A DNA stretch of 64,000 bases, from the NCBI GenBank assembly GCA_965213765.1, contig OZ243926.1, forward strand, positions 4,368,479 through 4,432,478, written 5' to 3'. The translations under genes were made by a program, and so were the position numbers. The stretch is from Rhodospirillales bacterium. GTDB lineage: Bacteria; Pseudomonadota; Alphaproteobacteria; Rhodospirillales; UBA2165. Under the pieces are notes generated by a model that did no database searches, had not been told where the DNA came from, and saw nothing but the letters and a program-made list of their open reading frames with translations. This document shows, in pieces, positions 1 to 64,000 of the stretch (positions within the stretch are counted from its first letter, which is position 1; each line of letters begins with the position of its first letter).

Positions 1-542
1 CCGACGACGAAATCCACCGGCAACCCGCCAAGCGTCTTTGTAAGATCGGGAAATTCAGACACGTGAATGAGCAATTCCAGGTGCCAGCCCATGGGTTTCA
101 GCCGCGCCGCGAATTCCACGAATTCGCTTATGGAGGCGAAAGGCATACCGCCCTTGTCCACCATGTTGACCCGAATGCCCCGGATGCCTTGATCGTGTAA
201 ACGCGCCAGCGCGGCGTCCGTCACTGCGCCATCGACGGCGGCCACCCCCATGAGCCGGCCGTTGGACCGGGCAATTGCGTCCAGCATAGCCCGGTTGTCG
301 GTGCCGTAGACGCTGGGCTGCGTCAGGATACCGTAATCGATTCCGAGCGCTTGGTGCAGTCGGTCCAACTCGGCCGGCGGCGCGTCCGGTGGTGTGTAAC
401 CGCGCTTTGGCGCGTAGGGGTATTTCGCGGCCGGACCGAAGACATGGGCGTGGGCATCCCAGGCGCCGGCGGGAATGCCGAACCTTGGTGGCCTGGGGTT
501 CGGGTCGGGCCCCGGACAGTCCGGGATCTCGTTTTCGGTCAA
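1..542 (-). CDS. amidohydrolase-2 family protein (LigI / 2-pyrone-4,6-dicarboxylate hydrolase-like); N-terminal part only, continues past the window edge
   Basis: Not in the ORF track because it runs off the edge. My translation from TTG at 540-542 gives (M)TENEIPDCPGPDPNPRPPRFGIPAGAWDAHAHVFGP...GIRGIRVNMVDKGG. The N-terminus parallels the paralogs at 539-1363 and 56206-57078. The TTG start overlaps the upstream stop as TTGA. Confidence 0.7.
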   Translation of the reverse strand, partial: MTENEIPDCPGPDPNPRPPRFGIPAGAWDAHAHVFGPAAKYPYAPKRGYTPPDAPPAELDRLHQALGIDYGILTQPSVYGTDNRAMLDAIARSNGRLMGVAAVDGAVTDAALARLHDQGIRGIRVNMVDKGGMPFASISEFVEFAARLKPMGWHLELLIHVSEFPDLTKTLGGLPVDFVV

Positions 543-1363
543 TCGCCAAATCCGTAAAGCCGCACTGGATTCTCCGCCAAGATCTTGTTGCGGGTCGATT
601 CGCCGTCGGCCCAGTTCAGCAGGGTGTCCAACAGCATGGCGTCGTCGGGCCTCGGGTCCTGTCCCGGATGGGGCCAATTGGATGCCCACAGCATATGGTC
701 CGGCGATTCCCGCACCAGTTCCCGGGCCAATGCCGCGACATCATCGTAGTGGGGCGGGCCGGCCCTTGAGGTCTCGTACGGGGCCGAGAGCTTGACCCAG
801 GCGCCCCCGGCGACGAGCTTCCTGAGACAGTCGAACGCCGCGTGGTCCGGTGACACCGGATCCAGGAATTTGCCCGTGTGATCTATCACCAGCTCTCCGG
901 GCCAGCCTCTGATCTGGGCGTCAAATTCCGGCAAGAGCCGGCCGTCGAGCTGCAATTGGATATGCCAGCCGTGACCCGCGGCGCGATCGGCGAGAACGTC
1001 CAGGTCCTCCCATGGCAGCGCCCCTCCAGGCAACATATGGAACCGGATGCCACGAATACCCAGTGCCGTCAGGTTCTCATAGACCTCATCCCCGGCCCCC
1101 GTTCCGACCACCGCCACGCCACGGGCGCTGTCGCCGAGGGCTGCCATTGCTTCCAGTGTGCAACGGTTGTCGTCGCCATAGGTTGTCGGTTGGACGATAA
1201 CGACCCGCTCGAGGCCGAGCCGTTCCTGGACGCGGCAATAGTCCTCGAGCTTGCCGTCCGGCGGCGGCAGCAGCGCGGTCGGCGCCATGTCGTACCCCGG
1301 CTCATAGACGTGCATATGGGTGTCGCACGCGCCGGGCGGCGCGATAAGACTTGGTGCGGTCAT
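539..1363 (-). CDS. amidohydrolase-2 family protein (LigI-like metal-dependent hydrolase)
   Basis: 274-aa ORF with PPGACDTHMHVY near the N-terminus, GIRGIRFH, VIDHTGK and WASNWPHP. This is the typical TIM-barrel amidohydrolase_2 pattern. GC3-rich. Confidence 0.8.
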   Translation of the reverse strand: MTAPSLIAPPGACDTHMHVYEPGYDMAPTALLPPPDGKLEDYCRVQERLGLERVVIVQPTTYGDDNRCTLEAMAALGDSARGVAVVGTGAGDEVYENLTALGIRGIRFHMLPGGALPWEDLDVLADRAAGHGWHIQLQLDGRLLPEFDAQIRGWPGELVIDHTGKFLDPVSPDHAAFDCLRKLVAGGAWVKLSAPYETSRAGPPHYDDVAALARELVRESPDHMLWASNWPHPGQDPRPDDAMLLDTLLNWADGESTRNKILAENPVRLYGFGD

Positions 1364-1471
1364 GCGTCAAACGGCCCCAATCAGAAAGCGAAGTATGTCT
1401 GCTCGCCGGCCATTAGACAGGAAAAGAGCCCGTACCGGGAGGGTGCGGGCCCAAAATCGTCGGGGTGTGCG

Positions 1472-1481
1472 CCCCCCCCCC
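1472..1481. repeat. C10 homopolymer tract followed by GGGG (G10 on the minus strand)
   Basis: Direct reading gives g-cccccccccc-gggg. It is intergenic, about 110 nt upstream of the minus-strand amidohydrolase start at 1363. Confidence 0.9.
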
Positions 1482-1757
1482 GGGGCTGGAAGTTTGAAGC
1501 TATTTCCCGGTCGGGAGCATCAGCGCGGTCGCCGCATCGGATTTCGCGGTGCCGGCGGTTTGCGCGACGGCGTTGATCTTCTCATTGAGTTCATCGGGTT
1601 TCATACCGGTTTCTTTCATTTGCTCCGAAGAAGCACGGGCGCCGAGGCCGATAACGAGCATCGTGGCGGCGGCAACATCATGGCCTGGGCATCGACCTAC
1701 GGAACCGGTCTGCTATAGTCGCGCCGAATTTCGAGTTTTTTTCAAGGAGTGCGCGTG

Positions 1758-2696
1758 ATGGCACGGGTTGAGCGTTTTTCTGGACTTCTGTCGCCGGTCT
1801 TGACGCCGTTTGGCGAAGACCTGTCGCCTGACATGGACCGGCTGATCAGCCACGGCAAGTGGTTGCTGCAATGCAACTGCAATCTCGCGCCGTTCGGCAC
1901 CACCAGCGAGGGCAACTCCCTGTCCGCGGCCGAGAAGGCCGACATCCTCGATAGGCTGGTTGCCGCAGGGATTCCCGCCGCCTCCATGATGCCGGGGACC
2001 GGGACCTGCGCCATTGCGGATACCGTGACGTTATCCGCCAAAGCGGCAGGGTTGGGTTGCGGCGGTGTCCTGATGCTGCCGCCGTTCTACTACAAAAACG
2101 TTAGCGACGACGGTCTCTACGCCGCTTACGACGCGGTCATCCAGCAGGTCGGCTCCGCCGACCTCAAAATTTACCTCTACCATATTCCGCCCATGTCCCA
2201 GACGCCCATCAGCCTGAGCCTTATCGAGCGGCTGTTGAAGGCCTATCCCGAGACCGTCGTCGGCATCAAGGATTCGTCGGGCGAATGGGACAACACCAAG
2301 GCCATGCTTGATGCGAAGTTCGACGATTTCCGCATCTTCGTGGGCTCCGAATCCTTCCTGCTCGCCAATATGCGAAACGGCGGCGCCGGATGTATTTCGG
2401 CGACCGCCAACGTCAATCCGTCGGCGATCCACGAGTTGTACGAACACTGGCGGGACAATGACGCCGAAGACCGTCAGGCCGACTTGGACGCGGTGCGTGA
2501 CATCTTTGTCGAATATGCGGCAATCCCGGCGCTCAAGGCCTGCGTGGCCCATTTCGCCGGCGATCCCGGCTGGGCTCTCACCCGCCCGCCGCTTATGCCG
2601 TTGGATGCGGAAAAAGCATCGAAGACCATCGAAGCCCTTTTGGCCCGCGGCTTCGACATGCCGGGCCTGGCGGGCGCGAAGGCCGCCGCGGAGTAG
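1758..2696 (+). CDS. dihydrodipicolinate synthase / N-acetylneuraminate lyase family aldolase (DapA-like)
   Basis: ORF 1749-2696. AAGGAG at 1744-1749 favours the ATG at 1758. Family landmarks are GTTSEG, LPPFYYK, YHIP and GIKDSSG (Schiff-base Lys context). Confidence 0.8.
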   Translation: MARVERFSGLLSPVLTPFGEDLSPDMDRLISHGKWLLQCNCNLAPFGTTSEGNSLSAAEKADILDRLVAAGIPAASMMPGTGTCAIADTVTLSAKAAGLGCGGVLMLPPFYYKNVSDDGLYAAYDAVIQQVGSADLKIYLYHIPPMSQTPISLSLIERLLKAYPETVVGIKDSSGEWDNTKAMLDAKFDDFRIFVGSESFLLANMRNGGAGCISATANVNPSAIHELYEHWRDNDAEDRQADLDAVRDIFVEYAAIPALKACVAHFAGDPGWALTRPPLMPLDAEKASKTIEALLARGFDMPGLAGAKAAAE

Positions 2697-2798
2697 CTGT
2701 CGGCAATCGCCACCGGACGTCATCGAACCAATCGATTTTAGATTGAGGGTTGATGGAACACTTCCATCAATTCGCACCGACGAAATTTTGGGCGGCGG

Positions 2799-3305
2799 CT
2801 AGTCGCCGCTCTCGTCGTACAGCCCCCGCGACTTGTGCCAGTCCTCGATCCCTTCATCCGGATAATGATCGAACCGCGGATTTGCCTCGTCTTCGTCGGG
2901 GATCAATACCCAGTCCGGTTTGTGGGCGAGCATGAAGTGCTTTTGCTCGGGCGGGACCGGCAGCGGCGTATCGATCACGCCGGCGATGGGGTAAAACCAC
3001 TGACCGTGCTGGGGGTTGTGGTTCCACATGACGGTTCCGCACTGCGTGCAGAACGACCGGCCACCGGCGTTGCGGCCGTCTTCCGCGTACGAGTCCCGGT
3101 CGTTGTTGTTGTGCCGGTAGAGCTTGAGATTTTCCTCGCCTTCAATCTCCAGCGTGTCGTATTCGCCCATGATGTTGATGGTATAACCGCCGCCGCCGGC
3201 CACCTTCCGGCAGATGGAGCAATAACACCGATTGACCGCATAGGGTGTGTGAGAGATGCAGGAAAACTTCACGGCGCCGCAAAGGCAGGATCCTTCAAGC
3301 CGCAT
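2799..3305 (-). CDS. GFA (glutathione-dependent formaldehyde-activating / CENP-V-like) family protein
   Basis: 168 aa with GSCLCGAVKF at the N-terminus plus CYCSICRK and FCTQCG. This is the Cys-rich zinc-binding pattern of the GFA domain. Confidence 0.75.
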   Translation of the reverse strand: MRLEGSCLCGAVKFSCISHTPYAVNRCYCSICRKVAGGGGYTINIMGEYDTLEIEGEENLKLYRHNNNDRDSYAEDGRNAGGRSFCTQCGTVMWNHNPQHGQWFYPIAGVIDTPLPVPPEQKHFMLAHKPDWVLIPDEDEANPRFDHYPDEGIEDWHKSRGLYDESGD

Positions 3306-3340
3306 GATGGGGACTCCTTGTCAGACGTTATTCGGGCCGG

Positions 3341-3952
3341 CTACTTGATCTGTTCGACCTTCGGGTTCCGGTTGCGCATGTCGCCGTCCCAGCGTTTGGC
3401 GAATTCGGCCGGCACGCCGATCTGGTCGAGAGCGCGGGCGACGAAATGCTCGACCATGTCGTCCAGCGTTTCGGGGTGGTTATAGAACGCCGGAACAGGC
3501 GGCAGGATGCAGACTCCCATGCGCGCCAGTTTGAGCATGTTTTCGAGGTGGATCTCGTTGAACGGCGACTCGCGCACCATCAAGACCAGTTTCCGGCGCT
3601 CCTTGAGGATCACGTCCGCGGCCCGGTGAACGAGGTGTTCGCCGAACCCGTTGGCGATGGCCGCGACCGAGCGTGCCGAGCAGGGGGCGATGATCATGCC
3701 GTCGGTGACGAAGGAGCCCGACGAGACCTTGGCGCCCATATCGCCGGGGCCGTGATAGACGTCGGCCAGGTCCCGGAGATCGGCGACCGTATGGTCGGTC
3801 TCGTGCTCCAGTGTCTGTTGGGCCCATTTGCTGACCACCAGGTGGGTTTCCACCTCGGAGCGGGCGAGCGCCTTCAGCAGCCGGACGCCGATGATCGCCC
3901 CGCTGGCGCCGGTCATGCCTACCACGATCCGTCTTAGCCGAATTTCGGACAC
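3341..3952 (-). CDS. ubiX: UbiX-family flavin prenyltransferase
   Basis: 203 aa with RIVVGMTGASGAIIGVRLLKAL, MIIAPCSARSVAAIANG and LVLMVRESPFNEIHLENMLKLARMG. This is the characteristic UbiX/Pad1 pattern. Confidence 0.9.
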   Translation of the reverse strand: MSEIRLRRIVVGMTGASGAIIGVRLLKALARSEVETHLVVSKWAQQTLEHETDHTVADLRDLADVYHGPGDMGAKVSSGSFVTDGMIIAPCSARSVAAIANGFGEHLVHRAADVILKERRKLVLMVRESPFNEIHLENMLKLARMGVCILPPVPAFYNHPETLDDMVEHFVARALDQIGVPAEFAKRWDGDMRNRNPKVEQIK

Positions 3953-4180
3953 GTCAACCTCGCTTAAGAGATTGAATCATAATACGTATTACGGCCGTGG
4001 GGCAAGCAGCCGTCATGCCGTCTCGCTGATCATGCGGATGCCGAGCCTGATCGGCTCACCGGTCAATTCCGGTCATCGCCTCTATTTTTCATCGCGGCCG
4101 CAATATCGGACACGGTCTTCTTGTGGAAATCGAGTGCTGCCTTGCCGTCGACGGCGCCGCCCGAGATCAGTTCGAGGCTT

Positions 4181-4540
4181 TCAGCGCCGTGCCGGCGGGG
4201 TGCACCCCTTTGCGGCCGCCCAAATAAAATTATTCGAGGCGGGCTCGGGCTTGCGGGCTTCATTCTCGTTCAGGAAGTCGACCAGCATCCGCGACATGTC
4301 AGCGGGGTTCCGGCGCCGCACGCAATTCTCGAACCAACGGAAGCCGTCGACCAATTGGGCCTGATAGAGGGAAACCAACTGGTCCGCCAGCCCGGCAATG
4401 TAGTCCTCGCGGCGCGCCCGCGGGTAGCTCAGAAAGGTTTCGCCTGAGACGTAGCCGAAAGGCTGGGCGCCTCTGATCTGGGCCTCGGCCGGCAAGCTCG
4501 AGCCCAGGAGGATCATCATTGCGGTAAGCAGTCTGATCAT
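4181..4540 (-). CDS. hypothetical secreted protein (possibly frameshifted at its 3' end)
   Basis: The internal start MIRLLTAMMILLGSSLPAEA-QIRG looks like a signal peptide. The upstream part of ORF 4181-4633 is not protein-like. A GC3-rich continuation in another frame (ORF 4063-4263) suggests a frameshift near 4185-4200. Confidence 0.45.
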   Translation of the reverse strand: MIRLLTAMMILLGSSLPAEAQIRGAQPFGYVSGETFLSYPRARREDYIAGLADQLVSLYQAQLVDGFRWFENCVRRRNPADMSRMLVDFLNENEARKPEPASNNFIWAAAKGCTPPARR

Positions 4541-4585
4541 CGGGCGGTCATAACAACGCGGCACCAATCCCGCAAAACATCTTTT

Positions 4586-4667
4586 TGTGCGCAGTCGCAC
4601 AAGGTCAATCTGTGGGCAGTCGCACAAGGTCAATCTGTGGGCAGTCGCACAAGGTCAACCTGTGCGC
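4586..4667. repeat. 25-bp tandem direct repeat, about 3.3 copies
   Basis: Units are TGTGCGCAGTCGCACAAGGTCAATC, TGTGGGCAGTCGCACAAGGTCAATC, TGTGGGCAGTCGCACAAGGTCAACC and a partial TGTGCGC. They lie between the sulfatase stop (4679) and the start of the small secreted-protein gene (4540). Confidence 0.95.
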
Positions 4668-4678
4668 TTGGAAGCCGG

Positions 4679-6268
4679 CTACCAGACCCCGATGTAGACG
4701 CGCCGCTTTTCCGGCGGGTGGTAGACCGAGTGTCCGCGCCGGGCGAGCGGTTCCTCACCGACGGTGGTGCGGAAATTCCGGGCGAGGAAGTTCTCCGTCA
4801 GCATCTCCCGCATCCGGCTCCGAATTTCCTCATAGGCGGGGTCGGCGCCGAGGTCGGTGAACTCGTTGGGATCGTCCTCGAGGTCGTAAAGTTCCGGGCG
4901 GAACTTCAGGTGGTGGATGTACTTCCACTTGTCGGTGCGGATCATAATGGCGCGTGCTTCGCGGGCGGCGATGCCGAGTGCGTCGAGGTCTATCCGCGGT
5001 GCAAATTCCGATTCACAGATGACATAGTCCCGCCAATCGCCGGGCTGCTCCCCGTGCAGAATGGGCAGCAATGATTTGCCCTCCACCACGTGTTCGGGAA
5101 TCGTCCCGCCTGCCACTTCGATAAAGGTGGGGACGAGGTCGATGCTCTCGATGAACCTGTCATCGACGGTGCCGCGGGTTGCGTCGGATGCCGGGTCCGG
5201 ATCGTAGACAATGAACGGCAGCCGGATACTCTCTTCGTGAAACAACTCCTTCTCGCCGAGCCAGTGGTCGCCGAGGTAATCACCGTGGTCCGACGTGAAA
5301 ACGATCATGGTGTCGTCCATCCGGCCCTTCTCTCCCATGAAGGCGAACAGCCGGCCCAGGTGATCATCAAGCTGTTTGATCAGCCCCATGTAGGCGGGGA
5401 TAACCACTTCCCGCACTTCATCCCGGGAGAAGGCTTGGCAGTCCTCACGCCGGTGGTAGGTCCGATAGACCGGGTGGTCGGTCTCCAGTTCTTTCGGGTG
5501 ACGGTTGGCGGGCAGAATGTCGTTGCCCCCGAACATGTCGTGGTACGGCGCCGGTGCGATATACGGCCAGTGGGGCTTGATATAGCTGAGATGCATGGTC
5601 CACGGGTCGTCGCCGCATTCTTCGATGAACTGCATGGCGCGGCCGGTCATATAGGCGGTTTCGGAGTGCTCCTCTTTCACCCTGGCCGGATACTTGCTGT
5701 TGCGCAGATACCAGCCCGAAAGAATCTCGCCGTCGGGCCCCTCGGCCGAGTTGGCGAAATCGTGCCAGGGATTTGGGCTGTCGTAGCCCTGTTCCCTCAT
5801 CCAATTGTTGTAAGCGAGATTCTCCGGCGCCATCTCGGCGGTGCCCCATAGGCCGTCGTCCCGCTCGTAAGGCTCGAAGCCGCATTCGGCGACCAGCACG
5901 CCCTCGATGGAGTTACGGTCGATCTTGAGGCGCTTCATCCCGCCTTGGTCGGCAATCATATGGGTCTTGCCGACGAGGGCCACCCGGTGGCCCAGCGGGC
6001 GCAGGTAGTCGCCGATGGTCAATTCATCGACCGACAGCGGGACGCCGTTCCACACCGCGCCGTGGGTAAAGGCGTAGCGCCCGGTGTAGAACGACATGCG
6101 GGAGCCGCCGCAGACCGGGGCCTGACAATAGGCACGGGTAAACCGTACGCCTTTTGCCGCCAAGGCATCGATGTTGGGTGTTTCAAGTCGCGGGTGACCG
6201 GCGCAGGACAGATAGTCGTAGCGAAGCTGGTCACACATGATGAACAGAATGTTCTTGGTCTTGCCCAT
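4679..6268 (-). CDS. sulfatase / phosphonate-monoester-hydrolase-like enzyme (alkaline phosphatase superfamily)
   Basis: MGKTKNILFIMCDQLRYDY...APVCGGSRMSFYTGRY...VFTSDHGDYLGDH. GGAGG lies 10 nt upstream of the ATG at 6268. The formylglycine motif reads C-G-G-S-R rather than C-x-P/A-x-R. Confidence 0.8.
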   Translation of the reverse strand: MGKTKNILFIMCDQLRYDYLSCAGHPRLETPNIDALAAKGVRFTRAYCQAPVCGGSRMSFYTGRYAFTHGAVWNGVPLSVDELTIGDYLRPLGHRVALVGKTHMIADQGGMKRLKIDRNSIEGVLVAECGFEPYERDDGLWGTAEMAPENLAYNNWMREQGYDSPNPWHDFANSAEGPDGEILSGWYLRNSKYPARVKEEHSETAYMTGRAMQFIEECGDDPWTMHLSYIKPHWPYIAPAPYHDMFGGNDILPANRHPKELETDHPVYRTYHRREDCQAFSRDEVREVVIPAYMGLIKQLDDHLGRLFAFMGEKGRMDDTMIVFTSDHGDYLGDHWLGEKELFHEESIRLPFIVYDPDPASDATRGTVDDRFIESIDLVPTFIEVAGGTIPEHVVEGKSLLPILHGEQPGDWRDYVICESEFAPRIDLDALGIAAREARAIMIRTDKWKYIHHLKFRPELYDLEDDPNEFTDLGADPAYEEIRSRMREMLTENFLARNFRTTVGEEPLARRGHSVYHPPEKRRVYIGVW

Positions 6269-6428
6269 GAGCGGGGGGCCTCCAGGGGTCATGATTTGCC
6301 GACATGTAACGTGCCCGGCGGGCAGCGCATATATGCCCATTTGCTATCGCTGATGTTAAGCGAAATTCGTCGGCCAGGCAGGGGGCTTGGCGGCGATTGA
6401 CTCCCTTGGCCGATGTGCGGACGATTAA

Positions 6429-6692
6429 CCCGCATTTCCCGCCAGGGTCATGGTCTGCGCGGCGTTCTCTGGTCGGCGGAGCAGGAGAGGCGCGCCGCGC
6501 GATGCGGTGACATCGGGCAAGCGCCTCGACGCACGCTGTCGACCAGAGAACGCCGCCCTTCGGGTCGCGCCCCGGCGCCTGCCCGCGGCGTCGCGGCCCT
6601 CAACCGTAGTCGCCGCTACGCTTTTCGGGCCGCTCCTGGCGGCTCGGCCGCCTGGACGCGACGCAGGCCGTGACCCTGGTGAGAAATGCGGG
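6429..6692. mobile_element. 264-bp MITE-like non-autonomous element, copy 1, flanked by TTAA/TTAA
   Basis: Near-identical to 13431-13694. The termini CCCGCATTTCCCGCCAGGGTCATGG and CCGTGACCCTGGTGAGAAATGCGGG are inverted repeats. There is an internal 17-bp inverted repeat (6459-6475 and 6540-6556). No credible ORF. Confidence 0.8.
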
Positions 6693-6790
6693 TTAAGGTT
6701 CCGGGACACGTCCACGCAGTTTCACATCCAACTGCTTCATGACCCGGGTGACGCGGCGCGGGGGTTTGCGGACGAATTCCCCGGCGGGAT

Positions 6791-8044
6791 CTAAGCCTCC
6801 GGAAAATGCTCGGCGCGAAACGCCGAGAGCGGCATCGGGTCGGACCCGGTATCCTCGATCCACATGTCGAAGACAATTTCGTTGTCCGGCGTGACTTCGA
6901 TCAGCCGGGCCCGGCAAAATCCGGCTTCGACATCCATATGGGGAACGCCGTCCTTCGTGACGATCCCGCCATAGGTGATGAACGTGTTGCCCGTCTTGGG
7001 CAACCGGAAGGCGCCGCACTGGTAGGTGGCGTAAAGCCGCTCGCCGGGCGCGTCACCATAGGACCAAACCTGTTCGACGGTCATGGCATCCTCGTCGACC
7101 CGGAACTCGACTGCGCGGCTGGTATTTTCTTCCGGCGGGATACCGGGATTGAACGGCGTCGCCCGGAGGTTTCCATTGTCGAAACACATTACCGTGCCCG
7201 ACGGCGTCACCGAGCAGTCGTGCTGATGGAACTGCCAGCCCACCTCGCCGATGGGCTTGAGCAGTTTCTCGGACCACGGCGGCGTCCAGTTGTCGTGGGT
7301 GCCGAGAATCCACATGAGGCCGCCCGAGGCCCGGTCGAATTTGATGATGCAGTCCTGGGTCCGAAGGGACACCAGAATTCCGCCGTCCTTGGGATCTTCG
7401 GCGGTGCCGTTGGCATGGCACCAGTCGAAGGAGTCGGCGAAGCCGCGGTTGCGCCAGTAGCCTGACCGGGTGCCGTAGCACATCCGGTACGGGTCCAGCA
7501 TATCCAGGATGCGCCATTGATTGATGACGGCGCCGCCGGGGGTTACCTCGCAAATTATGTCGCCGACCACATTCGCGGTCTCGGTGGGAGCGTCGGGATC
7601 CGTCTCGCTGCCCGGCCAGTTGTCGAAAGTACGGACTTCGGCGGACATCAGAAGCAGGTTGCCGTTGCCCAACATGTTGATGGCGTGATGGGTGAGGGGA
7701 AGGTCGATGGGGATGCCGCCTTCGGGCACCTCCTTGTCCCGCCATTTTCCGGCGACGTACCAGTGGCGGACAATGTCGCCGTCCCGGGTCATTTCGTAAA
7801 TCCGCCCGATGCCGGTCTCGGAGAAGAGGACATTGCCGTTCGGCAGGCGTCGATTGTCCTGCACCGGCTCTCCGCCGGAGTAATTGAGCGCGATGTCACC
7901 GCGTTGGTCGACGCCCAACAACCATCCGCGGCCGACCGTATTGTCGGCCCGGCCGCCGGGCCGAACGTTGAACACCATCATGCCCGGCTCCCGCCGGGCG
8001 GTGTCGCAGACGTCAATGTGGTATGGCGGCAAGCTGCCGGTCAT
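6791..8044 (-). CDS. arylsulfotransferase (ASST)-like beta-propeller protein
   Basis: ORF 6791-8050. The ATG at 8044 is preceded by a G-rich SD. Motifs LPNGNVLF, HHAINMLGNGNLLL, CHANG, QHDCSV and FDNGN resemble the ASST family. No signal-peptide-like N-terminus. Confidence 0.6.
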   Translation of the reverse strand: MTGSLPPYHIDVCDTARREPGMMVFNVRPGGRADNTVGRGWLLGVDQRGDIALNYSGGEPVQDNRRLPNGNVLFSETGIGRIYEMTRDGDIVRHWYVAGKWRDKEVPEGGIPIDLPLTHHAINMLGNGNLLLMSAEVRTFDNWPGSETDPDAPTETANVVGDIICEVTPGGAVINQWRILDMLDPYRMCYGTRSGYWRNRGFADSFDWCHANGTAEDPKDGGILVSLRTQDCIIKFDRASGGLMWILGTHDNWTPPWSEKLLKPIGEVGWQFHQHDCSVTPSGTVMCFDNGNLRATPFNPGIPPEENTSRAVEFRVDEDAMTVEQVWSYGDAPGERLYATYQCGAFRLPKTGNTFITYGGIVTKDGVPHMDVEAGFCRARLIEVTPDNEIVFDMWIEDTGSDPMPLSAFRAEHFPEA

Positions 8045-8093
8045 CGTCAATCCCCCCTGATCGCCGGCGCGTCATTCCGCGCCGGCCACAGTG

Positions 8094-9158
8094 CTACGCG
8101 TTGCCGCGTTTCTCCCGCCACAGACCGAGTTTGGTCTGCACCACCTTGTCGGTGCCCTGGAAGAGGTATGTGTCCTCGTCGGCTTCAAGCCGGTAGGGAT
8201 ACCAGCACGGCACGCAGAACACGTCCTTGGGCCGGAACTCGATGGTGGTTTCGGTTCCACCGGTATCGACGACGGCCCGCCCGCCGCCCTCGAGGCAGGT
8301 GAAGATGCAGCCCTCGGTGGTTTGGTAGCGCTCACCCTTGAAGGCCTTGGGCAGGCGCTGGAGGAAGGTCGAGATGGACGACATGGCGGCGCCCCCCGTC
8401 GTCGGATCGATGAACTCCATCTTCAGCCCGTGATAGGGGTCGAGGTCGGTGGTCTTGGCGAGCTTCTCCATGGCTTCCCTGGACCGGGCGTAGGGATAGG
8501 AAAAGATCGGCGAGGCCATCCGGTCGGGCGCCAGTCCCTCTGCCGGAACCATATTGGAGCCGTACCGCACGAGGCTGTCTCCTTCCGGCGGGCCGGCCGG
8601 GAACTGATCCTCCGGATAGGGATCGTGGAAGATGGCACCGATGCTGCGCACCAGGGGCAGGTCCAGGATGTCCTGCCAAATCACCGGCTCGTCGCCCTCG
8701 TTGCCGTGGTCGTGCCAGCACCAATTCGGGGTGATGATGTAGTCCCCGTATTCCATAAAGGTCTTTTCACCGTTGACGGACGTGTAGCCGCCGGACCCTT
8801 CGAGGATCAGGCGCAGGGCATTGGGCGTATGCCGATGGGCAGGCGCCACTTCGCCGGGGAGGATCATTTGTATGCCCGTGAACAAGGTCTCCGTCGCCTT
8901 GGCCTCGCCGGCGTAGGCCGGATTTTCCAGCATCAGCACGCGGCGCTCGGCCTCTTTGGCGGTAATCAGGTCGCCGGCCCGCAGTATTTTGTTGCGAATG
9001 CCGTCCCACTTCCAGATATGAGGAATTCCTTTGACCTGAGGTTCCGGAGTCAGGACGCCGTGATATTGCTCCCATAAAGGCGTGATGCCGAGGCTCTTGA
9101 TATCCTCATTGAAAGCTTGGCGTTCCGAGGCGGTGTCTGCGGTATCGGGCGGTGCCAT
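8094..9158 (-). CDS. gentisate 1,2-dioxygenase (bicupin)
   Basis: Start taken at MAPPDTADT; the upstream ORF extension is not protein-like. LWEQY, PGEVAPAHRHTPNALRLILEGSGGYTSVNGE and TPNWCWHDHGNEG are typical of the cupin metal site. About 354 aa. Confidence 0.8.
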   Translation of the reverse strand: MAPPDTADTASERQAFNEDIKSLGITPLWEQYHGVLTPEPQVKGIPHIWKWDGIRNKILRAGDLITAKEAERRVLMLENPAYAGEAKATETLFTGIQMILPGEVAPAHRHTPNALRLILEGSGGYTSVNGEKTFMEYGDYIITPNWCWHDHGNEGDEPVIWQDILDLPLVRSIGAIFHDPYPEDQFPAGPPEGDSLVRYGSNMVPAEGLAPDRMASPIFSYPYARSREAMEKLAKTTDLDPYHGLKMEFIDPTTGGAAMSSISTFLQRLPKAFKGERYQTTEGCIFTCLEGGGRAVVDTGGTETTIEFRPKDVFCVPCWYPYRLEADEDTYLFQGTDKVVQTKLGLWREKRGNA

Positions 9159-9522
9159 GTGGCCATCCTCGAGAATTGCTTGATTTCGGTAATCGTGCGC
9201 CCTGCGGACCCGTCGATCAAGGGGGGAGACGGGTCTGTCCGATAAATCGATGTCCCTCCAGAGCGGTCTCCGGCCAAATTGAACCGTTTGACCGGGATTA
9301 ATTCGCGTCGTGGCCAGGCGCGCTGCGAACGGCGATGCCGGCCCATCGGTGGAGTGGCGCAACTCCGCCACGACGCGAAGGAACCCGGCCTTCGGTGGCG
9401 CTCCTCGGTCCTCCGGGTGCGTTGCGGGCCTCGTCCGATGCGTAGACATCGCCCTTCGGCCCGCGCCTGCCCGGCTAACCGATGAGCGCCATCAAATTGA
9501 TTCAATTTGGCCGGAAACTGCT

Positions 9523-9837
9523 CTAATGGCCGCTGATCTTGGCGTGCAGCGGTTTCGTGTCCTCGAATTTCCGCTTCTGCTCGCCGCTTGCCTCGGACTG
9601 GTGTTTTTCCTTCCACTCGGGGAACGGCATGCCGTAGACGATTTCCCGGGCGCGATCGTAGTCCATCTCCACATCCCGCGCCTCGGCGGCCGCCACATAC
9701 CACTTGGCGAGGCAGTTGCGGCAAAAGCCCGCCAGCCCCATCAAATCGATATTTTGCACGTCAGTGCGGTTTTGCAGATGCTCGACGAGGCCGCGAAATG
9801 CGGCTGCTTCGAGCTCGATTCGGGTCCGGTCGTCCAT
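9523..9837 (-). CDS. DUF1244 domain protein
   Basis: MDDRTRIELEAAAFRGLVEHLQNRTDVQNIDLMGLAGFCRNCLAKWY matches the DUF1244 signature. GGAGGAG lies 9 nt upstream of the ATG at 9837. Confidence 0.75.
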   Translation of the reverse strand: MDDRTRIELEAAAFRGLVEHLQNRTDVQNIDLMGLAGFCRNCLAKWYVAAAEARDVEMDYDRAREIVYGMPFPEWKEKHQSEASGEQKRKFEDTKPLHAKISGH

Positions 9838-10302
9838 GATCAAATTCTCCTCCGGCGTCAGGCCTAGCCCGTAAATATGCCTAATTCCCGGCATATGCAA
9901 TTGCCGGCGATGATGACCCGAACCCGGGAATAAACGTGAATATCCACGGGGGGCGGTGAAGGGAATTCGATTGGAAAAAGCGCTGAATCTCAGCCAACAG
10001 CGCCGGAGCGCCGCCTCGGTCGCGGTTGGGACACGCTCTCCGGAAGAACATACCGGAACGGGGAAATCGGTGGGTTGCCGCCATGGTTCGCTCTCAAGGC
10101 TGAGATTCCGGCCGGTCCGGATATCGTCGACGGGGTTCGTAGGATGGCGGCCGGTACCGCGGCGAAACTCCCGTCGGCGCAGACCGGTTGTATCCGGGTT
10201 TCAGCCACATAGCCTCCAACTTCCCGCGATTGCAAAGGCCGGAACGGGGCCTTAGGCTCGACGCCGAAAGCGGCAACTGACGCGATTGGGTTGGGATCTC
10301 AT

Positions 10303-11322
10303 ATGCGGTTCGGATTATTCGGCGGCGCCGTGGCAAAGCGCGGCGACGAAACAGCAGACAGCCAGGGCTACCGAAAATTCATCGATCTCGTCGTCGAGGC
10401 GGAAAGCTTGGGCTTTCACAGCATCTTTCTCGTCGAACACCATTTTTCCGGCTCCGGTCAGGTTTCTTCATCCCTGAACCTGCTGTCCTATCTCGCCGCC
10501 AAGACCAGCACCATTCGTCTCGGCACGGCGGTTACGGTGCTTCCGTGGCACAACCCGGTGCTGATCGCGGAGCAGGCGGCGACGGTCGATCTGCTGTCCG
10601 GCGGCCGGTTGGATTTTGGTGTCGGGAAAGGTTACCGCGACATTGAGTTCGAGGGGTTCTGCATCCCTAAGGAAGAGGGACTGCCGCGCTACGAGGAGTC
10701 CGTCGACCTGATCCGGAAATCGTGGCTGTCCGATGAACGCTTCGACCATGACGGCCGGTTCTGGAGCCTCCGGAATATCGTCGTCGAGCCGCCGGTCGTC
10801 CAGAAACCCCACCCGCCGCTGTGGTCGGCTGCCGGCACCGACGAATCCATCGCCCGGGTGGCCAAATCAGGGTTCAATATTCTGCTCGATCATTTCGCCA
10901 CCGATGCCCGAACCCGGGAGCGCCTGAAAGTATGGCAGGACACCTGCGCCGAGATCGGCCGGCCCTTACTGGCTGATGAGTTGGCCGTCGCCCGGGGACT
11001 GGCGATTACCCGGACGGAAGAAGAATACGAAGAAGCGATTCGGGCACGTGTCGAGCGCAGTGCCAGAATGGCCGAAGATTACGGCGCCCTGCCGGGACTG
11101 CGCCGTGACGCGCAGCCGGAAACATTCGCGGTTCAGGATATGAGCAATCCGGACGGCGCGCTGATCGGCACACCCGAACGCATTATCGAGCGGCTTCAAC
11201 GGCTCCAATCGTGGGGCGTGGAGTATGTTCTGATCCTGTTGCCCGGCCGCGTCGAAATATTGCGGGAGTTTTCGCGCGAAATCATGCCGGCGTTCGAAGC
11301 CCAAGCAGACGCCGCGCAGTAG
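10303..11322 (+). CDS. LLM-class (luciferase-like) flavin-dependent oxidoreductase
   Basis: MRFGLFGG...GFHSIFLVEHHF...TIRLGTAVTVLPWHNPVLIAEQAATVDLLSGGRLDFGVGKGY is the canonical LLM pattern. Confidence 0.85.
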   Translation: MRFGLFGGAVAKRGDETADSQGYRKFIDLVVEAESLGFHSIFLVEHHFSGSGQVSSSLNLLSYLAAKTSTIRLGTAVTVLPWHNPVLIAEQAATVDLLSGGRLDFGVGKGYRDIEFEGFCIPKEEGLPRYEESVDLIRKSWLSDERFDHDGRFWSLRNIVVEPPVVQKPHPPLWSAAGTDESIARVAKSGFNILLDHFATDARTRERLKVWQDTCAEIGRPLLADELAVARGLAITRTEEEYEEAIRARVERSARMAEDYGALPGLRRDAQPETFAVQDMSNPDGALIGTPERIIERLQRLQSWGVEYVLILLPGRVEILREFSREIMPAFEAQADAAQ

Positions 11323-11326
11323 CCGA

Positions 11327-11557
11327 ATGACCCGCCGCCTGGAGAGGCTCGATTACGAGCAAATGACGCCCGGCCGGAAACGGGTACACGACAATATCGC
11401 CTCGGGCCTGCGGGACCGTCTCGGCGGACCGTTCAATATTTTGCCGCGCAGTCCGGAACTCGCCGATCGAACCCAGGATTTGGGCGCCTTCCGCCGTTAC
11501 GGCAGCGAACCCTTGCCGTCCCGCTGGACGGCCATAGCGCCGGGAGAAACCAGATGA
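11327..11557 (+). pseudogene. truncated carboxymuconolactone decarboxylase (CMD/AhpD-like) family fragment
   Basis: The 76-aa MTRRLERLDYEQMTPGRKRVHDNI...RLGGPFNILPRSPELADRTQDLGAFRRYGSEPLPSR parallels the N-terminus of the CMD gene at 63764. It stops where the core helices should begin. Its stop overlaps the qor ATG as ATGA. Confidence 0.5.
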
Positions 11558-12537
11558 AGACCCATGCCTTTCGTGTTCACAAGCCCGGGCCGCCGACGGC
11601 AATGAAGTGGGAAGAGGTGGAACTGCCGAAACCCAAAGCGGGGCAGGCGATCGTCCGCCACACCGCCGTCGGCTTCAATATGGTGGACACGTATATACGG
11701 AGCGGCCTCTATCCGCCGCGCGGGTCCATGCCGATGGGCATCGGTATCGAGGGGGCGGGCGTGGTGGAGGCGGTCGGTCGCGGCGTCAAGCGGGTGAAAG
11801 TCGGCGACCGGGTCGCCTATGCCACGGGTATGCCGGGTAGCTACTCGACGGCGCGGCTCATCGAGGCGGTTCATTTGACCAAGCTGCCCGGGTGGATCGA
11901 CGATGAGACCGCGGCGGCGATGCTGTCGAAGGGCCGTACCGTCGAATATCTGTTCAACCGAACCCGTAAGCTCAAGAAGGGCGACATCATCCTATTTCAC
12001 GCGGCCGCCGGCGGGGTCGGCCTGATCGCCTGCCAGTGGGCGAAGGCAGTGGGCGCGACGTTGATCGGGACCGCGGGGACCGACGCCAAGTGCCGGTTGG
12101 CCAAACGCCATGGTGCGGCGCACGTGATCAATTATACAAAGAAGGACTTCGTCAAAGAGGTCATGCGCCTGACCAAAGGCGAGGGGGCCGACGTGGTTTA
12201 CGATTCGGTTGGCAAGACCACATGGGCCGGTTCCATCGAATGCACGAAGGTCCTCGGGCTGGCGGTCAGCTTTGGCGCCGCATCGGGACCGCCGCCGCTC
12301 CTCAATCTGCTCAAGGAAGGTCACGCCAAGTCACCCTTCATTCACCGGGCGACCACGGTCAACTACATGACGTCGCCCGAAATCGCCGATGCAAGTGCCC
12401 GTTCGGTGATCCGCATGATCAAGAACGGCAAGGTCAAGATTACCATCGACCACCGATACAAACTGCGCGAGGCGCCCAAGGTTCACCGGGACGCGGCAGC
12501 CCGTAAAACCACCGGTCAGGTGATCATGTTGCCGTGA
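11554..12537 (+). CDS. qor: NADPH:quinone oxidoreductase (zeta-crystallin-type MDR)
   Basis: 327 aa with VGFNMVDTYIRSGLYP, GIEGAGVVEAVG, HAAAGGVGLIACQWAKAVGA and GKTTGQVIM at the C-terminus. Confidence 0.85.
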   Translation: MKTHAFRVHKPGPPTAMKWEEVELPKPKAGQAIVRHTAVGFNMVDTYIRSGLYPPRGSMPMGIGIEGAGVVEAVGRGVKRVKVGDRVAYATGMPGSYSTARLIEAVHLTKLPGWIDDETAAAMLSKGRTVEYLFNRTRKLKKGDIILFHAAAGGVGLIACQWAKAVGATLIGTAGTDAKCRLAKRHGAAHVINYTKKDFVKEVMRLTKGEGADVVYDSVGKTTWAGSIECTKVLGLAVSFGAASGPPPLLNLLKEGHAKSPFIHRATTVNYMTSPEIADASARSVIRMIKNGKVKITIDHRYKLREAPKVHRDAAARKTTGQVIMLP

Positions 12538-12693
12538 GGTCAAATACGGCCAATCACCCCACATCTTGTGGATAACGTCGTTTTGTACCCTATCCATTGT
12601 CCATATATTGTCTGTGTTAGCTCTTCCCCGACCGCTGACAGGGCGGTCTCCGCCGGCAACGGGGGGAAGTTACGATGGCGTTCGTTGCGCTGA

Positions 12694-13437
12694 TCAGGCA
12701 GGCGCGGTCACTTCGGTCTGCGCCAAACATGACAACGCCCGGTCGACGATCAGGTCGGCCATGATCGGTGCCGTCCCCAGTGGCGGACACAGGTACAATT
12801 GCCGCTCACCGGGCGCGCCAAGCCGGGCAGGGATGTCTTCGGCTCCATGAAACCCCGCGGCGAACAGATTGGGGAGCACGACCACATGGGGCCAGCCGGT
12901 GAATTCCCGCCAATCCTCGATCAGCGGATCGATCTCCAGAAACGCCGCCGTGCAGGAAGCGGCGCCGGTTTCGGCGAGAACGAATTCGGCCAGGCGGGCG
13001 GTCGACGTTTCCGACCGATTGTCGCGCCCGGTGCCGTGGCCCACGACGACGATATCGGTCCTGCCGAGATCGATGCCGGCGTTCCGTGCCTCGGTGAGAA
13101 CAAGGTCCGCCGCGACCGCCGGAATATCCGGGTGGGAGCCGATTGCTTTGGTCAGGGTGGTTCCGTCCTCATTGCCCAGCTCGTCCGGCAGGACTTCGCC
13201 GACGATGTAGCCGTCGGCCGCGAAATGAGGCACGACAACGACGGACCGGTCGCCGATTTGGCCGAGGACGGATTTGGCGAACGGTTCCTGCCGCAGGAAA
13301 CCGGAACGGACGTCGGCGAAAATCCCCCGTGACGCGATGTCCCGCGCATGTGAAGTCACCGCGTCGGCGGCCGTGGGCGCATCCGCGGCGCCGTGTCCGA
13401 CTACCAACAGGACCGTATCCTCAGGGCTAGCCCGCAT
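12694..13437 (-). CDS. cbiX: CbiX/SirB-type (two-domain) sirohydrochlorin chelatase
   Basis: LLVVGHGAAD...VVVVPHFAADGY in the first half and IVVVGHGTGRD...VVLPNLFAAGFH in the second. The annotated ATG (13435-13437) lies inside the MITE terminal repeat. Confidence 0.75.
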   Translation of the reverse strand: MRASPEDTVLLVVGHGAADAPTAADAVTSHARDIASRGIFADVRSGFLRQEPFAKSVLGQIGDRSVVVVPHFAADGYIVGEVLPDELGNEDGTTLTKAIGSHPDIPAVAADLVLTEARNAGIDLGRTDIVVVGHGTGRDNRSETSTARLAEFVLAETGAASCTAAFLEIDPLIEDWREFTGWPHVVVLPNLFAAGFHGAEDIPARLGAPGERQLYLCPPLGTAPIMADLIVDRALSCLAQTEVTAPA

Positions 13438-13694
13438 TTCTCACCAGGGTCATGGTCTGCGCGGCGCTGTCTGGTCGGCGGAGCAGGAGAGGCGCGCCGC
13501 GCGATGCGGTGACATCGGGCAAGCGCCTCGACGCACGCTGTCGACCAGAGAGCGCCGCCCTTCGGGTCGCGCCCCGGCGCCCGCCCGCAGCGTCGCGGCC
13601 CTCAACCGTAGTCGCCGCTACGCTTTTCGGGCCGCTCCTGGCGGCTCGACCGCCTGGACGCGACGCAGGCCGTGACCCTGGTGAGAAATGCGGG
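13431..13694. mobile_element. 264-bp MITE-like element, copy 2, flanked by CTAG/CTAG
   Basis: Same length and roughly 95 percent identical by eye to 6429-6692. Termini are CCCGCATTTCTCACCAGGGTCATGG and CCGTGACCCTGGTGAGAAATGCGGG. It is inserted between the cobA stop and the cbiX start. Confidence 0.85.
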
Positions 13695-14480
13695 CTAGCC
13701 ATGGGCCTGATGATCGCCGGAGCGCGCCGGCTCGAACCAGGCGAGTGTCTCGCCAAGCGACGCCACCTCGCCGATGATGACCAAGGTAGGGGCGGTGAGG
13801 CCTGCGTCGCCGACCCGCTCGGCGAGCGTTCCGAGAGTGCCGTGCACAACGCGCTGGTCCGGCGTCGAGCCGCGGTAGACGGCGGCGGCGGGCCGGTCGC
13901 TTTCGGCTCCCGCGTCCATCAGTTCCTGGGCGATCAATCCGAGATTGGCGAGGCCCATATAGACGACCAGCGTCGTCTCGCCGTCCGCCAAACTCGGCCA
14001 ATCGAAGTCGAGCGCCTGATTGTCCCGGCGGTGGCCGGTGATAACCCGAACGCTCTTGGCCAGCCCCCGGTGGGTCAGCGGAATTCCGGAATAGGCGGCG
14101 CAGGCGATCGCCGCGGTCACGCCCGGCACCACTTCGAACGGGATGCCGTTCTCCACCAGATGCACCGCTTCCTCCGAGCCGCGTCCAAAGACGAATGGAT
14201 CACCGCCCTTCAGCCGGACCACGCTCCGTCCTTCGCGGGCCAGGCGGACCAGCATGTCGTTGATCTCCTCTTGCGGCACTCCCTGTCGGCGGCTCGCCTT
14301 ACCGGCAAAAATGCGGGTTGCGCCGGTCGGGACAAGGTCCAGAACCTCATCCGAAACGAGCCGGTCGTAGACCACGACCTCGGCCGTTTGGAGCAGGCGC
14401 AATGCCTTGACCGTCAGAAGGTCCGGATCGCCGGGCCCGGCGCCGACCAGATACACGGTATGGGGTGTGCTCGCGGACAT
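13695..14480 (-). CDS. cobA: uroporphyrinogen-III C-methyltransferase (SUMT)
   Basis: VYLVGAGPGDPDLLTVKA, VVRLKGGDPFVFGRGSEE and VPGVTAAIACAAYSGIPLTHR. The stop TAG (13695-13697) lies in the CTAG duplicated by the MITE. Confidence 0.9.
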   Translation of the reverse strand: MSASTPHTVYLVGAGPGDPDLLTVKALRLLQTAEVVVYDRLVSDEVLDLVPTGATRIFAGKASRRQGVPQEEINDMLVRLAREGRSVVRLKGGDPFVFGRGSEEAVHLVENGIPFEVVPGVTAAIACAAYSGIPLTHRGLAKSVRVITGHRRDNQALDFDWPSLADGETTLVVYMGLANLGLIAQELMDAGAESDRPAAAVYRGSTPDQRVVHGTLGTLAERVGDAGLTAPTLVIIGEVASLGETLAWFEPARSGDHQAHG

Positions 14481-14489
14481 GGCCGCACC

Positions 14490-15071
14490 CTATTGGGCAA
14501 GCGCCCGCTCGACAAGCTCCCGCGCGCCGTCGCTCAGTTCGAGCGCGAGCGCCGCCTCGTGTCCCCGCGGACTCATCTTCCCCCAGGTCTTGCGGAGAAT
14601 ATCGACGATTTTCTCCGGATCGTGCCTGGCCGAGAAGCCGGACAGGTAATTCTCCAGGAACACGACGCAAATGGTGTCCTCCAAGAGCTGGGTATCGGGA
14701 TCGGACCGGAGGTTCTTCTTCCGCAGCATTGCCCGGACCTTCTCGATCTCGGTCTCGGCGTAGCCGCAGGCCGCCATGATTTCTCCCACCCGGTCCCCAT
14801 GAAACCGCCCGAGGTCGGTGCGCCAATGATGATAGCCCTTCTTGCCTTCCGGGTAACGGTCACGAGGCACCGTCCAACGTTCGATGTGCTGTGCGCGGGC
14901 AGCAATTCGAACGAGATCCGAGGCCTCGGGCGCCAGTCGTTCGAGACAGGCGGACATTCGGCGGCCATAGACCAGTTCCTTCGGCTGCTTTTCGCCGTCG
15001 ACGGTCTCCAGATTCGGATCCCGCGCATTGGCGGCGTCGATCATCTCGATGGCCTGCTCGACGTTTCCCAT
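14490..15071 (-). CDS. DUF4202 domain protein
   Basis: IDAANARDPN, RIAARAQHIERW, GYHHWRTDL, LEDTICVVFLENY and ILRKTWGKMSPRGHEAAL match my recollection of the DUF4202 family. Confidence 0.75.
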   Translation of the reverse strand: MGNVEQAIEMIDAANARDPNLETVDGEKQPKELVYGRRMSACLERLAPEASDLVRIAARAQHIERWTVPRDRYPEGKKGYHHWRTDLGRFHGDRVGEIMAACGYAETEIEKVRAMLRKKNLRSDPDTQLLEDTICVVFLENYLSGFSARHDPEKIVDILRKTWGKMSPRGHEAALALELSDGARELVERALAQ

Positions 15072-15274
15072 TGAACTCTCCCGCGCGGCATCTTAGCGCC
15101 GGCACGGCGTTCACGCACGCCGCGGACGTTTATCGGACTGTAAGACATCCCGGATAGGATCATGTTGTGGCGGCATTTACGATTTCCCGGCGGCATCGGA
15201 CGAAACCCTCGCTGATCCGGAATGCGCAATTGCGGCCGGGTTCCGGTCTTTCGAGGGCCTTGCGGCGGAGCGGC

Positions 15275-15303
15275 AAAAAAAAAGGGCCGCCTCCCGGCGG
15301 CCC
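15275..15303 (-). terminator. rho-independent terminator of the ABC substrate-binding protein gene
   Basis: The minus strand reads GGGCCGCC-GGGA-GGCGGCCC followed by T9. It lies 22 nt downstream of the stop at 15325. Confidence 0.75.
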
Positions 15304-15324
15304 AATAAACGCCCAACCGAGCGG

Positions 15325-16878
15325 TTAGTTCCACTCAATCAGATTGAACAGGAAACCTTCGGGCTTACGGTGACAACAGGTCGGTAGCTTGACCTCCTTG
15401 GTATGCGCCACCGCGGAGGCGATCGGTACGATTGGCATGGAGTAGCGCTCCTCGGTGACCCGGTCGAACAGCTTCTGATAAATGGCCTCGCGCTTGGAGA
15501 GGTCCAGTTCGGTCTGGCCCTGCTTGTGCCACGCCGCCAACTGCTTGTCGCCGTTGTAATTCCGCGAGCCCGGCAAATAGAAGAAGCCCGAGGTGGAGAC
15601 CACGTCGGCCTGACCGCCGCCGTTATCCCACAGGCTGACGAAGGCCTGAACCTTGCCCTGGGCGCGCTTCTTCACGAAACCGCCGATCGCGTTGTTGTCC
15701 ACCGTCGCCTTGATCCCCAGCTTACGCAGTTGGCCGGCAACCGCCTCGGCGGTTGGGCGCGACGGACCCCACGTTGTGAGCGCCAGCGAGAAGTCGGGGT
15801 CGACGCCCGCTTCCTTGAGCAGGGCCTTCGCCCGTTTGGGATCGTAAACCGGCGGCGACTTGGTAGCCTTACAGCCGGTATGCCATTCGTGACACATGGA
15901 GATTTGCAGCGGATCGCTGGCGACCGGTTCCGGTACCAGCGCCTTGGCCAGCCCTCGGCGGTCGATGGCATGCATCAATGCTTCGCGCACCCGCTTATCC
16001 TTGAAGATGCCGATCTTCGACCGGTCGGCGGCATCCACCATGAAATAGATGAACTGGACGGTGCGCCCGACGGTGACCTGCAGGTTCGGCATCTTGGCGA
16101 GGTTCACGGCCTGATCCTTGGTGATTTGGTAGACCATGTCCTGCTCACCGGCGATCAGCCGGGCGATCTGGGTCTGTTTGCTGGCGATGGTCTTGATTTC
16201 GACGCGGCCGATTTTCGCCGGTGATTTCGAGCCCTTCGCGGCGAGCTTGAAATTCGGGTTTTTTTCCAGCAACACGCCGGCGGTCGCATCGACCTTTGTG
16301 GCCATGTACGGGCCCGTCCCGATGGGCTTCAGACCAAACTTGCTGCGATCCTCAAGCTTGCTGTGAACGGCTTTGGGGAAGATCGGCAGCGACATTATGC
16401 GCGATTCGAACGGCGCATATGACGCCTTGGTGGAAATCCGCACCGTGTGATCATCCACTTTTACCGCCTTGCTATAGACCCCATAGCGGGTGCCCTTGAA
16501 TCGGAAGTTAACCTTGGGGTCCTTGACGAAGTCGAAGGTGTACACCACGTCGTCGGCGGTCACCGGCATGCCGTTGTGAAATTTGACGCCCTTGCGGAGC
16601 TTGTACTCGATGGTCAGGGGATCGACCCGGGTATACGACTCGGCCAACAGCGGCACCACCTTGCGCGCCTCGACGTCGTAGTAGACCAGCGTGTCGAAGA
16701 CCATCCGGTCCATCAGGTTGGTCTGCGGGTTCGGGTCGAACACGGCGTCGATCACCCGAATGGGCTGCGCCACCCCGACCCTCAGCGTGTCCTTGGACTT
16801 TTGCGCCGCGGCGGGATCGGCGACCGTCGCGAGAAGTACCGCCGCCCCTGCGGACAATGCGTAACGTGCGAATTTCAT
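15325..16878 (-). CDS. ABC transporter substrate-binding protein, family 5 (peptide/nickel/opine type)
   Basis: Start taken at MKFARYALSAGAAVLLATVADPAAAQ (signal peptide), with GGAGG upstream. LRVGV, FDTLVYYD, KFHNG and overall SBP_bac_5 architecture. Confidence 0.85.
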   Translation of the reverse strand: MKFARYALSAGAAVLLATVADPAAAQKSKDTLRVGVAQPIRVIDAVFDPNPQTNLMDRMVFDTLVYYDVEARKVVPLLAESYTRVDPLTIEYKLRKGVKFHNGMPVTADDVVYTFDFVKDPKVNFRFKGTRYGVYSKAVKVDDHTVRISTKASYAPFESRIMSLPIFPKAVHSKLEDRSKFGLKPIGTGPYMATKVDATAGVLLEKNPNFKLAAKGSKSPAKIGRVEIKTIASKQTQIARLIAGEQDMVYQITKDQAVNLAKMPNLQVTVGRTVQFIYFMVDAADRSKIGIFKDKRVREALMHAIDRRGLAKALVPEPVASDPLQISMCHEWHTGCKATKSPPVYDPKRAKALLKEAGVDPDFSLALTTWGPSRPTAEAVAGQLRKLGIKATVDNNAIGGFVKKRAQGKVQAFVSLWDNGGGQADVVSTSGFFYLPGSRNYNGDKQLAAWHKQGQTELDLSKREAIYQKLFDRVTEERYSMPIVPIASAVAHTKEVKLPTCCHRKPEGFLFNLIEWN

Positions 16879-17046
16879 TTTCGAATTCCTCCCAGTTCTA
16901 CGTCTTGGCAAGACTATTTTTAGCCTGCCCGCTATTATCCTAACGATGGGATATTAACGGACACGGTGTCGGTTGGGTAGATGCAATTGCAACGATCCCC
17001 GCAAAAGCGCTACTCTCGTTGAAATTCCGCATCGGAGGGACCGGAA

Positions 17047-18297
17047 ATGGAAGGCTTCGACCTGGAACTGGAGGCGCGCCCGATTTGGCGCGACGGCGAC
17101 TATTCCCACATTCCGTTCTGGGTCTACTCGGATGCCGCCAATTATGAGGCGGAGCTTCGGGATATCTACAAGGGCCCGGTGTGGAATTTCCTCTGCCTGG
17201 CAACCGAATTGCCCAAGAACGGGGATTACAAAGCCACCAAAATCGGCGAGACGCCGGTGTTCGTGGTTCGCGGCGAGGATGGCGTGCTTCGTGGTTTCCT
17301 CAATCGCTGCTCCCATCGCGGCGCGCTGCTGTGCCTGGAGCCGCGGGGCAGCGTCAAACGCCTGACCTGTATCTATCACGCTTGGTCCTATGACCTCGAG
17401 GGCAACCTCCGAAACGTGGCGTTCGAGGACGGCGCGGACGGCCGGGGCGGCATGCCCGACGATTTTGACAAGTCCCGGCACGGTTTGCGGCCGATCGAGG
17501 TGACCGAGTTCTGCGGGCTGATTTTCGGTTCCTTCGATCCCAGGGTCCCGGATATCGAAACCTACCTCGGGCCGGAATCGGTACGGTTTCTCAAGCGTGC
17601 CTTGGGCAAAGCGCCGCTGAAGCTGATCGGCCGCTCGACCCAGGTCATGCACAACAACTGGAAGCTCTATTTGGAGAACGTGAAGGACGTCTACCACGCG
17701 ACGATCCTGCATCTGTTTTTTACCCGTTTTCGGCTCAACCGTCTCGGACATGAAGGCGGGATAATCGTGAGTGAGAGCGGGGCGCATCACGTGAGTTATT
17801 CGAAGATGGATGCCGGGCGCGGCAATCAGGACTATGCGTTGCAGGATATCCGCTCTACCGGCGAAGGGTTCTCGCTCAATGATCCCTCGCTTCTGGATAC
17901 CATCGACGAATGGGAAGACGGCATCACCGTTCAAATCCAGAGCGTGTTCCCAACCCTGGTCATCCAGGTTATCCAAAATTCCATCGCCATACGTCAGATA
18001 CTGCCCACCGCGGTCGACCGGACGGATCTCAACTGGAATTTCGTCGGCTTCGAAGGAGACAGTGAAGAGATGACCCGCACGCGGGTGAAGTTGAACAACC
18101 TTGTTGGCCCGTCCGGGTATATTTCCCTGGAGGACGGCGCCATCGGCGGGTTTGTGCAGCGCGCGATCCGCGGCGTCGACGAGGATTCGGGTGTTGTGCG
18201 GATGGGTGGCGACGATGTGGCGACGGTCGACTACCGCGCCACCGAAACATCCGTCCGGGGGCTCTGGAAAATGTACCGCAGCCTGATGGGCGTTTGA
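17047..18297 (+). CDS. aromatic ring-hydroxylating oxygenase, Rieske alpha subunit
   Basis: Rieske motif CSHRG...CIYHAWSY, followed by a catalytic domain with NWKLYLENVKDVYHATILH. 416 aa. Confidence 0.85.
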   Translation: MEGFDLELEARPIWRDGDYSHIPFWVYSDAANYEAELRDIYKGPVWNFLCLATELPKNGDYKATKIGETPVFVVRGEDGVLRGFLNRCSHRGALLCLEPRGSVKRLTCIYHAWSYDLEGNLRNVAFEDGADGRGGMPDDFDKSRHGLRPIEVTEFCGLIFGSFDPRVPDIETYLGPESVRFLKRALGKAPLKLIGRSTQVMHNNWKLYLENVKDVYHATILHLFFTRFRLNRLGHEGGIIVSESGAHHVSYSKMDAGRGNQDYALQDIRSTGEGFSLNDPSLLDTIDEWEDGITVQIQSVFPTLVIQVIQNSIAIRQILPTAVDRTDLNWNFVGFEGDSEEMTRTRVKLNNLVGPSGYISLEDGAIGGFVQRAIRGVDEDSGVVRMGGDDVATVDYRATETSVRGLWKMYRSLMGV

Positions 18298-18300
18298 GGC

Positions 18301-18783
18301 GTGAGTTCGCCGGAACCGTTGCAGGCCAAACTGCTGGCGGACGACCTGCTCGCGCGCTACGTCCGCTGTCTGGATGACGGTGACTTGGGTGCGTGGCCCG
18401 GATTTTTCACCGATCCCTGTATCTATCGGGTGACCCACCGCGCCGATGATCGAGCGGGATATGAGAACGCACTGATATTTGCGGATTCCCGGGGCATGCT
18501 CAGGGACCGGGTTAACGCCGTTGAGAATGTCAGCGTCTATGAGCCGCACGGTTACCGGCATATCGTCGGCGCCAGTCTGATCGAAAAAGTCAACGGCACG
18601 TTGATCGACGCTTCGACGTCATTTCTTGTGGCGCGCATCATGCAGGACGGCGAGACCTCCGTCTTCGCCACCGGCATCTACCGGGACCGTATAGATATCT
18701 CGGGTGACGAACCGTTGTTCGCCGAGAAGAGTGCGATCATGGACAGTGAACGGGTGGACACCCTGCTCGCTATCCCGCTTTAG
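18301..18783 (+). CDS. ring-hydroxylating oxygenase beta subunit (NTF2/SnoaL-like)
   Basis: 160 aa. The GTG start is 1 nt after the alpha-subunit stop. The pattern LLARYVRCLDDGDL..W..FFT...Y is typical of the small subunit. Confidence 0.75.
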   Translation: MSSPEPLQAKLLADDLLARYVRCLDDGDLGAWPGFFTDPCIYRVTHRADDRAGYENALIFADSRGMLRDRVNAVENVSVYEPHGYRHIVGASLIEKVNGTLIDASTSFLVARIMQDGETSVFATGIYRDRIDISGDEPLFAEKSAIMDSERVDTLLAIPL

Positions 18784-18879
18784 GGTCCGGCCTCCCGCCT
18801 GGTAGGGGAGAGGAATTCCGGAAACTCATCGGTCATCCGGGCAGGCCGGCCGCCGATTGGTTCCTCGTTTGGCGATGGA

Positions 18880-19263
18880 TCAGCGGTTTGGGTTGTAGAG
18901 AAGTTCGATCAGAACGCCATCGGGATCGGGAAAGAACAGCTGCCGGAGTTCGGTATCGGGCGCGTTGATTTCTTCGTACTCGATGTTGCAATCGTCCAGG
19001 CGTCTCCTGGCCGCGTCATAGTCCTCGATTTGCATGGCAAAATGCGAGATGGCGGCATCCTTGGAGCCGGTGAGCAGCTTGTTGTCGGGCAGCGGCGAGA
19101 TGATGTGGATGATGGGCCGTCCGCCGCAGTACATCCAATGGCCCGGCCGGTCGAACGGCGGCCGCTCCCCCGATTTCAGGCCCAGTACGTCTTCATAGAA
19201 TTTGGCCGACACGTCCACATTGACCGCTTCGATATTCACATGATCCAGCGATGAGATTTTCAT
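18880..19263 (-). CDS. VOC (glyoxalase / bleomycin resistance / extradiol dioxygenase) family protein
   Basis: Start taken at MKISSLDHVNIEAVNVDVSAKFYEDVLGL. HFAMQIEDYDAA and DPDGVLIELL are typical of the VOC fold. Confidence 0.75.
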   Translation of the reverse strand: MKISSLDHVNIEAVNVDVSAKFYEDVLGLKSGERPPFDRPGHWMYCGGRPIIHIISPLPDNKLLTGSKDAAISHFAMQIEDYDAARRRLDDCNIEYEEINAPDTELRQLFFPDPDGVLIELLYNPNR

Positions 19264-19517
19264 ATTCCGGTTACCCCGTACCGATGCTCTTCGGCAGTTT
19301 GTTCCAGCGGGCATGCCGTGTCCACCCTCGGGAGCTTCCGATCACGTTTGAGAGGGACTTCGCGGCCGCGGCGAAGCGCCTGACCGCTCGATCGGGATAT
19401 CCTCCAAGATCAGTCCATCGAGGCCGGTTCGGAGGAAGCGGCGGATAGCATCGTCGTGGGTCTCGACCAACCGGCGTCCGCCGGATAAAACGTGGCCGAG
19501 CTTGAATTGGAGGTGAC

Positions 19518-20615
19518 GTGACAGCGGCAGGAAAGACCGCCGGATGGGCCACGGATGCGGCAAGGTCAACCGGCCTGGCTCGAGGCCGAAGACTGATCGG
19601 CTATTGGCTTTTTGCCATGTGCGGGATGGTCTTCATCATGGTGATCATCGGCGGCGTAACCCGATTGACCGAATCTGGGCTCTCCATCGTCGATTGGCGT
19701 CCGGTAACCGGCTGGCTGCCGCCGATGGGCGATGCGGCCTGGCTCGCCCTTTTCGAGGCCTACAAACAGACGCCGGAATTCCTGAAGATCAACACTCAGA
19801 TGGATGTTGAAGGCTTCAAAGGCATTTTTTGGCTCGAATACATTCATCGGCTTTGGGGCCGCTTGCTCGCTATCGCTTTCGCAGTGCCGTTTCTCTACTT
19901 CCTGGTCAAACGTTGGGTAGACCGGCCTCTCGCCTGGCGGCTGGTATTGTTCTTCGTGCTTGGCGGGGCACAGGGCGTATTAGGCTGGTTCATGGTCAAG
20001 AGCGGTCTGGTGGACGACCCCGATGTCAGCCCGTACCGGCTGACCGCCCATCTCGGACTGGCCATCGCCATCTACGCCGCCATGTTCTGGACCGCGCTCG
20101 ATCTGGTGGTGGAGCGGAACACGCGACGGTCCCTTCCCACACACCTCCGCCGCCTATCGGTGGTCATTCTTGGATGGGTCTTCGCCACCATGTTGTCGGG
20201 CGGATTTGTCGCCGGCCTCGGCGCCGGGAAGACCTACAACACGTTTCCGCTGATGGACGGCAAATGGATACCTGACGGGCTGTTCCTTCAGGATCCGGCG
20301 TGGCGCAACTTCTTCGAGAACGTGACGACGGTGCAGTTCGACCACCGGGTGCTGGCCATCGGCGCTCTGCTGCTGATCGCGATCACTTGGGCATTGGCCC
20401 TGCGGGCCAGGTTATCGCCCCCTGAAATGACCCGGTTTCACGTGTTGGCCGGCGTTGGTCTCCTGCAGGTAGCATTGGGCATCTCAACATTGCTGCTGGT
20501 GGTGCCCATCTCCCTTGCGGCGATCCATCAGGCATTTGCGCTCGTGCTGTTGACGGCCGCCATGCGCGTGGTCTGGTATGGCAGGCCGGTTAAGGCAGCC
20601 GCTTCCCGGCGCTAA
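19518..20615 (+). CDS. ctaA: heme A synthase (COX15/CtaA)
   Basis: GGVTRLTESGLSIVDWRPVTG, EFEAYKQTPEF, FWLEYIHRLWGR and FDHRVLA, with multiple TM segments. The exact start is uncertain (GTG at 19518). Confidence 0.9.
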   Translation: MTAAGKTAGWATDAARSTGLARGRRLIGYWLFAMCGMVFIMVIIGGVTRLTESGLSIVDWRPVTGWLPPMGDAAWLALFEAYKQTPEFLKINTQMDVEGFKGIFWLEYIHRLWGRLLAIAFAVPFLYFLVKRWVDRPLAWRLVLFFVLGGAQGVLGWFMVKSGLVDDPDVSPYRLTAHLGLAIAIYAAMFWTALDLVVERNTRRSLPTHLRRLSVVILGWVFATMLSGGFVAGLGAGKTYNTFPLMDGKWIPDGLFLQDPAWRNFFENVTTVQFDHRVLAIGALLLIAITWALALRARLSPPEMTRFHVLAGVGLLQVALGISTLLLVVPISLAAIHQAFALVLLTAAMRVVWYGRPVKAAASRR

Positions 20616-20641
20616 GGAGCGGGCCGGCCCTTTACGAGAGC

Positions 20642-20994
20642 CGCCGGGAGAAATTCGTCGAACAAGTCCGCCGGTGTTCGACGGTTCACAACAACCTGAT
20701 CGTTCTGGATTTGCCGGACGAAGAGATTATATTTTCAGGAAACAGGTTTTTGATCCATGCGCTGTTCCCGGAAGTGAATATTTCCATTCGCGCCATCCGG
20801 GGCTCGCGCAGGACGAACACGGTGTTCGCGGTGGGCAAGTCCGTCTTCAACCGGATGTCGCGCACCAATATGGGCGAACTCGTGCCGAATACGGCGGCGG
20901 CGGTCATGAGGCGGCCGGCACGTGCCACGCCGATAACGACGAGGCGCCGCGAATTCTCGAAGAGGCTGTCCGGCAGATCAACGCGGATGGCTGA
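20642..20994 (+). pseudogene. relic of a DHH/DHHA1-type phosphoesterase (C-terminal part only, frameshifted)
   Basis: Frame 1 reads ...VLDLPDEEIIFSGNRFLIHALFPEVNISIRAI...VFAVGKSVFNRMSRTNMGELV. It continues in another frame as AEYGGGGHEAAGTCH...INADG, a GGGGH motif typical of DHHA1. A 1-nt gap falls at about 20890. There is no N-terminal DHH domain because ctaA ends at 20615. Confidence 0.45.
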
Positions 20995-21009
20995 GAGTCA
21001 GGAGTAAGT

Positions 21010-22539
21010 ATGAATCAAACCGCGAGGTCCCGATCGACCCGACTGGCCATCGTGGCCGTTGCCGTCATGTTCGCCGGCGCCGGCGGATTGACGGCTTGCG
21101 CCAGCGGTGGCACCGAGGTCACCCGGGTCTTTGGCGGATTCACCAACGCGTTTACCGCCGACGAGAAATCGGCCGAGAGCGTCGAGACCTTCCGCCAGCT
21201 CTTCGATCAGTACGCCAAACGGGATTCCTCGCGCACCCGGCAGTTGCGCCATTTCCGCGATGCCTATCTGCGGGTCCGTCAGGAGTATGTGCAGTCCATC
21301 GACGATGCCGTGCTGATCAAGGCTGCCGTGGACGGCGTCAAGAAGCTCGAGGGCAAGCCCGGCACATTCACCGCGGCCCAAGTCACCGAAGCCGCCCTCG
21401 ACGGCATGCTGACCAGTCTGGATTCCCATTCCGCGTATCTGAACCCCGACGAATTCCGTGAGAGCCAGGTGAACACCCGCGGCGAATTCGGCGGTCTGGG
21501 CATCGAGATCAATATGGAGGACGGGTTCGTCAGGGTGATCGCCCCCATTGAGGATACGCCGGCGAGCCGCGCGGGCATCAAATCCGGTGATCTGATCACC
21601 CATGTCGATGGCGCCGGGATCAAGGGGATGTCGTTGATTGAGGCGGTCCGTCTGTTGCGGGGCAAGCCCAGGACCGATGTGCGGCTGACCATCCGGCGGG
21701 CGGATGCCGGGGAATTCGACGTCACGGTAACCCGGGCAATCATCCGGGTACGGCCGGTCAAGTGGAGCACCGAGGGCGATGTCGGAGTCATCCGCATCGC
21801 CAGCTTCAATCAGCGGGCCGACGACGAAATGCGCCGCGCCGTCAGTGCGATACGCCGCAAACTCGGCGGCAAGCTGCGGGGCTTCGTTCTGGACCTCCGG
21901 AATAATCCCGGCGGCCTGTTGAGTCAGTCGGTGGCGGTGACCGATTCCTTCCTCCACCGGGGCGATATCGTTTCGGTCCGGGACCGGGACGGCAATGGCC
22001 GCGCCTTCAACGCTGAAATCGGCGATCTCGCCGACGAACTGCCCATCGTCGTGTTGATCAACCGCGGGTCCGCCTCGGCCTCCGAAATTGTCGCGGGCGC
22101 CCTGCAGGATCAAAACCGGGCAACGGTGATCGGCGCACGCTCCTTCGGCAAGGGATCGGTTCAGACGATCACGCCGCTGGACTGGGATGGGGCGCTGCGC
22201 CTTACCACGGCGCTTTACTATTTGCCGAGCGGGCGCTCGATCCAGGGAACCGGTGTCGAGCCGGATATCATCGTCACCGGCGGCAACGCGCCGCCTGATC
22301 CGCGGCGCGAGGATCTCCGCGACAGCCTCTTTCCCGGTAAAGAGGCCGATTTGCCGCACGCGCTGCAGGTCGAGAAGTATCAGCCCAAACCGGCACGGGC
22401 GAAAATTCGTTTGGATGACTGCCCCGGCGCCGGTGCCGACGACAAGGACCGGATGTTGGGTTGCGCGGTAACGCTGATCAACGACGGGGGCTCCGAGGCC
22501 AGGTTCCTCGCTCGCTTCGGCTCCCGGACCAAACTTTGA
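21010..22539 (+). CDS. ctpA: carboxy-terminal processing protease (peptidase S41A)
   Basis: N-terminal signal or lipoprotein-like segment, a PDZ domain (GGLGIEI...VIAPIEDTPASRAGIKSGDLI), and catalytic LDLRNNPGGLL and NRGSASASEIVAGALQD...G..SFGKGSVQ. Confidence 0.9.
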   Translation: MNQTARSRSTRLAIVAVAVMFAGAGGLTACASGGTEVTRVFGGFTNAFTADEKSAESVETFRQLFDQYAKRDSSRTRQLRHFRDAYLRVRQEYVQSIDDAVLIKAAVDGVKKLEGKPGTFTAAQVTEAALDGMLTSLDSHSAYLNPDEFRESQVNTRGEFGGLGIEINMEDGFVRVIAPIEDTPASRAGIKSGDLITHVDGAGIKGMSLIEAVRLLRGKPRTDVRLTIRRADAGEFDVTVTRAIIRVRPVKWSTEGDVGVIRIASFNQRADDEMRRAVSAIRRKLGGKLRGFVLDLRNNPGGLLSQSVAVTDSFLHRGDIVSVRDRDGNGRAFNAEIGDLADELPIVVLINRGSASASEIVAGALQDQNRATVIGARSFGKGSVQTITPLDWDGALRLTTALYYLPSGRSIQGTGVEPDIIVTGGNAPPDPRREDLRDSLFPGKEADLPHALQVEKYQPKPARAKIRLDDCPGAGADDKDRMLGCAVTLINDGGSEARFLARFGSRTKL

Positions 22540-22562
22540 CCCAGACCGAGAAGGAGGGAGAG

Positions 22563-23672
22563 ATGGCCGGCAACCCGTTCCCGGATAGCCCGTATGACAT
22601 TCGGAGCGATCTGTTGAGTGCGCATGAGGCCGCGCTCACCGGCATTGCCCGTCCCGGCACCTGGCTCACCGCCGGGCAGCGGGTGTGGATTGCCGAAGAA
22701 GTCCGCAATGCCCGGAGTTGTGCGGCCTGCGCCGAACTCAAGGAGGCGCTGTCACCCAACAACCTGTCCCGGGAACATACCTCATTGGGCAATCTGTCTC
22801 CGGCGCAGGTGGATATCGTTCACCGGGTGGTCACCGATCCCGGCCGGCTCAGTGAGGGGTGGTGCCGGGGACATATTGAAGACGGCATGCTCGAGGGCGA
22901 ATTCGTCGAGATGATCGGCGTCATCGCCATGACCGTGATCATGGATACCTTCGCATTCGGCCTGGGTCTTCCGGTGGCCGTCCTGCCCGAGCCCGCTGCC
23001 GGTGAACCCTCGCGCTATTTGCCGCCGGGCGCCCGGCGCGAGGCAGCGTGGCTCCCCATCGTCGAGCCGGGCGACGAGGTGCCGGAGGACGGTCCCCTGT
23101 ATCCCACGCCGACGGCCGGCTACATTCAACGGGCTCTCAGCATGGTTCCCCAATCGAAGCGCGACTATTGGAATCTTGCCGGCGCCCATTATCTGGAGGG
23201 CAGGCAGGTTTATGATTTCGGGAACAGCGTACGTGCGATCACCCGGCCTCAGATCGAGATCATCGCGGCGCGGATATCGGCACTTCATCAGTGCCTCTAC
23301 TGAACGACGGCGCATGCCTACATGCTCCGTGAGAGCAGCAACGCCGCTGACACCGAAATCGACCTCCACGACATTACGGAGGGATATCGGCATGACACCG
23401 GCATCGAGCATGCCGAATTGCTGATGGGCTTCGCGGAGGCGGTCGCGCGGCGGGACGAGAACGGGACATCGGCTCACCGGCAAGAAATGCTCGAGCTGAT
23501 GGGTGAGCCGGCAACCGTGGACGCGGCGGCCATTGCCGGGGCATTCCATGGCTTTGTACGGCTCGCCGATTCGATTGGGATACCCCACGAGGGAGCTGCG
23601 GGCGGCACCGACTCGACCGAAATGCGGGATGAAATCGGGATCAGCGACTTCTATCGCGCCCGGATTGCCTAA
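22563..23672 (+). CDS. AhpD/CMD-family protein, candidate selenoprotein with an in-frame TGA at 23301-23303 (C-L-Y-U-T-T-A-H)
   Basis: ORFs 22461-23303 and 23322-23672 share one frame. Read-through gives ...RISALHQCLY-U-TTAHAYMLRE..., matching the AhpD CxxCxxxH active-site spacing with TGA at the second Cys. AAGGAGG precedes the ATG at 22563. GC3 bias persists after the TGA, a hairpin follows, and selAB is 7 kb away. Confidence 0.65.
23307..23330 (+). promoter_or_regulatory. SECIS-like hairpin downstream of TGA 23301
   Basis: ACGGCGCAUG-CCUA-CAUGCUCCGU forms a 10-bp stem with one C.U mismatch. It starts 3 nt after UGA, and the apical loop begins 16 nt from the U of UGA. Confidence 0.5.
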
Positions 23673-23689
23673 CAGCCGGCAACCGGCCC

Positions 23690-23920
23690 GCGTAGCGCCC
23701 ATTTGCGGCCGAATATCTCCCTTGGCGGGGCCGGCGGGATACGCGCCGGAGAGCCGCCGATACCGCTCGGCCGTCAGTTCAAGGCCGCAGGCCCCGGCAT
23801 TCTCGATTAAGATGCTCCTTGCGGCGTGATCCCGGGATCGGAGGAATTCGTCAACCGGTTGCAGCCGATCCCGAAGGTTGGAATTTCGACGCCCGGGTTG
23901 CCAAATTGCCGCGATTCCAT
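23690..23920 (-). pseudogene. possible relic of an aldo/keto reductase with a large internal deletion
   Basis: The minus strand has GGGGGAG-N3-ATG, then MESRQFGNPGVEIPTFGIGCNRL (AKR-like N-terminus). A frame switch follows to ...SILIENAGACGLELTAERYRRLSGAYPAGPAKGD (AKR-like C-terminus). Only about 75 of roughly 330 expected residues remain. Confidence 0.3.
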
Positions 23921-24045
23921 GGCTCCCCCGTAAATTTTGCGTGCAGGTTGTGCGGTTGCCGGTGAACCCTATAGGATCAAATCACGGCGTGGAAAGCACG
24001 CCGGGCAAACCTGATCAGCGGCGGCGGCGCCGGGGGGAAGGGACG

Positions 24046-25086
24046 ATGAAATTCGGACTATTCGATCACGTGGACGTCAACAATCGTTCGCTGGCCCAGG
24101 AATTCGACGAGCGGCTGGAGTTTGTTTCCGCCGCCGATGAAGCCGGTTTCTACTGCTATCACGTTGCCGAGCACCACGCGACGCCGCTGAACATGGTGCC
24201 CGTACCGGGCGTCTATCTGGGCGCGATAGCCCGGGCGACAAAAAACATCCGGCTCGGTCCGCTGTGCTACCTCCTGCCGCTCTATACGCCCCTTCGTCTG
24301 ATCGAAGAGATTTGCATTCTCGATCACCTCAGCCACGGGCGACTCGATATCGGCGTGGGGCGCGGCGTGTCGCCCTTCGAACTCAAATATCACGATGTGG
24401 ATCCGGACAAGACGCGGCCCGTCTTCCGGGAATGCCTTGAAGCGGTGGTTTACGGGCTGTCCCATGACGTGCTCGATCATCAGGGCGACAACTACTCGTA
24501 CGTCGATGTGCCCATGGAGTTGAGGCCCCTGCAGAATCCCCACCCGCCGATCTGGTATCCGACCAACAACGCCGAAGGCGGGCAATTCGGCGGCGAGAAC
24601 GGCTATCACTTCGTTACTTTGGGCGGCGTCGATTTTGCCCGGCCCGGGGTCGAGTCGTTCAAGGAGGCGCTGGCGAAGCGCGGCCGGCCGGGTGACGGCG
24701 GTGGTGGCGGTTTCAAGGAGGGCGCGGCGGTTGGCATCATGCGCCATCTGGTGATCGCCGAGACCGAGGACGAAGCGCTAAAGCGGGCCGAGCCCGCCTA
24801 CCAGGCTTGGGAGGCGAGCCTGACGAAGCTCTGGCGAGTCAACAAGGTGCCGGGTCCGAACATTGCCCAGTTCATTCCGCCGACGCTCGCCGAGGCGCAA
24901 CAGCGGGGGTCGGTGGTTGTCGGTACGGCCGAGACGGTCAAGGAGACCCTCGCGGCGCATGCCGAAGCACTCGGCCTCAACTACATGGTCCTCGGTTTCT
25001 ACTTCGGCGACATCGCCCACGGACATGCCATGGAGTCCATGCAACGGTTTGCATCCGACGTCATGCCGGCATTGGAGACGATGTAA
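24046..25086 (+). CDS. LLM-class flavin-dependent oxidoreductase
   Basis: Start taken at MKFGLFDHVD. Motifs are YHVAEHHATPL, NIRLGPLCYLLPLYTPLRLIEEICILDHLSHGRLDIGVGRG. It is a paralog of 49739-50785. Confidence 0.85.
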   Translation: MKFGLFDHVDVNNRSLAQEFDERLEFVSAADEAGFYCYHVAEHHATPLNMVPVPGVYLGAIARATKNIRLGPLCYLLPLYTPLRLIEEICILDHLSHGRLDIGVGRGVSPFELKYHDVDPDKTRPVFRECLEAVVYGLSHDVLDHQGDNYSYVDVPMELRPLQNPHPPIWYPTNNAEGGQFGGENGYHFVTLGGVDFARPGVESFKEALAKRGRPGDGGGGGFKEGAAVGIMRHLVIAETEDEALKRAEPAYQAWEASLTKLWRVNKVPGPNIAQFIPPTLAEAQQRGSVVVGTAETVKETLAAHAEALGLNYMVLGFYFGDIAHGHAMESMQRFASDVMPALETM

Positions 25087-25189
25087 GCGGCAAATCCTTC
25101 AGTAGTGCTTGACGTTGCCGCGCCGTCAGACAATAAGAGCGCCGAATTCGGCCTTCACCGTCTCCCCGCCAGCCGAACCCGGAGCCACA

Positions 25190-26362
25190 ATGCCACACCT
25201 GATTTCTCCCCATGGTGGAGACGGTCTACGCCCGTTGCTGATTGAAGCGTCCGAGCGCGAGGCGCGCCGGGCCGCCGCCGCAGGCCTTGCCCAAGTTCCC
25301 ATGTCCAGCCGCGAGACATCCGACCTCATTCTAATGGGCATGGGGGCCTATACCCCGCTGACCGGCTTTATGGGGGAGGCCGATTGGCGAGGTGTCGCCG
25401 GGGACATGAAAATGGTTGACGGAACATTCTGGCCCATTCCGATCACCCTGTCGGTGACCGGGGACCTCGCGGAGACCATCGGCGACGGGGATGACGTCGC
25501 ACTGGTTGACGGCGAGACCGGCACCGTCATGGGCACCATGGCGGTGTCGGAGCGGTACAAGCCGGATCACGCATTCGAGAATGCAAATGTTTTCAGGACC
25601 GGGGACCCGGCCCATCCCGGGGTTGAAAAGGTTCTTGGCCAGCCGCCGGTAAATCTCGGCGGGACGGTGACCGTCTTCGACGAGGGGCCGTTCCGGGCGC
25701 GGTATCCCGACCTCTGCGTTTATCCCCATGAAAGCCGGGCGTTGTTTGAAGAATTGGGCTGGACCCGCGTCGCCGCCTTTAATACCCGGAACCCCATGCA
25801 CCGGAGTCATGAGCATCTGGCAAAAATCGCCATTGAGGTGACCGACGGCGTTTTCATTCATCAGGTGCTGGGCAAGCTCAAGCCGGGAGACATTCCCGCG
25901 GAGATCCGGGTCAAGGCCATCGATGCGATGATTAGTCACTACTTCGCCGGGGAAACCGCTATCCAGGCCGGCGTCCCCCTGGAGATGCGTTACGCGGGAC
26001 CCCGCGAAGCTTTGCTGCACGCCGTGGTCCGGCAGAACTACGGTTGCTCGCATTTGATCGTCGGGCGGGACCACGCGGGCGTCGGAAGCTATTATGGGCC
26101 GTTCGATGCCCAGAAAATCTTCGACACCCTGTGGGAAGGCGCGATCGAAATTCATCCCCTCAAAATCGACATCACATTTTTCTGCACGGCCTGTGGCGGT
26201 ATGGCAACGGCGCGTTCCTGCCCGCACGGCGACGAACACAAGATCCAGATCTCGGGGACCCGCCAGCGGGAGATGCTGGCCGGCGGCGAGGATATCCCGC
26301 CGGAGTTCAGCCGGCCGGAAGTGGTGGCTATACTGCGCGAGTTTTACGCCAATCGAAATTGA
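25190..26362 (+). CDS. sat: sulfate adenylyltransferase (ATP sulfurylase)
   Basis: Start taken at MPHLISPHGG. FNTRNPMHRSHEHL and HLIVGRDHAGVG are the ATP-sulfurylase signatures. About 390 aa. Confidence 0.9.
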   Translation: MPHLISPHGGDGLRPLLIEASEREARRAAAAGLAQVPMSSRETSDLILMGMGAYTPLTGFMGEADWRGVAGDMKMVDGTFWPIPITLSVTGDLAETIGDGDDVALVDGETGTVMGTMAVSERYKPDHAFENANVFRTGDPAHPGVEKVLGQPPVNLGGTVTVFDEGPFRARYPDLCVYPHESRALFEELGWTRVAAFNTRNPMHRSHEHLAKIAIEVTDGVFIHQVLGKLKPGDIPAEIRVKAIDAMISHYFAGETAIQAGVPLEMRYAGPREALLHAVVRQNYGCSHLIVGRDHAGVGSYYGPFDAQKIFDTLWEGAIEIHPLKIDITFFCTACGGMATARSCPHGDEHKIQISGTRQREMLAGGEDIPPEFSRPEVVAILREFYANRN

Positions 26363-26379
26363 GCGGGGGGATCGGATCC

Positions 26380-28017
26380 GTGGCGAAACTGACCGGCGCG
26401 GCGGCGCTGACAAAATCAATCGTTGGCCACGGTGTCGATTCCATATTCGGGTTGCCCGGCGCCCAACTTGATCCGTTGTTCGACAGTTTTCACGCCGAGC
26501 AGGACCGGTTGCGCGTCCTGCATACCCGGCACGAGCAGGGCGCGGCCTACATGGCATTGGGGTACGCCCACTCTACGGGCCGGGAAGGGGTGTGCACCGT
26601 CGTTCCCGGGCCGGGCGTGTTGAACGCCGGCGCCGCCCTGCTCACGGGATACAGTCTTGGCGCCAAGATGCTGTGCATCGGCGGGCAGATTCCCAGTTGG
26701 GGTATCGACAAGAGCATTGGCCTTCTCCACGAAATGATGGATCAGAAAGGAACGATGTCGGCAATGACCAAGTGGCAGGCCCGTGCCGATACCGTTGGCG
26801 AAGGACCTGGATTGATCGCCGAAGCCTTTCGCCAGATGAATACCGGACGCAGCCGGCCGGTGTTTATCGAGATGGCGACCGATATCATGCGTCAATCCGA
26901 TGACGTCGAGCCGGCGAACCGACCTGAAACCTATGATCAGCCGGAGCCGGACCCCGACCTGATCGAGCAGGCGGCCGCCTTGCTCGGCAATGCGGAGAAC
27001 CCGGCGATATTTGTCGGCGGCGGCATCTTCGGTGCCGAGGAGGAATTGCTCCAGCTGGCGGAAGAGTTGCAGGCACCCGTCTTCATGAGCGCCCAGGGCC
27101 TCGGTGCGGTGGACGGCCGCCACCCTCTGGCGCAGAACCTGATCGCGGCGTCACACACGTGGCCCAAGGTCGATGTGGCGCTGGCGGTCGGGACGAAATT
27201 TCTGCTGCCCATTACCCAGTGGGGATGGGACGACGATGTCAAACTGATCCGGGTCGACCCCGACGCGGAGCAATCGGTGGCGCGCTGGCAACCCGATATC
27301 CATCTGGTCGCGCACGGCAAACCCAGCCTTGCCGCCATGGTGGATCGTTTGGGCCGTCACAACCGGTCCAGGACGCCGCGCGAAGACGAGTACCGCGATC
27401 TCAAGAACGCAGCCGACAAGGAACTTGCCGAAGCGCTGCCCGGACAAGTGGCCTATGGCCGGGTCATTCGCGATCGGCTGCCTGATGACGGCATTGCCTG
27501 CTTCGGCGTTACCCAAATGGGCTTTTACAGTTGGTGGGGCTTCCCGACATATTCGCCCAGGACCAATTTGCAGCCCGGGCTCCAGGGAACGCTCGGATAC
27601 AGCTTCCCGACGGCGCTCGGCGCGCAGGTGGCGCATCCGGACAAGAAAGTGGTCTGCGTCGCCGGTGACGGCGGCTTTATGTTCGGAGCGACCGAACTCT
27701 CGACGGCCATCCGTCACGGGATCAATCTGGTCACCTTGATTTTCAACAACAATGCATACGGTAACGTGCAGAAGCTGCAGACCCTCGATTTTGGCGGACG
27801 GCTGATTGCTTCGGACTTGGCGAACCCGGATTTCGTGAAATTCGCCGAATCCTTTGGTGCGATGGGGCTGAGGGCGGAGAGCCCCGAGGATCTGGGGGAC
27901 AGGCTCGATGAAGCGTTTGCCGCCGACGCGCCCGTGCTGATCGACGTGCCCTTCGATGAACTGCCCGACTGGAGGCCGCTGGAGCGGCGTTACCGGATGC
28001 GCGGCAACGCGGACTGA
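26380..28017 (+). CDS. thiamine-diphosphate-dependent enzyme (acetolactate synthase large-subunit-like)
   Basis: GTG start. N-terminal Pyr domain: GVDSIFGLPGAQLDPLFD...HEQGAAYMALGYA...VPGPGVLNA. C-terminal PP domain: CVAGDGGFMFGATELSTAIRHGINLVTLIFNNNAYGNV. Confidence 0.8.
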   Translation: MAKLTGAAALTKSIVGHGVDSIFGLPGAQLDPLFDSFHAEQDRLRVLHTRHEQGAAYMALGYAHSTGREGVCTVVPGPGVLNAGAALLTGYSLGAKMLCIGGQIPSWGIDKSIGLLHEMMDQKGTMSAMTKWQARADTVGEGPGLIAEAFRQMNTGRSRPVFIEMATDIMRQSDDVEPANRPETYDQPEPDPDLIEQAAALLGNAENPAIFVGGGIFGAEEELLQLAEELQAPVFMSAQGLGAVDGRHPLAQNLIAASHTWPKVDVALAVGTKFLLPITQWGWDDDVKLIRVDPDAEQSVARWQPDIHLVAHGKPSLAAMVDRLGRHNRSRTPREDEYRDLKNAADKELAEALPGQVAYGRVIRDRLPDDGIACFGVTQMGFYSWWGFPTYSPRTNLQPGLQGTLGYSFPTALGAQVAHPDKKVVCVAGDGGFMFGATELSTAIRHGINLVTLIFNNNAYGNVQKLQTLDFGGRLIASDLANPDFVKFAESFGAMGLRAESPEDLGDRLDEAFAADAPVLIDVPFDELPDWRPLERRYRMRGNAD

Positions 28018-28037
28018 ACCGAACGACGGAGATACGC

Positions 28038-28892
28038 GTGAGACTCATTTCCTATGAACTGAATGGCGCCGAGGGCGTCGGCGTCATGGTTGACGACAGC
28101 GGTTTCGTGCCGGCCGCGGGTGCCGCCTCCGATTTGCCCGCCACGATGCTGGGGTTGCTGGAACAAGATGGCGCCATCGACGCCTTAAAAGGCGCCGCCG
28201 ATGGAAAGCCCGCCGAGATGACTCTCGCGGACGTGAAGCTGTTGCCCGTGGTCCCCAATCCCAAGGCCATCTGGTGCGTCGGGGTCAACTACAAAGAGCA
28301 CCAGGATGAGACCGGGCGAGGCGCCCAGGAAGAGCCGATGATCTTCCTGCGTATCGCCGAGGCCCAGATCGCCCACGGCGACCCCATGGTTCGCCCGAGT
28401 TTCTCCGATACGCTGGACTGGGAAGGTGAGCTTGCGGTCATTATCGGCAAGCGGGGCCGCGCCATCCCCAGGGAAAAGGCGTTTGATCACATTGCAGGCT
28501 ATTCCATCTACAACGATGGCACGGTCCGCGAATGGCAGCGGCACACCAGCCAATTCGTACCGGGTAAGAATTTTCAGGACACGGGCGGGTTTGGTCCGTG
28601 GATGGTGACCCCCGACGAGTTTGGTGATCCCTACGCCCATGAACTGACCACCCGGATCAATGGCGAGCAGGTTCAGCACACCGGCATCGCCGCGATGGAT
28701 CACAAGATCGACAAGCTGATCAACTACCTGTCGACGGCCATTGCCTTGAACCCGGGCGACGTCATTGCCACCGGAACGCCGGGCGGGGTCGGTTCGCGCC
28801 GCGACCCGCCCTGGTACATGAAACCGGGTGACGTCTGCACCGTCGAGATCACCGGGATCGGCGTACTCGAAAACCCGGTGATCGACGGCTGA
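28038..28892 (+). CDS. fumarylacetoacetate hydrolase (FAH) family protein
   Basis: KAIWCVGVNYKEH, DWEGELAVIIGK, IAGYSIYNDGTVREWQ and GDVIATGTPGGVG are canonical FAH-family motifs. Confidence 0.85.
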   Translation: MRLISYELNGAEGVGVMVDDSGFVPAAGAASDLPATMLGLLEQDGAIDALKGAADGKPAEMTLADVKLLPVVPNPKAIWCVGVNYKEHQDETGRGAQEEPMIFLRIAEAQIAHGDPMVRPSFSDTLDWEGELAVIIGKRGRAIPREKAFDHIAGYSIYNDGTVREWQRHTSQFVPGKNFQDTGGFGPWMVTPDEFGDPYAHELTTRINGEQVQHTGIAAMDHKIDKLINYLSTAIALNPGDVIATGTPGGVGSRRDPPWYMKPGDVCTVEITGIGVLENPVIDG

Positions 28893-28895
28893 CGC

Positions 28896-30098
28896 TTAGG
28901 GTAGGCGTCCGCCGGGCGCGACGCCCCAAGCCATATCAACGATTTTCTCGTCCGCGGCCTCATCGCAGGCCTTCTTGAACGCGGCCATCACCTTGGCGCC
29001 GGTGGTTTCGTTCCAGAACCAATCGGCGATCTGCATGCTCGACGCGATGCAGCCTTCGGCCGCCATGGCCTCCGAGTAGTAGGCCTTGAAGTCCTCGCCG
29101 GCGAGCTTCAGCGCCATGGCCAGCGGGAACTCCGGATTGGGACTGCGGATACCCTCGTCCTCGACGAAGGCCAGGAGCAACTCGCTCGCCATCTCGATAT
29201 TCATTCCGCTGACACCGACGGTGGTTCTGCCGCGGCGCGCCTTGGCCTTCTCATAGGCCGGACGGAGGACTTCGATCTCGGCGTTCATCGCAGCTCTGAG
29301 GCCGGCCAGATCATCGGTGTCCTCAAACGCCGGCGGCAGCTCGATGGCGCAGGTCCAACCGTCAGCCGGCTTGCCGTCCGGCGGGTCATCGCCGAAGTCC
29401 GCCAGCACGGGCCCCGAGGGGCTCTCCATGAGTTTGAGTTGCTGCTTCAGCACCTGTTTCTGGAACTCGCCGTCGGTCGGTGCGCCATAAGGGCGGCCCA
29501 ACTCAAATGGCACGGCGAGACCCCTCGGCACGCCGATCTTCTCGGTATGGAGCTTGATCAGGCTGATGATCGCCGTCACAAAGCCTTCCCGCTCAAGGTA
29601 GTTGGCCAGCACGCTCACGGCGCGCGTGCACATGGGTCAGACGCCCGATAAGGCGACCGCGTCGACGTTGTCCTCTTTGAGAATTGCCGCGACCTCCTTG
29701 GCATTCTGCTCCATGCCGGTGGGGTCGGTCGCGCCCATGAACGAGACATGATTCTTCGCGATTGAGCCGATGAAGCCTTCTTCGGCGAGTTCCCTAATTC
29801 GATCGATCGGGAAGGACACGTTGATGTCTTCCTGAAATCCCGACCGGTCATAGTTGGACGAAACGTGGCTCATAAACAGGTCCGCGCCGTCCGTCTCGGA
29901 AGGAATGACGCGATAATCCGCATCGCCTCTGAAAAACGGGCGGTCGGTTTTGAGATGAAGTCCGGCGGAAGAGACAATCGCCACCCGCATTTCGCTGAGC
30001 GGTTTCGCCTCGTTCCAGGCACTACTCCCGACCTCCGGCATTACGAGGTCGGTCATCCGCTGCGCCATCGCGGGCGCCAGCGCGTCCATCCTAACCAT
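28896..30098 (-). CDS. GrdB/PrdB-family (glycine/betaine/D-proline reductase selenoprotein B-like) protein, candidate selenoprotein with an in-frame TGA at 29637-29639 (U-P-M-C)
   Basis: ORFs 29637-30098 and 28896-29633 are in one frame, separated only by TGA-CCC. Read-through gives ...NVDAVALSGV-U-PMCTRAVSVLANYLEREG. Landmarks SAGLHLKTD, FPIDRIRELAEEGFIG and FMG resemble PrdB/GrdB, with the TGA at their Sec position. GGAG precedes the ATG at 30098. The gene is divergent from selA. Confidence 0.7.
29609..29629 (-). promoter_or_regulatory. SECIS-like hairpin downstream of TGA 29637-29639
   Basis: The mRNA reads UGA-CCCAUGU-GCACGC-GCGCCGUGA-GCGUGC. This is a 6-bp GC-rich stem with a 9-nt loop containing GU. 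The apical loop begins 16 nt from the U of UGA, the same offset as at 23301. Confidence 0.5.
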
Positions 30099-30273
30099 GT
30101 ATCACTCCATCCAATGAGTTAACGAATTCGCTGGCGGGACTAGATCGGAATTCAAAATTCCTGTCAAACCCCACTCTCCCTTTGGTGCGCTTGCCACTAT
30201 TCGGGAACCTTGACGGACCCAAATCGGCGAAATAGCCTCCGGGGACTCAGGGAAATCGGGCGTCTGTTTGACC

Positions 30274-31701
30274 ATGACAGAGACCTCCAAACCGCTGCGG
30301 GCCGTGTTGCCGTCGGTAGATAAACTGCTGCGCCATGATGATGGCCGGGCGCTGGCCGAGGCCTACGGCCGTGCGGCGACCACGGATGCCGTCCGCGCCG
30401 TCATCGACGAATTGCGGCAACGAATCCTCGGCGCCGGCGAGGATGCCGATACCGCGGAAGAGGCCGTGCTGGCTTCCGTCGCGGATCTGTTGGCGGCGAA
30501 ATCGGCGCCGTCGCTCAAAAAAGTCTTCAACCTGACGGGCACGGTCCTGCACACCAACCTGGGCCGCGCACCCCTGCCGCGGGAGGCGATCGAGGCCATG
30601 ACCCTCGTAGCCGGCGGCGCCTCCAACCTGGAATACGATTTGGAAGGCGGTAAGCGGGGCGACCGGGACGTTCACGTGGATGAGTTGTTGGCCGAGCTGA
30701 CCGGCGCCGAGGCGGCGACGGTGGTGAACAACAACGCGGCGGCGGTCCTGCTGGTCCTCAATACGTTGGCCAAGGGCAAGGAGGTTCCCGTTTCCCGCGG
30801 CCAGCTGGTGGAGATCGGCGGCTCGTTCCGCATGCCCGACATTATCCGCCGGGCCGGCTGCAAAATGCATGAGGTCGGGACCACCAACCGGACACATCTT
30901 AAGGATTTCGAAGAGGCCATCAGCGACAAGACGGCGTTGTTGTTGAAGGTCCATACCTCCAATTACGAGGTGCAGGGCTTCACCAAGGAGGTGAGCGACA
31001 CTGAACTCGCCGCGCTGGCACGGAAACACGGCATTCCCTGCGTTGATGATTTAGGCAGCGGCACGTTGGTGGACCTCACTCAATTCGGCCTGCCCCACGA
31101 ACCGACGGCGGCGGAAGCGTTGGCCCACGGCATGTCCGTGGTGACGTTCTCCGGCGACAAGCTGCTGGGCGGGCCGCAGGCCGGCATGATCGTCGGCAAA
31201 AGGGAACTCATCGACAAGATCAAGAAGAACCCGATGAAGCGGGCCTTGCGGATCGACAAGGTGACCATGGCGGCGCTGAGCGCCGTGCTCCGCCTCTATC
31301 TCGATCCCGACCGCCTCGCGGAGCGCATGCCGGCGCTCAGGCTGCTGGCGCGCCAAGCCGATGAAATCGCCGCGACCGGCAAGCGGATCGTCGATCCGGT
31401 GTCCCGGGCGTTTGACGGGATCGCCGCCGTTGAGTTGGTCGGCTGCCAGAGCCAGATCGGCAGCGGTTCCCTGCCGGTGGAGCGACTGGACAGCGTCGCC
31501 CTCGGCATTACCCCGTCAACCGGCAAGCGGGGCGGCGGTGCCGCGCTCAATCGAATCGCCAAGGCGTTCCGCTCACTCCCCATCCCGGTCATTGGCCGGG
31601 TTCACGAAGGCGCCTTCCTTCTCGATCTCCGCTGCCTTGAAGACGTAGAAGCCTTCGTCGGCCAGCTCGACGGGTTGACGCCGGGGGGCGCGTCCAGGTG
31701 A
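30274..31701 (+). CDS. selA: L-seryl-tRNA(Sec) selenium transferase
   Basis: [66 protein letters not shown] and [13 protein letters not shown] (PLP-Lys context). ORF 30268-31701; the ATG at 30274 is preferred. Confidence 0.9.
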
Positions 31702-33626
31702 TCGTCGCGACCGCCGGCCACATAGACCACGGCAAGACCCTACTGGTGCGGACCTTGACCGGGGTCGATACCGACCGGCTGCCCGAAGAGAAAAAACGCG
31801 GCATGTCCATCGATCTGGGCTTCGCTTACAAGCCGATGGCCAGCGGCAAGGTCATGGGATTTGTCGACGTGCCGGGTCACGAGCGCTTCGTTCGCAACAT
31901 GCTGGCCGGCGTTTCCGGCATCGATTACGCGCTGCTGGTCATCGCCGCCGACGACGGACCCATGCCCCAGACCGAGGAGCACCTGGCGATCCTCGATCTC
32001 CTCGGAATCGATCAAGGGGTGGTCGCGCTGACCAAGATCGACCGGGTCGACGAAGCGAGGATCAAGGACGTCACCGAACAGATCGAGTTCCTGTTGATGG
32101 AGACCGGCCTCGAGGGATCGGAAATCCTGCCTGTGTCGGCGGTGACCGGCGATGGGATTGATGAACTCAAGGAGCATCTGGCCATCGCTTCCGAGCTGAT
32201 CGGCGACCGGGACGTTCACGGCAATTTCCGCCTCGCCGTCGACCGGGCATTTACCCTCCAGGGCGCCGGCCTCATCGTCACCGGCTCGGTGTTCGCGGGG
32301 GCGGTGAATGTGGGCGATCAGCTGACCCTCACCCCCGGCGGCCAGAGCGTCCGGGTGCGCGGCATCCACGCCCAGAACGAGGAAGCGGAGGCGGGTGCGG
32401 CCGGTCAGCGCTGCGCCCTCAACATCACCGGCCAGAACCTCACGAAGGACGACGTGCACCGGGGCGGCTGGCTGGTCGCCGATGCGATCCACGATCCCGT
32501 TTCCCGGTTCGATGCCCGGCTCCGGGTGCTGCCGAGCGAGGCCAAGTCTCTCAAGCACTGGACGCCGGTCCATGTCCATCTGGGCGCCGCCGAAATTCCG
32601 GGCCGTGTCGCGGTCCTCGAAGACAAGAACATCCCGCCCGGCGAGAGCGCGTTGGTGCAGATCGTTCTCGACCGGCGGATCGGCGCGCTGCGCGGCGACG
32701 GATTCATTCTTCGCGATCAGTCGGCGACCCGGACGGTCGCCGGCGGCCGTGTACTCGACCCCCACGGCCCCGCCCGGGGCCGTGCCAAGCCGGAACGTCT
32801 TGCCGCTATCGCCGCCATGGAGGAACGCACCGCCGCCGATGCGCTCCGGAAGATTCTCGACCAGCAGGCGCTGGGCGTCGATCTCCCGGCGTTCATCGTC
32901 AGCTGGAACCTGAACGACGATGAACAGGCCGCGCTTTGGGACGCGGTCGAGATCGTCCGTGCCGGTGAGAATCTGGAGACCGGCTACGCGCCCGCGCACT
33001 GGACCAAAATCCGGGACGGCATCACGGCCGCGCTCCGGGCGTGGCACGAAAACGCACCCGAGAAGCCCGGGCCCAGTGCCGACGGGCTTCGCCGCGAGAC
33101 CGGTGTCCGGATGCCGACCAAACGGTTTACGCCGATTATCGAAACCCTGGTCGCCGACGGAACCATCATCAACCGGGGCGCCAGCTATTTCCTGCCGGGC
33201 TTCGAGCCCCAACTGTCGTCCAAGGACGAAGCGCTGTGGAAGCGGGTCAAGCCGATCCTCGAAGACGGGCATACCAAGCCGCCGGTGGTCCACGACATCG
33301 CCGAGAGGATCAAATCGCCCGCCAAGGCGGTGGAGAGCTTCCTCGTCCGCTGCGCCCGGCTGGGCCTCGTCTATCGCGTCGCCAAGAACCGGTTTCTGCT
33401 TCCCGATGCGGTCCTCGAACTCGGCGAGATCGCCGAGGCCTTGGGCCGCGAGAGCAAGGAGCAGGGCTTCGGCGCCGCTGACTTCCGGGACCGCTCGGGG
33501 GTCGGGCGCAACCTCGCCATCGAGATTCTCGAATATTTCGATCATGCCGGCCTCACCTGGCGGAGCGGCAACGAGCGCAAGGTCCTCAAACCGGCCGCCG
33601 AGGTTTTCGGCGACACACCTGGATGA
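31698..33626 (+). CDS. selB: selenocysteine-specific translation elongation factor
   Basis: [48 protein letters not shown] and ALTKIDRV (GTPase G1-G4), plus a long winged-helix C-terminal extension. The GTG start overlaps the selA stop as GTGA. Confidence 0.9.
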
Positions 33627-33645
33627 GACTCCGGCTCGAGGCGAA

Positions 33646-35277
33646 CTAACCCCGATCCATGATCGACGGCGCGGCGAGCGAACCCGATCCCCGCCGGGGG
33701 AATTTGGCAAAGGCATAGCCCTGCTGATGACAAGCCTTGGTGATCACCAGCGCCTTCCAGAACCCGCCGCCGATGAGGACGAACACGCCGGCGGCGCCCA
33801 GCACCCAGACCGGCACGGCGGCCCACGCGGCGGCCGCGGCGAACAGCACCACGGGGATCAGGTGCCCCGACACATTGAGCATGGCTGTCGATGATTCCAG
33901 GATTCCCCGGCTCAACGGGCCGATGCCGTTGGCCTTGGCGCCCTGCACATACATTCGCCACAGGCCGTAATTGATCAGGCCCAGAAGAATGCCGGCGAGA
34001 GGCAGCAGGAAACCGCCCTCGAATGAAATCCCGTAGACCGCGAACACGATGGCCGAGAGGCCGACTCCTTCGTAGAGGCCGGTGGCCACCAGCATGGTCG
34101 GCATCATGGCGACCCGCCAGGTGGGGATGCCCTTGGCCATGTGCAAAATCTTGGCTTGGCAATAGAGAAAGACCAGGGCGGCGGCGCCCGCCAGGAAATG
34201 AAGCGACGGCAGCTGCCAGAGGAAGCCGGCGGCGATGGCCGGATACAGCACCCCGACGGCATAGATTTCGCGGCTCATCCATGAAGTTTGCGGGCGCAGG
34301 ATGGCAAACGGGGCGCGCAGCTTTCGGCCGATCTTGAGCCAGACGAAAAACAGGCCGGCGGCGATGATCCCGGCGGCGCCCAGGTTCATCTTGGTGAGCG
34401 TGGCGCCGTCGAGGCCGGCGAACAGATGCAGCAGGTAGGCGACCACGATCATGCCGGCGCCGAACCCGCCGAGGATGAAATTCATCGCCGCCCGCATGTC
34501 CCAGAAGGTCTGGGGCTGGCCGACCAGCGGATTGGCCGGATCGCTCATCGCCTCGTCGCCGGTATCCGCCGCATTGAGGTCCCGGCCCGGCACCGCCGGC
34601 GTCTCGTAGAGATATTTGATCTGCGGATCGGTGCCGAGCTCCGAATGCATCTGGAAATGGCTGTTTTCCTCCGCAAGCCTGGAGACGTGGCTGTCGGGGT
34701 CGTTGAAGTCGCCGAATTGGATCGCACTGGCAATGCACGACGCGGCACAGGCCGGGGTCGCGTCCGGATCCACCCCCGGCGACAGGCCGGCGGCGATACC
34801 GTCATCGACCCGGTCAATGCAGAAGGTGCACTTCTGGGCGACGCCGAACCGTTCGTCGTGGGCGACCGCTTCTTCCTGAAGCGTCTCCTCTCCGAAATAG
34901 AACTCCTTGTCGTGAACGATGGTCCGCGCCTGATAGGGGCAGGCGACGGCGCAGGATGCGCAGCCGATACACAGATCGTAGTCCATGGTGACCAGCCCGT
35001 CGGCCCGCTGCTTGGTGGCACCGGTCGGGCAGACGGGCACGCAGGGCGGCTCGGCGCAGTGCTGGCAGCCGACCACCATGAACACCCGCTCCACATCGGG
35101 GAAGGCGCCGGTTTCCACGTCCAGAACCCGCCGCCATTGAACCCCGGGGACCGTATCGTTGGCATGCTTGCAGGCGATGGTGCAGGTCTGACAGCCGACG
35201 CAGCGATTGACGTCGACCACCATGCCCCATCTGCGCTCCTCGGCGCGCCGGGACGGATCGGATGAAACCCCGTTCAC
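33646..35277 (-). CDS. fused 4Fe-4S ferredoxin-type (DmsB/PsrB/PadC-like) and polytopic membrane-anchor (DmsC/NrfD/PadD-like) subunit
   Basis: The N-terminal roughly 230 aa carry CVGCQTCTIAC, CQHCAEPPCVPVCP, CIGCASCAVACP and CTFC. The C-terminal roughly 300 aa are highly hydrophobic with multiple predicted TM helices. It lies downstream of the Mo subunit. Confidence 0.8.
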   Translation of the reverse strand: MNGVSSDPSRRAEERRWGMVVDVNRCVGCQTCTIACKHANDTVPGVQWRRVLDVETGAFPDVERVFMVVGCQHCAEPPCVPVCPTGATKQRADGLVTMDYDLCIGCASCAVACPYQARTIVHDKEFYFGEETLQEEAVAHDERFGVAQKCTFCIDRVDDGIAAGLSPGVDPDATPACAASCIASAIQFGDFNDPDSHVSRLAEENSHFQMHSELGTDPQIKYLYETPAVPGRDLNAADTGDEAMSDPANPLVGQPQTFWDMRAAMNFILGGFGAGMIVVAYLLHLFAGLDGATLTKMNLGAAGIIAAGLFFVWLKIGRKLRAPFAILRPQTSWMSREIYAVGVLYPAIAAGFLWQLPSLHFLAGAAALVFLYCQAKILHMAKGIPTWRVAMMPTMLVATGLYEGVGLSAIVFAVYGISFEGGFLLPLAGILLGLINYGLWRMYVQGAKANGIGPLSRGILESSTAMLNVSGHLIPVVLFAAAAAWAAVPVWVLGAAGVFVLIGGGFWKALVITKACHQQGYAFAKFPRRGSGSLAAPSIMDRG

Positions 35278-35314
35278 GATATCGGGCCTTCATTGAGGCC
35301 GCCCCCGCCCCGGC

Positions 35315-35339
35315 GCTCCCCCCTCGAAGGGGAGGGAGC
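35315..35339 (-). other. intercistronic GC-rich hairpin between the Mo subunit and FeS/membrane subunit genes
   Basis: GCTCCCCCCTCGAAGGGGAGGGAGC forms 10 pairs (including one G.U wobble) with one mismatch around a GAA loop. It sits in the 112-nt gap between 35390 and 35277. Confidence 0.6.
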
Positions 35340-35389
35340 ATGAGGTAGGGGCGTCAGCGCCGTCGATATCGAGCGTGCGGCCGCCTCGT

Positions 35390-38134
35390 TCATGCCGCCG
35401 CCCGCTTGGGCCCGTCGCCCTTGATTATCTTCACCCGCGTGATGTCCGAGCCGCTGCCCGTGGAATCGGTCAGCTTAAGGGACAGATCGGTCAGCGAGTT
35501 CAGGCTCGGCAGGTGCAGATCCTTGGCGTAGGGTGTCTTCCAATGATCGAACTGACCGATCATCAGGACCGTATCCGGCCGGATCCCTTCCCGGAGCACC
35601 GCATGGCCGCGGGTCTCGCCGGAGATCGACTGGATGGTCACCGGATCACCCTCCTCAAGGCCCAGTTCCCGGGCGCGTTTCCGGTTGATGATAACGCCCT
35701 TGTGGCCGGCGATATTGTTGGCCACTTCGTTGATCATCGGAATGCCCACATTGGCGCCCCAGGAATACTGCATGGAGCGCGAGGTCAGCGCCCAGAAGGG
35801 GAAGGCGTCCGGATCGCCGCCCTGATCCCTGACGTAGTTGAGCCAGATATCCGGGAACCGTTGGTAGGTCGGCATGGGCTCGTACTCTTCGAGCTGTTCG
35901 TCCCACCATTCGACGCCGATTTCATGGAGCCGGTGGGCGAGCTGGGTGCCGTGGCGCTGGATGCGTTCCTGATAGGGCAGCTCGAAACGGATGCCGTTGG
36001 CCTTGAGGTGCGGGTACAGATACCAGTGAAGCTTGGAGAACGGCCTGAGCATGTAGCCGTGCTCCTTGAACCAGTCGATGCCGACCACGTTCTCGCCGTT
36101 CGACATGTCGTGGCTCGCCGCCTTGGCGGTGGCGTCCCAAATCTCCTCAAGCCCGTGGGGCTTGGCCTCATCGAGGCCGTAATCGTAGTCGCCGGTCACC
36201 AGCCGCATGCCGGCGGCGCCCTTATTGATGGCCTTGTTGTAGGCCTCCAGGATGCCGCTGCGCTCGGCGAGCGCCGTCGCGATGTCGGTCATGTCCTTGG
36301 AATCGACTACCGTGTCGCCGGCGGGCTGACGGATGCACCAGCCCTCGTGACCCCAGAGCTGCTCGATGAACTTGGTGTTGCCGAGCTGGATCAGTTGGAG
36401 GCTTTCCAGGTCGGTGTTTTCCGGCAGCAGGATGTCGGCGAAGTGGTTGGTCTCGTCGTGGGTGTAGGCGAAGGCGACGATGAACGGGAACTCGGCCACC
36501 CGCTCCGCGACCTCGGGCGCATTCCAGGACGAGATCGCGGGATTGGTCCGGTAACAGAACCACATGGCGGGCTTGGTCGGCTTCGGCCAATTCTCCGGCG
36601 GGCGCTTCTGGAACAGCCACGGCAGGTGGGCGGGCCCCAGCGCCGGCGACCACGCCGAATCGGCGACCAGCGGGACCAGCGTCCGGAAGGCGTTGCGGAT
36701 GTGGGGCTTGGCCTGCCATTCCTGCTTGGAGGTTTCGTTGAACGGGAACTCCATGAAACCGTCCCGGTTGATCACTGCCGACGTCTTGCGGTCATCGGCG
36801 GGCCGGTTGAGCTTCACGTTGGTGCCGATCATGCCGCCCGGCACTTCGAGGGCGCCGACCAGGGTCAGCAGCAGCGTCCGTGCCCAGCAGGCATTGTAGC
36901 CGCCCCAGCCATTGTTGACCGTCTTGCCCAGCAGGATGGCGACGGGCCGGTGGGGGAGGGTCCGGCCCTCGATTTCGATGCTCGCGCCGACGGTGGCCTG
37001 CTCGATGAACTCGTCGGCCACCTTGCGGATCTTTTCGGCGGGGACATCGCACTCTTCCGCCGCCCATTCCGGCGAATAGGGCTCGATATGGTCGAGCAGC
37101 TTCTGGTGGGCGGGCTGCGCCTCCACCGAAGCGTGCTCCCAGCGCTGCCCGTCGGGGCCGTCCTCCACCCCCGCGCAGGTATAGGCGCCCTCCAGGGCGG
37201 GATCCTTGATCTCCGCATCGAAGGGCTTGGCCGTGTTGTCGGCGAGGTCCCAGATCAGGGGTTTGAGGCTGACGGGATCGCGCATGAAGTAGCCGTTGGG
37301 ACCGATCAGGTAGGGCGCGTTGGAATCGTCGGCGATCCGTTCCATGTCGCAGATTTCCCGCCACGGACGCTCGATCAGGATGCGGTTGATCATGGCATAG
37401 AGGAAGGCGACGTCGGTCTTGGGCTTGACCGGGATCCATTCGGCCGATACCGCGCCGGTCACCGACAGGTGCGGTTCGATCTGAACCCGCTTCATGCCCC
37501 GGGCCCGCCCGTCCGCGTGCCGCCAGATGCCGGCGACGCCGGCCGACGCATCCCCGTTATGGCCGAAGGAGACGATGTAATTGCAGTGGGGCGTGTCGGG
37601 CGCGACGATAAACGCCCGGTGCCACAACTCGCCGTACAGGTGTTCGGAGTGATAGCACTTCACCCCCTGGCCCGCGCCGAAGCCGAGATCGACTCCGCCG
37701 AAGGCAGAGAGCAGGGCGGGGAAGGTACCCATGTACTGGGTCGGCGTGCCGCCGCCGCCGAAGCTGGCGGCGATTTTGGGATACCCGGATTCGTCCAGCG
37801 GCCCGTCGGCCAACGTGTCCTTGATCTTCTTGCCGACGATGTCGAGGGCCTCGTCCCAGGAGATCGGCACGAAGCCGGGATCCTCGTCCCTGCCTTTCCT
37901 GGGATTGGTCCGCTTCATCGGCGAGGCGATGCGGTGCGGGTTATAGGTCTTCTGGATCAGCCCGTAGGCCTTGACGCACACCCGGCCGCCGCCGGGATGT
38001 TCGTCCTCGATGTCGTAGTTGGATTCGATGCGGGTCGCGACGCCGTCCTCGACCTCGACCTTCATCAGATCGGGCCCGGCGACGCACTGGTAGCAGAAAA
38101 TCGGGACCTGTTTCTTGGTTTTGATTTCGTTCAT
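35390..38134 (-). CDS. molybdopterin (bis-PGD) oxidoreductase catalytic subunit, cytoplasmic type (PadB-like / DMSO reductase family)
   Basis: 914 aa with no twin-arginine leader. The N-terminal motif FCYQCVAGPD...RVCVKAYG keeps only part of the CxxCxxxC...C FS0 motif. VKCYHSEH lies at the expected Mo-ligand region (Cys, no TGA). There is a C-terminal molydopterin dinucleotide-binding-type beta-barrel (GDPVTIQS...G..VLREGIRPD). Confidence 0.8.
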   Translation of the reverse strand: MNEIKTKKQVPIFCYQCVAGPDLMKVEVEDGVATRIESNYDIEDEHPGGGRVCVKAYGLIQKTYNPHRIASPMKRTNPRKGRDEDPGFVPISWDEALDIVGKKIKDTLADGPLDESGYPKIAASFGGGGTPTQYMGTFPALLSAFGGVDLGFGAGQGVKCYHSEHLYGELWHRAFIVAPDTPHCNYIVSFGHNGDASAGVAGIWRHADGRARGMKRVQIEPHLSVTGAVSAEWIPVKPKTDVAFLYAMINRILIERPWREICDMERIADDSNAPYLIGPNGYFMRDPVSLKPLIWDLADNTAKPFDAEIKDPALEGAYTCAGVEDGPDGQRWEHASVEAQPAHQKLLDHIEPYSPEWAAEECDVPAEKIRKVADEFIEQATVGASIEIEGRTLPHRPVAILLGKTVNNGWGGYNACWARTLLLTLVGALEVPGGMIGTNVKLNRPADDRKTSAVINRDGFMEFPFNETSKQEWQAKPHIRNAFRTLVPLVADSAWSPALGPAHLPWLFQKRPPENWPKPTKPAMWFCYRTNPAISSWNAPEVAERVAEFPFIVAFAYTHDETNHFADILLPENTDLESLQLIQLGNTKFIEQLWGHEGWCIRQPAGDTVVDSKDMTDIATALAERSGILEAYNKAINKGAAGMRLVTGDYDYGLDEAKPHGLEEIWDATAKAASHDMSNGENVVGIDWFKEHGYMLRPFSKLHWYLYPHLKANGIRFELPYQERIQRHGTQLAHRLHEIGVEWWDEQLEEYEPMPTYQRFPDIWLNYVRDQGGDPDAFPFWALTSRSMQYSWGANVGIPMINEVANNIAGHKGVIINRKRARELGLEEGDPVTIQSISGETRGHAVLREGIRPDTVLMIGQFDHWKTPYAKDLHLPSLNSLTDLSLKLTDSTGSGSDITRVKIIKGDGPKRAAA

Positions 38135-38148
38135 GGAACCCAGGCGGG

Positions 38149-38559
38149 TCAGCCCGCTCCCTCGATTTTTTTCCGTTTGGCGATCAGGCGTTCCCTGGTC
38201 TTTTCATTGTCGACGACGAACCGGTTGTGCTTGCCGCGCCCGACCTGTTCGACGGCGTCGGTGACCACCGCTTCCATCATCACCATCCGGCCGTCGACGC
38301 CGATAACCTCGATGCTGACCTCGACCCAGGTACCGGCCGGGGTCGGCGCCATGTGATCGACGGCGACATGGGTGCCGACCGTATTCTGCTCGTCGGGCAG
38401 ATGCCGCTGGATGAATTCCTGACACGTCATCTCGATGTCTTCGACCATGGAGGGTGTCGAATAGACCGCGAGTTCCTCGTCCATATGAGAGATAATCCGG
38501 CCGGCATCGATATCGATCCGCCTTGTGTGCTTCATGCCGGCCTTGACGTCTTCAATCAT
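38149..38559 (-). CDS. hotdog-fold thioesterase (FlK / fluoroacetyl-CoA thioesterase-like family)
   Basis: 136 aa. ...AVYSTPSMVEDIEMTCQEFI...EQNTVGTHVAVDHMAPTPAGTWVEV...GKHNRFVV is the pattern of small hotdog thioesterases. It is the first gene of the Mo-enzyme operon. Confidence 0.55.
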   Translation of the reverse strand: MIEDVKAGMKHTRRIDIDAGRIISHMDEELAVYSTPSMVEDIEMTCQEFIQRHLPDEQNTVGTHVAVDHMAPTPAGTWVEVSIEVIGVDGRMVMMEAVVTDAVEQVGRGKHNRFVVDNEKTRERLIAKRKKIEGAG

Positions 38560-38790
38560 GTCGCCTCCAACCCCCGTTCGGCCGGGGCCATTCGCCCCAG
38601 AGGAAGTCTATCCCCCATATAATGATCGGGTGCAGAACATCTTAGCCGGGGAGCGCCCCATGCCAAGCGCCTTCCCGTATCCCGTCCAGAGCCCTGACCG
38701 GTCGCCGGAGCGTTGCAGAATCCGCATGACCTCAACCCATTGAAAGCATTCAATTTCGTTTTCAAATTCCAAGTCCCGACGTTTTGGCGC

Positions 38791-38830
38791 AATGGACATT
38801 CATGGACAAAAATGGACATTCATGGACATT
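38791..38830. repeat. four ATGGACA heptamers phased at exactly 10 bp (two 20-bp direct repeats)
   Basis: AATGGACATTCATGGACAAA then AATGGACATTCATGGACATT. Heptamer starts are at 38792, 38802, 38812 and 38822. ATGCACGG x2 follows at 38857 and 38866. The repeats lie in a lower-GC, 680-bp non-coding divergent region. Confidence 0.9.
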
Positions 38831-39239
38831 TCTCATCCTTCGAAAATACCGAAGCCATGCACGGAATGCACGGCTCGGGCTGTCGCGGTCCATGCGGGAT
38901 CTCGGAGTCATATAGTCCGGATTGACGGCGAAGGTAGAGTCCACGCCCGGCGGGCATGGCCTGGTTGGGGGGCCTGGCAGGTGCGGCCGGTCATGGACTT
39001 GGCCGGCAAAAACGCCAGAGTCGCGACTGGTCAATCCGCATGGTGTCCCGACTCTCGACGAAGGGCGATGTGTCCGGGGCGGTGGGCATTGGCCCATGAG
39101 AGCCGTGGCGTTCCCGGATGCGGGCGCTCGACAGGTCCGAACGCCATCCTCTACCATGATCCGCGTCATTCCGCGATTTTGGTTGAACGCGCTAGTTTTG
39201 CACCGGATCGTGCGATTCCGGGGAGGATCAGGGTCGATC

Positions 39240-40220
39240 ATGGACGTCACAGCCTATGCCGCTTCGGTCGGGCACTCGGTCTGGTTCAGCCACGATTGCG
39301 GCGAGAGCTGGAACCGGGCGCACACGAATTCCGGCGGAATTTACAACGAATCCCGCTGTTGGTGCGTGAGCGTCCACCCGGGCCGTCCGGGCGAGGTATT
39401 GGCGGGTACCGACCTCGGTGTGTATCGCTGGGAGCCGCCGGCGGAAACCTGGGTCCATCTGCCCTCGCCCATGGACGGTCTGCACATATTGCAATTGGTC
39501 CAGGCGCCCCACGACAGCGAGGTCATCTTCGCCGGTACCCGGCCGGCCAATATTTACCGGTCTCTCGACGGCGGCGTCTCGTGGGAGCGGTGCGGCATGG
39601 GGAACGCCGCCGAATGCGCCTTCATCAACACCCCCCGGGTGACCTCGATCCAGTTCGACCCGGTCGACCGGGACACCGTCTGGGTCACCATCGAAATCGA
39701 CGGCATTTACCGGTCGCGGGACCTCGGGCGAACCTGGCAAAAAATGAATGAGGGCCTGATTTCCATTGATACCCACAACCTGGTGTTTTTCGACGAGCCG
39801 GACGGCAGCCGGGAGATCGTCGTCTCGACGGAGGAAGGGCTGCACCGGAGCCTCGACAACGGTGCGACCTGGTCCCATTTCGAGGTACCCGATGCGCCGT
39901 TCGTCTATATGCGCTGCATGGCCAAGCGGACGGACGACAGCGGTGTCGCCTTCCTGTCGGTGGGCGACAAACCGTCCGGCGAGACCGGCATGCTGTTCCG
40001 CAGCCGGGACAAGGGTTACAGTTGGAATCCGGTGGAGCTGCCGGATCGGGTCAACAGTACAATCTGGTGGATCGGCACCAACCCGGCCGATCCCAATCTG
40101 ATTTTCTTCATCACCATCATGGGTCAGGTCTGGCGCTCGACCGACGGTGGCGAAAGCTGGAAAAAAATGGAACGGGAACTCGGCGAGCTACGGATGATTG
40201 CCTGGCAACCGGGCGTCTAG
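39240..40220 (+). CDS. BNR/Asp-box repeat beta-propeller protein (sialidase-fold / Ycf48-like)
   Basis: Start taken at MDVTAYA with GGAGG upstream. Repeated Asp-box-like motifs are SHDCGESW, SLDGGVSW, SRDLGRTW, SLDNGATW, SRDKGYSW and STDGGESW. Confidence 0.7.
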   Translation: MDVTAYAASVGHSVWFSHDCGESWNRAHTNSGGIYNESRCWCVSVHPGRPGEVLAGTDLGVYRWEPPAETWVHLPSPMDGLHILQLVQAPHDSEVIFAGTRPANIYRSLDGGVSWERCGMGNAAECAFINTPRVTSIQFDPVDRDTVWVTIEIDGIYRSRDLGRTWQKMNEGLISIDTHNLVFFDEPDGSREIVVSTEEGLHRSLDNGATWSHFEVPDAPFVYMRCMAKRTDDSGVAFLSVGDKPSGETGMLFRSRDKGYSWNPVELPDRVNSTIWWIGTNPADPNLIFFITIMGQVWRSTDGGESWKKMERELGELRMIAWQPGV

Positions 40221-40252
40221 AGGCGGTCAAGGGAGACCGGAGGAGAAACCAA

Positions 40253-40954
40253 ATGCCCCACAACGTGGATATTCCCGATTACGTCACAGAACGGATCATG
40301 GCCAAGCGCGGCAAACTCAACGTGTTCGATCACTTCGAGCCGGAAAGGACCGCGTTGCTGGTCATCGACATGCAGAACTTCTATGTCGCCGAGGTGGACA
40401 GCGCCAAATCCATCGTGCCCAACATCAACCGGCTGGCGGCGGCCTGCCGGGACAAGGGTATCCCGGTGGTCTGGGTGGTGATGACCGTCGCCGAATCCGA
40501 AGGCGCGCCCAGCCAATGGTCCCTCTACCACGACTATTTCTTCACCGATGAAAAGGCGGCGGCGCACCGCAACAACCTGTCCGAGGGAACCTGGGGCAAT
40601 GAGTTGTACGAGGACCTGGATGTCCGGGACGGCGATCTGCACGCCGTCAAAAAACGGTTCAGCCCGTTCATCGTCGGCTCCAGCGACCTGCACGCGACCC
40701 TGCGGGCCCGCGGTATCGAAAACCTGATCGTCACCGGGACGGCGACCAACATGTGCTCGGAATCCACCGCTCGCGACGCCATGATGCTGGACTACAAGGT
40801 GGTGATGGTGTCCGACGCCAACGCGGCGCGCTACGACGAAGACCATCTGGCCGGGCTGACGTCGTTTTATCAGAGCTTCGGCGACGTACGGACCACCGAT
40901 TCCTGCATCGGCGAGCTGCTCGCACCGGCCTCGGGCTCGGCGGCCGCGGAGTAG
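40253..40954 (+). CDS. isochorismatase-family cysteine hydrolase
   Basis: ALLVIDMQNFY, KKRFSPF, LIVTGTATNMCSESTARDA (catalytic Cys) and VVMVSDA. Confidence 0.85.
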   Translation: MPHNVDIPDYVTERIMAKRGKLNVFDHFEPERTALLVIDMQNFYVAEVDSAKSIVPNINRLAAACRDKGIPVVWVVMTVAESEGAPSQWSLYHDYFFTDEKAAAHRNNLSEGTWGNELYEDLDVRDGDLHAVKKRFSPFIVGSSDLHATLRARGIENLIVTGTATNMCSESTARDAMMLDYKVVMVSDANAARYDEDHLAGLTSFYQSFGDVRTTDSCIGELLAPASGSAAAE

Positions 40955-40968
40955 GGACGCCGCCTGAA

Positions 40969-41568
40969 ATGTCCACCAGCTTCGTCTACACCCCGAGGGT
41001 CCACCTGCGTGACCGGGTGGTGACGCCGGACATCCTGATCGACCGGCTGTTCGTTTCGCGGAAAGGCGATACCACCCTTTATCCCGTGCCGGTCAGCCGG
41101 CTGACCGCGGATGTGGGCTTTCAAGCCGCCGGAGCGGGCTGCGCCCCCGATGCGGGGCTCGCGCTCGTCGGCGCCGGCGCCGGGATGCTGGTCGCCGCCG
41201 CGTCCGATCATCGGCCGGCCGGCGATCCCCCGGGCGCGGCAAGCCACGATAAGCCTCTCGGCCGCGAGGCCTGGCGGTACGCGGAAATCGCCGGCCACCT
41301 GGATGAGGTCATGATCCGCGCGTCGGGCGGTGGCGGCGCCCCGTGGCAGGAGGCGGCCGCCGGCGAAGGATTGGACGTGACCGGCGCCTTGGGCGTCTTC
41401 GGCGGGGATGTGGCGCCGGGCGATGCGGTGATCGTCACCGGCCTGCCGTTCATCGGCGCCTCGGTGGGCGGGCCCTACGTGGCCGAGGTCGAAGACCCGG
41501 TCCTGGACCGACGGTTGACCCTTCACTACGCTGTCGACAATCTGTTTCCCCCCATAGCGGCGTCATGA
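40969..41568 (+). CDS. hypothetical protein
   Basis: 199-aa ORF from the ATG at 40969 with consistent high GC3, tightly packed between neighbouring same-strand genes. No family recognised. Confidence 0.5.
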   Translation: MSTSFVYTPRVHLRDRVVTPDILIDRLFVSRKGDTTLYPVPVSRLTADVGFQAAGAGCAPDAGLALVGAGAGMLVAAASDHRPAGDPPGAASHDKPLGREAWRYAEIAGHLDEVMIRASGGGGAPWQEAAAGEGLDVTGALGVFGGDVAPGDAVIVTGLPFIGASVGGPYVAEVEDPVLDRRLTLHYAVDNLFPPIAAS

Positions 41569-41581
41569 TCCGGAGACCCCA

Positions 41582-42700
41582 ATGAGCGCGAATGGAATAC
41601 CGTTTTTTCACGCCGACCACGTGGGCAGCCTGCTGCGCCCCCGGTCGCTCTTGGATGCCCGGCTGAAATGGAAAGCCGGGGAACTGCCGGACGGCGAACT
41701 TCAGGCGCTGGAGGACGAGGCGATAAGGGACGTGGTGACGTTTCAGGAATCGGTGGGGCTGCACGCCATCACCGATGGAGAATTCCGCCGCGAGAACTGG
41801 TGGATCGACTTCATCCGCCGGATCAACGGCATCGAAATCGCCGATGACGACCCCTCCGGCGAGTTCAAGACCGACGGGGGCGAAGGGTCGGGCTATATCC
41901 CGAAAATCGTCGAGACGGTGGGCAAGATCCATCACGACCGGGCGATCATGGGCCGCGACTACGAGGTCATTGCCGCGGCAACCTCGGAGACGCCCAAGTT
42001 GACCATTCCGTCGCCGGCCCGCATCCACTTCCATTCGGGCCGGGCCCGGGTGAACAAGGAAGCGTATCCGGACATGGACGGGTTCTGGGACGATGTCACC
42101 GCCTTCTATCGGGCCGAGATCGCCGCCCTCGAAGAGATGGGTTGCCGCTATATCCAGATCGACGATCCGGTCCTGACGTATTTCCTCGATGACCGCACCC
42201 GCGGCATGCTGGTCCGCATCGGCGAGGATCCCGATACCCTGATTCACACCTATGCCAGGGTGTTCAACGACTGCATCCGGGACCGCGGCGCCGACACCCA
42301 CCTGTCCATCCACCTTTGTCGCGGCAACGCGGCGAGCGCGTGGATGGTCTCCGGCGGCTACATGCGCCTGGCCGAGGCGTTGTTCCCGGTGGTCGAGGTC
42401 GACACCTGGTTCCTGGAATATGACGACGAGCGCTCCGGCACCTTCGAGCCGCTGACGTTCATGCCGGCGGACCGCAACGTGGTGCTGGGGCTGGTGACCA
42501 CCAAGCGGGGCGACATGGAAACCAAGGACGAGCTGAAGTCGCGCATCGAACAGGCCTCCGGGTATGTCGAGATGGACCGGCTGGCGCTCAGTCCCCAATG
42601 CGGCTTTGCCTCCATCGATACCGGCAACCTGATCGCCGAGGAGCACCAAAAGGCCAAGCTGTCCCTGGTGGTGGAGACGGCGGACGAGGTGTGGGGCTAG
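41582..42700 (+). CDS. cobalamin-independent methionine synthase (MetE C-terminal domain)-like protein
   Basis: HADHVGSLLRP, ITDGEFRRENW, YIQIDDPVL, SIHLCRGN and ALSPQCGFAS match the MetE-like / Meth_synt_2 family. Confidence 0.8.
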   Translation: MSANGIPFFHADHVGSLLRPRSLLDARLKWKAGELPDGELQALEDEAIRDVVTFQESVGLHAITDGEFRRENWWIDFIRRINGIEIADDDPSGEFKTDGGEGSGYIPKIVETVGKIHHDRAIMGRDYEVIAAATSETPKLTIPSPARIHFHSGRARVNKEAYPDMDGFWDDVTAFYRAEIAALEEMGCRYIQIDDPVLTYFLDDRTRGMLVRIGEDPDTLIHTYARVFNDCIRDRGADTHLSIHLCRGNAASAWMVSGGYMRLAEALFPVVEVDTWFLEYDDERSGTFEPLTFMPADRNVVLGLVTTKRGDMETKDELKSRIEQASGYVEMDRLALSPQCGFASIDTGNLIAEEHQKAKLSLVVETADEVWG

Positions 42701-42721
42701 GTGGGCGGATCGCCGGAACGA

Positions 42722-42745
42722 ACCCCGCGAAATCCGTTGCGGGGT
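42722..42745 (+). terminator. possible terminator hairpin after the MetE-like gene (no T-tract)
   Basis: ACCCCGC-gaaatccgtt-GCGGGGT, 21 nt after the stop. It lacks a U-run, so it may be only a stabilising stem. Confidence 0.35.
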
Positions 42746-42778
42746 GCGGGATCAGTCGTTAGGTTTGGCGCCCCCGGC

Positions 42779-42869
42779 GGAGGGGTGGCCGAGCGGCTGA
42801 AGGCGCACGCTTGGAAAGCGTGTATACGTTAATAGCGTATCGTGGGTTCGAATCCCACTCCCTCCGCCA
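42779..42869 (+). tRNA. tRNA-Ser (anticodon GGA)
   Basis: Manual cloverleaf: acceptor GGAGGGG/TCCCTCC (one G.U), anticodon stem CACGC/GCGTG with loop TT-GGA-AA, a long variable arm TATACGTTAATAGCGTATC (class II), T-arm GTGGG-TTCGAAT-CCCAC, discriminator G and an encoded CCA. Confidence 0.9.
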
Positions 42870-42959
42870 TTACACCTCGTTTTGGCGGTTTTCCGCTAAC
42901 TTCCTGATTTCAAATCGCGATTTCTTCCAAGTGGTACACAAAGGTGGTACACACGATGG

Positions 42960-43346
42960 ATGGAAGACGTGCCGAAACCACAGGGCCTTCAGCTTCGAAG
43001 ATCGGGCTACTATTTCCGAATTCGCATTCCCGAAGATGTTCGAAAACACTACGAAACGAACGAGATTGTTCGGAGCCTAGGAACACGTGATTACAAGAGC
43101 GCAGTTAGGCAGCTCAAATTCACGGCGGCTAAGATTGAAGCGGAGTTCGAAGTATATCGCCTCCGGAGTTTGTCGGCGGAGGCAGCTAAGCCGATAGAGT
43201 TGAACCGCGATCAAGCGTTCAAGCTTGCTCTGCTTTGGTTCACTACAGAAAACCGGAATATCGCTGCCCAGGACGAGGCCGTGCAACCGGCTGCACTAGA
43301 CCAGACATTAGACAATTTGGACGAGGACATATTCCCGCTAACCTAA
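42960..43346 (+). pseudogene. 5' fragment of a tyrosine-recombinase (phage-type integrase) gene
   Basis: LQLRRSGYYFRIRIPEDVRKHY...RSLGTRDYKSAVR is typical of the N-terminal arm-binding region of tRNA-associated integrases. Only 128 aa remain and no catalytic domain. It lies immediately 3' of tRNA-Ser in a lower-GC segment. Confidence 0.6.
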
Positions 43347-43720
43347 TATTTTTCGACACGTCAGGACCGACAAAATCGATCTGGTATTACGAGCAGCCAA
43401 AACCGGATGGGCGTAAGAAATATTCCAAGACTGCGCCATTGACATATGACGAGTTAGCAACCTGTCTCGAATGGTGGGGAAACAGAGAAGGAAGCGGGCA
43501 AGCCTGGGAAGTAGATGCTGCAGGGCTAATCGAACGCGACGACGATGATCGAGTGATCGGGTGCAATCTCGACATTAAGAACCCTCACGACGATGCTGCG
43601 GTCGATCACCGGCCGCCGTCGGAAATTGTCGAAGCCATTATTTCGAATGAGCATCGAGTGTTAGAAATCATGGGAGACATAAGGTCATCACTTTCGGAGG
43701 CTAGAGCGCCGGGCGTTTAA
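43329..43720 (+). pseudogene. hsdM: 3' fragment of a type I restriction-modification methyltransferase gene (hsdM)
   Basis: ANLIFFDTSGPTKSIWYYEQ...PLTYDEL...W...NLDIKNP matches the C-terminal region of HsdM. The N-terminal roughly 400 aa are absent. The last codons and stop now come from the IS630 end. Confidence 0.6.
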
Positions 43721-44763
43721 TCTGCAACATAGCCAGTGTCTTTGAGGTAGTTCCAGCATTCGTTTGGGTCGAAGAGTTCGCAGATGTCGCCGACGGCGCG
43801 CCAGAGGGTGTCATAGGTTCTTGCATTGGCTTTTCGCAGCCGTGTCTTGAGCTTGGCGAAGGCCTGCTCGATGGGGTTGAGATCGGGCGAGTACTTGGGC
43901 AGGAACAGGAACCAGGCGCCCTGCTCGGCGAGGGCTTTTGCCGCCCGCGGGCTTTTATGGACATTGAGATTGTCGAGGATCACCACGTCGCCCTGTCTCA
44001 AGCGTGGCGCTAGTTGGGTGCGCACATAGGCATCGAAGGCCGGTCCGTCCATGGCCCCGTCGACAATCCAGGGAGCGACAAGTCCATCGCAGCGCAGGCC
44101 GGCGATGAAGGTTTGGGTGTGCCATTTGCCGAAGGGGGCATTGGCCACGAGCCGTTCTCCCCGAGGGCTGCGCCCGCGCAAGGGCGTCATGTTGGTCTTC
44201 ACGCTGGTCTCGTCGACAAAGACGAGCCTCCCCGGCTGGCGGCGCATGAAGGGCTGACGGAGTTTGATCCAGGTGCGGCGCGCGGCCCTGACGTCAGAGC
44301 GTTCTTTCTCCGCGGCCAGCAGCGTTTTTTTTATAGCTAAACCCTGCCTTGCACAAAAGCTTGGACAGGTTCGACGGATCAGCCGTAACGCCATGTTCCG
44401 CCTTCAACCAGGCAGCGAGGTCCGCCATGGTGATATCCGGCTCGGCCTTTACCTGCGCAATCAGGACATCGCGGTGGCATCCTAGCTTGCCCGACCCGCT
44501 GGGCCGGCCCTGCCGGGCGGGGTCCACCGAACCGGTGGCCGCATAGCGGGCGTGAATGCGCACCGCCGTCGAAGGCGCGACCTCAAACTGAGCCGCAACT
44601 TCACGGCGCGACTTGCCCGCCGCAATGCCTCGTATCATCCGAAGACGAAGATCGTTCGATATGGCTTTTCCCATAGGGCACCTCCTACACCCCATGGAAT
44701 CATCACCGAAAGCTAAAGGGAATCCCCATAATCAAATCGATTCAACTTTCTCGCCCGATGCTC
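43704..44763 (-). mobile_element. IS630-family insertion sequence (about 1.06 kb) with TA target duplication inside a CTAG site
   Basis: Imperfect terminal inverted repeats are (CTA)GAGCGCCGGGCG at 43701-43715 and CGCCCGATGCTC(TAG) at 44752-44766, matching 13 of 15. The flanks are C-TA...TA-G. It encodes an HTH plus DDE transposase. Confidence 0.8.
43717..44674 (-). CDS. IS630-family transposase in two frames: HTH part 44294-44674 and DDE part 43717 to about 44333, joined at an A8 tract
   Basis: The N-terminal frame MGKAISNDLRLRMIRGIAAGKSRREVAAQFEV... is preceded by TAGGAGGTG. The DDE frame reads ...VFVDETSV...VILDNLNVHK...LPKYSPDLNPIEQAF. The frames overlap at AGCTATAAAAAAAACGCT (T8 at 44325-44332 on the plus strand). 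The DDE frame is +1 relative to the HTH frame. Confidence 0.75.
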
Positions 44764-44769
44764 TAGTTG

Positions 44770-45984
44770 ATGACTTGGCGCAAGTTTCAATTGTCGACCG
44801 TATGCACTGAAGTTGATCGTTCGGAGAACGTTCAGCCTGAAGCAACATATCGTTTATTGGGTATGCGGTCCCAGATTGGCGGGCCGTTCTTAAGAGAGAC
44901 CAAATTTGGAAGTGAATTATCGGCAACCAAGCTGAACAAAGTCCGGACCGGCGATTTCATTTATAGCCGCCTTTTTGCTTGGCAAGGTTCGTTTGGTGTA
45001 ATCCCACCTGAACTCGACGGTTGTTATGTCTCAAATGAGTTTCCACTTTTTGCCATCGACGAGACCCGACTTTGTAGTCGTTTTTTGACGTATTGGTTTG
45101 GTTTGCGGCCAACTCAGCTTGAGGTCGAACAGCATTGCTACGGATCAACACCCGGCACTAGAAACCGTTTCAAGGAAGTCTTCTTCAAACAGCTCATGGT
45201 GCCGGTACCGCCGCTTGAGGCGCAAATTCGAGTGGTCGCCAAACTGGACCAAGTCGCGAAACTTATTGAAGACCGAAAGAAGACAATAGTAGCCGTCGAT
45301 AGTGATCTCGATGCGCTCCTTGCCAACGCCTTTGCTCAAATCGTCGAAGGAGCAAGTTATCTTCCGATGGAGGAGGTTGCACCTCTCGTACGTCGACCCG
45401 TCGATGTACAACCGGATGAAGTCTATCCCGAGCTCGGCGTTAGATCGTTCGGGCGAGGCATCTTTCACAAGCCAACACTTAAGGGTTCTGAGCTCACTTG
45501 GCAAAAGTTGTTCTTAGTCCGCGAGGGTGATCTCGTATTCAGCAATATCAAGGCTTGGGAAGGAGCCTTTGCTGTGGCGGAACGTGGAGATGATGGTCGT
45601 GTAGGCTCTCATCGATATCTCACCTGTGTTCCTGCCCCCGGTTTAGCAACTGCACCTTTCGTTTGCTATTATCTTCAAACGCGTGAAGGCATTGAAAAAG
45701 TCCAAGCCGCATCCCCAGGGAGCGCAGATCGTAACCGAACGTTGGGCCAGAAGAGGCTTGCTGCTATCACAGTGCCTACCCCTTCGATCGAACGGCAACG
45801 ATGGTTTGACGATATTCAATCTAAAGTTCGGGAACTGGGAACGATCCGTGCCGAAACGGCAAATGACATTGATGCCCTTTTACCTTCAATGCTTCATGAG
45901 ATATTTGGCAATGCAGCACCAGGGGTCAAGCAACCGACGTTCGTTAAATCTGCTGAACCGACGCTCCGCATTGCGACCGGATAG
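44770..45984 (+). CDS. hsdS: type I restriction enzyme specificity subunit (orphan)
   Basis: Two target-recognition halves each carry a Y.S.LF.WQG/IKAWEG-like core. Conserved spacer helices are PPLEAQIRVVAKLDQV and PSIERQRWFDDIQSKV. There is no intact hsdM or hsdR in the window. Confidence 0.75.
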   Translation: MTWRKFQLSTVCTEVDRSENVQPEATYRLLGMRSQIGGPFLRETKFGSELSATKLNKVRTGDFIYSRLFAWQGSFGVIPPELDGCYVSNEFPLFAIDETRLCSRFLTYWFGLRPTQLEVEQHCYGSTPGTRNRFKEVFFKQLMVPVPPLEAQIRVVAKLDQVAKLIEDRKKTIVAVDSDLDALLANAFAQIVEGASYLPMEEVAPLVRRPVDVQPDEVYPELGVRSFGRGIFHKPTLKGSELTWQKLFLVREGDLVFSNIKAWEGAFAVAERGDDGRVGSHRYLTCVPAPGLATAPFVCYYLQTREGIEKVQAASPGSADRNRTLGQKRLAAITVPTPSIERQRWFDDIQSKVRELGTIRAETANDIDALLPSMLHEIFGNAAPGVKQPTFVKSAEPTLRIATG

Positions 45985-45987
45985 TGT

Positions 45988-46415
45988 TCAACTCGTTCGC
46001 TGCGGTCCCCTAAAAGATAGAGATGGGGGTTTGATCTCCACTAGCGCTTCCTTCAAATCACGCGCCTCGGCACGCAGCGCTTTGACCTCATTACTGGTCG
46101 CTTGGCGGGCCGTGTCCCCGGCAAGGCGTTTCTTGCCAGCCTCCAGGAACTCCTTCGACCAACTGTAATACAGGCTCTCGGCAATACCCTCACGTCGGCA
46201 CAGCGAAGCGATACTCTCCTCGCCACGCAGTCCTTCAAGGACAATGCGGATCTTCTCTTCCGTTGAATGCTTGCGCCGTGTCTTGCGGCGGATATCCCGG
46301 ACAACCTTCTCGGCCGGGTCTATCTTGCTCATCGATTTCTGCCTCATCTTCGTTCCCTTCGGTCACTACGATGAGCCAGAAATCCTCCCTTAGGAAAACC
46401 CCCCAGTGTGTCCCA
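45988..46415 (-). mobile_element. IS3-family remnant (left end plus truncated OrfA)
   Basis: The OrfA-like ORF (45988-46332) reads MSKIDPAEKVVRDIRRKTRRKHSTEEKIRIVLEGLRGEESIASLCRREGIAESLYYSWSKEFLEAGKKRL...EVKALRAEARDLKE, then diverges at about 46041. There is no OrfB/DDE part. A TG...-type terminus lies near 46411-46415. Confidence 0.65.
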
Positions 46416-46621
46416 AGGGCGTTGATGTCAGACACGGCCGCGCGCTCACCAATCTGACGCTGCGCGCCGGGGAGCGGCTGCGGCTGTTCCCGGAGGGCTC
46501 CCGCGCGGTCAGCACGCTGCTGAATGCGGCGGCGGACGCGCTGGTCGAAGGCGGAAGATCCGGCATCTTCACGCCGATGTTCTTCTTTCTGGCCCGCAAG
46601 CCTCCGCGTCCCGGCGGCTGA
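46416..46621 (+). pseudogene. 3' fragment of an unidentified gene truncated by the IS3 remnant
   Basis: The GC3-rich frame ...LTLRAGERLRLFPEGSRAVSTLLNAAADALVEGGRSGIFTPMFFFLARKPPRPGG begins abruptly at the IS end. GC content returns to the high background here. Confidence 0.3.
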
Positions 46622-46740
46622 CCGCGGCGCGTCCTTGGGCCGCGAGGCCGCCGGCGCCCAGCACGGGGAACGGGCGGACGCTGCCGGCAAGGGTCATCCG
46701 GCTCCGGCGGCGGCGGTCATTTCCCGGCCGCGCGGACCGA

Positions 46741-47133
46741 TTACTCGGCCGCCGCCCGCTGATCCGAAAAGGTGATGGTCAGCGTCATTGAGCCCTCGTT
46801 CACTTTCCATCCCCGCAAGCTGTAGCTCCGCAAGCCGTCCCGGTGCATCGGGTCCCGGTCAGCCAGTTTCTTCGCTTCTTCCAGCGTATCGGTCTTGAGC
46901 ACGATCATTCCGGTGCCGCTGGGATTGTCCTGGTCATCCAGGAGCGGTCCGCCGGCAAATATGACGCCAGCCTTCTCGAGGCCGATGATGTAGGCGAGAT
47001 GTTCCTGGCGCATGGCCCCCGACTTGATCGCGGTCCGCGCCGCCTGGTCGACCGGCCGGGTGGTCATAACGAATAAGCGCCGGCCGAGCGCGCCCTCCGG
47101 TCCGATTGCGCTGAAGTCGTGCTGGTCCGCCAC
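46741..47133 (-). CDS. YciI-family protein
   Basis: 130 aa. HLAYIIGLEKAGVIFAGGPL...GMIVLKTDTLEEAKKLADRDPMHRDGL is characteristic of the YciI-like dimeric alpha/beta-barrel family. Confidence 0.7.
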   Translation of the reverse strand: MADQHDFSAIGPEGALGRRLFVMTTRPVDQAARTAIKSGAMRQEHLAYIIGLEKAGVIFAGGPLLDDQDNPSGTGMIVLKTDTLEEAKKLADRDPMHRDGLRSYSLRGWKVNEGSMTLTITFSDQRAAAE

Positions 47134-47231
47134 GAGTGCCCCCCTTTGAGAATTTCCCGGCCGCCAATTATGCTATGGAATCATGACTTGATCCTACGTC
47201 AATTGGCAATCCAGGGGGGGGGTGAACTGAT

Positions 47232-47933
47232 ATGGCGGACAAGACGGTTGTTTCGATCGACGGCGCGGATGTTCCGGCGTTGATTGGCGTGCCGGCTGGC
47301 GAGGGGCTCTTTCCGGGAATGGTCGTAACCCACCACGGCCCGGGCCTTGATGCGTTCACCGAGGACTTCATCGACAAACTGGCGGCGGTCGGTTTTGCCG
47401 CCGTCGGCGTGAATTATTATCACCGGGGGCCGGATGAAGGTCCGATCCCCGAGCGGGTCGCCGGTCTCAAGGACGAGCAGATCCTTGTCGACATGTCGGC
47501 GTCGGCCGCATATTTGCAGAGCCGCGGCGATGTGGACGGCGGACGGCTGGGCATTGCCGGCCACTGCCTGGGCGGACGGAATTCCCTGCTCGGGGCCGCC
47601 GCCACCGATTACTTCTCGGCCTGCGCGGTGTTCTACGGCGGCAATATCATGGCCGGCCGCGGCCGGGAGGCGCCGACACCGTTCGATCTGATCGGCGACA
47701 TCAGATGCCCGGTCATCGGCTTTTTCGGCAATGACGACGACAACCCGTCCCCTCAAGATGTCGATAAAATCGATGCGGAAATGGACCGGCTCGAAATCGA
47801 GCACACCTTTTACCGCTACGACGGCGCCGGGCACGCGTTTCAGAACTTCGTCGCCGAGGAACGCTACCGCCCGGAGGCGTCGGACGATGCCCAGGCCAAG
47901 CTGATCGGGTTCATGACCGGCGCGCTGAAGTAG
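47232..47933 (+). CDS. dienelactone hydrolase family protein
   Basis: GMVVTHHGPGLD, GIAGHCLGG (nucleophile elbow with Cys) and PVIGFFGNDDDNPS...GAGHAF. Confidence 0.85.
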   Translation: MADKTVVSIDGADVPALIGVPAGEGLFPGMVVTHHGPGLDAFTEDFIDKLAAVGFAAVGVNYYHRGPDEGPIPERVAGLKDEQILVDMSASAAYLQSRGDVDGGRLGIAGHCLGGRNSLLGAAATDYFSACAVFYGGNIMAGRGREAPTPFDLIGDIRCPVIGFFGNDDDNPSPQDVDKIDAEMDRLEIEHTFYRYDGAGHAFQNFVAEERYRPEASDDAQAKLIGFMTGALK

Positions 47934-47938
47934 CCGGC

Positions 47939-48838
47939 CTACCGCGCGGCAACCTCGGCGCGGATGTCGGCGGCCAGTTCACGGCAGACGGGCGGCAGGA
48001 TGCCGCCGATGCGGGTCACCAGCCCAATGGTCCACCGCGGCGGCTTTTCCTTGAGACGCAGGGGGGTGAGGGCCTGACTGATCCGCTCGGTGGATAGTAT
48101 CTGGCTCGGCAGCAGGGCGATCCGGTTGCTCGCTTCGACCATCGAGACCGTGCAGCCGATGGAATTGCTCTCGATGGCGCTGTCGGGCGGCGACAGCTTG
48201 GCGTGCGCGAAGGTCTCCTCGAAGACGAGGCGGCGGCCTTCGCCCCGGCCGAACACCACCCAGTCCTCCGACAGCAGGTCTCGGAGCCCGAGCCGGCGGC
48301 GTTTGACGAGCGGATGACCGCTCCGGACCGCGGGAATGAAAGATTCCTCAATCAGGGTCTCGGTTCGAAGGTCGGGATCGTCGACGGCGCCGGGCAAGAA
48401 ACACACGGCGAAATCGAACGTGCCCGAGCCGACCGCGGCGAGCACTTCACTCAGATTGTCCTCCTCGATGTAGATGCGGACCTTGGGCCGCCGTTCGGCG
48501 AACCGGAGCACTGCCCGCGGCAGAAGATTGGTGGTGACGGTCTGGGTGACACCGACTGAAATTTCGCCGCCTGTCGCCCCCTCCATGAATTCGACCTCCC
48601 GGCGCGCCCGGTCGATTTCAGAGGCAATTATGCGCGCTCGCCGGATCAGCGCTTCGCCGGTTGGTGTCGCTACAACGCCGCGGGGACCTCGCTGCAGCAG
48701 CCGGGCGCCGACGCTCTCCTCAAGTTGTTTGATGCTCTTGCTGACCGCCGGTTGAGAGAGGTTGAGCCGGTGAGAGGCTTGCCGCACGCTGCCTGTCTCG
48801 GCGACGACCATCAAATTCTGAAGCTGATTGAACTTCAT
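47939..48838 (-). CDS. LysR-family transcriptional regulator
   Basis: N-terminal wHTH: MKFNQLQNLMVVAETGSVRQASHRLNLSQPAVSKSIKQLEESVG..LLQR. The length is typical at about 300 aa. It is divergent from the 48964 operon. Confidence 0.9.
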   Translation of the reverse strand: MKFNQLQNLMVVAETGSVRQASHRLNLSQPAVSKSIKQLEESVGARLLQRGPRGVVATPTGEALIRRARIIASEIDRARREVEFMEGATGGEISVGVTQTVTTNLLPRAVLRFAERRPKVRIYIEEDNLSEVLAAVGSGTFDFAVCFLPGAVDDPDLRTETLIEESFIPAVRSGHPLVKRRRLGLRDLLSEDWVVFGRGEGRRLVFEETFAHAKLSPPDSAIESNSIGCTVSMVEASNRIALLPSQILSTERISQALTPLRLKEKPPRWTIGLVTRIGGILPPVCRELAADIRAEVAAR

Positions 48839-48887
48839 CCCGTATCACCTTTCCCTATAACCCTTTCCTATTACTTTTTTTTATCAC

Positions 48888-48904
48888 ATAGATGAAACTT
48901 CTAT
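48888..48904. promoter_or_regulatory. candidate LysR-type (T-N11-A) operator
   Basis: The dyad ATAG-N9-CTAT (ATAGATGAAACTTCTAT) lies in the AT-rich 125-bp divergent region between the LysR gene and the 48964-53812 operon. Confidence 0.3.
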
Positions 48905-48963
48905 AATCAGGTTCTATCATGCCCCGCTATAGTTTTTTCAGTGAACGTCCGGGGGGACTAGGA

Positions 48964-49710
48964 ATGGCGACGAACGCCAACCCGCAACAACCGCTCGATC
49001 GCGCCATCTGGGCGACCTGGTACGACCTCCCGGAGGCCGATCGGGCGGCACACCTGCCGTGGCTGCACGGCGAATACATTCCCGGATTGCTGGAGCGCCC
49101 CGGCCACCTTTGGGCCGCGCACTATGAGGTTATCGGCAGCGCCCGCGACCGGGCGTTGTTCCAACCCGAACACGCCGACGATCCGGACATCGGCAAGGGC
49201 AGGGATTACCTTCTGCTGATCGGCGCCGCGTCACCGCACGACTTTTTCCGCGACGCGGTGCTGACGGTTGACGGCGAGACCGGCGGACCGCTTGTCCAGC
49301 GCCGCGAGGTGCGTACCTCGGTGTTCGTCGAGGAGGTCCGGGTCGACGGACCGGCGGCGGACCGGCGGCCGGCGGACGGTTCCCCGGGACCGGCGATCCA
49401 GATGGGCACGCTCAATCTGCAGGACTTGGATGCCGAGTTTGATTTGAGCGCCTGGTACGTTCACGACCGATTGCCCGCCACCACGCGGATGCCGGGCTGC
49501 ATCGGCACGCGGAAATTGGTATCGACCGCCGGTTGGGCCAAGCACTCCGTGCTGTATGAGTTTGTCTCTCATGAGGCGCGGGAGACCCAATTCCACGGCC
49601 ACGAAAAAGGCGAAAGCGAAGCGGAGAGCTGGGGTAAACGGGTGATCAACGCGACCATTCATGCCCCGGGGTCGCCGACCCTGGGCACGCGCATCCGGCC
49701 GGAAGCGTGA
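48964..49710 (+). CDS. hypothetical protein (possibly tandem ferredoxin-like / EthD-like domains)
   Basis: Start taken at MATNANPQ with a G-rich SD. GC3-rich. The repeated pattern W..WY.....H.....Y.P occurs in both halves. No confident family assignment. Confidence 0.5.
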   Translation: MATNANPQQPLDRAIWATWYDLPEADRAAHLPWLHGEYIPGLLERPGHLWAAHYEVIGSARDRALFQPEHADDPDIGKGRDYLLLIGAASPHDFFRDAVLTVDGETGGPLVQRREVRTSVFVEEVRVDGPAADRRPADGSPGPAIQMGTLNLQDLDAEFDLSAWYVHDRLPATTRMPGCIGTRKLVSTAGWAKHSVLYEFVSHEARETQFHGHEKGESEAESWGKRVINATIHAPGSPTLGTRIRPEA

Positions 49711-49738
49711 AACGATTTCAGATCAGGGATACAGGGTA

Positions 49739-50785
49739 ATGAAATTTGGCGTTTTCGATCACGTGGATCTTGGCGAGGAGCCCATCTCGGACATCTATCA
49801 GGGACGCCTTGGGCTCGCCGAACTAGCGGATCAAGCCGGATTTTACGGCTACCACGTCGCCGAACACCACGGCACCCTGCACGGTCTCCTTCACTCACCG
49901 AATCTCTATCTCGCCGCCATTTCGCAGCGGACGAAAAACATCAGGATCGGCTCGCTGGTCAACCTGCTTCCTCTTTATCAGCCGCTCCGGTTGGTCGAGG
50001 AGTATGCCATGCTCGACCAGATGAGCGGCGGCCGCTTGCAGATCGGCGTGGGGCGAGGCATCTCGCCCTACGAGGTAGGCTATTTCGGCGTTGCCCCCGG
50101 TGAATCCCGGGCCCTTTTCCATGAGGTCCTCGATTTCGTAGTCGACGGGCTCCAGGCCGAGACCATCACCTATGAGAGCCCGCGCTTTCAATACTACGAA
50201 GTTCCGATGGTTCAGCCGCCGCTTCAAAAACCGTATCCGCCCTTGTGGATTGGCGCACACAGTGAGCGCAGCCTGGACTTCGCGGCCGAATACGGCTGCA
50301 ACGTGGTCATCGGCGGGCCCAACGCCGTTGCCAAGCGCGCGGTCGAATATTATCCCGAGGCCTGGGAAGCGAAAGCCGAACTCCGGGCCGCCAAGAATTC
50401 GCCTGTCGCCTCGCCCTTCGTCAGTGCATGGCGCTTTCTCTACGTCACCGATACGGATGATGAAGCGCTGGCGCGGGCCGAACCCGCGTTCGATATGCAT
50501 CAGACGCGCCTGGCCGCACCGTCACGCGCCTGGGGATACACGCCGAACGTCTATATGGACAAGTATCGGACGGCGCTTGATCTCGGCATTCATTTCGCCG
50601 GTTCCCCCGAGACCATTGTGGAGAAGATAAGCCGGGATATCGAGGAGACAGGGGTGAACTACTACATGCTCAGTTTCACCTGGGGCAACCTGAAGACCGC
50701 GGAATCCATACGGTCCTTCGAGTTGTTCCGCGATGAGGTGCTGCCTCATCTTGCGGACGCGGGTGCAAAACAGGCTGCGGAATAA
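49739..50785 (+). CDS. LLM-class flavin-dependent oxidoreductase
   Basis: MKFGVFDHVD...YHVAEHHGT...NIRIGSLVNLLPLYQPLRLVEEYAMLDQMSGGRLQIGVGRG. It is a close paralog of 24046-25086. Confidence 0.85.
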   Translation: MKFGVFDHVDLGEEPISDIYQGRLGLAELADQAGFYGYHVAEHHGTLHGLLHSPNLYLAAISQRTKNIRIGSLVNLLPLYQPLRLVEEYAMLDQMSGGRLQIGVGRGISPYEVGYFGVAPGESRALFHEVLDFVVDGLQAETITYESPRFQYYEVPMVQPPLQKPYPPLWIGAHSERSLDFAAEYGCNVVIGGPNAVAKRAVEYYPEAWEAKAELRAAKNSPVASPFVSAWRFLYVTDTDDEALARAEPAFDMHQTRLAAPSRAWGYTPNVYMDKYRTALDLGIHFAGSPETIVEKISRDIEETGVNYYMLSFTWGNLKTAESIRSFELFRDEVLPHLADAGAKQAAE

Positions 50786-50882
50786 CTCCGTGGCGATTTG
50801 GTCGCGAAACGCTTCGGCATTACAGTGAAGTCAAGGACGGAACACAAAAAATAACTCTCCGTCCACATTTTGGGAGGAAGAC

Positions 50883-51935
50883 ATGAACAGATTTCTACGA
50901 TTTTTCTCGATCTCTATTGGTGGAGGCGCCTTGGCGCTGGCCGGTGTCGCGTCGACGGGCGGCGCGGTTCTCGGCGGCAGCGTCCTGTTTGCCGGATCGG
51001 CGCAGGCGCAAACCGAACTGATCTACAACGTCTGGCTGCCCCGCCGGCATCCGTTTTATGTCGGTATCGTCGAACCGTGGGGCAAGCGGGTCGAAGCCGC
51101 CTCGAACGGCCGGATCAAAGTGAAATTCCCGGCCAAGTCACTGGCGCCGCCGCCAAGGCAATGGTCGGCAACCACCAAGGGCATCACCGATGTTGCCCTG
51201 CTCGGCAACAATTTCGAGCGCAAGCGCGTGACACTTTCCATGATCGGCCAACTGCCGTTCTCCTCGACCACCGCGGTGAAGGCCTCGGGCGCGTTGTGGC
51301 AAACCCACAACAAGTATTTTGCCAAGGCCAACCAGTACAAGGGCGTGCAGTTGCTCGGTCTGTTCGGGATCACCGGTCATGATTTGATGACCAAGGATTC
51401 CGAGCCGATCACCAAGGTGGCCGACCTCAAGGGCCGCAAGATGTGGGCCTCGGCGGTACCGCAGATGGAAAAGCTGGGCGCGGTGGTCCTCGCCACCCCG
51501 GCACCGAAGATTTATGAGCTGGTGTCCGGCGGCGTGGTGAACGGCGCGGCGGTCATCGCCTATGGCTACAATTCCTTCCGCATCCAGAAGTTCATCAAGT
51601 CGTTCACCCACGTCCCCGGCGGCATCGGCTCGTCCACCTTCTCGGTGTTTATGAACCAGGCCAAGTTCGATGGCCTGTCGGCGGACGACAAGCAGATCCT
51701 GCTGAAGGCGTCGGGCGAGCAGATTACCAAGGATGCGGTGGTCGTCGACCGGTTGACCGACAAGGCCTTGGGGGACATGAAGGCGGCCGGCGTGAAAATG
51801 ATCACCGCGGATGCGGCGTTCATGGCCGACCTCAAACGGGAACTGGCCTTCATGGAGACCAACTGGCTGGCCGATGCGGCAAAAGCGGGGGTCGACGGCA
51901 AGGCGGCGCTGGCGTTTTACCGTTCGAAACTCTAG
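50883..51935 (+). CDS. dctP: TRAP transporter substrate-binding protein (DctP family)
   Basis: A signal peptide ending AQAQ, 350 aa, followed directly by the small and large TRAP permease genes. Confidence 0.8.
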   Translation: MNRFLRFFSISIGGGALALAGVASTGGAVLGGSVLFAGSAQAQTELIYNVWLPRRHPFYVGIVEPWGKRVEAASNGRIKVKFPAKSLAPPPRQWSATTKGITDVALLGNNFERKRVTLSMIGQLPFSSTTAVKASGALWQTHNKYFAKANQYKGVQLLGLFGITGHDLMTKDSEPITKVADLKGRKMWASAVPQMEKLGAVVLATPAPKIYELVSGGVVNGAAVIAYGYNSFRIQKFIKSFTHVPGGIGSSTFSVFMNQAKFDGLSADDKQILLKASGEQITKDAVVVDRLTDKALGDMKAAGVKMITADAAFMADLKRELAFMETNWLADAAKAGVDGKAALAFYRSKL

Positions 51936-51950
51936 CCCGCAAGGTTGGCG

Positions 51951-52502
51951 ATGGCCGAACCTGAAGATCAGTCACGCATAACCGAAGGCTTTGTGCCGGG
52001 TGACGCCGAAAATGGCGGCACCCGGCAGTTTTATCGGCTGACCCGGGCGCTCAAGTGGGTCGCGGGAGGCCTGATGCTGTTGCTTCTCGGACTCACCTTC
52101 GTCGATGTGGTCGGGCGCTACGCGTTCGGTCGACCCATCCCCGGCGGCTTCGAGATCATCGAGTTCAACATGGGCTTGCTGATTTTTGCCGCACTTCCCC
52201 TGGTGACGCGCAAGCGGGGGCACATCACGGTAAGCCTGTTCGACGCGCTGATGGGGGAGGGAATCCGGCGCTTGCGCGACTCGGTCGTTCTCCTGGGCAG
52301 TGCCGGGGTCGTCGGCTTCATTTCCTTTCTCATGTTCCGCTCCGGCCTCGAGATGCTGGAGGCCAACACGGTCTCCCGGGTTTATGACTTTCCCCTGGCC
52401 CCGGTGGTCTTCATCATCGCTGCACTCGGCGTGATAACCCTGCTGCTGTTGCTCGCCATGATCTGGCACCATCTGCGGGGCCACGGCCTCGAAACGGCCT
52501 GA
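51951..52502 (+). CDS. dctQ: TRAP transporter small permease (DctQ family)
   Basis: About 180 aa with four hydrophobic segments. The motif FVDVVGRYAFGRPIPG is typical of DctQ. The ATG at 51951 is preferred over the TTG at 51945. Confidence 0.8.
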   Translation: MAEPEDQSRITEGFVPGDAENGGTRQFYRLTRALKWVAGGLMLLLLGLTFVDVVGRYAFGRPIPGGFEIIEFNMGLLIFAALPLVTRKRGHITVSLFDALMGEGIRRLRDSVVLLGSAGVVGFISFLMFRSGLEMLEANTVSRVYDFPLAPVVFIIAALGVITLLLLLAMIWHHLRGHGLETA

Positions 52503-52519
52503 GCGGGCGCGGAGCGGCG

Positions 52520-53812
52520 ATGACAATCTCACTCATCGGTTTCGGCGCCCTGCTGCTGATCGCGTTTATCGGCTTTCCGCTCGGGTTCACCATGATGCTG
52601 ATCGGTTTCGTCGGTTTCGGCTTTGTCCGGGGCTGGGTGCCGTCGGTGGAGATGGTCATCCAGCAGATCATCGACATGGCGCTCAACTATAATTTCTCGG
52701 TGCTGCCCCTGTTCTTGCTGATGGGGGTATTCGTCTACAAGGCGGCGCTCGCAGAGGACCTGTACGAGGCGACCAATGCCTGGCTCGGCCATTGCCGGGG
52801 TGGGCTGGCCATGGCGACGGTGGCCGCCTGCGGCGGGTTCGCCGCGGTTTCGGGAAGCTCGGTCGCCACCGCCGCGACCATGGCCAAGGTGGCAATTCCT
52901 TCCATGCGCAAGTACCAATATTCGGACAGCCTGGCGGCGGGCACTGTCGCTGCGGGCGGCACGGTGGGCATTCTGATCCCGCCCAGCGCCGCGCTGATTG
53001 TCTACGGTATCCTCACCGAAGAAAGCATCGGCGAGCTGTTCGTTGCGGGAATTATTCCGGGAATCATCACGGTTGCGCTTTATATCGCGGTCATTTCCAT
53101 CGTCACCCGCATCTGGCCGACCCTCGGCCCGGCCGGCGAACGCTCGAGTTGGCGGGTGCGCTTCATAACCCTCGGCAAGATTTGGGGCATCGTCGTGCTG
53201 TTCGTGCTGATCCTCGGCGGCATCCTGTTCGGGGTGTTCACTGCGACCGAGGCGGGCGGGATCGGGGCGGCGGGTGCACTCGCATTCGCGCTGCTGCGCC
53301 GCAAAATGAGCTGGAAAATATTCGCTGAATCACTGGTCGAGGCGGCGGAGACCACCGCAACCGTCTTCACCGTGGCGTTTGGCGCGCTGATCCTCAACAA
53401 CTTCGTCACCATCGCCGGGCTGCCCGACGCCATCGTCGAATTCATCCGCTCCCTCGACCTGGCCCCCATTGTGGTGATCCTGATCGTACTCGGTATCTAC
53501 ATCATCCTCGGCACCATCATCGAAGGCCTGGCGATGATCTTCCTGACCGTCCCTATTTTCGTGCCGGTGGTCGAGAGTTTGGGCTTCAATCTAATCTGGT
53601 TCGGCATCGTCATGGTAATGGTGGTGGAAATTTCCCTCATCACCCCGCCCATCGGGCTCAATGTATTCGTGATGAAGTCCATGCTGCCCGACGTGGAGCT
53701 TGTCGCCATCTTTAAGGGCATCGCGCCGTTCTTCGCCGCCGATATCGTGCGGCTGCTGCTGGTCGTGTTCCTGCCCTGGCTGGCCCTTTATCTGCCCCGC
53801 TTACTCAACTGA
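52520..53812 (+). CDS. dctM: TRAP transporter large permease (DctM family)
   Basis: 430 aa and polytopic. SGSSVATAATMAKVAIPSM and GILIPPS are characteristic of DctM. Confidence 0.9.
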   Translation: MTISLIGFGALLLIAFIGFPLGFTMMLIGFVGFGFVRGWVPSVEMVIQQIIDMALNYNFSVLPLFLLMGVFVYKAALAEDLYEATNAWLGHCRGGLAMATVAACGGFAAVSGSSVATAATMAKVAIPSMRKYQYSDSLAAGTVAAGGTVGILIPPSAALIVYGILTEESIGELFVAGIIPGIITVALYIAVISIVTRIWPTLGPAGERSSWRVRFITLGKIWGIVVLFVLILGGILFGVFTATEAGGIGAAGALAFALLRRKMSWKIFAESLVEAAETTATVFTVAFGALILNNFVTIAGLPDAIVEFIRSLDLAPIVVILIVLGIYIILGTIIEGLAMIFLTVPIFVPVVESLGFNLIWFGIVMVMVVEISLITPPIGLNVFVMKSMLPDVELVAIFKGIAPFFAADIVRLLLVVFLPWLALYLPRLLN

Positions 53813-53850
53813 GACGGAATTCCGGCGCGTTCCGGTGACCCCGCGGCAAA

Positions 53851-56181
53851 CTATTTGAGGCAGGAATTGCCGTCGTTGATCGCGCGCCAGATCCTTCCCG
53901 GCGTCGCCGGCATCTGGAAGTTGGTCACGCCGACGGGTTCAAGCGCATGATTGACGGCGTTCATCATCGCCGCCAACGAGCCCACGGTCCCGCATTCCCC
54001 GGCACCTTTCACGCCCAGGGGATTTGTGTCCGTCGGGACGGGATGGCGGTCAATCTCGAATCCGCAGAAGTCATCTGCCCGGGGCATGGCATAGTCGAGA
54101 AAAGAACCCGACAGGATCTGCCCGCTTTCGTCATAGACCATGTTTTCCATAAGCGCTTGCCCGGCGCCTTGGACGATTCCGCCGTGGACCTGGCCGTCGA
54201 CCAGCAGGGGATTAAGTTCGACACCGACATCGTGGACCGCGGTGTAGCGGACCACCTCGGCCACTCCGGTTTCCGGATCGATCTCCACTTCGCAGACATG
54301 GCAGCTGTTGGGAAGGTTGCCGGCCTCCGGCGACCAGGTTGCGGTCTCGAAGAGTCCGATCTCAATTTCCTTTGGAAGATTTGCCGGCTGGAAGGCCGTC
54401 CTGGCCACCTCATCGAATTCAACCCGCCGGTCGGTTCCGGCCACCGTATAACGCCCATCACCGAATTCGATGTCGGCCTCCGGCGCTTCGAGGAGATGGG
54501 CGGCGATCTTTTTCCCTTTCTCGATGATTTTTCCGGCCGCCGTGAAAACGGCGCCGCCGCCGATGGTCGCCGTCCGGGCGGCTCCGGTCCCGGTGCCCCA
54601 GGACAGCTTGTCCGTATCCCCCTCGATCACCCGGATTTTTTCGGCATCGATGTGCAGAGTGTCGGAGAGGATCTGGGTGTAGATGGTCGCGTGGCTTTGG
54701 CCGCCGGCCGTCGATCCCACCAAAATGGTGACATTGCCGCCGGGGTCGAACCGCACCTCGGCGGTTTCCGGCGACGGTCCGGCGGACGGATCAACCGTGG
54801 TTGAGATGCCGACGCCCCGCAGCATTCCACGGGCCCTTGCCTCTTCGATCCGGGCGGCGGCGCCGTTGTAATCCGATTTGACGAGACACTTGTCCATTAC
54901 GGCTTCGAAATCACCGCAGTCATAGGCACCCCGGGTGGGAAGCCGGTAGGGCATGGCGCCGGCCGGGATGAAATTCCGCCGGCGGATTTCCGCCGGGTCG
55001 ATCTCCAACGCCCGGGCGGCCATATCGACAATGCGCTCATGCACATAAACCCCGGGCGTGCCGCCGGGAGCCCGGTAGTTGGAAACCGGTACCGTGTTGG
55101 TGAGCACCCCGGCAGCCTCGCCGTATACCGCCGGCGTGGCGTAGACGCCGCAAATCTGGCGGGTAATCCCGGCGGTCGATCCGAAACCGATCATGGTGAC
55201 GAAGGCGCCGAGGTTGTTGCGGGAGGACAGCCGGAACGCGGTGAACCGGCCTGCGCCGTCCAGTGCCAATTCAGCGTCGACGACCATGTCCCGTCCCTGA
55301 TCGTCGGCCATGTGGCCTTCGATCCGTTCCGAAATCCATTTGACCGGCCGTCCGGTCTTCCGCGCCGCCCAGGCGGCGAGCGGCACCTCCGCGTACAGCC
55401 CGCCTTTCATCCCGAACGAGCCACCCACGTCGCCGGCGATCAGATGCATGGAATGCTCGGGAAGGCCGAAGATGTCCCGGGTCATCAGCGTCCGCCAGAT
55501 ATATGGCCGCTGCAGGCAGGCATGAATGGTGTACTTGCCGGCGCCCGCGTCGTAGTCGGCGACGACGCCCCGGGGTTCCATGGCATTTGCGGTCACCCGG
55601 TTGACGACGAACCGGTCCCGGACGACGTGAGCCGCCTCGGCGATGGCTTTGCCGACGGCTTCGGCATCACCCAACCCGACGAAGAGGGCTTCGTTATCGG
55701 CGCAATCCGGCCAGAGACGGTGCCCGTCCGGATCGTTCGCGGTCGCCGTATCCAGGATGAACGGCAGGGCCGAGTAATCCACTTCTATCCGCTCGGCGGC
55801 GTCCTTGGCGATGTCGACTGTCTCGGCGATCACCACGGCGACAATCTGCCCGATATGAAGGACGCGGTCCTTGTGGAGCGCCGGCCGGGGCGGGCGGAAC
55901 ATGGCCGATCCATCCCGCCGCTTGTGCGGCGATACTCCCTTGATCTCACCCAGACCGTCCGCCGAGTAATCTTCACCGGTGAGCACCGCCAGGACACCGG
56001 GCATGTCCCGGGCCGCCGAAATATCCACCCGGTTGATTTCCGCATGGGGATGGGGTGAGCGGAGACAGACCATGCGGGCCTGGCGCGGCAGGACAATGTC
56101 GTCCACATACCGCCCTTGGCCCGTCAACAGGCGCGGTGCTTCCACCTGGGTGACCGGCTGGGAAATGGCGTATCGGGTCAT
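53851..56181 (-). CDS. xanthine dehydrogenase / aldehyde oxidase family molybdopterin-binding large subunit
   Basis: EAPRLLTGQGRYVDDI, NAMEPRG, GGSFGMKG, the AGxG..TR region and ECGTVGS near the C-terminus. There are no adjacent 2Fe-2S or FAD subunit genes. Confidence 0.85.
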   Translation of the reverse strand: MTRYAISQPVTQVEAPRLLTGQGRYVDDIVLPRQARMVCLRSPHPHAEINRVDISAARDMPGVLAVLTGEDYSADGLGEIKGVSPHKRRDGSAMFRPPRPALHKDRVLHIGQIVAVVIAETVDIAKDAAERIEVDYSALPFILDTATANDPDGHRLWPDCADNEALFVGLGDAEAVGKAIAEAAHVVRDRFVVNRVTANAMEPRGVVADYDAGAGKYTIHACLQRPYIWRTLMTRDIFGLPEHSMHLIAGDVGGSFGMKGGLYAEVPLAAWAARKTGRPVKWISERIEGHMADDQGRDMVVDAELALDGAGRFTAFRLSSRNNLGAFVTMIGFGSTAGITRQICGVYATPAVYGEAAGVLTNTVPVSNYRAPGGTPGVYVHERIVDMAARALEIDPAEIRRRNFIPAGAMPYRLPTRGAYDCGDFEAVMDKCLVKSDYNGAAARIEEARARGMLRGVGISTTVDPSAGPSPETAEVRFDPGGNVTILVGSTAGGQSHATIYTQILSDTLHIDAEKIRVIEGDTDKLSWGTGTGAARTATIGGGAVFTAAGKIIEKGKKIAAHLLEAPEADIEFGDGRYTVAGTDRRVEFDEVARTAFQPANLPKEIEIGLFETATWSPEAGNLPNSCHVCEVEIDPETGVAEVVRYTAVHDVGVELNPLLVDGQVHGGIVQGAGQALMENMVYDESGQILSGSFLDYAMPRADDFCGFEIDRHPVPTDTNPLGVKGAGECGTVGSLAAMMNAVNHALEPVGVTNFQMPATPGRIWRAINDGNSCLK

Positions 56182-56205
56182 CGTCCGCCCCGCACCGATG
56201 CGGCG

Positions 56206-57078
56206 TTAGTCGAAATTGTAGAGCGCCGCAGGATTGTCCACGAGAATCTTCTTGATCATGGCATCATCGAGGTCGAGCTCAAGGAGCCAATCCAGAATTT
56301 TGTCATCATCGGGCATGGGGAAATCCCAGGTGCGGACGTGGGGCCAGTCCGAGCCCCAGATGATACGGTCGGGACACTCGCCGATGATGGCCCGGGCATA
56401 AGGAACGAGGTCGCGCCACGGCGCCTCTTCGCGGGAATATCTGTACATACCTCCGATTTTCATCCACGCCCGGCCCGTGGCCGCCAATTCCATCAGCGCC
56501 CTGAAGCCGGGCTGGTCGAGGCCGTCCTCGACCTTCCACCCCCGCCAGGCCAGGTGATCGACCACCACGTCGACGGGGAGCCGGCCGAGGAGCGGCGCCA
56601 ACCCCAGCCACTGCTCCGGGTCCGAGGGCATGAACAGCATGTGCCAGCCGAGATCGGCAATCTTCGCGGCTAGCGTCGTGACGGTGCCGGCATCCACCTG
56701 ATCGCCGAACAACGGCGTGAGCCGGACGCCGCGGATGCCCCCTTTATCCATCCGTTCCATGTCGGCCTTCGTCGCGCCGGCATCAAGAATGACGATGCCC
56801 CGGCCTTGCCCGTTCATCTCCGCAATCGCATCGAGGGTTACCGCCGGGTCCGTCCCGCTGACCGTGATATGGACAATGACCGCCCGATCGAGCCCCATGA
56901 CATCAAGGAAGCCCCTCATCATTTCGTAGGGCGCTTCCGGCGACGTGAACGTCCGTTCCGGAACCATGGGATACCTGCTGTAGGGGCCGACCACATGGAT
57001 ATGGGTATCGCAGGCGCCGGCCGGCGCAACGAGCCTGGGCCGGGTGACCGGATTGGGTCCGGGACATTCACGGGTCAT
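56206..57078 (-). CDS. amidohydrolase-2 family protein (LigI-like)
   Basis: APAGACDTHIHVVGP, GIRGVRLT, VVDHLAW and WGSDWPHV. It is a paralog of the two genes at the window start. Confidence 0.8.
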   Translation of the reverse strand: MTRECPGPNPVTRPRLVAPAGACDTHIHVVGPYSRYPMVPERTFTSPEAPYEMMRGFLDVMGLDRAVIVHITVSGTDPAVTLDAIAEMNGQGRGIVILDAGATKADMERMDKGGIRGVRLTPLFGDQVDAGTVTTLAAKIADLGWHMLFMPSDPEQWLGLAPLLGRLPVDVVVDHLAWRGWKVEDGLDQPGFRALMELAATGRAWMKIGGMYRYSREEAPWRDLVPYARAIIGECPDRIIWGSDWPHVRTWDFPMPDDDKILDWLLELDLDDAMIKKILVDNPAALYNFD

Positions 57079-57156
57079 GAAATTCTCCTAGTCTTCCAGG
57101 TTGGACGGCGTCCAAATTCTTGACGCCATGGACCGGTTCGCCGATGCCGGGAATAC

Positions 57157-58134
57157 TCATCGGTCCGGATTTTCCGTATCAAGCCCGGGCGGCAATGGCG
57201 CACCGTCCGGAAACCAAGCGGGCGTCCGGTAGCCGGCGGTTTTCCGATTGCCCATATATTCCTTGTAGAGCGTCTTGAGGGACGAATCCCGGTTCTCCAA
57301 ATGGACGTAGGGGCAGACATCGACACAGATGTGACAATACTCGGTCCGCAATCGGGAGTACGGGTAGCAGCTTTCCGCATCCGTGATCCAGCGCCGGACG
57401 CCCTCGGTCACGACGGCTTCGTCCGGTATCGCCTCGCCCGGGCAATTCAGAGAGCAGATGTCGCAGTTCAGGCAGCGGTCCTGAACGCCGAAGATCAGAG
57501 GCCCGTTTTCCACCAGCGGCAGATCGGTGGTTACGAACCCCGGCCGGTGGCTCGCGCCGAATTTCGGATGAATAAGGCTGCCATGCTTGCCCAGCTCGCC
57601 GAGGCCCGACCAGTACATGGCGGGGATCGCCTGAATCTCGCCGCCGCCGTTGTGATGGGCCAGCGCCGGCCAGCCCATGCCGCGAATGGCGCGCGCCAGC
57701 TGATCGGCGATCTCGCAGCACTCGGTGTAGACGGAGAGGGCCTCATACTCGATGGCGTAGGGGCCCCGCCGGGTGACGCCGTAATCCTCGGCGACAAAGA
57801 ACGAGATCACGTACTCATGGGGTATCTCCATCCCTTCATCGACCATGAACGGACGCAGCTCGGCCGCCCCCGCCGCGTCGGCGCCAAGCTCAAGGCAAAG
57901 CGCCTCGATTTCTTTCGACATGGCTTCGGCATCGGGGACCGGGCGCCGCCGGCCGGCAACCGGCTCCTCCCGGCGGTCCGCCAGCTCCTTCCAGCGCCGC
58001 CGCAGCTTCTTGGTCTCCTCGCCCCGGTTCTCATAGAAGGCGATGGTATCAACGCCCATCCTTTCCATCACCTGGACGAGGAGCGGGTCCTTGAAACCGT
58101 GGTTCCGGCGCTTTGTGGTGCCGACGACGGACAT
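57157..58134 (-). CDS. reductive dehalogenase / QueG-like 4Fe-4S protein (short form)
   Basis: SGLGELGKHGSLIHPKFGASHRPGFVTTDLPL is followed by CLNCDICSLNCP and CHICVDVCP (two 4Fe-4S motifs). This resembles the RdhA/QueG core. 325 aa with no Tat leader. Confidence 0.55.
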   Translation of the reverse strand: MSVVGTTKRRNHGFKDPLLVQVMERMGVDTIAFYENRGEETKKLRRRWKELADRREEPVAGRRRPVPDAEAMSKEIEALCLELGADAAGAAELRPFMVDEGMEIPHEYVISFFVAEDYGVTRRGPYAIEYEALSVYTECCEIADQLARAIRGMGWPALAHHNGGGEIQAIPAMYWSGLGELGKHGSLIHPKFGASHRPGFVTTDLPLVENGPLIFGVQDRCLNCDICSLNCPGEAIPDEAVVTEGVRRWITDAESCYPYSRLRTEYCHICVDVCPYVHLENRDSSLKTLYKEYMGNRKTAGYRTPAWFPDGAPLPPGLDTENPDR

Positions 58135-58188
58135 GGTGCTTCTTTCCTCGGGGCCTTTGGCCGTTCGGCGGCCGCAACCTGGCTGCCG

Positions 58189-59040
58189 CTAGCCTTGCTG
58201 TTCCGCGTGCTCCGCCAGCATCAGCTTGGCAATTTCCGTCCGCGTGGTAACCCATGCGAACGGTGTGCGGGCGACAATTTCCATCACCTTCAGGAACTGG
58301 ATCGACCCGGCGATCCTTCCCGAGACGTGGGCATGGAAACCCAAATCCAGGACCGTGGGCGGCGAGCCGATCTTCGGGTAACCGTCCATGATATCGCCGA
58401 CGATTTCGGGCAACAGCATCAGCCGGTTGCCGTGGCGGAGGTGAAAGGCGAGGTCGTTGACTTCCATGTCATAGGGTATGCAAACCACGGGACCGGAGCT
58501 GGTCGGTTTGATTTTGGGCATGTCGCCGCTCATGTCGTCGGCATAAAATTGATAGCCGTTGGCCGCCATCAGTTCCTCGGTGTCGGCCGACAACATGCCG
58601 CGCGGTACCGCAAAGCCGAGCGGCCGCTCGCCCAGGAGTTTCTCCTGCGCCTCAGCGCAGCGTTTCATCTCCCGGTCCTCTTCTTCCCGGTCCATGTAAC
58701 AAAGCAGCCGGTGCTGGGTCCAACAGTGGGCCATGATTTCGTGGCCGCCGTCGTGTACCCGCCGCATCAGTTCAGGGCGCTCCTCGAACAGGATACCGCT
58801 GGCATGACAGGAGAATTTGAAACCGAAGGATTCAGCGATTTCCGCCAGCCGGTAGATGCCGACGTTCAGCCCGTATTCCGCCCACTGCCGGGCCGCCGTA
58901 TCGACGAATTCCTTGCGGAGCGGATTGCCGAACGGGGAAACACCGGGCGCGACACCCTCGGGCCACCATTCCAGCGGGATGTTGATACAGACGGCCATGG
59001 GACGGTCTTCGGGCCATCCTTTGGGTAGCTTGGTGGTCAT
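58189..59040 (-). CDS. polysaccharide deacetylase (NodB-homology / PuuE-like) family protein
   Basis: The sequence has FSCHASG, GHEIMAHCW, EEEDREMKRCAE and VPRG. This arrangement resembles the divergent PuuE-type deacetylase fold. Confidence 0.6.
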   Translation of the reverse strand: MTTKLPKGWPEDRPMAVCINIPLEWWPEGVAPGVSPFGNPLRKEFVDTAARQWAEYGLNVGIYRLAEIAESFGFKFSCHASGILFEERPELMRRVHDGGHEIMAHCWTQHRLLCYMDREEEDREMKRCAEAQEKLLGERPLGFAVPRGMLSADTEELMAANGYQFYADDMSGDMPKIKPTSSGPVVCIPYDMEVNDLAFHLRHGNRLMLLPEIVGDIMDGYPKIGSPPTVLDLGFHAHVSGRIAGSIQFLKVMEIVARTPFAWVTTRTEIAKLMLAEHAEQQG

Positions 59041-59073
59041 TTGATGTTCCTCACTGGTCGAAGCCGGTTCCGC

Positions 59074-59553
59074 TCAGAAACCCAGCCAATCCATGATCAG
59101 AGGCCGCGGCATGAGGACCTCCATCACGTTGATCAGCAGTCCCCAAATGAATGCAAACAGGAGAACCGCGCCGAATATGGCGATCCACAGTTTCTCGCCC
59201 CGCAGCAGGATGTAGCCGAAGGCGAAAGCCGGTACCGCGATGAGATGGCCGAAGATGAACACCCCGCCGACGAGAACCAAGATGGAGACCGCCAGCGGAA
59301 TGAGCGTATGGATCTGTTCCCGGGTAAATGGCGGCTTAGTGGCGTTGTCGCCGGTTTCCTGCTCGATCTCGAGAGGGCCGGTGAAGAACTGACGCGCGCC
59401 GTAAATGAGGACGCAGATCAGGATCAGCCCCGCCGCCGAGAACGGAAACAGTTGGTCCTGAAACGGAAATTCCCGGACGTCGGTGATGGCGAATACGCCG
59501 ACCACCAGGAAGAAGACCGTCAGAGCGATATCGACGATGCGGGCGCCGCTCAT
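59074..59553 (-). CDS. tctB: tripartite tricarboxylate transporter TctB-family small membrane protein
   Basis: 159 aa with four hydrophobic segments. Its ATG overlaps the tctA stop as ATGA. Confidence 0.7.
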   Translation of the reverse strand: MSGARIVDIALTVFFLVVGVFAITDVREFPFQDQLFPFSAAGLILICVLIYGARQFFTGPLEIEQETGDNATKPPFTREQIHTLIPLAVSILVLVGGVFIFGHLIAVPAFAFGYILLRGEKLWIAIFGAVLLFAFIWGLLINVMEVLMPRPLIMDWLGF

Positions 59554-61091
59554 TCGTCATACCCCGATATTTTGACCGGCGGACCCGCTTTCCCCTGCCG
59601 CTTGGCGCGATAGTGGCGAAGCATGGGCGGGAAAAACACGCTGAGGAAAATAACCAACGCGATTACCCACACCAGGGGACGACTCCATAGCCAGGTAGCG
59701 CCGTGGAGGTCGAAGGACAGGAATAGATATTTCTCGGCCAGCCCGCCCATGATCAGACCCATGATCAGGGGAACCCGGGGCCAATCCGTATGCTTGAAGA
59801 GGTAGCCCAGAAAGCCGAAGCACAGGAAAAGCGCGACGTCGCCGAACGACTGGTTGGCCATGGTCGCGCCGGTCAGCATGGTGCCGAGCACGATGGGAAC
59901 CAGAATGGAGGCCCGCAAATAGCAGATCAGGATCAGCCAGCGCTGCAACACCAACGCGAGGATGGCGGCAATGATGTTGGCGACGACGATCACCCAGATC
60001 ATGCCGAAGGTGACGTCGAGCTTGGTGGTGATCATGTCGGGGCCGGGGGTCAGGCCGAATACCAGGAATACCGAGAGGGTCAGCGCCATGCCGGCGTTTC
60101 CGGGAATACCGAAGACCACCGTAGGGACGAGCGCGCCCGGCTTTTGGGCGGCGGTTCCGGCCTCGGGCGCGATGACGCCCCGTACATTGCCCTTGCCGTA
60201 GGAACCGGGGTCCTTGTCCGAGGCTACGGCGGTGCCGTAGGCCATCCATTCGGCGACCTGTCCGCCGAGTCCGGGGATGAAACCGGCGAGCGCCCCCAAC
60301 GTGGCCGCCCTGATGATCAGCCACCAGTTCTTCAGGTTGTCGACCAGACCCTCCCAGAGACCGGAGACCCGGGTATCGACCGTGGTCGCCGAGATGGTCG
60401 TTCCGCGGCGGGCCAAATCCAGCACCTCGGGGATGGCGAACAAGCCAAGGACCACGGGTATCAGCGGAATACCTTCCCACAGATAGATAATCTCACCGGC
60501 GTAACGCGGGGCGCCAATGGAGGTTTCCAGGGTGACCATGGCCAGCAGCAGGCCGAAGCCCGCCATGATCAGGCCGCGCGCCAGGGAATTCCCCGCCAGC
60601 GAACCGGCGAGCATCAGACCCAGCAGGATGAGCATGAAGAATTCAGGCTGGCCGAAGGCGAATATCACCGCCCGCAGGATGGGAAGCAGCAGTATGAACA
60701 GCCCGGCGGCGACGAAGGTGCCGAAGATACTGGCGTAATAGGACGCGCAAAGCGCCCGGCCCGCTTCGCCGCGCTTGGCCATGGGGTAGCCATCCAGGGA
60801 AGTCGCCATGGCGGCGGACGTGCCGGGCACGCCTAATATGACCGCCGGGATCGTATCGGTCTGGGTCACCACCGCGCTCATCCCCAAGAGGAACGCCACG
60901 CCGGTAATCGGCTCCATGGTGAGGGCGAAAGGGATCAGCAGGGCAAAGCCGATCAGCCCACCCAGGCCCGGCACGAGCCCCAAGAACATGCCGACGAAAA
61001 TCCCGATCATCATCATCGGGAAGACCGGCCAGGAGAAGACATGGAACATGCCGGCGACGGCCGCGTTCAAAATGATTAGGGCTTCTTCCAT
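59550..61091 (-). CDS. tctA: tripartite tricarboxylate transporter permease TctA
   Basis: 513 aa and polytopic. LGGLIG, GVPGTSAAMAT and GIPGNAGMALTL are typical of the TctA family. Confidence 0.9.
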   Translation of the reverse strand: MEEALIILNAAVAGMFHVFSWPVFPMMMIGIFVGMFLGLVPGLGGLIGFALLIPFALTMEPITGVAFLLGMSAVVTQTDTIPAVILGVPGTSAAMATSLDGYPMAKRGEAGRALCASYYASIFGTFVAAGLFILLLPILRAVIFAFGQPEFFMLILLGLMLAGSLAGNSLARGLIMAGFGLLLAMVTLETSIGAPRYAGEIIYLWEGIPLIPVVLGLFAIPEVLDLARRGTTISATTVDTRVSGLWEGLVDNLKNWWLIIRAATLGALAGFIPGLGGQVAEWMAYGTAVASDKDPGSYGKGNVRGVIAPEAGTAAQKPGALVPTVVFGIPGNAGMALTLSVFLVFGLTPGPDMITTKLDVTFGMIWVIVVANIIAAILALVLQRWLILICYLRASILVPIVLGTMLTGATMANQSFGDVALFLCFGFLGYLFKHTDWPRVPLIMGLIMGGLAEKYLFLSFDLHGATWLWSRPLVWVIALVIFLSVFFPPMLRHYRAKRQGKAGPPVKISGYDE

Positions 61092-61215
61092 GTCTCCTAC
61101 CGCCCCGCCGGGTTCGCCCGCGCGCCCGAACCGGGGCCGTTTACGGTGCCGGCAAGAAGGAAGAGGGGCCGAGCGATACCGACGCTGGGCCCCTCCCGCT
61201 GCCTATGGGATCCAG

Positions 61216-62343
61216 CTACTTCTTCTTCCGGCTTCCGATGATGAGTTGGTAACCCTCTCCGCCCGGCTGGAAGTACGGGTCCTTGAGGGTGACAAGGCCG
61301 TCTTTCAAGTTCTTGCTGGCTTGGGCCGCGGGGACGTAGGCCAAGGGGAACCCGAACAATTTCGTGTGTTCGGCGATGAACGCCGGGTCCTTGGCCGCTT
61401 TGTCGACCGCCGTACGCCATGCGTTGACAATTGCCTCATCCGTACCCGCGGGCAGGAAAAACCCTTTGGCGATCTGATACATGCTCATCGCCGTCCGGAG
61501 CGCCGTGTATTCCTTGCTGCCCTTCGCATTCGGCTTCAACTTGAGATACAGCTCATCCGCTGTCGGTACATCCTTGATCAGCGGGTCGCGCATGATGTTC
61601 CCGGCGGCATCGAGAGTTCCCATCTGGTAGAGGGGCTTGATGTTGAGGTCGGCATAGTTCTTCAAGTTCCGCATCCAGGCCTGCATGAAGATGTAGCCGA
61701 GATTCAGTTCCCCGCTGGCCAGCGCCTGGATGACGGTATCCGTGCCCCGGAAACCTGTGACGACACGCACCGGGCTGCCGGCCGCCCGCCAGAGAATTTG
61801 AGCGGTCATGACGTTGAAGTTGCGAGACCGGGTGCCGAAACTCTGCTCGCCGGCCGAGGCATTGACGCCCGATGCATCCTGGGCTTTGGCCGATTTGCCG
61901 GCGATATGGAGGTACACCGCCGATTCGCCCGCGATTACCTTCATTGTGGAAATGTCATATTTCACGCCCTTACGGCCGACCGAGTACGAAATAAAGGCCG
62001 GCAAATTGAGCATTGAAGCCGTCAAGCCGTTGGGCTTGGCCGTCGCCGCGAAGAAATTGGCCGCGGTCACGCCGCCGCCGCCGAACTTGGACTGCACCGT
62101 GATTTGCGGATTACCCTTCAGGTTCTTGGATGCGTAGTTCATCCAGGTCTTCAGTGAGAGGACGGAATCGGCGCCCCGGTGCGGGGTCAGGAAGGTGATT
62201 TTCTTGCCCGTAAAATCGGGCTCCGCGGCAAGGGCCGTACCCGTCACCGACATGGAGCCGGCGGCAACGCCCGCCATCAATACCGAGGCCGCCAACGGCG
62301 CGGCGAACCCCTTGGATGTTAAATTGTCGAAAAAACGTGCCAT
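61216..62343 (-). CDS. tctC: periplasmic substrate-binding protein, probably TTT (TctC/Bug-like)
   Basis: Signal peptide ...VTGTALAAEP. SKFGGGGVTAANFF resembles the TctC PGGG loop. It is the first gene upstream of tctA-tctB. It is longer (375 aa) than typical TctC, so the assignment is tentative. Confidence 0.5.
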   Translation of the reverse strand: MARFFDNLTSKGFAAPLAASVLMAGVAAGSMSVTGTALAAEPDFTGKKITFLTPHRGADSVLSLKTWMNYASKNLKGNPQITVQSKFGGGGVTAANFFAATAKPNGLTASMLNLPAFISYSVGRKGVKYDISTMKVIAGESAVYLHIAGKSAKAQDASGVNASAGEQSFGTRSRNFNVMTAQILWRAAGSPVRVVTGFRGTDTVIQALASGELNLGYIFMQAWMRNLKNYADLNIKPLYQMGTLDAAGNIMRDPLIKDVPTADELYLKLKPNAKGSKEYTALRTAMSMYQIAKGFFLPAGTDEAIVNAWRTAVDKAAKDPAFIAEHTKLFGFPLAYVPAAQASKNLKDGLVTLKDPYFQPGGEGYQLIIGSRKKK

Positions 62344-62525
62344 CTGAATGTCTCCCCAATAGGAACGCTGAATTGCGATGAAGCCGGGTCGTGTTCTTGT
62401 TGTTCGACCTCAAATTGTTTCACGAAGCATCGGCAAGGTCGTCCAGTTTCAATGCTAGGGATGGACAAGGAAATATTCAAATGCTAATGCCGTCTCTTGC
62501 CATACCTAGCGCTTATGGGAAATCA

Positions 62526-63524
62526 ATGGCGTATCGGGGTCTGGACCGGCTTCTTAATCATTTTCTCGCCGTTGCCGAGAAAGGCAGCATTACCGCGGCT
62601 GCCAGGTCGCTGAATATTTCCCAGCCGGCCTTGACCCGCAACATCCGGCTTTTGGAGCAATCCCTGGAAGTCCGCCTCCTGGACCGGCTTCCGAATGGCG
62701 TATCCCTGACGAATTTCGGCGATTTCCTGGCGCGCCGGGCGCGGTTCATGCAGCTCGAATTCGACCACGCCTTGACCGAGATCGAGGCGCTCAAGGGCGG
62801 GCACAGGGGCGAACTCAACATCGGCGTGATCTCGGCCTGGGGCCTGATCTACATTCCTGAAATTATCGCCCTGTTTCGCGAGGAGGTCCGAGGCGTAAAA
62901 ATAAATATTTTCAGTGATTTATCCGGAAATTTGATTTCCCGCCTGTTGAATGGGGAGCTGGATCTGGTGTGCTCCGGCCTGAGCTTCCCGAACCATCCCC
63001 AACTGGTCAAAGAGCCGTTGATCCAAATGGAGCGGGTGGTGGTTGCCAATGCGGGTCACCCGCTGACAAACCGGGATACGCTTACCGCTGCCGACCTTCT
63101 CCAATATGGGTGGGGTTTTTTGAGAGGCGATGAGATCGCGACCTCGCGGCTCGGCGCGTACTTTCTCTCCTTCGGGCTTGCACCGCCGAAAGTGGAGCTC
63201 GAATGCGATTCCATCAATGAATTGCTGTCCATTCTCCGCAGTACGGAACTGCTGGGAACGGCCCCGAAACCCGTCGCCGAGGATACCGCCGCCCACGGCC
63301 TGTCGGCGTTGCCGATTGAAGGATCATTGTGGCACTACGAGTCGGGCATGGTCTACCGCCGGGAGCCGAACCCGCCGAGGGCATTGGTTTCGTTCCTCGC
63401 CTATGCACGCTCATATTTCGCCAATAAGGACCACGCGGCAGGTTCTCCGGCATCAGCAAATCTTATGGCCCAAACGCCGAATGGTATTGGACGAGACGAT
63501 GATTTCGGCGCCTTAATCGGGTGA
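62526..63524 (+). CDS. LysR-family transcriptional regulator
   Basis: Start taken at MAYRGLDRLLNHFLAVAEKGSITAAARSLNISQPALTRNIRLLEQSLEVRLLDR (wHTH). It is divergent from the TTT/catabolic operon. Confidence 0.85.
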   Translation: MAYRGLDRLLNHFLAVAEKGSITAAARSLNISQPALTRNIRLLEQSLEVRLLDRLPNGVSLTNFGDFLARRARFMQLEFDHALTEIEALKGGHRGELNIGVISAWGLIYIPEIIALFREEVRGVKINIFSDLSGNLISRLLNGELDLVCSGLSFPNHPQLVKEPLIQMERVVVANAGHPLTNRDTLTAADLLQYGWGFLRGDEIATSRLGAYFLSFGLAPPKVELECDSINELLSILRSTELLGTAPKPVAEDTAAHGLSALPIEGSLWHYESGMVYRREPNPPRALVSFLAYARSYFANKDHAAGSPASANLMAQTPNGIGRDDDFGALIG

Positions 63525-63763
63525 AATCGAGCTCAGCCGATGACCGGACCCAGTTCCCTTTCCCAATCCCGAACGACTCCAGGGCAGGCCAACGCCCGCG
63601 GCCAGGCGGCGGCACGTTCCGGCGGGCGGAAGCCGGTGGATATCATGTCCGCGACCGGGTTCTACGGCTCGACCCGCCTAACGATCATCGGGTTCCATAT
63701 CGGCCCCCCGCCGGACACCCGGATCCATTCCCCGAAGATCGCCGAAACACCAGGAGGACAGAC

Positions 63764-64000
63764 ATGACCCGGATGCCGCAGTTGAAACGCGAGGAAATGA
63801 ATGACGAGCAGGGCGCCGTATACGACGAAATCATCAACCGCGGCGGCCGGATCGGCGGCCCCTACGGGGCCTATATCCGCATTCCGCGCTTCATGAGGCT
63901 CAACCAGGAGATGGGGGATTTCCTGCGCTCCAACGGCTTGCCGCCGAAACTTCGGCAACTTGCCGCGATTCTCGCCATTCGGTTCTGGGGAGGACGTTAC
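63764..64000 (+). CDS. carboxymuconolactone decarboxylase (CMD/AhpD-like) family protein; 5' part, continues past the window edge
   Basis: AGGAGG lies 7 nt upstream of the ATG. The sequence MTRMPQLKREEMNDEQGAVYDEIINRGGRIGGPYGAYIRIPRFMRLNQEMGDFLRSNGLPPKLRQLAAILAIRFWG is typical of the N-terminus of this CMD subgroup. Confidence 0.7.
   Translation, partial: MTRMPQLKREEMNDEQGAVYDEIINRGGRIGGPYGAYIRIPRFMRLNQEMGDFLRSNGLPPKLRQLAAILAIRFWGGRY

Follow-up and report, generated by a model that had tools for sequence, protein, structure and literature searches.

A transposable element at the cobA-cbiX junction of a Rhodospirillales bacterium whose terminal repeat appears to supply the cbiX start codon

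Correia elements (CREE/NEMIS) of Neisseria carry a repeat of about 26 bp, duplicate TA, and form a long hairpin when they are co-transcribed with neighbouring genes; they are not known to land on TAG stops or to donate start codons. Elements of the IS630/Tc1-mariner type also duplicate TA, often within CTAG, and the IS5 group gives a 4-bp YTAR duplication. In RNA-structure-mediated translational coupling, as between the coat and replicase genes of phage MS2, the ribosome translating the first gene exposes a start site that was hidden in the second. Correia elements are reported to bind RNase III, with cleavage or protection as the outcome, and can directly control adjacent genes (PMC2649163). 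MITEAba12 of Acinetobacter/Moraxellaceae is a 113-bp element with AT-rich targets, weak structure (about -24 to -27 kcal/mol), a known parent in ISAba12 and proposed outward promoters, and adjacent coding sequences owe their first four residues, MQQS, to bases that read outward from its repeat (PMC6382973). Start codons from MITE ends are already described in that family, and the cobA-cbiX case reported here is a new example.

The window, that is the whole stretch of 64,000 nucleotides that was analysed, holds the following features.

6429-6692, minus strand: second MITE copy; 256 of 264 bases identical, flanks TTAA/TTAA, intergenic
12694-13437, minus strand: cbiX, class II sirohydrochlorin chelatase, 247 aa (PF01903; best solved relative 4ccs CbiX, E = 4e-14)
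13427-13430, minus strand: cbiX-proximal CTAG copy, now within cbiX codons 3-4 (GCT AGC)
13431-13694, minus strand: MITE body, 264 bp, 73% G+C (repeat ends, fold, no protein-family match)
13431-13452, minus strand: cbiX-proximal terminal inverted repeat, TGACCCTGGTGAGAAATGCGGG on the minus strand, holding the Shine-Dalgarno-like motif and the new ATG
13435-13437, minus strand: element-derived ATG, the apparent present cbiX start (MRASPEDT...), retained in the L113 and L120-L122 remnants
13441-13445, minus strand: GGTGA, Shine-Dalgarno-like, 3 nt ahead of the ATG; -7.4 kcal/mol against the 16S 3' end
13673-13694, minus strand: cobA-proximal terminal inverted repeat, CCCGCATTTCTCACCAGGGTCA on the minus strand, predicted to be the 5' arm of the terminal stem when cobA and cbiX are transcribed together
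13695-13698, minus strand: cobA-proximal CTAG copy, of which 13695-13697 is the cobA TAG stop
13695-14480, minus strand: cobA, uroporphyrinogen-III C-methyltransferase, 261 aa (PF00590, E = 2e-59; TIGR01469, 313.7 bits, cut-off 185)
14490-15071, minus strand: DUF4202 gene, apparently the first of a DUF4202-cobA-cbiX string (profile match; order kept in relatives)

The gene order DUF4202-cobA-cbiX, in which cobA and cbiX belong to the tetrapyrrole pathway, is the same in relatives, and a terminator-like site for the gene preceding DUF4202 lies at 15303-15284. An exact-sequence look-up of the window CbiX found no identical record, and among solved structures the nearest to it is that of the Paracoccus siroheme ferrochelatase (PMC4063343). 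On the minus strand the junction reads ...GAT CAT CAG GCC CAT GGC TAG / CCCGCATTTCTCACCAGGGTCA ... TGACCCTGGTGAGAAATGCGGG / CTAG CCC TGA GG. The cobA reading frame ends in ...DHQAHG-TAG with its stop inside the cobA-proximal CTAG, so that the claim of an earlier note that the insertion kept the cobA stop in 13695-13698 can be read directly in the sequence. The outward-facing repeat end is ...GGTGAGAA ATG CGG G/CTAG C..., the cbiX ATG (13437-13435) sits within the terminal repeat, and CbiX, if begun there, would start (M)RASPEDTVLLVVGHGAADAPTAADAVTSHAR. Taking out the MITE and one CTAG gives CATGGCTAGCCCTGAGG, with ATG GCT AGC CCT GAG in the cbiX frame; the change in CbiX after insertion is limited to MAS... 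becoming MRAS..., and the native cbiX ATG is now stranded upstream of the MITE. The comparison with orthologous junctions favoured the pre-insertion overlap which the note had reconstructed in this way: L116 has an empty site, ...CAG GCT CAT GGC TAG TCT..., with exactly the 8-nt ATGGCTAG overlap and ATG GCT AGT in the cbiX frame, and cbiX starts with ATGGCTA(G/A) in every element-free relative compared. Judged from these orthologues, the stop of cobA and the start of cbiX ancestrally overlapped in ATGGCTAG. Both open reading frames read through and are intact as had been claimed, but the untranslated gap from the cobA stop to the cbiX ATG is 257 nt (13438-13694) and not 264.

The placing of a MITE at the cobA/cbiX overlap holds as well, for a 264-bp element with CTAG flanks occupies 13431-13694 and both copies and empty sites were found. 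It is a non-autonomous DNA transposon of a previously undescribed family; it has terminal inverted repeats and flanking duplications, lacks a protein-family match, and occurs in dispersed copies and in filled and empty orthologous sites. The terminal inverted repeats are perfect over 22 nt, with the outer end sequence CCCGCATTTCTCACC, and the full inverted-repeat arms are 45 nt long and 89% complementary; the window contains 4 occurrences of the repeat 22-mer, with 0.01 expected. As the note had also stated, the RNA of this 73% G+C element is highly structured, with a predicted fold of -194.7 kcal/mol (z = -12.4) that is Y-shaped, with a terminal stem and a pair of internal hairpins, each about 100 nt long. 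The MITE pattern of repeats, copy number and fold is far beyond chance. No Pfam match came from the open reading frames that overlap the MITE copies, one at 13452-15074 (plus strand) and one at 6425-6715 (minus strand), and no Rfam family matches the MITE region. On the MITE strand chosen, G·U cells number 185 and A·C cells 35.

Like MITEAba12, the element is non-autonomous, with terminal inverted repeats, target duplications and an apparent start donation; unlike it, the cobA-cbiX MITE is 264 bp long, has a CTAG target, folds at about -195 kcal/mol, is without a promoter-like site and lies in a stop/start overlap. With the Correia elements it shares the character of a short MITE with inverted-repeat ends beside genes, but these belong to another host and length class and are known for promoters and IHF sites (PMC2649163, PMC3184786). 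They may be seen as an analogue of the cobA-cbiX MITE and not as its class, set apart by host and descriptions and with no Rfam match. Neisseria REP2 and Borrelia IR repeats differ further, in that they have no terminal inverted repeats, carry a promoter, and are not transposon-like with target duplications (PMC3184786). REP/REPIN elements are inverted pairs of short palindromes that make no target duplication and are associated with a RAYT transposase. A REP/REPIN identity was also considered and rejected, as the element has long terminal repeats, flanking duplications and clean filled and empty sites.

The repeat 22-mer was found in at least 112 further loci in genomes of uncultured Alphaproteobacteria/Rhodospirillales. 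Among the matches listed there are 82 paired copies with a modal length of 263/264 bp, and 52 copies from these matches are 89-97% identical to the consensus, their terminal repeats being conserved at 97-99%. A strand-specific RNA function was rejected, since the minimum free energy is equal in both orientations (-197.5 vs -197.4 kcal/mol) and there is no orientation bias with respect to neighbouring genes. When the copies are oriented by their interior sequence, 30 of the 82 among the matches listed have CTAG/CTAG flanks, others have TTAA/TTAA, CTAA/CTAA or TTAG/TTAG, and identical 4-mers stand on both flanks in 40 of the 82 in the same matches listed. The mismatches between flanks are asymmetric, as outer bases vary and inner ones do not, which is not predicted by a pure 4-bp model; most copies have NTAG at one flank and CTAN at the opposite one, which fits a TA duplication by an element with ends G...C. 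The TTAA/TTAA pairs (5 copies among the matches listed) and the TTAG/TTAG pairs are a better fit to a 4-bp duplication. A second orthologous pair, L077 (filled) and L012 (empty), gives no answer between 2 and 4 bp because the target there is CTAG. The CTAG/YTAR target and the TA or 4-bp duplication are like those of IS630/Tc1-mariner and IS5-type elements, which are candidate parents, but no transposase with matching ends was found in the loci scanned. A search for repeat-like ends 700-3000 bp apart and for recurring large open reading frames found no parent insertion sequence with the same ends in 0.96 Mb of host-genome loci and the window; all that it turned up were orthologous genes and separate MITEs lying in pairs. 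A distant-mode search of a plasmid collection gave only short G+C-rich chance matches and no parent transposase.

Among the matches listed, 88 genes run toward an element end, and 56 of them have their stop precisely in the TAG of the flank. A special affinity for stop codons was nevertheless rejected: 27% of unoccupied CTAG sites are gene stops, compared with 40 of 82 copies that have a stop on at least one side (counted among the matches listed), and the association of the MITE with stops is mostly due to where CTAG occurs. In these CTAG-poor genomes, target choice by itself steers the MITE to stop codons.

The cobA-cbiX junction itself occurs in several states. L119, a 98%-identical relative, has the same full insertion, with 257 of 264 element bases identical to the window and a dS of 0.021 between the two since insertion. 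In L113 just 33 nt of the MITE are left, from the cbiX-proximal end; its CobA now ends in ...RADHDPGEK-TGA, which overlaps the cbiX start ATG AGG GCT AGG as ATGA. In L120-L122 about 45 nt of the cbiX-proximal end are left, ahead of MRTN/MRTS. The MITE orientation is the same in all three element-bearing lineages. A clade derived from a single insertion was rejected with 0% bootstrap for these lineages, in a local cobA+cbiX+adh tree that is nearly star-like and not decisive. The element-bearing junctions may reflect one insertion that was retained or repeated insertion at a hot spot, the lineages forming no clade in this tree. At one junction, in genomes about 92-94% identical, there is an unusually complete natural series of states, from the 8-nt overlap, through the full MITE with a replaced start and a partly replaced MITE, to the 33-nt remnant, where a new ATGA overlap has formed and the termini of both CobA and CbiX are chimeric.

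The earlier note held that the element gave cbiX a new in-frame start, MRASPE; the ATG at 13437-13435 is confirmed, and its use is supported by comparison among relatives. That the element-derived ATG serves as the cbiX start is suggested, with good support, by the retention of remnant ends, by purifying selection on cbiX, and by a family-wide preference for the ATG frame. The donated ATG is the sole in-frame ATG for the window cbiX, and the MITE end bearing it persists in L113 and L120-L122, where the rest of the element is lost. The dN/dS of cbiX is 0.36 with the element present, 0.33 with a remnant and 0.33 at empty sites (adh being left out of this comparison), which indicates purifying selection whatever the state of the element. 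Of genes coding right from an element end among the matches listed, 22 use the ATG frame and 10 and 8 the other frames (P = 0.004, or 0.011 without orthologous duplicates), although this enrichment could be survivorship alone, with out-of-frame insertions into gene starts having been purged. These are real genes, with Pfam domains that begin near residue 8-28, and several of them run for at least 20 codons without any other start codon. L022 is a second case of this arrangement: the TAG of the flank ends the upstream gene, and the gene downstream, a histidine kinase, begins at the repeat ATG.

Alternatively, the repeat ATG could be unused and its frame coincidental, which by chance would happen in 1 of 3 cases, with cbiX starting at the TTG of codon 11 (window 13407-13405) as M-VVGHG... 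This TTG is found in the window, L113, L115, L116, L117 and L123, and one gene caller placed the start of the P0011/L123 cbiX at the downstream TTG (MIVGHG) despite an upstream in-frame ATG. However, the codon is CTG in L114 and L118, and the stretch of codons ahead of it carries synonymous third-position changes and, in L117, an in-frame 6-nt insertion. The solved Paracoccus CbiX has 5 residues ahead of the equivalent strand, and its residue 6 (4ccs) aligns with query residue 11, therefore the normal CbiX N-terminus reaches upstream of the TTG. As the repeat end was also specifically kept in two decayed lineages, and genes throughout the family favour the ATG frame among the matches listed, I consider a TTG start quite improbable and take the element ATG as the likely start.

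The GGTGA in front of this ATG had been called Shine-Dalgarno-like in the earlier note, a reading which stands in part: its anti-Shine-Dalgarno pairing of -7.4 kcal/mol is near the values of neighbouring genes and stronger than that of the ancestral junction, but 18.5% of random window 20-mers pair as well, and the match is unremarkable in a G+C-rich genome. A function as Shine-Dalgarno sequence is modestly supported. In folding models, opening the region from -15 to +12 around the ATG would cost 52.2 kcal/mol in the window vs 11.1-20.4 in relatives, which suggests that the new cbiX start site is strongly sequestered by the repeat stem. The modelled cost drops to 22-29 kcal/mol when 12-15 nt past the cobA stop are single-stranded; a modelled terminating ribosome would free the ATG, and the Shine-Dalgarno motif only at the +15 to +18 limit. 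As in coupling of the MS2 type, the start would thus be sequestered by a segment over which the upstream ribosome passes or to which it extends, but the pairing partner would be the second repeat of the MITE, and the paired segment would begin at the upstream stop and not inside the open reading frame.

A promoter inside the MITE could drive cbiX independently of cobA, as in some MITEs (Correia, MITEAba12) for which outward-facing promoters are documented (PMC6382973, PMC3184786). However, a scan for one promoter type found no sigma-70-like match in 12600-15400, the MITE is 73% G+C, and its copies are without orientation bias relative to neighbouring genes; I regard such a promoter as very improbable indeed. 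A terminator scan found no terminator-like site inside the MITE either.

The account that I prefer is the following. The MITE would have inserted at the CTAG within the ancestral ATGGCTAG overlap, the cobA-side CTAG regenerating the TAG stop and the terminal-repeat end providing an in-frame replacement ATG for cbiX. DUF4202, cobA and cbiX are probably still co-transcribed; the scans of the MITE showed neither a promoter-like nor a terminator-like site. In the transcript, the two terminal repeats would pair as a 26-bp perfect stem that sets the cobA stop directly opposite the new Shine-Dalgarno motif and ATG and buries both, so that cbiX would be translated mainly after a ribosome finishes cobA; by melting the stem base, a partial opening, this ribosome would allow most cbiX translation. 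Coupling by overlap would in this way be replaced by structure-mediated coupling, probably with a lower CbiX output. Elsewhere, later decay would have removed the bulk of the MITE and always kept the Shine-Dalgarno-ATG end, leading to the tight ATGA overlap of L113. As a whole, from the insertion into the overlap, the rebuilt stop and the donated ATG to stem-mediated coupling and later decay, I hold this account to be probable.

The same stem could have the opposite effect, as a perfect RNA duplex of 26 bp could, by analogy, be cut by RNase III and uncouple the genes instead. The insertion would then largely silence cbiX, by such cleavage or by blocked initiation, and the gene would be intact because the event is recent or the gene dispensable. 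The modelled opening energy of 52 kcal/mol points in this direction, as do the Correia hairpins, for which RNase III binding, with cleavage or protection, is reported (PMC2649163). The slight divergence between the window and L119 (dS just 0.021) would have left little time for cbiX to decay, and the structure is deleted in L113, where the full element could have been costly. However, constraint on cbiX is not relaxed in lineages with the element or a remnant of it (dN/dS 0.33-0.36), the window and L119 are free of frameshifts and stops, and many other genes lie behind the same repeat end with no alternative start, which makes silencing unlikely.

In the preferred account, with the element ATG in use, a mobile element can replace a start codon and remodel a C-terminus and kill neither gene. 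This also matters for annotation, as cbiX and at least 12 other genes in these genomes have their start within a repeat end, a setting in which gene callers may place it wrongly. The stem-mediated coupling, if real, would be a simple and testable way for MITEs to reside in operons, and might be carried over into the design of synthetic operons. A biochemical effect would fall on the CobA:CbiX ratio for siroheme or cobalt chelation. It is a tentative and rather doubtful idea that the family as a whole is not just a tolerated parasite but acts as an 'operon-compatible' cassette, in which the CTAG target would land on TAG stops, both ends would carry an outward Shine-Dalgarno motif and ATG, and the stem would keep coupling across 257 nt. 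If true, such elements would colonise gene junctions at little cost, and their internal deletion would leave behind chimeric gene termini and new overlaps, as seen in L113.

On the minus strand of the window, the junction between cobA and cbiX reads ...GAT CAT CAG GCC CAT GGC TAG, followed by an inserted element running from CCCGCATTTCTCACCAGGGTCA to TGACCCTGGTGAGAAATGCGGG, and then CTAG CCC TGA GGA TAC G.

Features of the window at the cobA-cbiX junction, and a second copy of the element
13431-13694, minus strand: MITE, 264 bp, between CTAG copies
13427-13430 and 13695-13698: CTAG copies flanking the element (sequence reading)
13695-14480, minus strand: cobA, 261 aa, C-terminus ...DHQAHG-stop (ORF table)
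12694-13437, minus strand: cbiX, 247 aa, N-terminus MRASPEDTVLLVVGHG... (ORF table)
14490-15071, minus strand: DUF4202 gene, directly upstream of cobA (profile match)
6429-6692: second MITE copy, 256/264 identical to the first, TTAA/TTAA flanks

The cobA product matches TP_methylase and uroporphyrinogen-III C-methyltransferase (Pfam, NCBIfam) and that of cbiX matches PF01903 (Pfam); the nearest solved structure to this chelatase is the Paracoccus CbiX (4ccs), described as an alphaproteobacterial siroheme ferrochelatase (PMC4063343). Re-reading the junction bears out the arithmetic of an earlier note, in which cobA keeps its stop in the cobA-proximal CTAG and cbiX is open from an ATG inside the element. 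However, the gap from the cobA stop to this ATG is 257 nt instead of the 264 nt given there, as the ATG falls within the element. Further upstream, a weak Rfam match to suhB/mmgR (15269-15329, minus strand; 25.5 bits against a gathering score of 41, E = 0.029) coincides with a terminator-like hairpin 3' of the 528-aa ORF preceding the DUF4202 gene, which is an SBP_bac_5 solute-binding protein gene in orthologous loci; the match is probably just this terminator.

The element ends in a perfect 22-nt inverted repeat, with arms that reach 45 nt at 89% complementarity. Four matches to this 22-mer fall within the window (0.01 expected), and they delimit the second copy, which lies between the minus-strand ORFs 4679-6340 (553 aa) and 6791-8050 (419 aa), clear of the stops and starts of both. 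An exact-match scan of other genomes, one per species, found the 22-mer in at least 112 stretches, with hosts that are, among the matches listed, all uncultured Alphaproteobacteria, Rhodospirillales or Defluviicoccus assemblies. These stretches contain 82 two-ended copies with a modal length of 263/264 bp, plus shorter and longer subfamilies, and among 52 full-length copies, identity to their own consensus is 89-97%. Solo repeat ends are scattered through L001-L112 as remnants of 24-45 nt (about 40, besides the one at 4816-4837 of L040), some of them directly preceding genes in the ATG frame, such as the NAD-dependent DNA ligase of L040 (MRAKEPAALTREE...). No match to the element was found in Rfam or in the plasmid collection, nor did the ORFs overlapping it match Pfam. 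The earlier classification as a MITE agrees with the inverted repeats, flanking duplications, many dispersed copies and empty orthologous site; every structural hallmark is present save a parent transposase, which was not found in loci from host genomes. The target duplication is either TA (IS630-like) or 4 bp (IS5-like).

For comparison, six orthologous cobA-cbiX junctions from other species were used (approximately 92-94% nucleotide and 86-88% CbiX protein identity). Without the element, the junction of locus L116 reads ...CAG GCT CAT GGC TAG TCT TGC GGA CAC C, so that cobA ends in ...QAHG-TAG and ATG GCT AGT CTT stands in the cbiX frame. The earlier note had made its case depend on an ancestral ATGGCTAG overlap being found in relatives, and as the empty site of L116 has exactly this overlap, the case is not refuted by it. 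L114, L115, L117 and L118, also without the element, carry three tandem 10-nt units of the (GGCTAGTCAT)-like type at about 2975-3005, and L123 has four GGCTAGTCAT-like units (about 1945-1990). In these junctions cobA ends within the first unit and cbiX begins, at ATGGCTA(G/A), within the last. It is the stop/start overlap that the unit duplicates. Slippage or the footprint of another element are possible origins.

Other loci show the element complete or in decay. L119, whose protein is 98% identical, carries the complete element in the same position (257 of 264 bases identical). In L113 only 33 nt are left, the remainder having been lost via deletion between AGCGC repeats; CobA runs through the remnant (...RADHDPGEK) to a TGA, which forms an ATGA overlap with the ATG from the element, and CbiX begins with MRARPEDT. 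L120, L121 and L122 retain about 45 nt of the cbiX-side end, preceded by some 190 nt of unrelated sequence that has k-mers in common with another dispersed repeat. What survives in both decayed lineages is the SD-ATG end adjoining cbiX. At 1768-1975 of L120 and L122, about 190-200 nt with GGGTCAAGCCCGGTGATGAC-type palindromes replace the cobA-proximal part of the MITE; the 14-mers shared with many other loci make a second family of dispersed repeats probable. In the local tree (2454 nt), the lineages carrying the element (window/L119, L113 and L120) do not form a clade: L120 groups with L115 (94% bootstrap) and L113 with L118 (75%). The element has the same orientation in all three lineages. 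Three histories could apply: insertion more than once into a favoured GGCTAGCC site, precise excision, or recombination.

Comparative evidence suggests that the donated ATG is used. CbiX proteins found by protein search start with MRAS, MRAR, MRTN or MRTS, in addition to MAS/MAN. Apart from this ATG, cbiX could start only at the TTG of codon 11, in place of which L114 and L118 have CTG; the codons upstream of the TTG change mostly at third positions, with an in-frame 6-nt insertion in L117. Residue 6 of 4ccs aligns with residue 11 of the window CbiX, and the normal N-terminus therefore reaches upstream of the TTG. The dN/dS of cbiX stays at 0.33-0.36 across junctions with the element, with a remnant or with neither. 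On the other hand, a gene caller placed the start of P0011, the protein of L123, at the TTG. A metagenome protein of 413 aa (P0013) fuses frameshifted cobA and cbiX segments in one product; most likely this is an artefact of sequencing or assembly at a junction prone to repeats.

The family survey covered 205 repeat ends. Genes read toward the element at 88 of these, and at 56 of the 88 the gene terminates exactly with the TAG of the adjacent CTAG. The 0.96 Mb of L001-L112 and the window contain 400 CTAG sites where 2949 would be expected, an about seven-fold depletion, and about a quarter of the sites (106/400) are element flanks. As 27% of unoccupied CTAG sites are likewise gene stops, the stop-codon association mostly follows from target choice. 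Outward-reading genes coding from the element boundary use the ATG frame in 22 cases and the other frames in 10 and 8 (P = 0.004; 0.011 without orthologous duplicates). These are genuine genes, for an O-methyltransferase, amidase, squalene/phytoene synthase, LigA, hydrolase and histidine kinase; their Pfam domains begin within the first 8-28 residues, and in several of them at least 20 codons pass before another start codon appears. L022 parallels the window: a gene ending in ...HTVRGVGYCLRAG, with a C-terminus that looks response-regulator-like, stops in the flanking TAG, and a histidine kinase starts at the repeat ATG, reproducing the native GTG-CGG-GCT-AGG reading. At 7029-7330 of L022, the native GTGCGGGCTAG left of the element already resembles the repeat end ATGCGGGCTAG, so that the N-terminus encoded from the element-derived start is again MRAR. 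Coincidence, a target preference or an older remnant may lie behind this.

A Y-shaped fold, with a terminal stem and two internal hairpins, is conserved across 40 copies (alignment A3), with both-sided changes in 24 of 99 pairs (8.8 ± 1.6 in shuffles, 2-7 in slid controls). Compensatory variation is strong in both internal hairpins, including CG-to-GC swaps, and their palindromy appears to be maintained at the DNA level or on both strands. Since fold stability is equal on either strand and no orientation bias of copies toward neighbouring genes was found, I read the fold as a property of the element and not of a single transcript.

A scan of the element found no promoter-like or terminator-like sites, and co-transcription of cobA and cbiX through it is therefore the simplest assumption. 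The GGTGA of the repeat, proposed earlier as Shine-Dalgarno-like, has a pairing energy of -7.4 kcal/mol with the 16S 3' end, close to those of cobA (-6.3) and the DUF4202 gene (-7.9) and stronger than at junctions lacking the element (-2.6 to -3.9), but 18.5% of random 20-mers do equally well. The inserted RNA is predicted to be highly structured, as anticipated: in the transcript, the fold (-194.7 kcal/mol) is closed at its base by a perfect 26-bp stem of the two repeats with the CTAG copies. In the fold model, 52.2 kcal/mol is needed to open -15 to +12 around the ATG (relatives: 11.1-20.4), and 22-29 kcal/mol if the 12-15 nt following the stop of cobA are held single-stranded to represent a terminating ribosome. 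From these costs, I propose that the stem would strongly suppress independent initiation at cbiX, whose translation would need ribosomes finishing cobA. Cleavage of the terminal stem by RNase III is a live alternative. Correia elements are described as binding RNase III and being either cleaved or protected by it (PMC2649163).

There is precedent for start codons supplied by the end of a MITE: MITEAba12 is reported to give neighbouring genes MQQS (PMC6382973). The present case is of interest for its clean series of several evolutionary states at a single junction, and for the idea, open to testing, that coupling may be preserved by the terminal stem.

Follow-up and report, generated by a model that had tools for sequence, protein, structure and literature searches.

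A chromosomal selA-selB operon beside two genes of known selenoprotein families in an alphaproteobacterium

We analyzed a 64-kb stretch of Rhodospirillales DNA (the window), in which positions 22563–33626 encode, in this order, an AhpD-related protein with a CxxU motif, a luciferase-like monooxygenase (LLM), ATP sulfurylase (sat), a ThDP enzyme, an FAH-family hydrolase, a PrdB/GrdB-like protein with a UxxC motif (minus strand) and selA-selB. All gene calls and coordinates given for this interval in a preliminary description were reproduced. The selenocysteine synthase gene selA (30274–31701, plus strand; TIGR00474, 601 bits) is divergent from the PrdB-like gene, with 175 bp between them, and its product carries the PLP-lysine motif GDKLLGGPQ at residues 294–302. 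The start of selB, encoding the Sec-specific elongation factor (31698–33626, plus strand; TIGR00475, 474 bits), overlaps the selA stop (GTGA), and SelB contains winged-helix domains and the G1, G3 and G4 motifs, including TKID. With full length and catalytic motifs kept, both genes look intact; the earlier identification of selAB is borne out, and the motif check gave no sign of inactivity. The intervening genes, all on the plus strand, encode the LLM, which stands outside the Sec system (24046–25086; Pfam PF00296, 148.7 bits), sat with PUA_2 and ATP-sulfurylase domains (25190–26362; NF003166, 479 bits), the ThDP enzyme of PRK08266 type (26389–28017; NF006122, 670 bits, cutoff 571) and the FAH-family hydrolase (28038–28892; PF01557, 222 bits).

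The AhpD-related gene (22563–23672, plus strand), 6.6 kb upstream of selA, encodes a 369-aa protein with the motif HQCLYU (C244-L-Y-U247) and an N-terminal C53xxC56. The protein matched NCBIfam NF041238 (AhpD_rel_CFYUT) over its full length (428 bits, cutoff 175), and a strong ribosome-binding site, GAAGGAGG, precedes the gene. It starts 24 bp past the stop of an S41 peptidase gene and is followed by a 370-bp gap to the LLM gene, spacings that place it outside the sat operon. The UGA predicted to encode selenocysteine 247 (23301–23303, plus strand) was TGA in 72 of 72 sequences in which the motif was found, window included, with no Cys forms of the motif among them. All 120 listed homolog clusters end near residue 246, which indicates that the TGA is conserved. 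The 122 codons past it are also conserved, and tblastn matches extend to residues 365–369. The predicted SECIS hairpin (23321–23339, plus strand) pairs 23323–23327 with 23333–23337 around the loop CGUGA (23328–23332). Across 56 distinct sequences, third-codon positions from +21 to +36 have entropies of 0–0.22 bits, compared to mostly 1.0–1.9 bits at flanking third positions whose amino acids are just as conserved, and the pairs of the core stem (23/37 to 27/33) are formed in 96–100%.

The PrdB/GrdB-like gene (30098–28896, minus strand) encodes 400 aa with the motif SGVUPMC (U154-P-M-C157-T-R). The protein scored 145.8 bits with TIGR04483 (PrdB), under the cutoff of 300, and 38.6 bits with Pfam GRDB; its C-terminal extension of ~175 aa holds no known domain, and an AlphaFold model of the protein (pLDDT 80.5) gave no PDB match. 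The UGA at predicted selenocysteine 154 (29639–29637, minus strand) aligns with the Cys of Cys forms, the full-length Cys homologs reading PVCPxCTR at this site. Among the best-scoring 80 species-level loci the codon is TGA in 71; TGA occurs at this site across Alpha-, Beta-, Gamma- and Deltaproteobacteria and Chloroflexi, and in single Clostridiales and Gemmatimonadaceae MAGs. In two related loci (L001 and L016), the TGA, SECIS and downstream ORF are kept at 60–62% amino-acid identity. The predicted SECIS hairpin (29604–29630, minus strand) comprises an upper stem (29625–29620 with 29614–29609), the loop CGUGA (29619–29615) and a short lower stem (29629–29628 with 29606–29605). Third-codon positions in the stem have entropies of 0.1–0.43 bits versus 1.2–1.9 bits outside (78 distinct sequences); in the same set, loop G22 and U23 are invariant and five of the seven stem pairs are formed in 96–100%.

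At both TGA positions, hundreds of aligned homologs have either Cys or TGA. On the strength of this alignment and of the near-invariant synonymous sites over the hairpins, we conclude from sequence comparison that both in-frame TGAs are selenocysteine codons. The proposal of two selenoprotein candidates was thus sustained by homolog alignment, conserved hairpins and conserved downstream frames, and a window-wide scan for TGA-split genes left these two as the only real candidates. A shared UGA-to-loop geometry had also been suggested; the loop CGUGA is indeed common to both hairpins, but its position relative to the UGA differs by 7 nt, the invariant GU beginning 21 nt (PrdB-like) or 28 nt (AhpD-related) past the first UGA base. 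In the Escherichia coli fdhF SECIS, the minimal upper stem-loop lies 11 nt past the UGA and has GU in its loop. The PrdB-like hairpin, a predicted SelB site, resembles it in the 11-nt distance and the invariant loop GU, whereas the AhpD-related hairpin, likewise predicted, begins 17–19 nt past the UGA. Folded alone, neither hairpin was significant (z = −2.2 and +1.0), and the minimum-energy hairpin of the AhpD-related gene (+7 to +30) differs from the conserved one.

The sole tRNA in the 64-kb window is Ser-GGA (42779–42869), and no tRNA-Sec (selC) was found there even at Rfam E ≤ 5. For SelD, a Pfam scan of the window's 39 larger candidate ORFs was negative, and neither a motif search of the window nor tblastn of it with E. 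coli SelD as query returned a match; as a positive control, the same query recovered SelD in 13 related loci. Nor does the window contain a formate dehydrogenase. The earlier remark that selC, selD and fdh are not in view and that Ser-GGA is the sole tRNA is thereby upheld. A selC gene directly adjoins selB in most related loci, but not here or in L001, L016 and L178. With neither selC nor selD in the window, a working Sec system in this genome is an inference, and both genes would lie elsewhere in the genome.

Both families have been known since 2005 and are listed as selenoproteins (PMC1088965, PMC2398784, PMC13188914), so that the label "undescribed" is not supported. NF041238, "alkylhydroperoxidase-related (seleno)protein", is the Sargasso Sea "hypothetical protein 1" (PMC1088965; equated in a table of PMC13188914). 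The window protein shares with it the full-length match, an equally placed CxxU and a SECIS hairpin immediately 3′ of the motif, and differs in having CLYUT instead of CFYUT; its SECIS stem, at only 5 bp, is shortened relative to the family owing to a Met-to-Ser change. Environmental "proline reductase PrdB" homologs (pfam07355, UxxC) comprise 235 Sec and 110 Cys forms in GOS data (PMC2398784). Common to these and the window protein are a GRDB/PrdB-type N-terminal domain, a UxxC Sec, a predominance of Sec forms and a distribution among aerobic Proteobacteria of marine and fresh waters; the window protein would belong to this group. D-Proline reductase PrdB of Clostridium sticklandii and glycine reductase GrdB are homologous over residues 20–225, with an equivalent Sec. 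However, the window protein falls far under the cutoffs of both families (145.8 versus 300; 48.9 versus 602), has ~175 extra C-terminal residues, has no counterpart to the second Cys in GrdB's UxxCxxC and is accompanied by no prdA, grdE or grdA partner gene in the window.

The arrangement is, we consider quite probable, an ordinary alphaproteobacterial chromosomal neighbourhood in which a selA-selB operon lies beside two client selenoprotein genes that are not each other's partners. SelB carrying Sec-tRNA(Sec) would bind the coding-region hairpin 3′ of each UGA and insert selenocysteine during translation, and each product would most likely be a thiol/selenol oxidoreductase forming a selenenylsulfide (U154-C157 or C244-U247). 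Clustering of clients with sel genes likely reflects co-inheritance and co-regulation of the trait and its clients. Described Sec-trait clusters join selA, selB, selC and selD to fdhA, the organism's only selenoprotein gene (PMC5029168). Here, too, client genes stand beside the machinery, and the full cassette, selA-selB-selC-selD-PrdB-like, is complete in L049 and L089; by contrast, PrdB-like and AhpD-related proteins take the place of formate dehydrogenase as clients, selC and selD are missing from the window cluster, and nothing points to its recent transfer. GC content is flat over 22–34 kb and matches that of the remaining window, and the relative L178 keeps the backbone CtaA-S41 peptidase...ThDP...selA-selB even though it has neither selenoprotein gene; both observations speak against a "compact island" in a mobile sense.

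Linkage to sel genes recurs in both families. Among the best-scoring 80 PrdB-like loci, 16 have selA, selB, selC or selD, within 1 kb in 12; of the 79 best-scoring AhpD-related loci, 43 of them contigs under 6 kb, 20 have a sel gene, within 1 kb in 18. These percentages are rough, as the sets consist of best-scoring hits and include near-duplicate contigs (L116/L120, L143/L145 and L099/L149); by chance, ~0.2–0.5% of genes would be expected within 1 kb of a sel gene, a rough estimate rather than a calculated value. At least four different orientations relative to sel genes occur per family, and L143, L145 and L152 have the order AhpD_rel-selA-selC-selB. Co-occurrence of each gene with the Sec machinery, invariably in its TGA form, extends to many other genomes, which counters the refutation envisaged in the preliminary description. 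UGSC, a third family of selenoproteins, is likewise encoded near sel genes (L012-14, L116, L120, L145 and L152), which suggests that clients cluster generally. A literature search found no published account of the frequent adjacency of the NF041238 family to selA, selB and selC. Since each family is often beside sel genes but the two form no conserved pair, the locus illustrates a known pattern well and is not a new system.

Linkage this tight, recurring in several orientations, could also mean that both selenoproteins take part in selenium handling, for example by reductively releasing selenide or delivering it to SelD/SelA, or by protecting those intermediates. AhpD_rel lies 43–91 bp from selA in eight loci and in three apparently shares an operon with selA-selC-selB, and the PrdB-like gene lies 64–270 bp from selD in nine. 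We nevertheless regard such a role as unlikely, as, among loci with 5 kb or more of sequence to each side, 32 of 43 PrdB-like and 9 of 13 AhpD-related ones are free of sel genes out to 10 kb, and Cys-form PrdB-like proteins exist outside any sel context (L008). UGSC genes cluster at the same places, fitting general client clustering, and formate dehydrogenase provides a published precedent for the Sec trait clustering with its sole client (PMC5029168). The selD near the PrdB-like gene in L050 is a 743-aa ORF, an apparent SelD fusion.

The reading of the two proteins as a dedicated redox pair, possibly acting with LLM-sat-ThDP-FAH in one undescribed pathway in which sat activates selenate, is very unlikely. 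It draws on the CxxU and UxxC motifs, on the location of both genes at most 7.7 kb upstream of selAB, and on retention of the arrangement in L096, L181 and L010 at 89–99% nucleotide identity; L181 (ENA ERZ25069711 ctg16157, 164 kb) is 98.9% identical across the 21.6 kb compared. These, however, are the same species or close relatives and the only loci with both genes together, so that a pair is not supported. Among the best-scoring 80 PrdB-like loci, only L060 has an AhpD-related match, which is partial (42% identity, 9 kb from the PrdB-like gene), and reciprocally a PrdB-like gene was found in 0 of 79 AhpD-related loci. PrdB-like, FAH, ThDP, sat and LLM genes stay together in L001 and L016 (61–77% amino-acid identity), but with no AhpD-related gene within 10 kb of the PrdB-like one, and in the window the 370 bp before the LLM gene set the AhpD-related gene apart from the sat operon. 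As no sel-linked locus outside this lineage has sat, LLM or FAH homologs, the suggested activation of selenate by sat finds no backing. ThDP homologs (56–72% identity) occur elsewhere in unrelated contexts, next to either AlaDH and TauE or an aldehyde dehydrogenase, without sel genes. The LLM-sat-ThDP-FAH block is metabolic cargo specific to this lineage and probably serves organosulfur metabolism.

We consider it highly improbable that selAB is present because of the neighbouring Mo-bisPGD enzyme (38134–35390, minus strand), as a former selenoenzyme in the manner of fdh-selAB loci, with the TGA genes incidental. Thioesterase, Mo-bisPGD and FeS/membrane genes do abut selB here and in L001, L003, L016 and L181. 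Yet, as noted before, the gene has no in-frame TGA, its 914-codon ORF being uninterrupted; its full-length homologs (37–59% identity) all have Cys in GVKCxHxEH, shorter fragments being unbroken there, and other sel-linked loci have no Mo enzyme near selAB. A formate dehydrogenase assignment was rejected (54.7 bits against a cutoff of 666), the enzyme belonging to the ArrA/PsrA/PhsA clade.

That the TGAs are true stops of split or decaying genes with an inactive Sec system has almost no probability: the window's lack of selC and selD and the non-significant lone folding of the hairpins would fit it, but the frames past both TGAs are as conserved as those before, synonymous sites are nearly invariant exactly across the hairpins, the TGA is kept across phyla, and selA and selB are full length with catalytic motifs.

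Genes in the window (62% GC) were called from GC3 in each frame and from translation, the products were scanned against Pfam and NCBIfam, and the gene list that the preliminary description had given for 22563–33626 was reproduced exactly. On the forward strand, an AhpD-related gene (22563–23672), with a TGA at 23301–23303 (...ALHQCLY-U-TTAH...), is followed by genes for a luciferase-like monooxygenase (LLM; 24046–25086), ATP sulfurylase (sat; 25190–26362), a ThDP enzyme of the PRK08266 type (26389–28017) and an FAH-family hydrolase (28038–28892). A PrdB/GrdB-like gene on the reverse strand (30098–28896; hereafter PrdB-like), with a TGA at 29639–29637 (...LSGV-U-PMCTRAV...), lies between this block and the forward-strand genes selA (30274–31701; 601 bits) and selB (31698–33626; 474 bits). 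Both sel genes are present and intact with their catalytic motifs, and the selB start overlaps the selA stop (GTGA). Promoter and terminator scanning across 22–34 kb yielded counts equal to those of shuffled controls. The search for further TGA-interrupted genes that had been proposed was run within the window: among coding-like ORF pairs joined by a TGA, the AhpD-related and PrdB-like genes were recovered and no further real candidates were found. The pairs 17023/18295, 19632/19344 and 59556/59076 were rejected as adjacent genes sharing a frame by chance.

As judged by comparison of homologs, both TGAs are shown to be selenocysteine (Sec) codons; the Cys/TGA alignment, the conserved downstream frames and SECIS conservation bear out the two candidates as selenoprotein genes. 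Full-length PrdB-like homologs carry a Cys (PVCPxCTR) aligned with U154 of the window protein, and many database entries are 240–250-aa fragments starting just after the TGA. In 71/80 species-level genome loci, the motif reads PV-U-PxCTRAV with TGA as the U codon, the set comprising the best-scoring 80 from Alpha-, Beta-, Gamma- and Deltaproteobacteria, Chloroflexi and single Clostridiales and Gemmatimonadaceae MAGs. For the AhpD-related protein, whose window motif HQCLYUT is a CFYUT-type CxxU at the conserved site, all homolog clusters among the matches listed (120/120) end at approximately residue 246, after HQCxY. The codon following the motif is TGA in every sequence that contains it (72/72, window included), and the frame 3′ of the TGA is conserved up to the C terminus. 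Both genes therefore have the hallmarks of a bacterial selenoprotein gene: a UGA in frame, at a site where homologs carry Cys or Sec, and an ORF that stays conserved beyond it. Standard gene callers break both genes at the TGA, so that public databases list each as two 'hypothetical proteins' (246 + 116 aa and 153 + 245 aa).

The regions downstream of the two TGAs gave no significant result when folded singly, and the Rfam SECIS model was unmatched in the window at gathering and relaxed thresholds. Evidence for SECIS elements was instead drawn from synonymous-site comparison (numbered with the U of UGA as +1), by which both genes have a hairpin shortly 3′ of the UGA with a G in the apical loop, as expected of a bacterial SECIS. 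Among 78 distinct PrdB-like sequences, third-codon entropy is 0.1–0.43 bits within +15 to +31 compared to 1.2–1.9 bits outside; the stem is formed by G15–C21 with N25–C31, G22 and U23 of the loop are invariant and the loop in the window is CGUGA. In 56 distinct AhpD-related sequences, third positions from +21 to +36 vary little or not at all (Leu always CUC, Arg CGU, Glu GAG and Ser AGC), compared to 1.0–1.9 bits at most flanking third positions, where the residues are equally conserved. Here, the stem pairs 21–27 with 33–39, with only five pairs in the window, around the loop C28-G29-U30-G31-A32. The minimum-energy AhpD-related hairpin (+7 to +30, loop CCUA) was rejected as the SECIS because it covers variable synonymous sites and is not conserved across sequences.

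In the minimal Escherichia coli fdhF element, the stem lies 11 nt from the UGA, and the PrdB-like stem begins at the same 11-nt spacing. The two SECIS elements of the window have their loop and closing pair in common, consistent with recognition by one SelB, and insertion of Sec at both UGAs would be SelB-dependent. The UGA-to-loop geometry proposed to be shared by the two hairpins is thus retained in the loop and closing pair and not in the spacing, as the distances from the UGA differ by 7 nt. With 78 and 56 distinct sequences, the two alignments delineate conserved SECIS variants of bacteria that combine one loop with two spacings.

Both families rank with the most abundant selenoproteins in the environment. 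The AhpD-related protein is a full-length member of NF041238 (428.4 bits over residues 13–364; cutoff, 175) and scored below the cutoffs of Pfam CMD PF02627 (20.5 bits; cutoff, 23), which places it outside AhpD proper/CMD, and of TIGR01926 (34.7 bits; cutoff, 81.8). According to a 2026 review (PMC13188914), NF041238, 'alkylhydroperoxidase-related (seleno)protein', corresponds to the 'hypothetical protein 1' listed in the Sargasso Sea selenoproteome of 2005 (PMC1088965). The PrdB-like protein is not a PrdB or a GrdB in the strict sense, an assignment drawn from sub-cutoff scores, a C-terminal extension of ~175 residues and the absence of a prdA or grd partner. Compared to D-proline reductase PrdB, it reached 145.8 bits against the equivalog TIGR04483 (cutoff, 300) over residues 20–225 only, and its gene neighbors are FAH and selA rather than a prd operon with the pyruvoyl proprotein gene prdA. 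Compared to GrdB of glycine/sarcosine/betaine reductase, it scored below cutoff against TIGR01917 and TIGR01918 (48.9 versus 602 bits and 50.5 versus 65.45 bits), and its motif UPMCTRA lacks the second Cys of the GrdB UxxCxxC. Pfam GRDB PF07355 was matched above its gathering score of 22 (38.6 bits) over residues 16–151 only, and no second member of that family was found among the scanned window ORFs or the gene lists of related loci. An AlphaFold2 model (pLDDT 80.5) gave no Foldseek match in the PDB at E ≤ 1e-3, phmmer likewise gave none and a literature search for 'PrdB-like' with selenoprotein returned nothing; a preprint dealing with Actinomarina selenoproteins proved irrelevant. The protein presumably belongs to the 'proline reductase PrdB' group of environmental sequences, a UxxC selenoprotein family that ranks among the most abundant marine ones and has 235 Sec versus 110 Cys forms in GOS data (PMC2398784). 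The PrdB-like and AhpD-related proteins probably work by selenenylsulfide redox chemistry (U154–C157 and C244–U247, respectively).

The proposed test of co-occurrence with Sec machinery in other genomes was run, and both families proved to be recurrently linked to sel genes. The PrdB-like gene has selA, selB, selC or selD in its surroundings in 16/80 genome loci and within 1 kb in 12; the AhpD-related gene has selA, selB or selC in 20/79 metagenome loci and within 1 kb in 18, against a chance expectation for a gene within 1 kb of a sel gene that we estimate, rather than compute as a control, at well under 1%. Both sets include a few near-duplicate contigs; the 79-locus set excludes the same-species locus L096 and contains 43 contigs shorter than 6 kb. 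The PrdB-like gene is divergent from selA (window, L016 and L072), follows selA-selB-selC (L025), completes a cassette selA-selB-selC-selD-PrdB-like (L049 and L089), converges with selC-selB-selA (L006 and L028) or converges with selD, usually with selC near (L035, L044, L045, L050, L051, L057, L059 and L063). AhpD-related and sel genes occur in four gene orders. Each selenoprotein family has therefore been independently and repeatedly drawn to sel genes. Clustering of the Sec trait with a client was already described for fdhA (PMC5029168), and the clustering seen here would arise because the trait and its client genes are inherited or regulated together. The two families are the usual sel-gene neighbors in proteobacteria whose sel genes lack a Sec-type formate dehydrogenase, and a minimal cassette of selABCD plus the PrdB-like gene is present in a few genomes; such adjacency and cassettes offer simple handles on function.

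In L050, where selC lies ~1.3 kb beyond, the SelD encoded beside the PrdB-like gene forms the C-terminal portion of an ORF of 743 aa (11297–13528; active site CGGCGAK), apparently a SelD fusion, which may be of the NADH-dehydrogenase-SelD type mentioned in PMC2398784. Similar arrangements occur in L035, L044, L045, L051, L059 and L063. Two further genes turn up repeatedly in the vicinity of AhpD-related and sel genes, one for a thioredoxin-like protein of 479 aa with a CPTC motif and one, split by a TGA, for a UGSC-family selenoprotein (L012 (11125–13112), L013, L014, L032, L095, L116, L120, L143, L145 and L152); targeted follow-up placed them in 8–13 loci. Other lineages therefore also have multi-selenoprotein neighborhoods. 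Clustering raw ORFs from the surroundings of the AhpD-related gene all against all, to find conserved neighbors, was dropped, as high-GC sequence gives too many spurious overlapping ORFs.

How strong and how varied this linkage is was described in no paper that we found, and the linkage leaves a small chance that both proteins have a part in the handling of selenium. One of them could, for instance, free selenide reductively for SelD and the other could serve SelA as a selenol/thiol relay; their repeated direct adjacency to selD, selA, selB and selC, with at least four gene orders for each family, would then follow from function rather than co-inheritance. We consider this improbable and favor the view that the trait and its clients are co-inherited or co-regulated.

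The components of the window cluster were already known, and its arrangement speaks against the redox pair of the preliminary description and against a mobile reading of its compact island. The two families occur together only in L096 and L181 (98–99% nucleotide identity to the window), L010 (~89–94%) and, weakly, L060. L001 and L016 (60–87% amino acid identity) retain Mo enzyme-selB-selA-PrdB-like-FAH-ThDP-sat...LLM, and the AhpD-related gene is absent from their 20-kb locus. L178 (64–67% identity) keeps CtaA...S41 peptidase...ThDP...selA-selB with neither selenoprotein gene and no selC. Judged by atypical composition or flanking mobility genes, the locus does not qualify as a horizontally acquired island: GC content is flat (0.62–0.67 across 22–34 kb versus 0.62 for the whole window) and the backbone is syntenic in L178. 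ThDP homologs elsewhere sit beside AlaDH and TauE, or aldehyde dehydrogenase, with no sel genes nearby. We conclude that a conserved chromosomal backbone here carries a mosaic cluster, in which the AhpD-related and PrdB-like proteins are not partners and the sat block is unrelated cargo. Several genes related to sulfur lie dispersed at 4679–8050, 12694–15071 and 25190–26362 in the window (a sulfatase, an arylsulfotransferase, a siroheme-like CbiX/uroporphyrin methylase/DUF4202 group and sat), and in L176 the ThDP homolog accompanies a TauE sulfite exporter, AlaDH and arylsulfotransferase, which suggests that LLM-sat-ThDP-FAH serves organosulfur rather than selenium metabolism.

The absence of selC, selD and a formate dehydrogenase gene was upheld within the 64 kb. 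The sole tRNA detected by ARAGORN and Rfam is Ser-GGA at 42779, and tRNA-Sec was found in the window neither by ARAGORN nor by Rfam at the gathering threshold or E ≤ 5, a meaningful negative because ARAGORN, applied in the same way, detected tRNA-Sec in 30 related loci. A Pfam scan of the 39 larger candidate ORFs showed no SelD domain, and the SelD active-site motif was found in no frame of the window. E. coli SelD gave no tblastn match there and 13 clear matches in related loci as a positive control. Because the TGA, SECIS and downstream ORFs are conserved between lineages at ~60% identity, selC and selD are probably encoded elsewhere in the genome. In most other related loci holding selB, selC adjoins it, or lies between selA and selB (L143, L145 and L152); it does not follow selB in the window (33626–33646), L001, L016 or L178, having been relocated or lost from beside selB in this clade.

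Downstream of selB, on the reverse strand, lie genes for a fused 4Fe-4S/DmsC-like membrane subunit (525 aa; 35223–33646), a Mo-bisPGD subunit (914 aa; 38134–35390) and a FlK-type thioesterase (38559–38149), a trio (33646–38559) that abuts selB in the window, L001, L003, L016 and L181. With 54.7 bits, the Mo subunit stays below the cutoff of 666 for the formate dehydrogenase model and is nearest to ArrA and PsrA in the ArrA/PsrA/PhsA clade, with Cys in GVKCYHSEH. It has no twin-arginine leader and its N-terminal Cys motif is incomplete (CYQCVAGPD...C). A hidden or former selenoenzyme was rejected, since HMMER, run in full against 1.84 billion representative proteins, and alignment of the matches showed Cys in GVKCxHxEH in every full-length homolog and no systematic truncation there. 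Homologs P0386, P0404, P0418 and P0425 are frameshifted or partial translations from low-quality assemblies, and their starts, clustered near residues 190–200, are chance internal Met codons rather than a recoded stop.

Elsewhere in the window, LLM genes number three (10291–11322, 24046–25086 and 49661–50785), and a xanthine-dehydrogenase-family molybdenum hydroxylase large subunit (776 aa), with neighboring FeS and other genes, lies at 53851–59553; no in-frame TGA was seen in this subunit. A low-GC stretch (0.55–0.58) at 42779–46700, beside tRNA-Ser-GGA, contains an IS630-type DDE transposase in split ORFs (44695–43717; Pfam DDE_3 match) and, as identified by eye from translation, an IS3-like OrfA (46347–45988), a type I restriction specificity-subunit-like ORF (44767–45984) and gene fragments. 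This stretch is probably a decayed islet inserted at the tRNA-Ser-GGA gene.

Follow-up and report, generated by a model that had tools for sequence, protein, structure and literature searches.

The minus-strand reading frame considered here lies in a window of 64,000 nucleotides (the whole stretch of DNA that was analysed) from a Rhodospirillales bacterium and is interrupted by one in-frame TGA. Comparison with related genes indicates that it very probably represents one gene encoding a 400-residue selenoprotein, in which selenocysteine (Sec) would be inserted at UGA154, and that this protein probably has a PrdB-like redox function but is not a D-proline reductase. The features on which this interpretation is based are collected in Table 1.

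Table 1 Features of the selenoprotein gene and the adjacent selA-selB genes (positions in the window)
Feature	Position	Strand	Basis and remarks
Selenoprotein gene, complete	28896..30098	-	400 codons and TAA stop; start ATG at 30098; product begins MVRMDAL...
PrdB-like catalytic domain, residues ~20-232	29403..30041	-	TIGR04483, Pfam GRDB, 33% identity to PrdB, AF2 alpha/beta
Predicted Sec codon UGA (codon 154), opening the U-P-M-C redox motif	29637..29639	-	Alignment with prdB TGA codon 151, Cys homologs, 77/77 loci
Cys157 codon, presumed resolving cysteine of U-x-x-C	29628..29630	-	Invariant in the family, Cys forms and genuine PrdB
Bacterial SECIS-type hairpin	29604..29630	-	Lower stem 29630-29628 / 29606-29604; upper stem 29625-29620 / 29614-29609
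Family-specific C-terminal extension, residues 233-400, all-helical	28899..29402	-	Absent from genuine PrdB; no Pfam match
Divergent intergenic region, common to the gene and selA	30099..30273	.	175 bp; from sequence
selA, L-seryl-tRNA(Sec) selenium transferase	30268..31701	+	Probable start ATG 30274; TIGR00474 601 bits vs cutoff 267.9; Pfam SelA 1.7e-161
selB, Sec-specific elongation factor	31698..33626	+	TIGR00475 474 bits vs cutoff 242; overlaps selA by 4 nt

Gene organization and the in-frame TGA

The open reading frame listing splits the gene exactly as the earlier note had described, into 29637-30098 (153 aa) and 28896-29633 (245 aa), and translation of 30098..28896 confirmed the 400-aa read-through product with a single TGA (29639-29637, codon 154). 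Directly 3′ of this codon stand CCC ATG TGC, and the product reads ...DAVALSGV-U-PMCTRAVSVLANYLE... An MV(R/K)L.D start motif is common to the homologs, and a GGAG sequence precedes the start codon at 30098 by ~9 nt. The 175-bp divergent region that the gene had been said to share with selA holds if selA starts at the in-frame ATG 30274; no convincing sigma-70 consensus was found in this intergenic region. An identical gene structure was observed in 77 related genomic loci.

Direct alignment placed the TGA154 column on the annotated Sec151 column of PGAP-annotated prdB genes, one of which comes from a prdC-prdA-prdB operon; in Clostridioides difficile PrdB, the Sec residue is U151 (PMC11229817). 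The motif context is AG-U-GTC-HR in annotated prdB (codon 151) versus GV-U-PMC-TR in the window, with Cys157 and Arg159 invariant in the alignment. TGA was kept in all 77 related loci in which the column is readable, and these loci span Alpha-, Beta- and Gammaproteobacteria, Desulfobacterota, Chloroflexi and Binatia, with 44-94% identity to the window gene. All full-length homologs carry Cys at this column, and no replacement other than Cys was seen. The proposal that the TGA coincides with the Sec/Cys column of the family was therefore borne out, as was the expectation for orthologs, all of which carry TGA or Cys and none of which stops at this position. Two of the features by which a bacterial selenoprotein gene is recognized were thus present, namely, an in-frame UGA at a column where homologs have Cys or Sec, and the conservation of the UGA together with its downstream frame in orthologs. 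Judged from these comparisons, the TGA very probably encodes selenocysteine.

The ~245 codons located 3′ of the TGA are conserved among homologs and contain invariant residues, and comparison of this region with four orthologs revealed 27-38 synonymous against 13-16 non-synonymous codon differences, a pattern indicating that it is under purifying selection. The downstream codons are accordingly not decayed, and GC3-rich coding persists beyond the TGA as had been noticed from the sequence (0.83 after versus 0.745 before). These data bear directly on the reading of the TGA as a real stop, which would make the locus either a nonsense-mutated pseudogene or two genes (153 aa, followed by 240-245 aa with a new start at ATG156 or GTG161). 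Gene callers routinely report the halves as separate products, more than 100 "hypothetical" proteins of ~245 aa are present in databases, and an ATG does come after the TGA in the window. However, both halves are intact around a TGA that occupies the same column in each of the 77 loci from several phyla, Met at codon 156 occurs in only a few relatives, and 15 of the 77 have GTT, GTC or GTA, which are not start codons, at codon 161. Moreover, residues 155-160, including the invariant C157 and R159, would be untranslated in a two-gene arrangement, yet they are conserved at the protein level; the Cys forms are single polypeptides, and the two halves together make one PrdB-like domain. A real stop at this position is thus already contradicted by the comparative sequence data, and we consider its probability to be negligible.

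The SECIS-type hairpin

A SECIS-type hairpin with the apical loop CGUGA (29619-29615) is located 11 nt downstream of UGA154. The earlier note had drawn this hairpin at 29629-29609; such a structure exists (-10.6 kcal/mol), but the register that is conserved in the family is shifted by 4 nt. The published criteria for bacterial SECIS (bSECIS) elements comprise a 3-9 nt loop, a 4-16 bp upper stem, a G in the first two loop positions, a distance of 16-37 nt from the UGA and an MFE <= -7.5 kcal/mol (PMC13188914). The window hairpin, with a 6-bp stem, a 5-nt loop carrying G-U at positions 2-3, a 17-nt spacing and an energy of -9.8 to -12.6 kcal/mol, agrees with all four consensus criteria, as do the hairpins of 74/74 distinct relatives, so that the suggested check for a bacterial SECIS element gave a positive result.

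At the same time, the local fold is no more stable than that of shuffled sequence (z = +1.28), and its energy is ordinary for the GC content; therefore, the hairpin alone is not beyond chance. Its real support is the almost complete freezing of the synonymous sites of codons 158-161 across the 77 genes, where the third-position entropy is 0.47, 0.29, 0.24 and 0.89 bits, respectively, whereas 86 other conserved four-fold codons average 1.59 bits, in genes whose GC3 ranges from 0.43 to 0.90. It is this comparative signal, the invariant TGA combined with the third-position entropy, that is beyond chance at the sequence level. Part of the sequence conservation of the hairpin is forced by the conserved peptide C-T-R-A-V. 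No significant covariation signal was obtained for the hairpin, the observed values being equal to those of shuffles because the stem hardly varies. RNAalifold gave a slightly different register with weak energy, and the Rfam search of the window returned a single tRNA only, with no match to a bacterial SECIS family. The hairpin block is absent from 4 independent Cys-form genes, and the nearest Cys form (L082) retains it behind TGC, which we read as a fossil.

Relationship to PrdB and GrdB

Assignment to the GrdB/PrdB family, previously suggested from sequence landmarks, was corroborated by profile searches. The Pfam GRDB model (PF07355) matched residues 16-151 with 38.6 bits against a gathering score of 22, and TIGR04483 (PrdB), the best NCBIfam match of the window protein, aligned residues 20-225 to profile positions 12-219 of 238 with E = 1.4e-42. 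The two features of the GRDB superfamily, a score over the gathering threshold and U-x-x-C at the family Sec column, were thus both found; U-x-x-C is also listed in the motif table of PMC13188914. In the AF2 model (overall pLDDT 86), the PrdB-like domain has an alpha/beta fold, and the C-terminal extension forms a helical bundle.

The similarity to PrdB of the C. difficile / Acetoanaerobium sticklandii type (TIGR04483) is considerable. The same fold family is found over residues ~20-232, with 33% identity over the full PrdB length; the Sec residue is at the homologous column (U151 in PrdB and U154 in the window protein), U-x-x-C is followed by an invariant Arg in both, and in both genes a SECIS hairpin lies directly downstream of the UGA. 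However, PrdB has ~240 residues and ends at about the position of residue 232, whereas the window protein continues to 400 residues with a 168-residue C-terminal domain, in line with the earlier remark that its C-terminus does not look like PrdB. This extension, which contains a conserved C250 and an RRGRTTVG motif (288-295), is represented by 446 clusters and is always joined to the PrdB-like domain. PrdB is encoded with PrdA, PrdC and PrdH in the same operon, unlike the window family, and is found in Stickland-fermenting Clostridia, whereas most members of the window family come from Proteobacteria, Desulfobacterota and Chloroflexi. Natural Cys variants are common in the window family, in contrast to PrdB, whose U151C variant is inactive (PMC11229817).

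GrdB/GrdF/GrdH proteins (PF07355, TIGR01917/01918) carry the U-x-x-C Sec motif at the equivalent position, just past the end of the Pfam profile. At the same time, the N-terminal ~200 residues of GrdB are missing from the window protein, whose match is confined to positions 204-345 of 347 in the GRDB profile, the C-terminal half, and the GrdB motif has been described as U-x-x-C-x-x-C (PMC13188914), whereas the window protein has U-P-M-C-T-R-A. The Grd models scored 48.9-64.4 bits against cutoffs of 602-800, and TIGR01918 gave 50.5 bits versus 65.45, all below cutoff. The PDB sequence search with the window protein gave no relative, and a Foldseek comparison of the AF2 model with PDB structures had no match at E <= 0.001, so neither the C-terminal domain nor the PrdB fold could be tied to a known structure.

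The possibility of a genuine D-proline (or glycine/betaine/sarcosine) reductase B subunit, with PrdA/GrdE and the electron-transfer partners encoded elsewhere in the genome, has to be weighed against these results. It draws on the match to the PrdB equivalog model, on the identity to real PrdB over its whole length with a conserved Sec motif, and on the label "proline reductase PrdB" in earlier surveys. However, the TIGR04483 score of 145.8 bits is under half of the 300 bits required by the equivalog model, every Grd model scores far below its own cutoff, the N-terminal half of GrdB is absent, and the extra C-terminal domain has never been seen in PrdB. Searches by tblastn for PrdA, PrdC and PrdH, which belong to the same operon in real systems, gave 0 matches in 87 loci and in the whole window, in agreement with the earlier observation that no PrdA-like partner is visible. 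Moreover, many of the hosts come from groups that are not known to carry out Stickland metabolism, Rhodospirillales and marine Alphaproteobacteria among them. This alternative is consequently given very little weight, and the sub-cutoff score, the absence of PrdA/PrdC/PrdH from the 87 loci and the separate C-terminal domain argue that the window gene does not encode a D-proline reductase.

The family is probably not new to the literature but has been counted as "proline reductase PrdB", a label that ranks with the most abundant selenoprotein families of the sea. The surveys of Zhang and Gladyshev (2005, 2007, 2008; Sargasso Sea, GOS and Olavius) assign the sequences so labelled to pfam07355 with a UxxC motif and count 235 Sec and 110 Cys forms in GOS and 42 Sec forms in the Sargasso Sea. 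These survey sequences share with the window family the Pfam family, UxxC and the occurrence of both Sec and Cys forms, and we infer from their description that they belong to the window subfamily. For the Olavius Delta 1 symbiont, which carries a full-length member of the window family (L055), 5 "PR" selenoproteins and no GrdA/GrdB have been reported. In the passages considered here, the surveys take the sequences as PrdB, with no mention of a missing PrdA, of the C-terminal domain or of linkage to Sec genes; the term "PrdA" has zero occurrences in the survey text searched. Nothing relevant on functional characterization of the orphan family, or of "PrdB-like" proteins, was found in the open-access literature.

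Selenocysteine machinery and gene neighbourhoods

The adjoining selA-selB pair pointed out earlier was verified, both genes being intact and above the equivalog cutoffs, and selB encodes the winged-helix SECIS-binding domains (Pfam SelB-wing_2, SelB_WH_2nd and SelB-wing_3). Neither selC (tRNA-Sec) nor selD was found within the 64-kb window. Among related loci, tRNA-Sec is located within 8 kb of 17/80 Sec-form loci versus 0/5 Cys-form loci, and 17 of all 22 tRNA genes detected in these stretches are tRNA-Sec genes. Additionally, selA, selB or selD is present in the flanks of 26/77 loci, and in 11-16 loci SelD is fused to a pyridine-nucleotide-disulfide oxidoreductase domain. The molybdopterin oxidoreductase gene downstream of selB was considered as a second selenoprotein gene and rejected, being one uninterrupted 914-codon ORF.

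Sec-machinery genes are the only cross-clade genomic association of the family. Neighbourhood clustering over 77 loci gave no partner conserved across clades, and neither the neighbours in the window nor the recurring clusters of neighbouring genes included Pfam families of the GrdA/GrdE type. GST and enoyl-CoA hydratase genes next to Sec forms were dropped as functional evidence because they are conserved only as synteny within closely related clades (73-100% identity). The Cys forms are located in catabolic-looking clusters with TauD dioxygenase, MFS transporter, sulfatases and GST.

Possible function

According to the established bacterial Sec pathway, the SelB-GTP-Sec-tRNA(Sec) complex would bind the hairpin while the ribosome is at UGA154, resulting in Sec insertion, and translation would then run on into the conserved C-terminal 246 residues. 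By analogy with the chemistry of PrdB and GrdB (for PrdB Sec151, see PMC11229817), the selenolate of Sec154 may attack a small-molecule substrate at an electrophilic carbon or heteroatom, leading to reductive C-X cleavage; Cys157 would resolve the adduct with the formation of a selenenylsulfide, to be re-reduced by a cellular thiol system, such as thioredoxin or glutathione/GST. The function assigned on this analogy is that of a selenol/thiol reductase, in which the C-terminal domain probably supplies the substrate-binding or partner role that PrdA has in the canonical enzyme. The frequency of Cys forms, set beside the inactivity of PrdB U151C (PMC11229817), hints that the chemistry may differ from that of proline reduction.

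A thiol-disulfide-type Sec redox protein, i.e., a carrier or a peroxide-, disulfide- or selenium-handling reductase whose U-x-x-C serves electron or selenium transfer only, without C-X cleavage, seems improbable, though less so than a true proline reductase. Such a protein would account for the frequent linkage to selD, selA, selB and selC, the sole cross-clade association, which includes the SelD fusions; U-x-x-C is a generic redox motif, and this family, in contrast to PrdB with its inactive U151C variant, tolerates Cys. However, Sec-gene linkage is also to be expected of a gene that simply encodes the chief selenoprotein of its host genomes, the protein has the PrdB fold and is not thioredoxin-like, and the Cys forms are found in the catabolic-looking clusters described above. 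Moreover, many PrdB core residues beyond the redox motif are invariant (e.g., S77-H78, D84, D91, N93, F96-P97 and D99-R100), which argues that the substrate site is retained.

Within the preferred interpretation as a PrdB-like selenoprotein, a more specific proposal can be put forward only tentatively. The protein might be a self-contained, pyruvoyl-independent selenoenzyme, in which the helical C-terminal domain replaces PrdA/GrdE, that reductively cleaves a C-N, C-S or C-O bond in a small molecule abundant in the environment and is the main reason for the upkeep of the Sec machinery. The TauD/MFS/sulfatase/GST clusters around the Cys forms hint that this substrate is an organosulfur or quaternary-amine compound.

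Significance

Public databases wrongly list the window gene, like hundreds of related genes, as two proteins, a ~153-aa fragment and a ~245-aa "hypothetical protein", and the right annotation for all of them would be one Sec-containing CDS. "PrdB" has been reported for two decades as among the most abundant selenoprotein families of the ocean, but the members considered in this analysis are very probably not proline reductases of the known type because no PrdA was found in their loci and they carry an extra domain. The linkage to selA, selB, selC and selD, the natural Cys forms with their catabolic-looking clusters, and the confident structural model provide leads for experimental work. If the tentative proposal of a self-contained selenoenzyme is true, the family would be the chief reason for the retention of the whole Sec-insertion machinery in many Alphaproteobacteria and other lineages, and for its location beside this gene.

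Gene structure and position of the TGA

Translation of the minus strand gave an ORF running from ATG 30098 to TAA 28896 with one in-frame TGA (29639-29637, codon 154), and its read-through product comprises 400 residues (...DAVALSGV-U-PMCTRAVSVLANYLE...). The start at ATG 30098 agrees with the homologs, whose N-terminus reads MV(R/K)L.D, and the mechanical ORF list splits the gene as the earlier note had described, into 29637-30098 and 28896-29633. Residues 16-151 matched Pfam GRDB with 38.6 bits against a gathering score of 22, and the PrdB equivalog TIGR04483 matched residues 20-225 in a single stretch across the TGA (E = 1.4e-42). Two PGAP-annotated prdB genes, obtained by tblastn of a plasmid collection, served as references: that of Terrisporobacter glycolicus pTG1, located within the canonical prdC-prdA-(small ORF)-prdB operon, and that of Peptoclostridium acidaminophilum. 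In each, an in-frame TGA (codon 151 in T. glycolicus) occupies the same column of the protein alignment as the window TGA (GV-U-PMC-TR in the window against AG-U-GTC-HR), with Cys157 and Arg159 invariant. Since the window TGA aligns exactly with the Sec codon of annotated prdB, its proposed identity with the Sec column of GrdB/PrdB-type enzymes is upheld and a position off that column is refuted.

Relatives and conservation downstream of the TGA

Two classes of match were found among 5.8 billion proteins. Full-length matches (PF07355; 369-470 aa, mostly 409-427) all carry Cys at the TGA column (PVCPNCTR), and more than 100 "hypothetical" proteins of ~245 aa match the post-TGA part only, a pattern characteristic of Sec forms that gene callers have cut short. 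With one genome scanned per GTDB species, at least 595 relatives emerged, of which the 80 best-scoring loci were retained. They belong to Rhodospirillales MAGs, which share 93-94% identity with the window, and to other Alpha-, Beta- and Gammaproteobacteria, Desulfobacterota (including the Olavius Delta 1 symbiont), Chloroflexi/Dehalococcoidia and Binatia. Among these best 80 of at least 595 relatives, motif search located the Sec column in 77 loci, and every one of them has TGA there (the regular expression missed the other three); these are the top-scoring relatives, and Cys forms exist at greater distance. Some genomes contain two paralogous Sec-form copies (L056 and L065 in one Dehalococcoidales MAG, L023 and L069 in one Proteobacteria MAG), in line with the five reported for the Delta 1 symbiont.

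The C-terminal half retains invariant or nearly invariant residues throughout (E169, P191-R192, F198, G201, P203, G205, F212-Q213, C250, E274, R291-T292-T293-V294-G295, D336, Y341, E343 and T365), and synonymous exceeded non-synonymous post-TGA codon differences against four orthologs of 93-94% identity (31:13, 27:14, 38:13 and 35:16). Because of this conservation and synonymous excess, neither decay of the downstream codons nor termination of the orthologs at the TGA can be maintained.

SECIS-type hairpin

From the UGA onward, nearly all relatives share the sequence UGA CCN NNN UGY ACG CGC GCC GUG GGC GSG CU. Third-position entropy at codons 158-161 (T, R, A, V) was 0.47, 0.29, 0.24 and 0.89 bits in 77 genes with GC3 of 0.43-0.90, compared to a mean of 1.59 bits and a minimum of 0.88 for 86 further conserved four-fold codons within this gene; as a control, these positions vary freely in four independent Cys-form genes (L081, L086, L087, L088). 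The nearest Cys form (L082:6030-7139, protein P0002), as well as L083, carries the whole block behind TGC (in L082, TGC ACG CGC GCC GTG GGC GGG CTG GCA, as in Sec forms), so that L082 appears to have switched from Sec to Cys recently and to retain a fossil SECIS.

The bSECIS consensus comprises a loop of 3-9 nt with G among its first two positions, usually followed by G/U, an upper stem of 4-16 bp, spacing of 16-37 nt and MFE ≤ -7.5 kcal/mol (PMC13188914). It is satisfied by the window hairpin (-9.8 kcal/mol, or -12.6 including the lower stem) and by 74 of 74 distinct relatives. The hairpin that the earlier note placed at 29629-29609 is present (-10.6 kcal/mol); it is this GC-rich element paired in a different register. 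Fold stability and covariation provided no support for the hairpin: the local fold in the window did not exceed shuffled sequence in stability (z = +1.28), and formal pair counting among the relatives detected no stem covariation beyond shuffles, because the stem hardly varies.

Linkage to selenocysteine machinery genes

The 64-kb window contains selA and selB, and neither tRNA-Sec nor selD was found within it. Viewed over the whole family, the linkage to Sec machinery genes is striking. Of 80 Sec-form loci, 17 have a tRNA-Sec gene no more than 8 kb from the family gene, versus 0 of 5 Cys-form loci, and tRNA-Sec makes up 17 of the 22 tRNA genes in these flanks; selA, selB or selD flanks 26 of 77 loci. 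The flanking SelD proteins include fusions to a pyridine-nucleotide-disulfide oxidoreductase domain (N-terminal Pyr_redox_2 in 11 loci, ~738 aa).

In the window, the family gene and selA are separated by 175 bp, provided that selA starts at ATG 30274. The selA and selB genes overlap by 4 nt (31698-31701), an arrangement that places the GTG start of selB within the stop region of selA and suggests that their translation is coupled. The downstream neighbor, an FAA-hydrolase gene, is convergent and ends at 28892, so the family gene is monocistronic here; the four-gene run to which this neighbor belongs ends 3 nt from the selenoprotein stop and is also kept in L001 and L006. The Cys form L082 likewise has a luciferase-like neighbor. 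The oxidoreductase/543-aa protein pair (33646-38134) was found in L006 too, and the oxidoreductase is not obviously a selenoprotein, its ORF being single and uninterrupted.

Features of the window and of loci of family relatives (L numbers)
Feature	Position	Strand	Remarks
SECIS-type hairpin, window	upper stem 29625-29620 / 29614-29609	-	loop CGUGA; spacing 17 nt
selA			divergent, upstream of family gene; TIGR00474 601 bits (cutoff 268)
selB			3' of selA, divergent from family gene; TIGR00475 474 bits (cutoff 242); winged-helix domains
Four-gene run	23878-28892	+	luciferase-like monooxygenase, ATP sulfurylase (PUA_2 + ATP-sulfurylase), TPP-dependent enzyme (PRK08266 subfamily), FAA-hydrolase family protein
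543-aa protein	33646-35277	-	DsrO/NrfC-type 4Fe-4S domain + DmsC-like membrane anchor; convergent with selB
Molybdopterin oxidoreductase	35390-38134	-	914 aa; convergent with selB
Small ORF	38150-38560	-	~136 aa; immediately upstream of oxidoreductase, same strand
Isochorismatase-family, DUF2848, Meth_synt_2 genes	40022-42700	+	Meth_synt_2: cobalamin-independent methionine synthase-like
tRNA-Ser(GGA)	42779-42869		follows the preceding genes
tRNA-Sec (anticodon TCA), examples	L013:7784-7877; L025:11612-11707; L052:11622-11717		
SelD (AIRS/AIRS_C) gene	L032:8017-10230	-	adjoins selenoprotein gene, often convergent; 10-15 other loci
SelD neighbor, other loci	L019, L023, L025, L027, L043, L044, L047, L049, L051-L053, L060, L062, L063, L076		
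Cys-form clusters	L081:7281-10136; L087:2566-10143; L088:54-3628		

Distinction from PrdB and GrdB

The family protein misses the TIGR04483 equivalog cutoff by a factor of two and all Grd cutoffs by far more, and its match to the GrdB profile is confined to the C-terminal half of that profile. A PrdB query matched all 87 loci and the window in tblastn, unlike PrdA, PrdC and the canonical operon's PrdH-like ORF, which gave no match in either; within these loci and the window, the partnerless state noted earlier therefore holds for PrdA. The impression that the C-terminal part is unlike PrdB was also correct, since genuine PrdB extends no further than about residue 232 in window-protein numbering, and residues 233-400 form a family-specific extension. 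The confident AlphaFold2 model (89-sequence alignment; pLDDT 86.3, pTM 0.86) predicts an alpha/beta N-terminal part and an all-helical C-terminal bundle, and the PDB contained no significant match to the sequence or to the predicted fold. An extension-only HMMER scan of 1.84 billion representatives returned 446 clusters, none with the domain in another architecture; the extension nearly always begins at about residue 74 of the ~245-aa miscalled fragment or ~240 of the ~411-415-aa Cys form.

Function and significance

Neighborhood clustering of 77 loci revealed no partner conserved across clades; GST and enoyl-CoA hydratase neighbors were rejected, their recurrence being limited to single, closely related clades. 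Cys-form genes share same-strand, operon-like clusters with genes for a TauD-family dioxygenase, an MFS transporter, GSTs and sulfatases. The suggestion that some imported small molecule is catabolized there is based on four loci from a single subclade.

In C. difficile PrdB, the catalytic Sec U151 targets the alpha-carbon of D-proline held on the PrdA pyruvoyl group (PMC11229817). By analogy, the best-supported mechanism would have Sec154 as the nucleophile and Cys157 as the resolving thiol, with formation of a selenenylsulfide that would then be re-reduced by a thiol system, and the C-terminal domain would probably supply what the canonical enzyme obtains from PrdA. The chemistry may nevertheless differ from that of PrdB, because natural Cys forms are abundant in the family although PrdB U151C is inactive (PMC11229817).

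In metagenome surveys, "proline reductase PrdB" (pfam07355, UxxC) was counted among the most abundant selenoprotein families, with 42 Sec genes in the Sargasso Sea (PMC1088965) and 235 Sec and 110 Cys forms in GOS (PMC2398784); the Olavius Delta 1 symbiont has five "PR" genes without GrdA or GrdB (PMC1976440), and one Delta 1 locus, L055, carries a full-length member of this family. The Sec status of the family was therefore already known. In these papers the sequences are named simply PrdB, and PrdA does not appear in the GOS paper. No functional study of the PrdB-like family was found in the open-access literature.

The finding of the in-frame TGA is real, the selenoprotein interpretation is supported, and the gene is of a type rightly recognized yet routinely mis-annotated. 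What makes it of interest is the function of this orphan PrdB-like family more than the recoding event.

Follow-up and report, generated by a model that had tools for sequence, protein, structure and literature searches.

A probable PadBCD-type molybdenum oxidoreductase whose iron-sulfur and membrane-anchor subunits are fused in a Rhodospirillales bacterium

The window analyzed here (a 64,000-nucleotide stretch of the single 4.56-Mb, 100% complete contig of a Rhodospirillales bacterium) carries at 33646-38559 an operon of three minus-strand open reading frames, encoding a thioesterase, a molybdenum-bisPGD catalytic (alpha) subunit and a fused iron-sulfur and membrane-anchor subunit, with the order and coordinates given in the original prediction. 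The first gene (38149..38559) encodes a FlK-family hotdog thioesterase of 136 aa, and the second (35390..38134) a PadB-like alpha subunit of 914 aa. The third (33646..35277) begins with GTG and encodes a PadC-PadD fusion of 543 aa; an ATG at 35223 is an alternative start that would yield 525 aa. Upstream of the operon a weak sigma-70-like promoter candidate (TTGGCA-16-TAAGAT, 38639..38666, minus strand) is suggested by a pattern match of 9/12, and a GC-rich hairpin, read from the sequence and single-copy in the genome, lies at 35315..35339 (minus strand) in the 112-bp gap between the alpha gene and the fused gene.

On the plus strand the selA-selB genes (30268-33626) run towards the pad operon, the facing stop codons lying 19 bp apart, an arrangement kept within the host's family only. 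A functional link between the two was considered and rejected: the three proteins of the operon have no in-frame TGA, and the convergence is therefore treated as chromosomal neighbourhood. Adjoining selA-selB is a PrdB/GrdB-like selenoprotein gene (28896-30098, minus strand), consisting of two apparent ORFs that are joined via an in-frame TGA at 29634-29636 (…LSGV-U-PMC…, UxxC) and match consecutive parts of TIGR04483; the tRNA-Sec gene is found shortly beyond the window, at host genome position 4,438,814. A small decayed island of lower GC occupies 42779-46347 of the window: a tRNA-Ser(GGA) precedes fragments of integrase-like and type I restriction-modification genes, together with IS remnants.

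In the alpha subunit 13 residues precede the motif CYQCVAGPD, the first Cys of which is residue 14. The absence of a twin-arginine leader, claimed from the start, was borne out, as RRxF occurs in neither the query nor any of 120 homologues; a Tat leader read from a start further upstream is ruled out, because the frame upstream of the alpha start is open for 23 codons only and holds neither a start codon nor RRxF. The structure model of the alpha subunit (pLDDT 93) has ArrA and PsrA as its closest solved folds, at 18-19% identity. Cys160 (37655..37657, minus strand; GVKCxHSEH) is the predicted Mo ligand: it is invariant in the alpha-subunit alignment, and in a profile it matches the cysteine of SLC/SVC in PsrA/ArrA, which we take to be the Mo ligand in those enzymes.

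The FS0 motif, defined by homologue alignment and profile as Cys14-x2-Cys17-x4-Asp22...Cys53 (37976..38095, minus strand), had been described as degenerate. The third Cys is indeed absent, but the motif is neither degenerate nor peculiar to this protein, as CxxCxxGPD is found in 120/120 best homologues and also in Thauera PadB (CYNCVAGPD in strain K172); this invariance excludes motif decay or a pseudogene. In the profile alignment the third-Cys position of PsrA/ArrA meets the motif with a one-residue gap, and in two deep relatives the Asp position is occupied by Cys (P0245) or His (P0249). A Cys-to-Asp ligand swap is thus a better reading than decay: to judge from the alignments Asp22 probably replaces the third Cys in a 3Cys/1Asp [4Fe-4S] cluster, for which Nxr offers a solved precedent (PMC8387239), and a [3Fe-4S] cluster may instead occupy the site. 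The deep PadB-like relatives (P0242-P0254) come from Syntrophales, Thermodesulfobacteriota and Chloroflexota, strict anaerobes, and vary between Asp, Cys and His in their third ligand position; P0249 has a twin-arginine leader.

The 543-aa frame has no internal stop; its four cluster motifs hold 16 Cys, and the half that comes after them is hydrophobic. Its PadC-like domain with four [4Fe-4S] motifs (residues 16-225; 34603..35232, minus strand) is identified by identity to K172 PadC and by its PsrB fold (2vpw_B, TMt 0.84), and is joined by a conserved acidic linker of about 30 aa (residues 226-255; 34513..34602, minus strand) to a PadD-like NrfD/PsrC-type anchor (33688..34512, minus strand), whose eight membrane helices form two four-helix bundles and match PsrC (2vpw_C, TMt 0.69). 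The predicted fusion is real and not a frameshift artefact, since no stop or frameshift is hidden in the frame, at least 120 full-length homologues (58-95% identity, 95-100% coverage) share it, and linker length is conserved (32-33 aa between anchor motifs in 108/111 scored); in 113 fused homologues the linker is conserved in both residues and length.

The structure model of the fused protein (pLDDT 89, pTM 0.90) has eight long membrane helices, both termini are predicted on the cytoplasmic side, and the anchor loops carry 16 Lys and Arg on the FeS side versus 0 on the opposite face. Across 113 sequences the mean counts on the two faces are 18.1 versus 0.9, for 100 versus 50 residues. This charge bias, together with the absence of a Tat leader, leads to the prediction that the catalytic parts are cytoplasmic and the anchor inverted, as the original prediction had proposed for the active site and as has been proposed for the NrfD anchor of SoeC (PMC8076601). 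A natural PadC-PadD fusion fixes the orientation of such an inverted NrfD anchor, and the two-chain complex would be a simpler target for the family's first structure, including its likely Asp-ligated FS0.

Comparison with Thauera aromatica K172 (reference locus from CP028339.1; PadC = AVR87049.1 / WP_107219520.1) gives 55% identity between the alpha subunit and PadB across 908 aa; in the fused chain the FeS half is 59% identical to PadC and the anchor half 36% identical to PadD. Many homologues of both chains are named phenylacetyl-CoA:acceptor oxidoreductase by JGI; in NCBIfam no PadB model exceeds its cut-off, and a plasmid search returned nothing above 29% identity. In trees built with IQ-TREE (quick mode, SH-aLRT) and with FastTree, which agree, the alpha subunit and PadB form a group from which other DMSO-reductase lineages are excluded, and the host's own Soe-like alpha subunit forms an outgroup. 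The fused clade has an SH-aLRT of 100 and its sister, the clade of K172 PadB, one of 98, with joint support of 95; the FastTree supports are 0.95/0.98/1.0, the last being that of the joint PadB clade. The alpha subunit thus falls outside the clade that contains the characterized T. aromatica enzyme and in its sister clade, for which reason it is filed as a PadBCD variant and not as a strict orthologue. In the two clades 322 positions are fixed for the same residue and only 6 for different ones, and the segments around Cys160 are nearly identical.

In the K172 PadB clade padC and padD are mostly separate. Of the 77 nearest loci in GTDB, 64 have the fused form and 0 the split one; 10 run into the end of a contig, and 3 lack padCD downstream. 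The fusion, described beforehand as unusual, is in fact widespread in uncultured Proteobacteria. It may have a single origin; one more fusion (L116) lies inside the split clade, and the tree therefore needs two changes. The best 80 GTDB matches all come from uncultured Alpha-, Beta- or Gammaproteobacteria, the closest relative (97%) being a Rhodospirillales MAG, and the gene is present in 18/24 genomes from the family of the host, the main copy at 66-97% identity. Some relatives hold 2-3 paralogues in other contexts. PadB-family alpha genes without padC or padD directly downstream were seen at L061, L072, L073, L114, L115 and L118, some of them second or third paralogues in one genome. Two Mo-bisPGD paralogues of ~1000 aa (L185:886-3921 and L188:619-3627), distantly BisC/pyrogallol-transhydroxylase-like, have an unusual ~190-aa N-terminal extension (MKFSL…) and are each followed by an FeS subunit of ~200 aa. 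Another Mo enzyme (L112:13741-17914; 867 aa, four-Cys) shows 28% identity to the query; together with genes for FeS and anchor subunits it adjoins a padE-I cluster in a betaproteobacterial MAG.

From this homology and the sister-clade relationship the operon probably encodes a membrane-bound oxidoreductase of the PadBCD type, a fused-anchor sister version of the known enzyme, in support of the acyl-CoA substrate suggested originally; an identity of 55% does not fix the substrate in the Mo-bisPGD superfamily. A Soe-like role, as a sulfite:quinone or other sulfur-compound oxidoreductase, had been left open on account of sulfur genes in the window (sat, a sulfatase and a cysG-like gene). These lie 7-27 kb from the operon, and sat, sulfatase, cysG and soeA recur in 0/77 loci. 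Near 3.37 Mb the host carries a further locus of three genes that resembles SoeABC; it is called Soe-like on the strength of a CYMCACRC motif and its architecture, an assignment that found no backing in a curated SoeA model. Its alpha subunit is 25% identical to the query and falls far outside the clade. The overall architecture and N-side orientation are the same as those of SoeABC (PMC8076601), but a CoA thioesterase would be a senseless partner for an enzyme of sulfite, and the Soe-like role is thus very improbable.

The thioesterase matches the Pfam FlK model PF22636 (E 4e-30) and has a hotdog fold with an intact Thr/Glu/His triad, Thr42/Glu50/His76 of FlK corresponding to Thr35/Glu43/His69 in alignment to FlK structures; such proteins are often wrongly named 'LysR' at NCBI. 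It stands directly upstream of padB in 34/77 fused-clade loci and in 46/50 split loci (these mostly from one betaproteobacterial family, with some duplicates), where the typical order is thioesterase-padB-padC-padD-paaK-hcr. Because it heads split operons too, the thioesterase is a normal pad partner: its presence, as first noted, stands, but it is a family-wide trait that includes unfused pad operons and not an oddity of this locus. It is proposed to be an arylglyoxylyl-CoA hydrolase.

In the survey of gene neighbourhoods for CoA ligases versus sulfur genes, ligases recur. Besides the thioesterase, the partners in the 77 loci are a FadD-type ligase (17), UbiD (6), a ThDP enzyme (5), a PaaK-like ligase (4), IorAB (4) and hcrA (3), a set of acyl-CoA and aromatic genes that supports a PadBCD-type enzyme. 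The FadD-type ligase of the fused clade is PRK06187-like and not PaaK/PadJ-like, which, together with the paralogues in other contexts, speaks against a strict Pad reading and means that substrates may differ. The same alpha-oxidation could accordingly act on another acyl-CoA (heteroaryl-, indolyl-, naphthyl- or ring-substituted acetyl-CoA) supplied by that ligase. In favour of this, the fused clade forms its own lineage with good support, paralogues coexist in single genomes, true PadG is found in only 4/50 genomes, and in the host an orthologue of the ligase (50-60%; host genome 1,001,222-1,002,787) adjoins IorAB at 1.00-1.01 Mb with a UbiD decarboxylase alongside. Set against these points are the 6 fixed inter-clade differences versus 322 shared positions, the presence of a PaaK-like ligase in four fused loci (L014, L020, L028 and L034), and the order thioesterase-padB-padCD-paaK-hcr in three (L019, L020 and L028), as in split operons; another acyl-CoA as substrate is therefore unlikely, and is still the most serious of the rivals.

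The host inventory bears on how such a product could be used. Across the whole genome no PadI over cut-off and no PadE/G/H or class I benzoyl-CoA reductase (BcrA/B/C) match was obtained; family searches for PaaA, NirK, NosZ and CcoN gave no match, and none of the nine Molybdopterin-family proteins is NarG or NapA. Present are boxB and boxC over cut-off, hcrA, a benzoate-CoA ligase family gene, an aa3 oxidase (ctaD) and two IorAB pairs, and the host is apparently aerobic. As boxA was not found, BoxB here needs another reductant. At 489,749-510,278 of the host genome boxC-boxB stands without boxA, and hcrCAB (4-hydroxybenzoyl-CoA reductase over cut-off) occurs there in a host without class I benzoyl-CoA reductase. 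A large aromatic-catabolism region at 985,001-1,056,000 holds the FadD-type ligase and UbiD, a 4HBT thioesterase, both IorAB pairs, an HpaB-like monooxygenase, a LigAB-like dioxygenase, an AOR-like protein, two PaaK-like ligases and a Rieske oxygenase.

In a set of 50 fused-clade genomes the counts are 49 for boxB, 46 for IorA, 20 for bcrB, and 4 each for true PadG and paaA. In a class baseline of 150 genomes, which includes small genomes, boxB occurs in 26/150 and paaA in 14/150. The link between boxB and the fused clade is strong, in counts uncorrected for kinship among genomes that are not all independent; in the six genomes of the host's family without a padB match boxB and IorA are each found in 5/6. 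Depletion of paaA was discarded as a signal, since 4/50 equals the class baseline; among boxB carriers the comparison (4/49 versus 7/26) is suggestive.

The alpha-oxidation chemistry proposed here is based on the Pad pathway as summarized in PMC5109826 and on background knowledge of the Pad enzyme. The best reading, from homology and motifs, is an O2-independent alpha-oxidation of arylacetyl-CoA, in which the two-chain complex would oxidize the alpha-methylene to the 2-oxo level at the Cys160-ligated Mo centre with oxygen from water, the likeliest substrate being phenylacetyl- or 4-hydroxyphenylacetyl-CoA. From FS0 (Cys14, Cys17, Asp22, Cys53) electrons would travel along the fused subunit's four clusters and reach quinone in the inverted eight-helix anchor, and the quinol would most likely feed O2 respiration, while the FlK thioesterase would free arylglyoxylate and CoA. 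What the analysis establishes is the anatomy and homology of the genes, their position on the tree, the predicted topology and the gene inventory; the substrate, the Asp ligation, the thioesterase substrate and all downstream steps are inferences. The substrate could be supplied by IorAB, which makes arylacetyl-CoA from arylpyruvates (PMC5109826), or by an unlinked CoA ligase. The product would reach benzoyl-CoA via IorAB or a ThDP decarboxylase route, and benzoyl-CoA would be cleaved by BoxBC with O2 rather than enter Bcr; action of IorAB on phenylglyoxylate is our inference, a literature search having found no demonstration of it.

A link from Pad to Box was raised as a possibility in Dechloromarinus (PMC4453571); in the present host such a route is given somewhat less than an even chance. 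The more specific proposal is still more tentative: a hybrid aromatic amino acid and arylacetate route in aerobic, mostly uncultured Proteobacteria, in which the two-chain PadB/CD enzyme and FlK would shorten the side chain independently of O2 and IorAB would double as a phenylglyoxylate:ferredoxin oxidoreductase, its reduced ferredoxin replacing the absent BoxA, with BoxBC cleavage and neither Paa epoxidase, PadE-I nor Bcr. The enzyme could also be a reductase, or serve CoA salvage or detoxification, converting dead-end arylacetyl-CoA to excreted arylglyoxylate, and not growth catabolism. FlK-type thioesterase detoxifies in its type organism, the host lacks padE-I, bcr and boxA, and its operon is separated from ligase and regulator genes; conservation of the gene in 18/24 family members and the occurrence of boxB in 49/50 genomes, which points to onward catabolism, make this improbable.

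The fused clade matters for annotation, as padB and padC are routinely taken as markers of anaerobic aromatic degradation. With 30/50 fused-clade genomes showing no benzoyl-CoA reductase, 49 carrying boxB, and a host that looks aerobic, that reading may fail for many MAGs of marine, sponge and sludge origin; a host without Bcr or Paa would test the Pad-to-Box link cleanly.

Of the known systems, PadBCD of K172 is closest, sharing the alpha-FeS-anchor order, the absence of a Tat leader, and the motifs CxxCxxGPD and GVKCxHSEH. Unlike the present operon, where a ~30-aa linker joins the two chains and a FlK thioesterase comes first, the K172 operon has separate padC and padD and is headed by an fdhD-like gene, and the present host is without padE-I, bcr and nitrate respiration. 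SoeABC of Allochromatium vinosum and Aquifex aeolicus resembles the complex in its Tat-less Mo subunit, four-cluster subunit and inverted eight-helix NrfD anchor, but the host's Soe-like alpha is only ~25% identical, has a four-Cys motif and belongs to three separate genes, and the conserved context of the operon contains no sulfur genes. PsrABC (PDB 2VPW) and ArrAB (PDB 6CZ7) are the nearest solved folds for all three domains and have a Cys-type Mo-ligand region, whereas they are periplasm-facing reductases with a four-Cys FS0, separate B and C chains and 18-19% structural identity in alpha. NxrA of Kuenenia (PDB 7B04), a distant type II enzyme, has its Asp at another motif position (C67, D71, C75, C115), yet shares with the proposed FS0 a 3Cys/1Asp cluster (PMC8387239).
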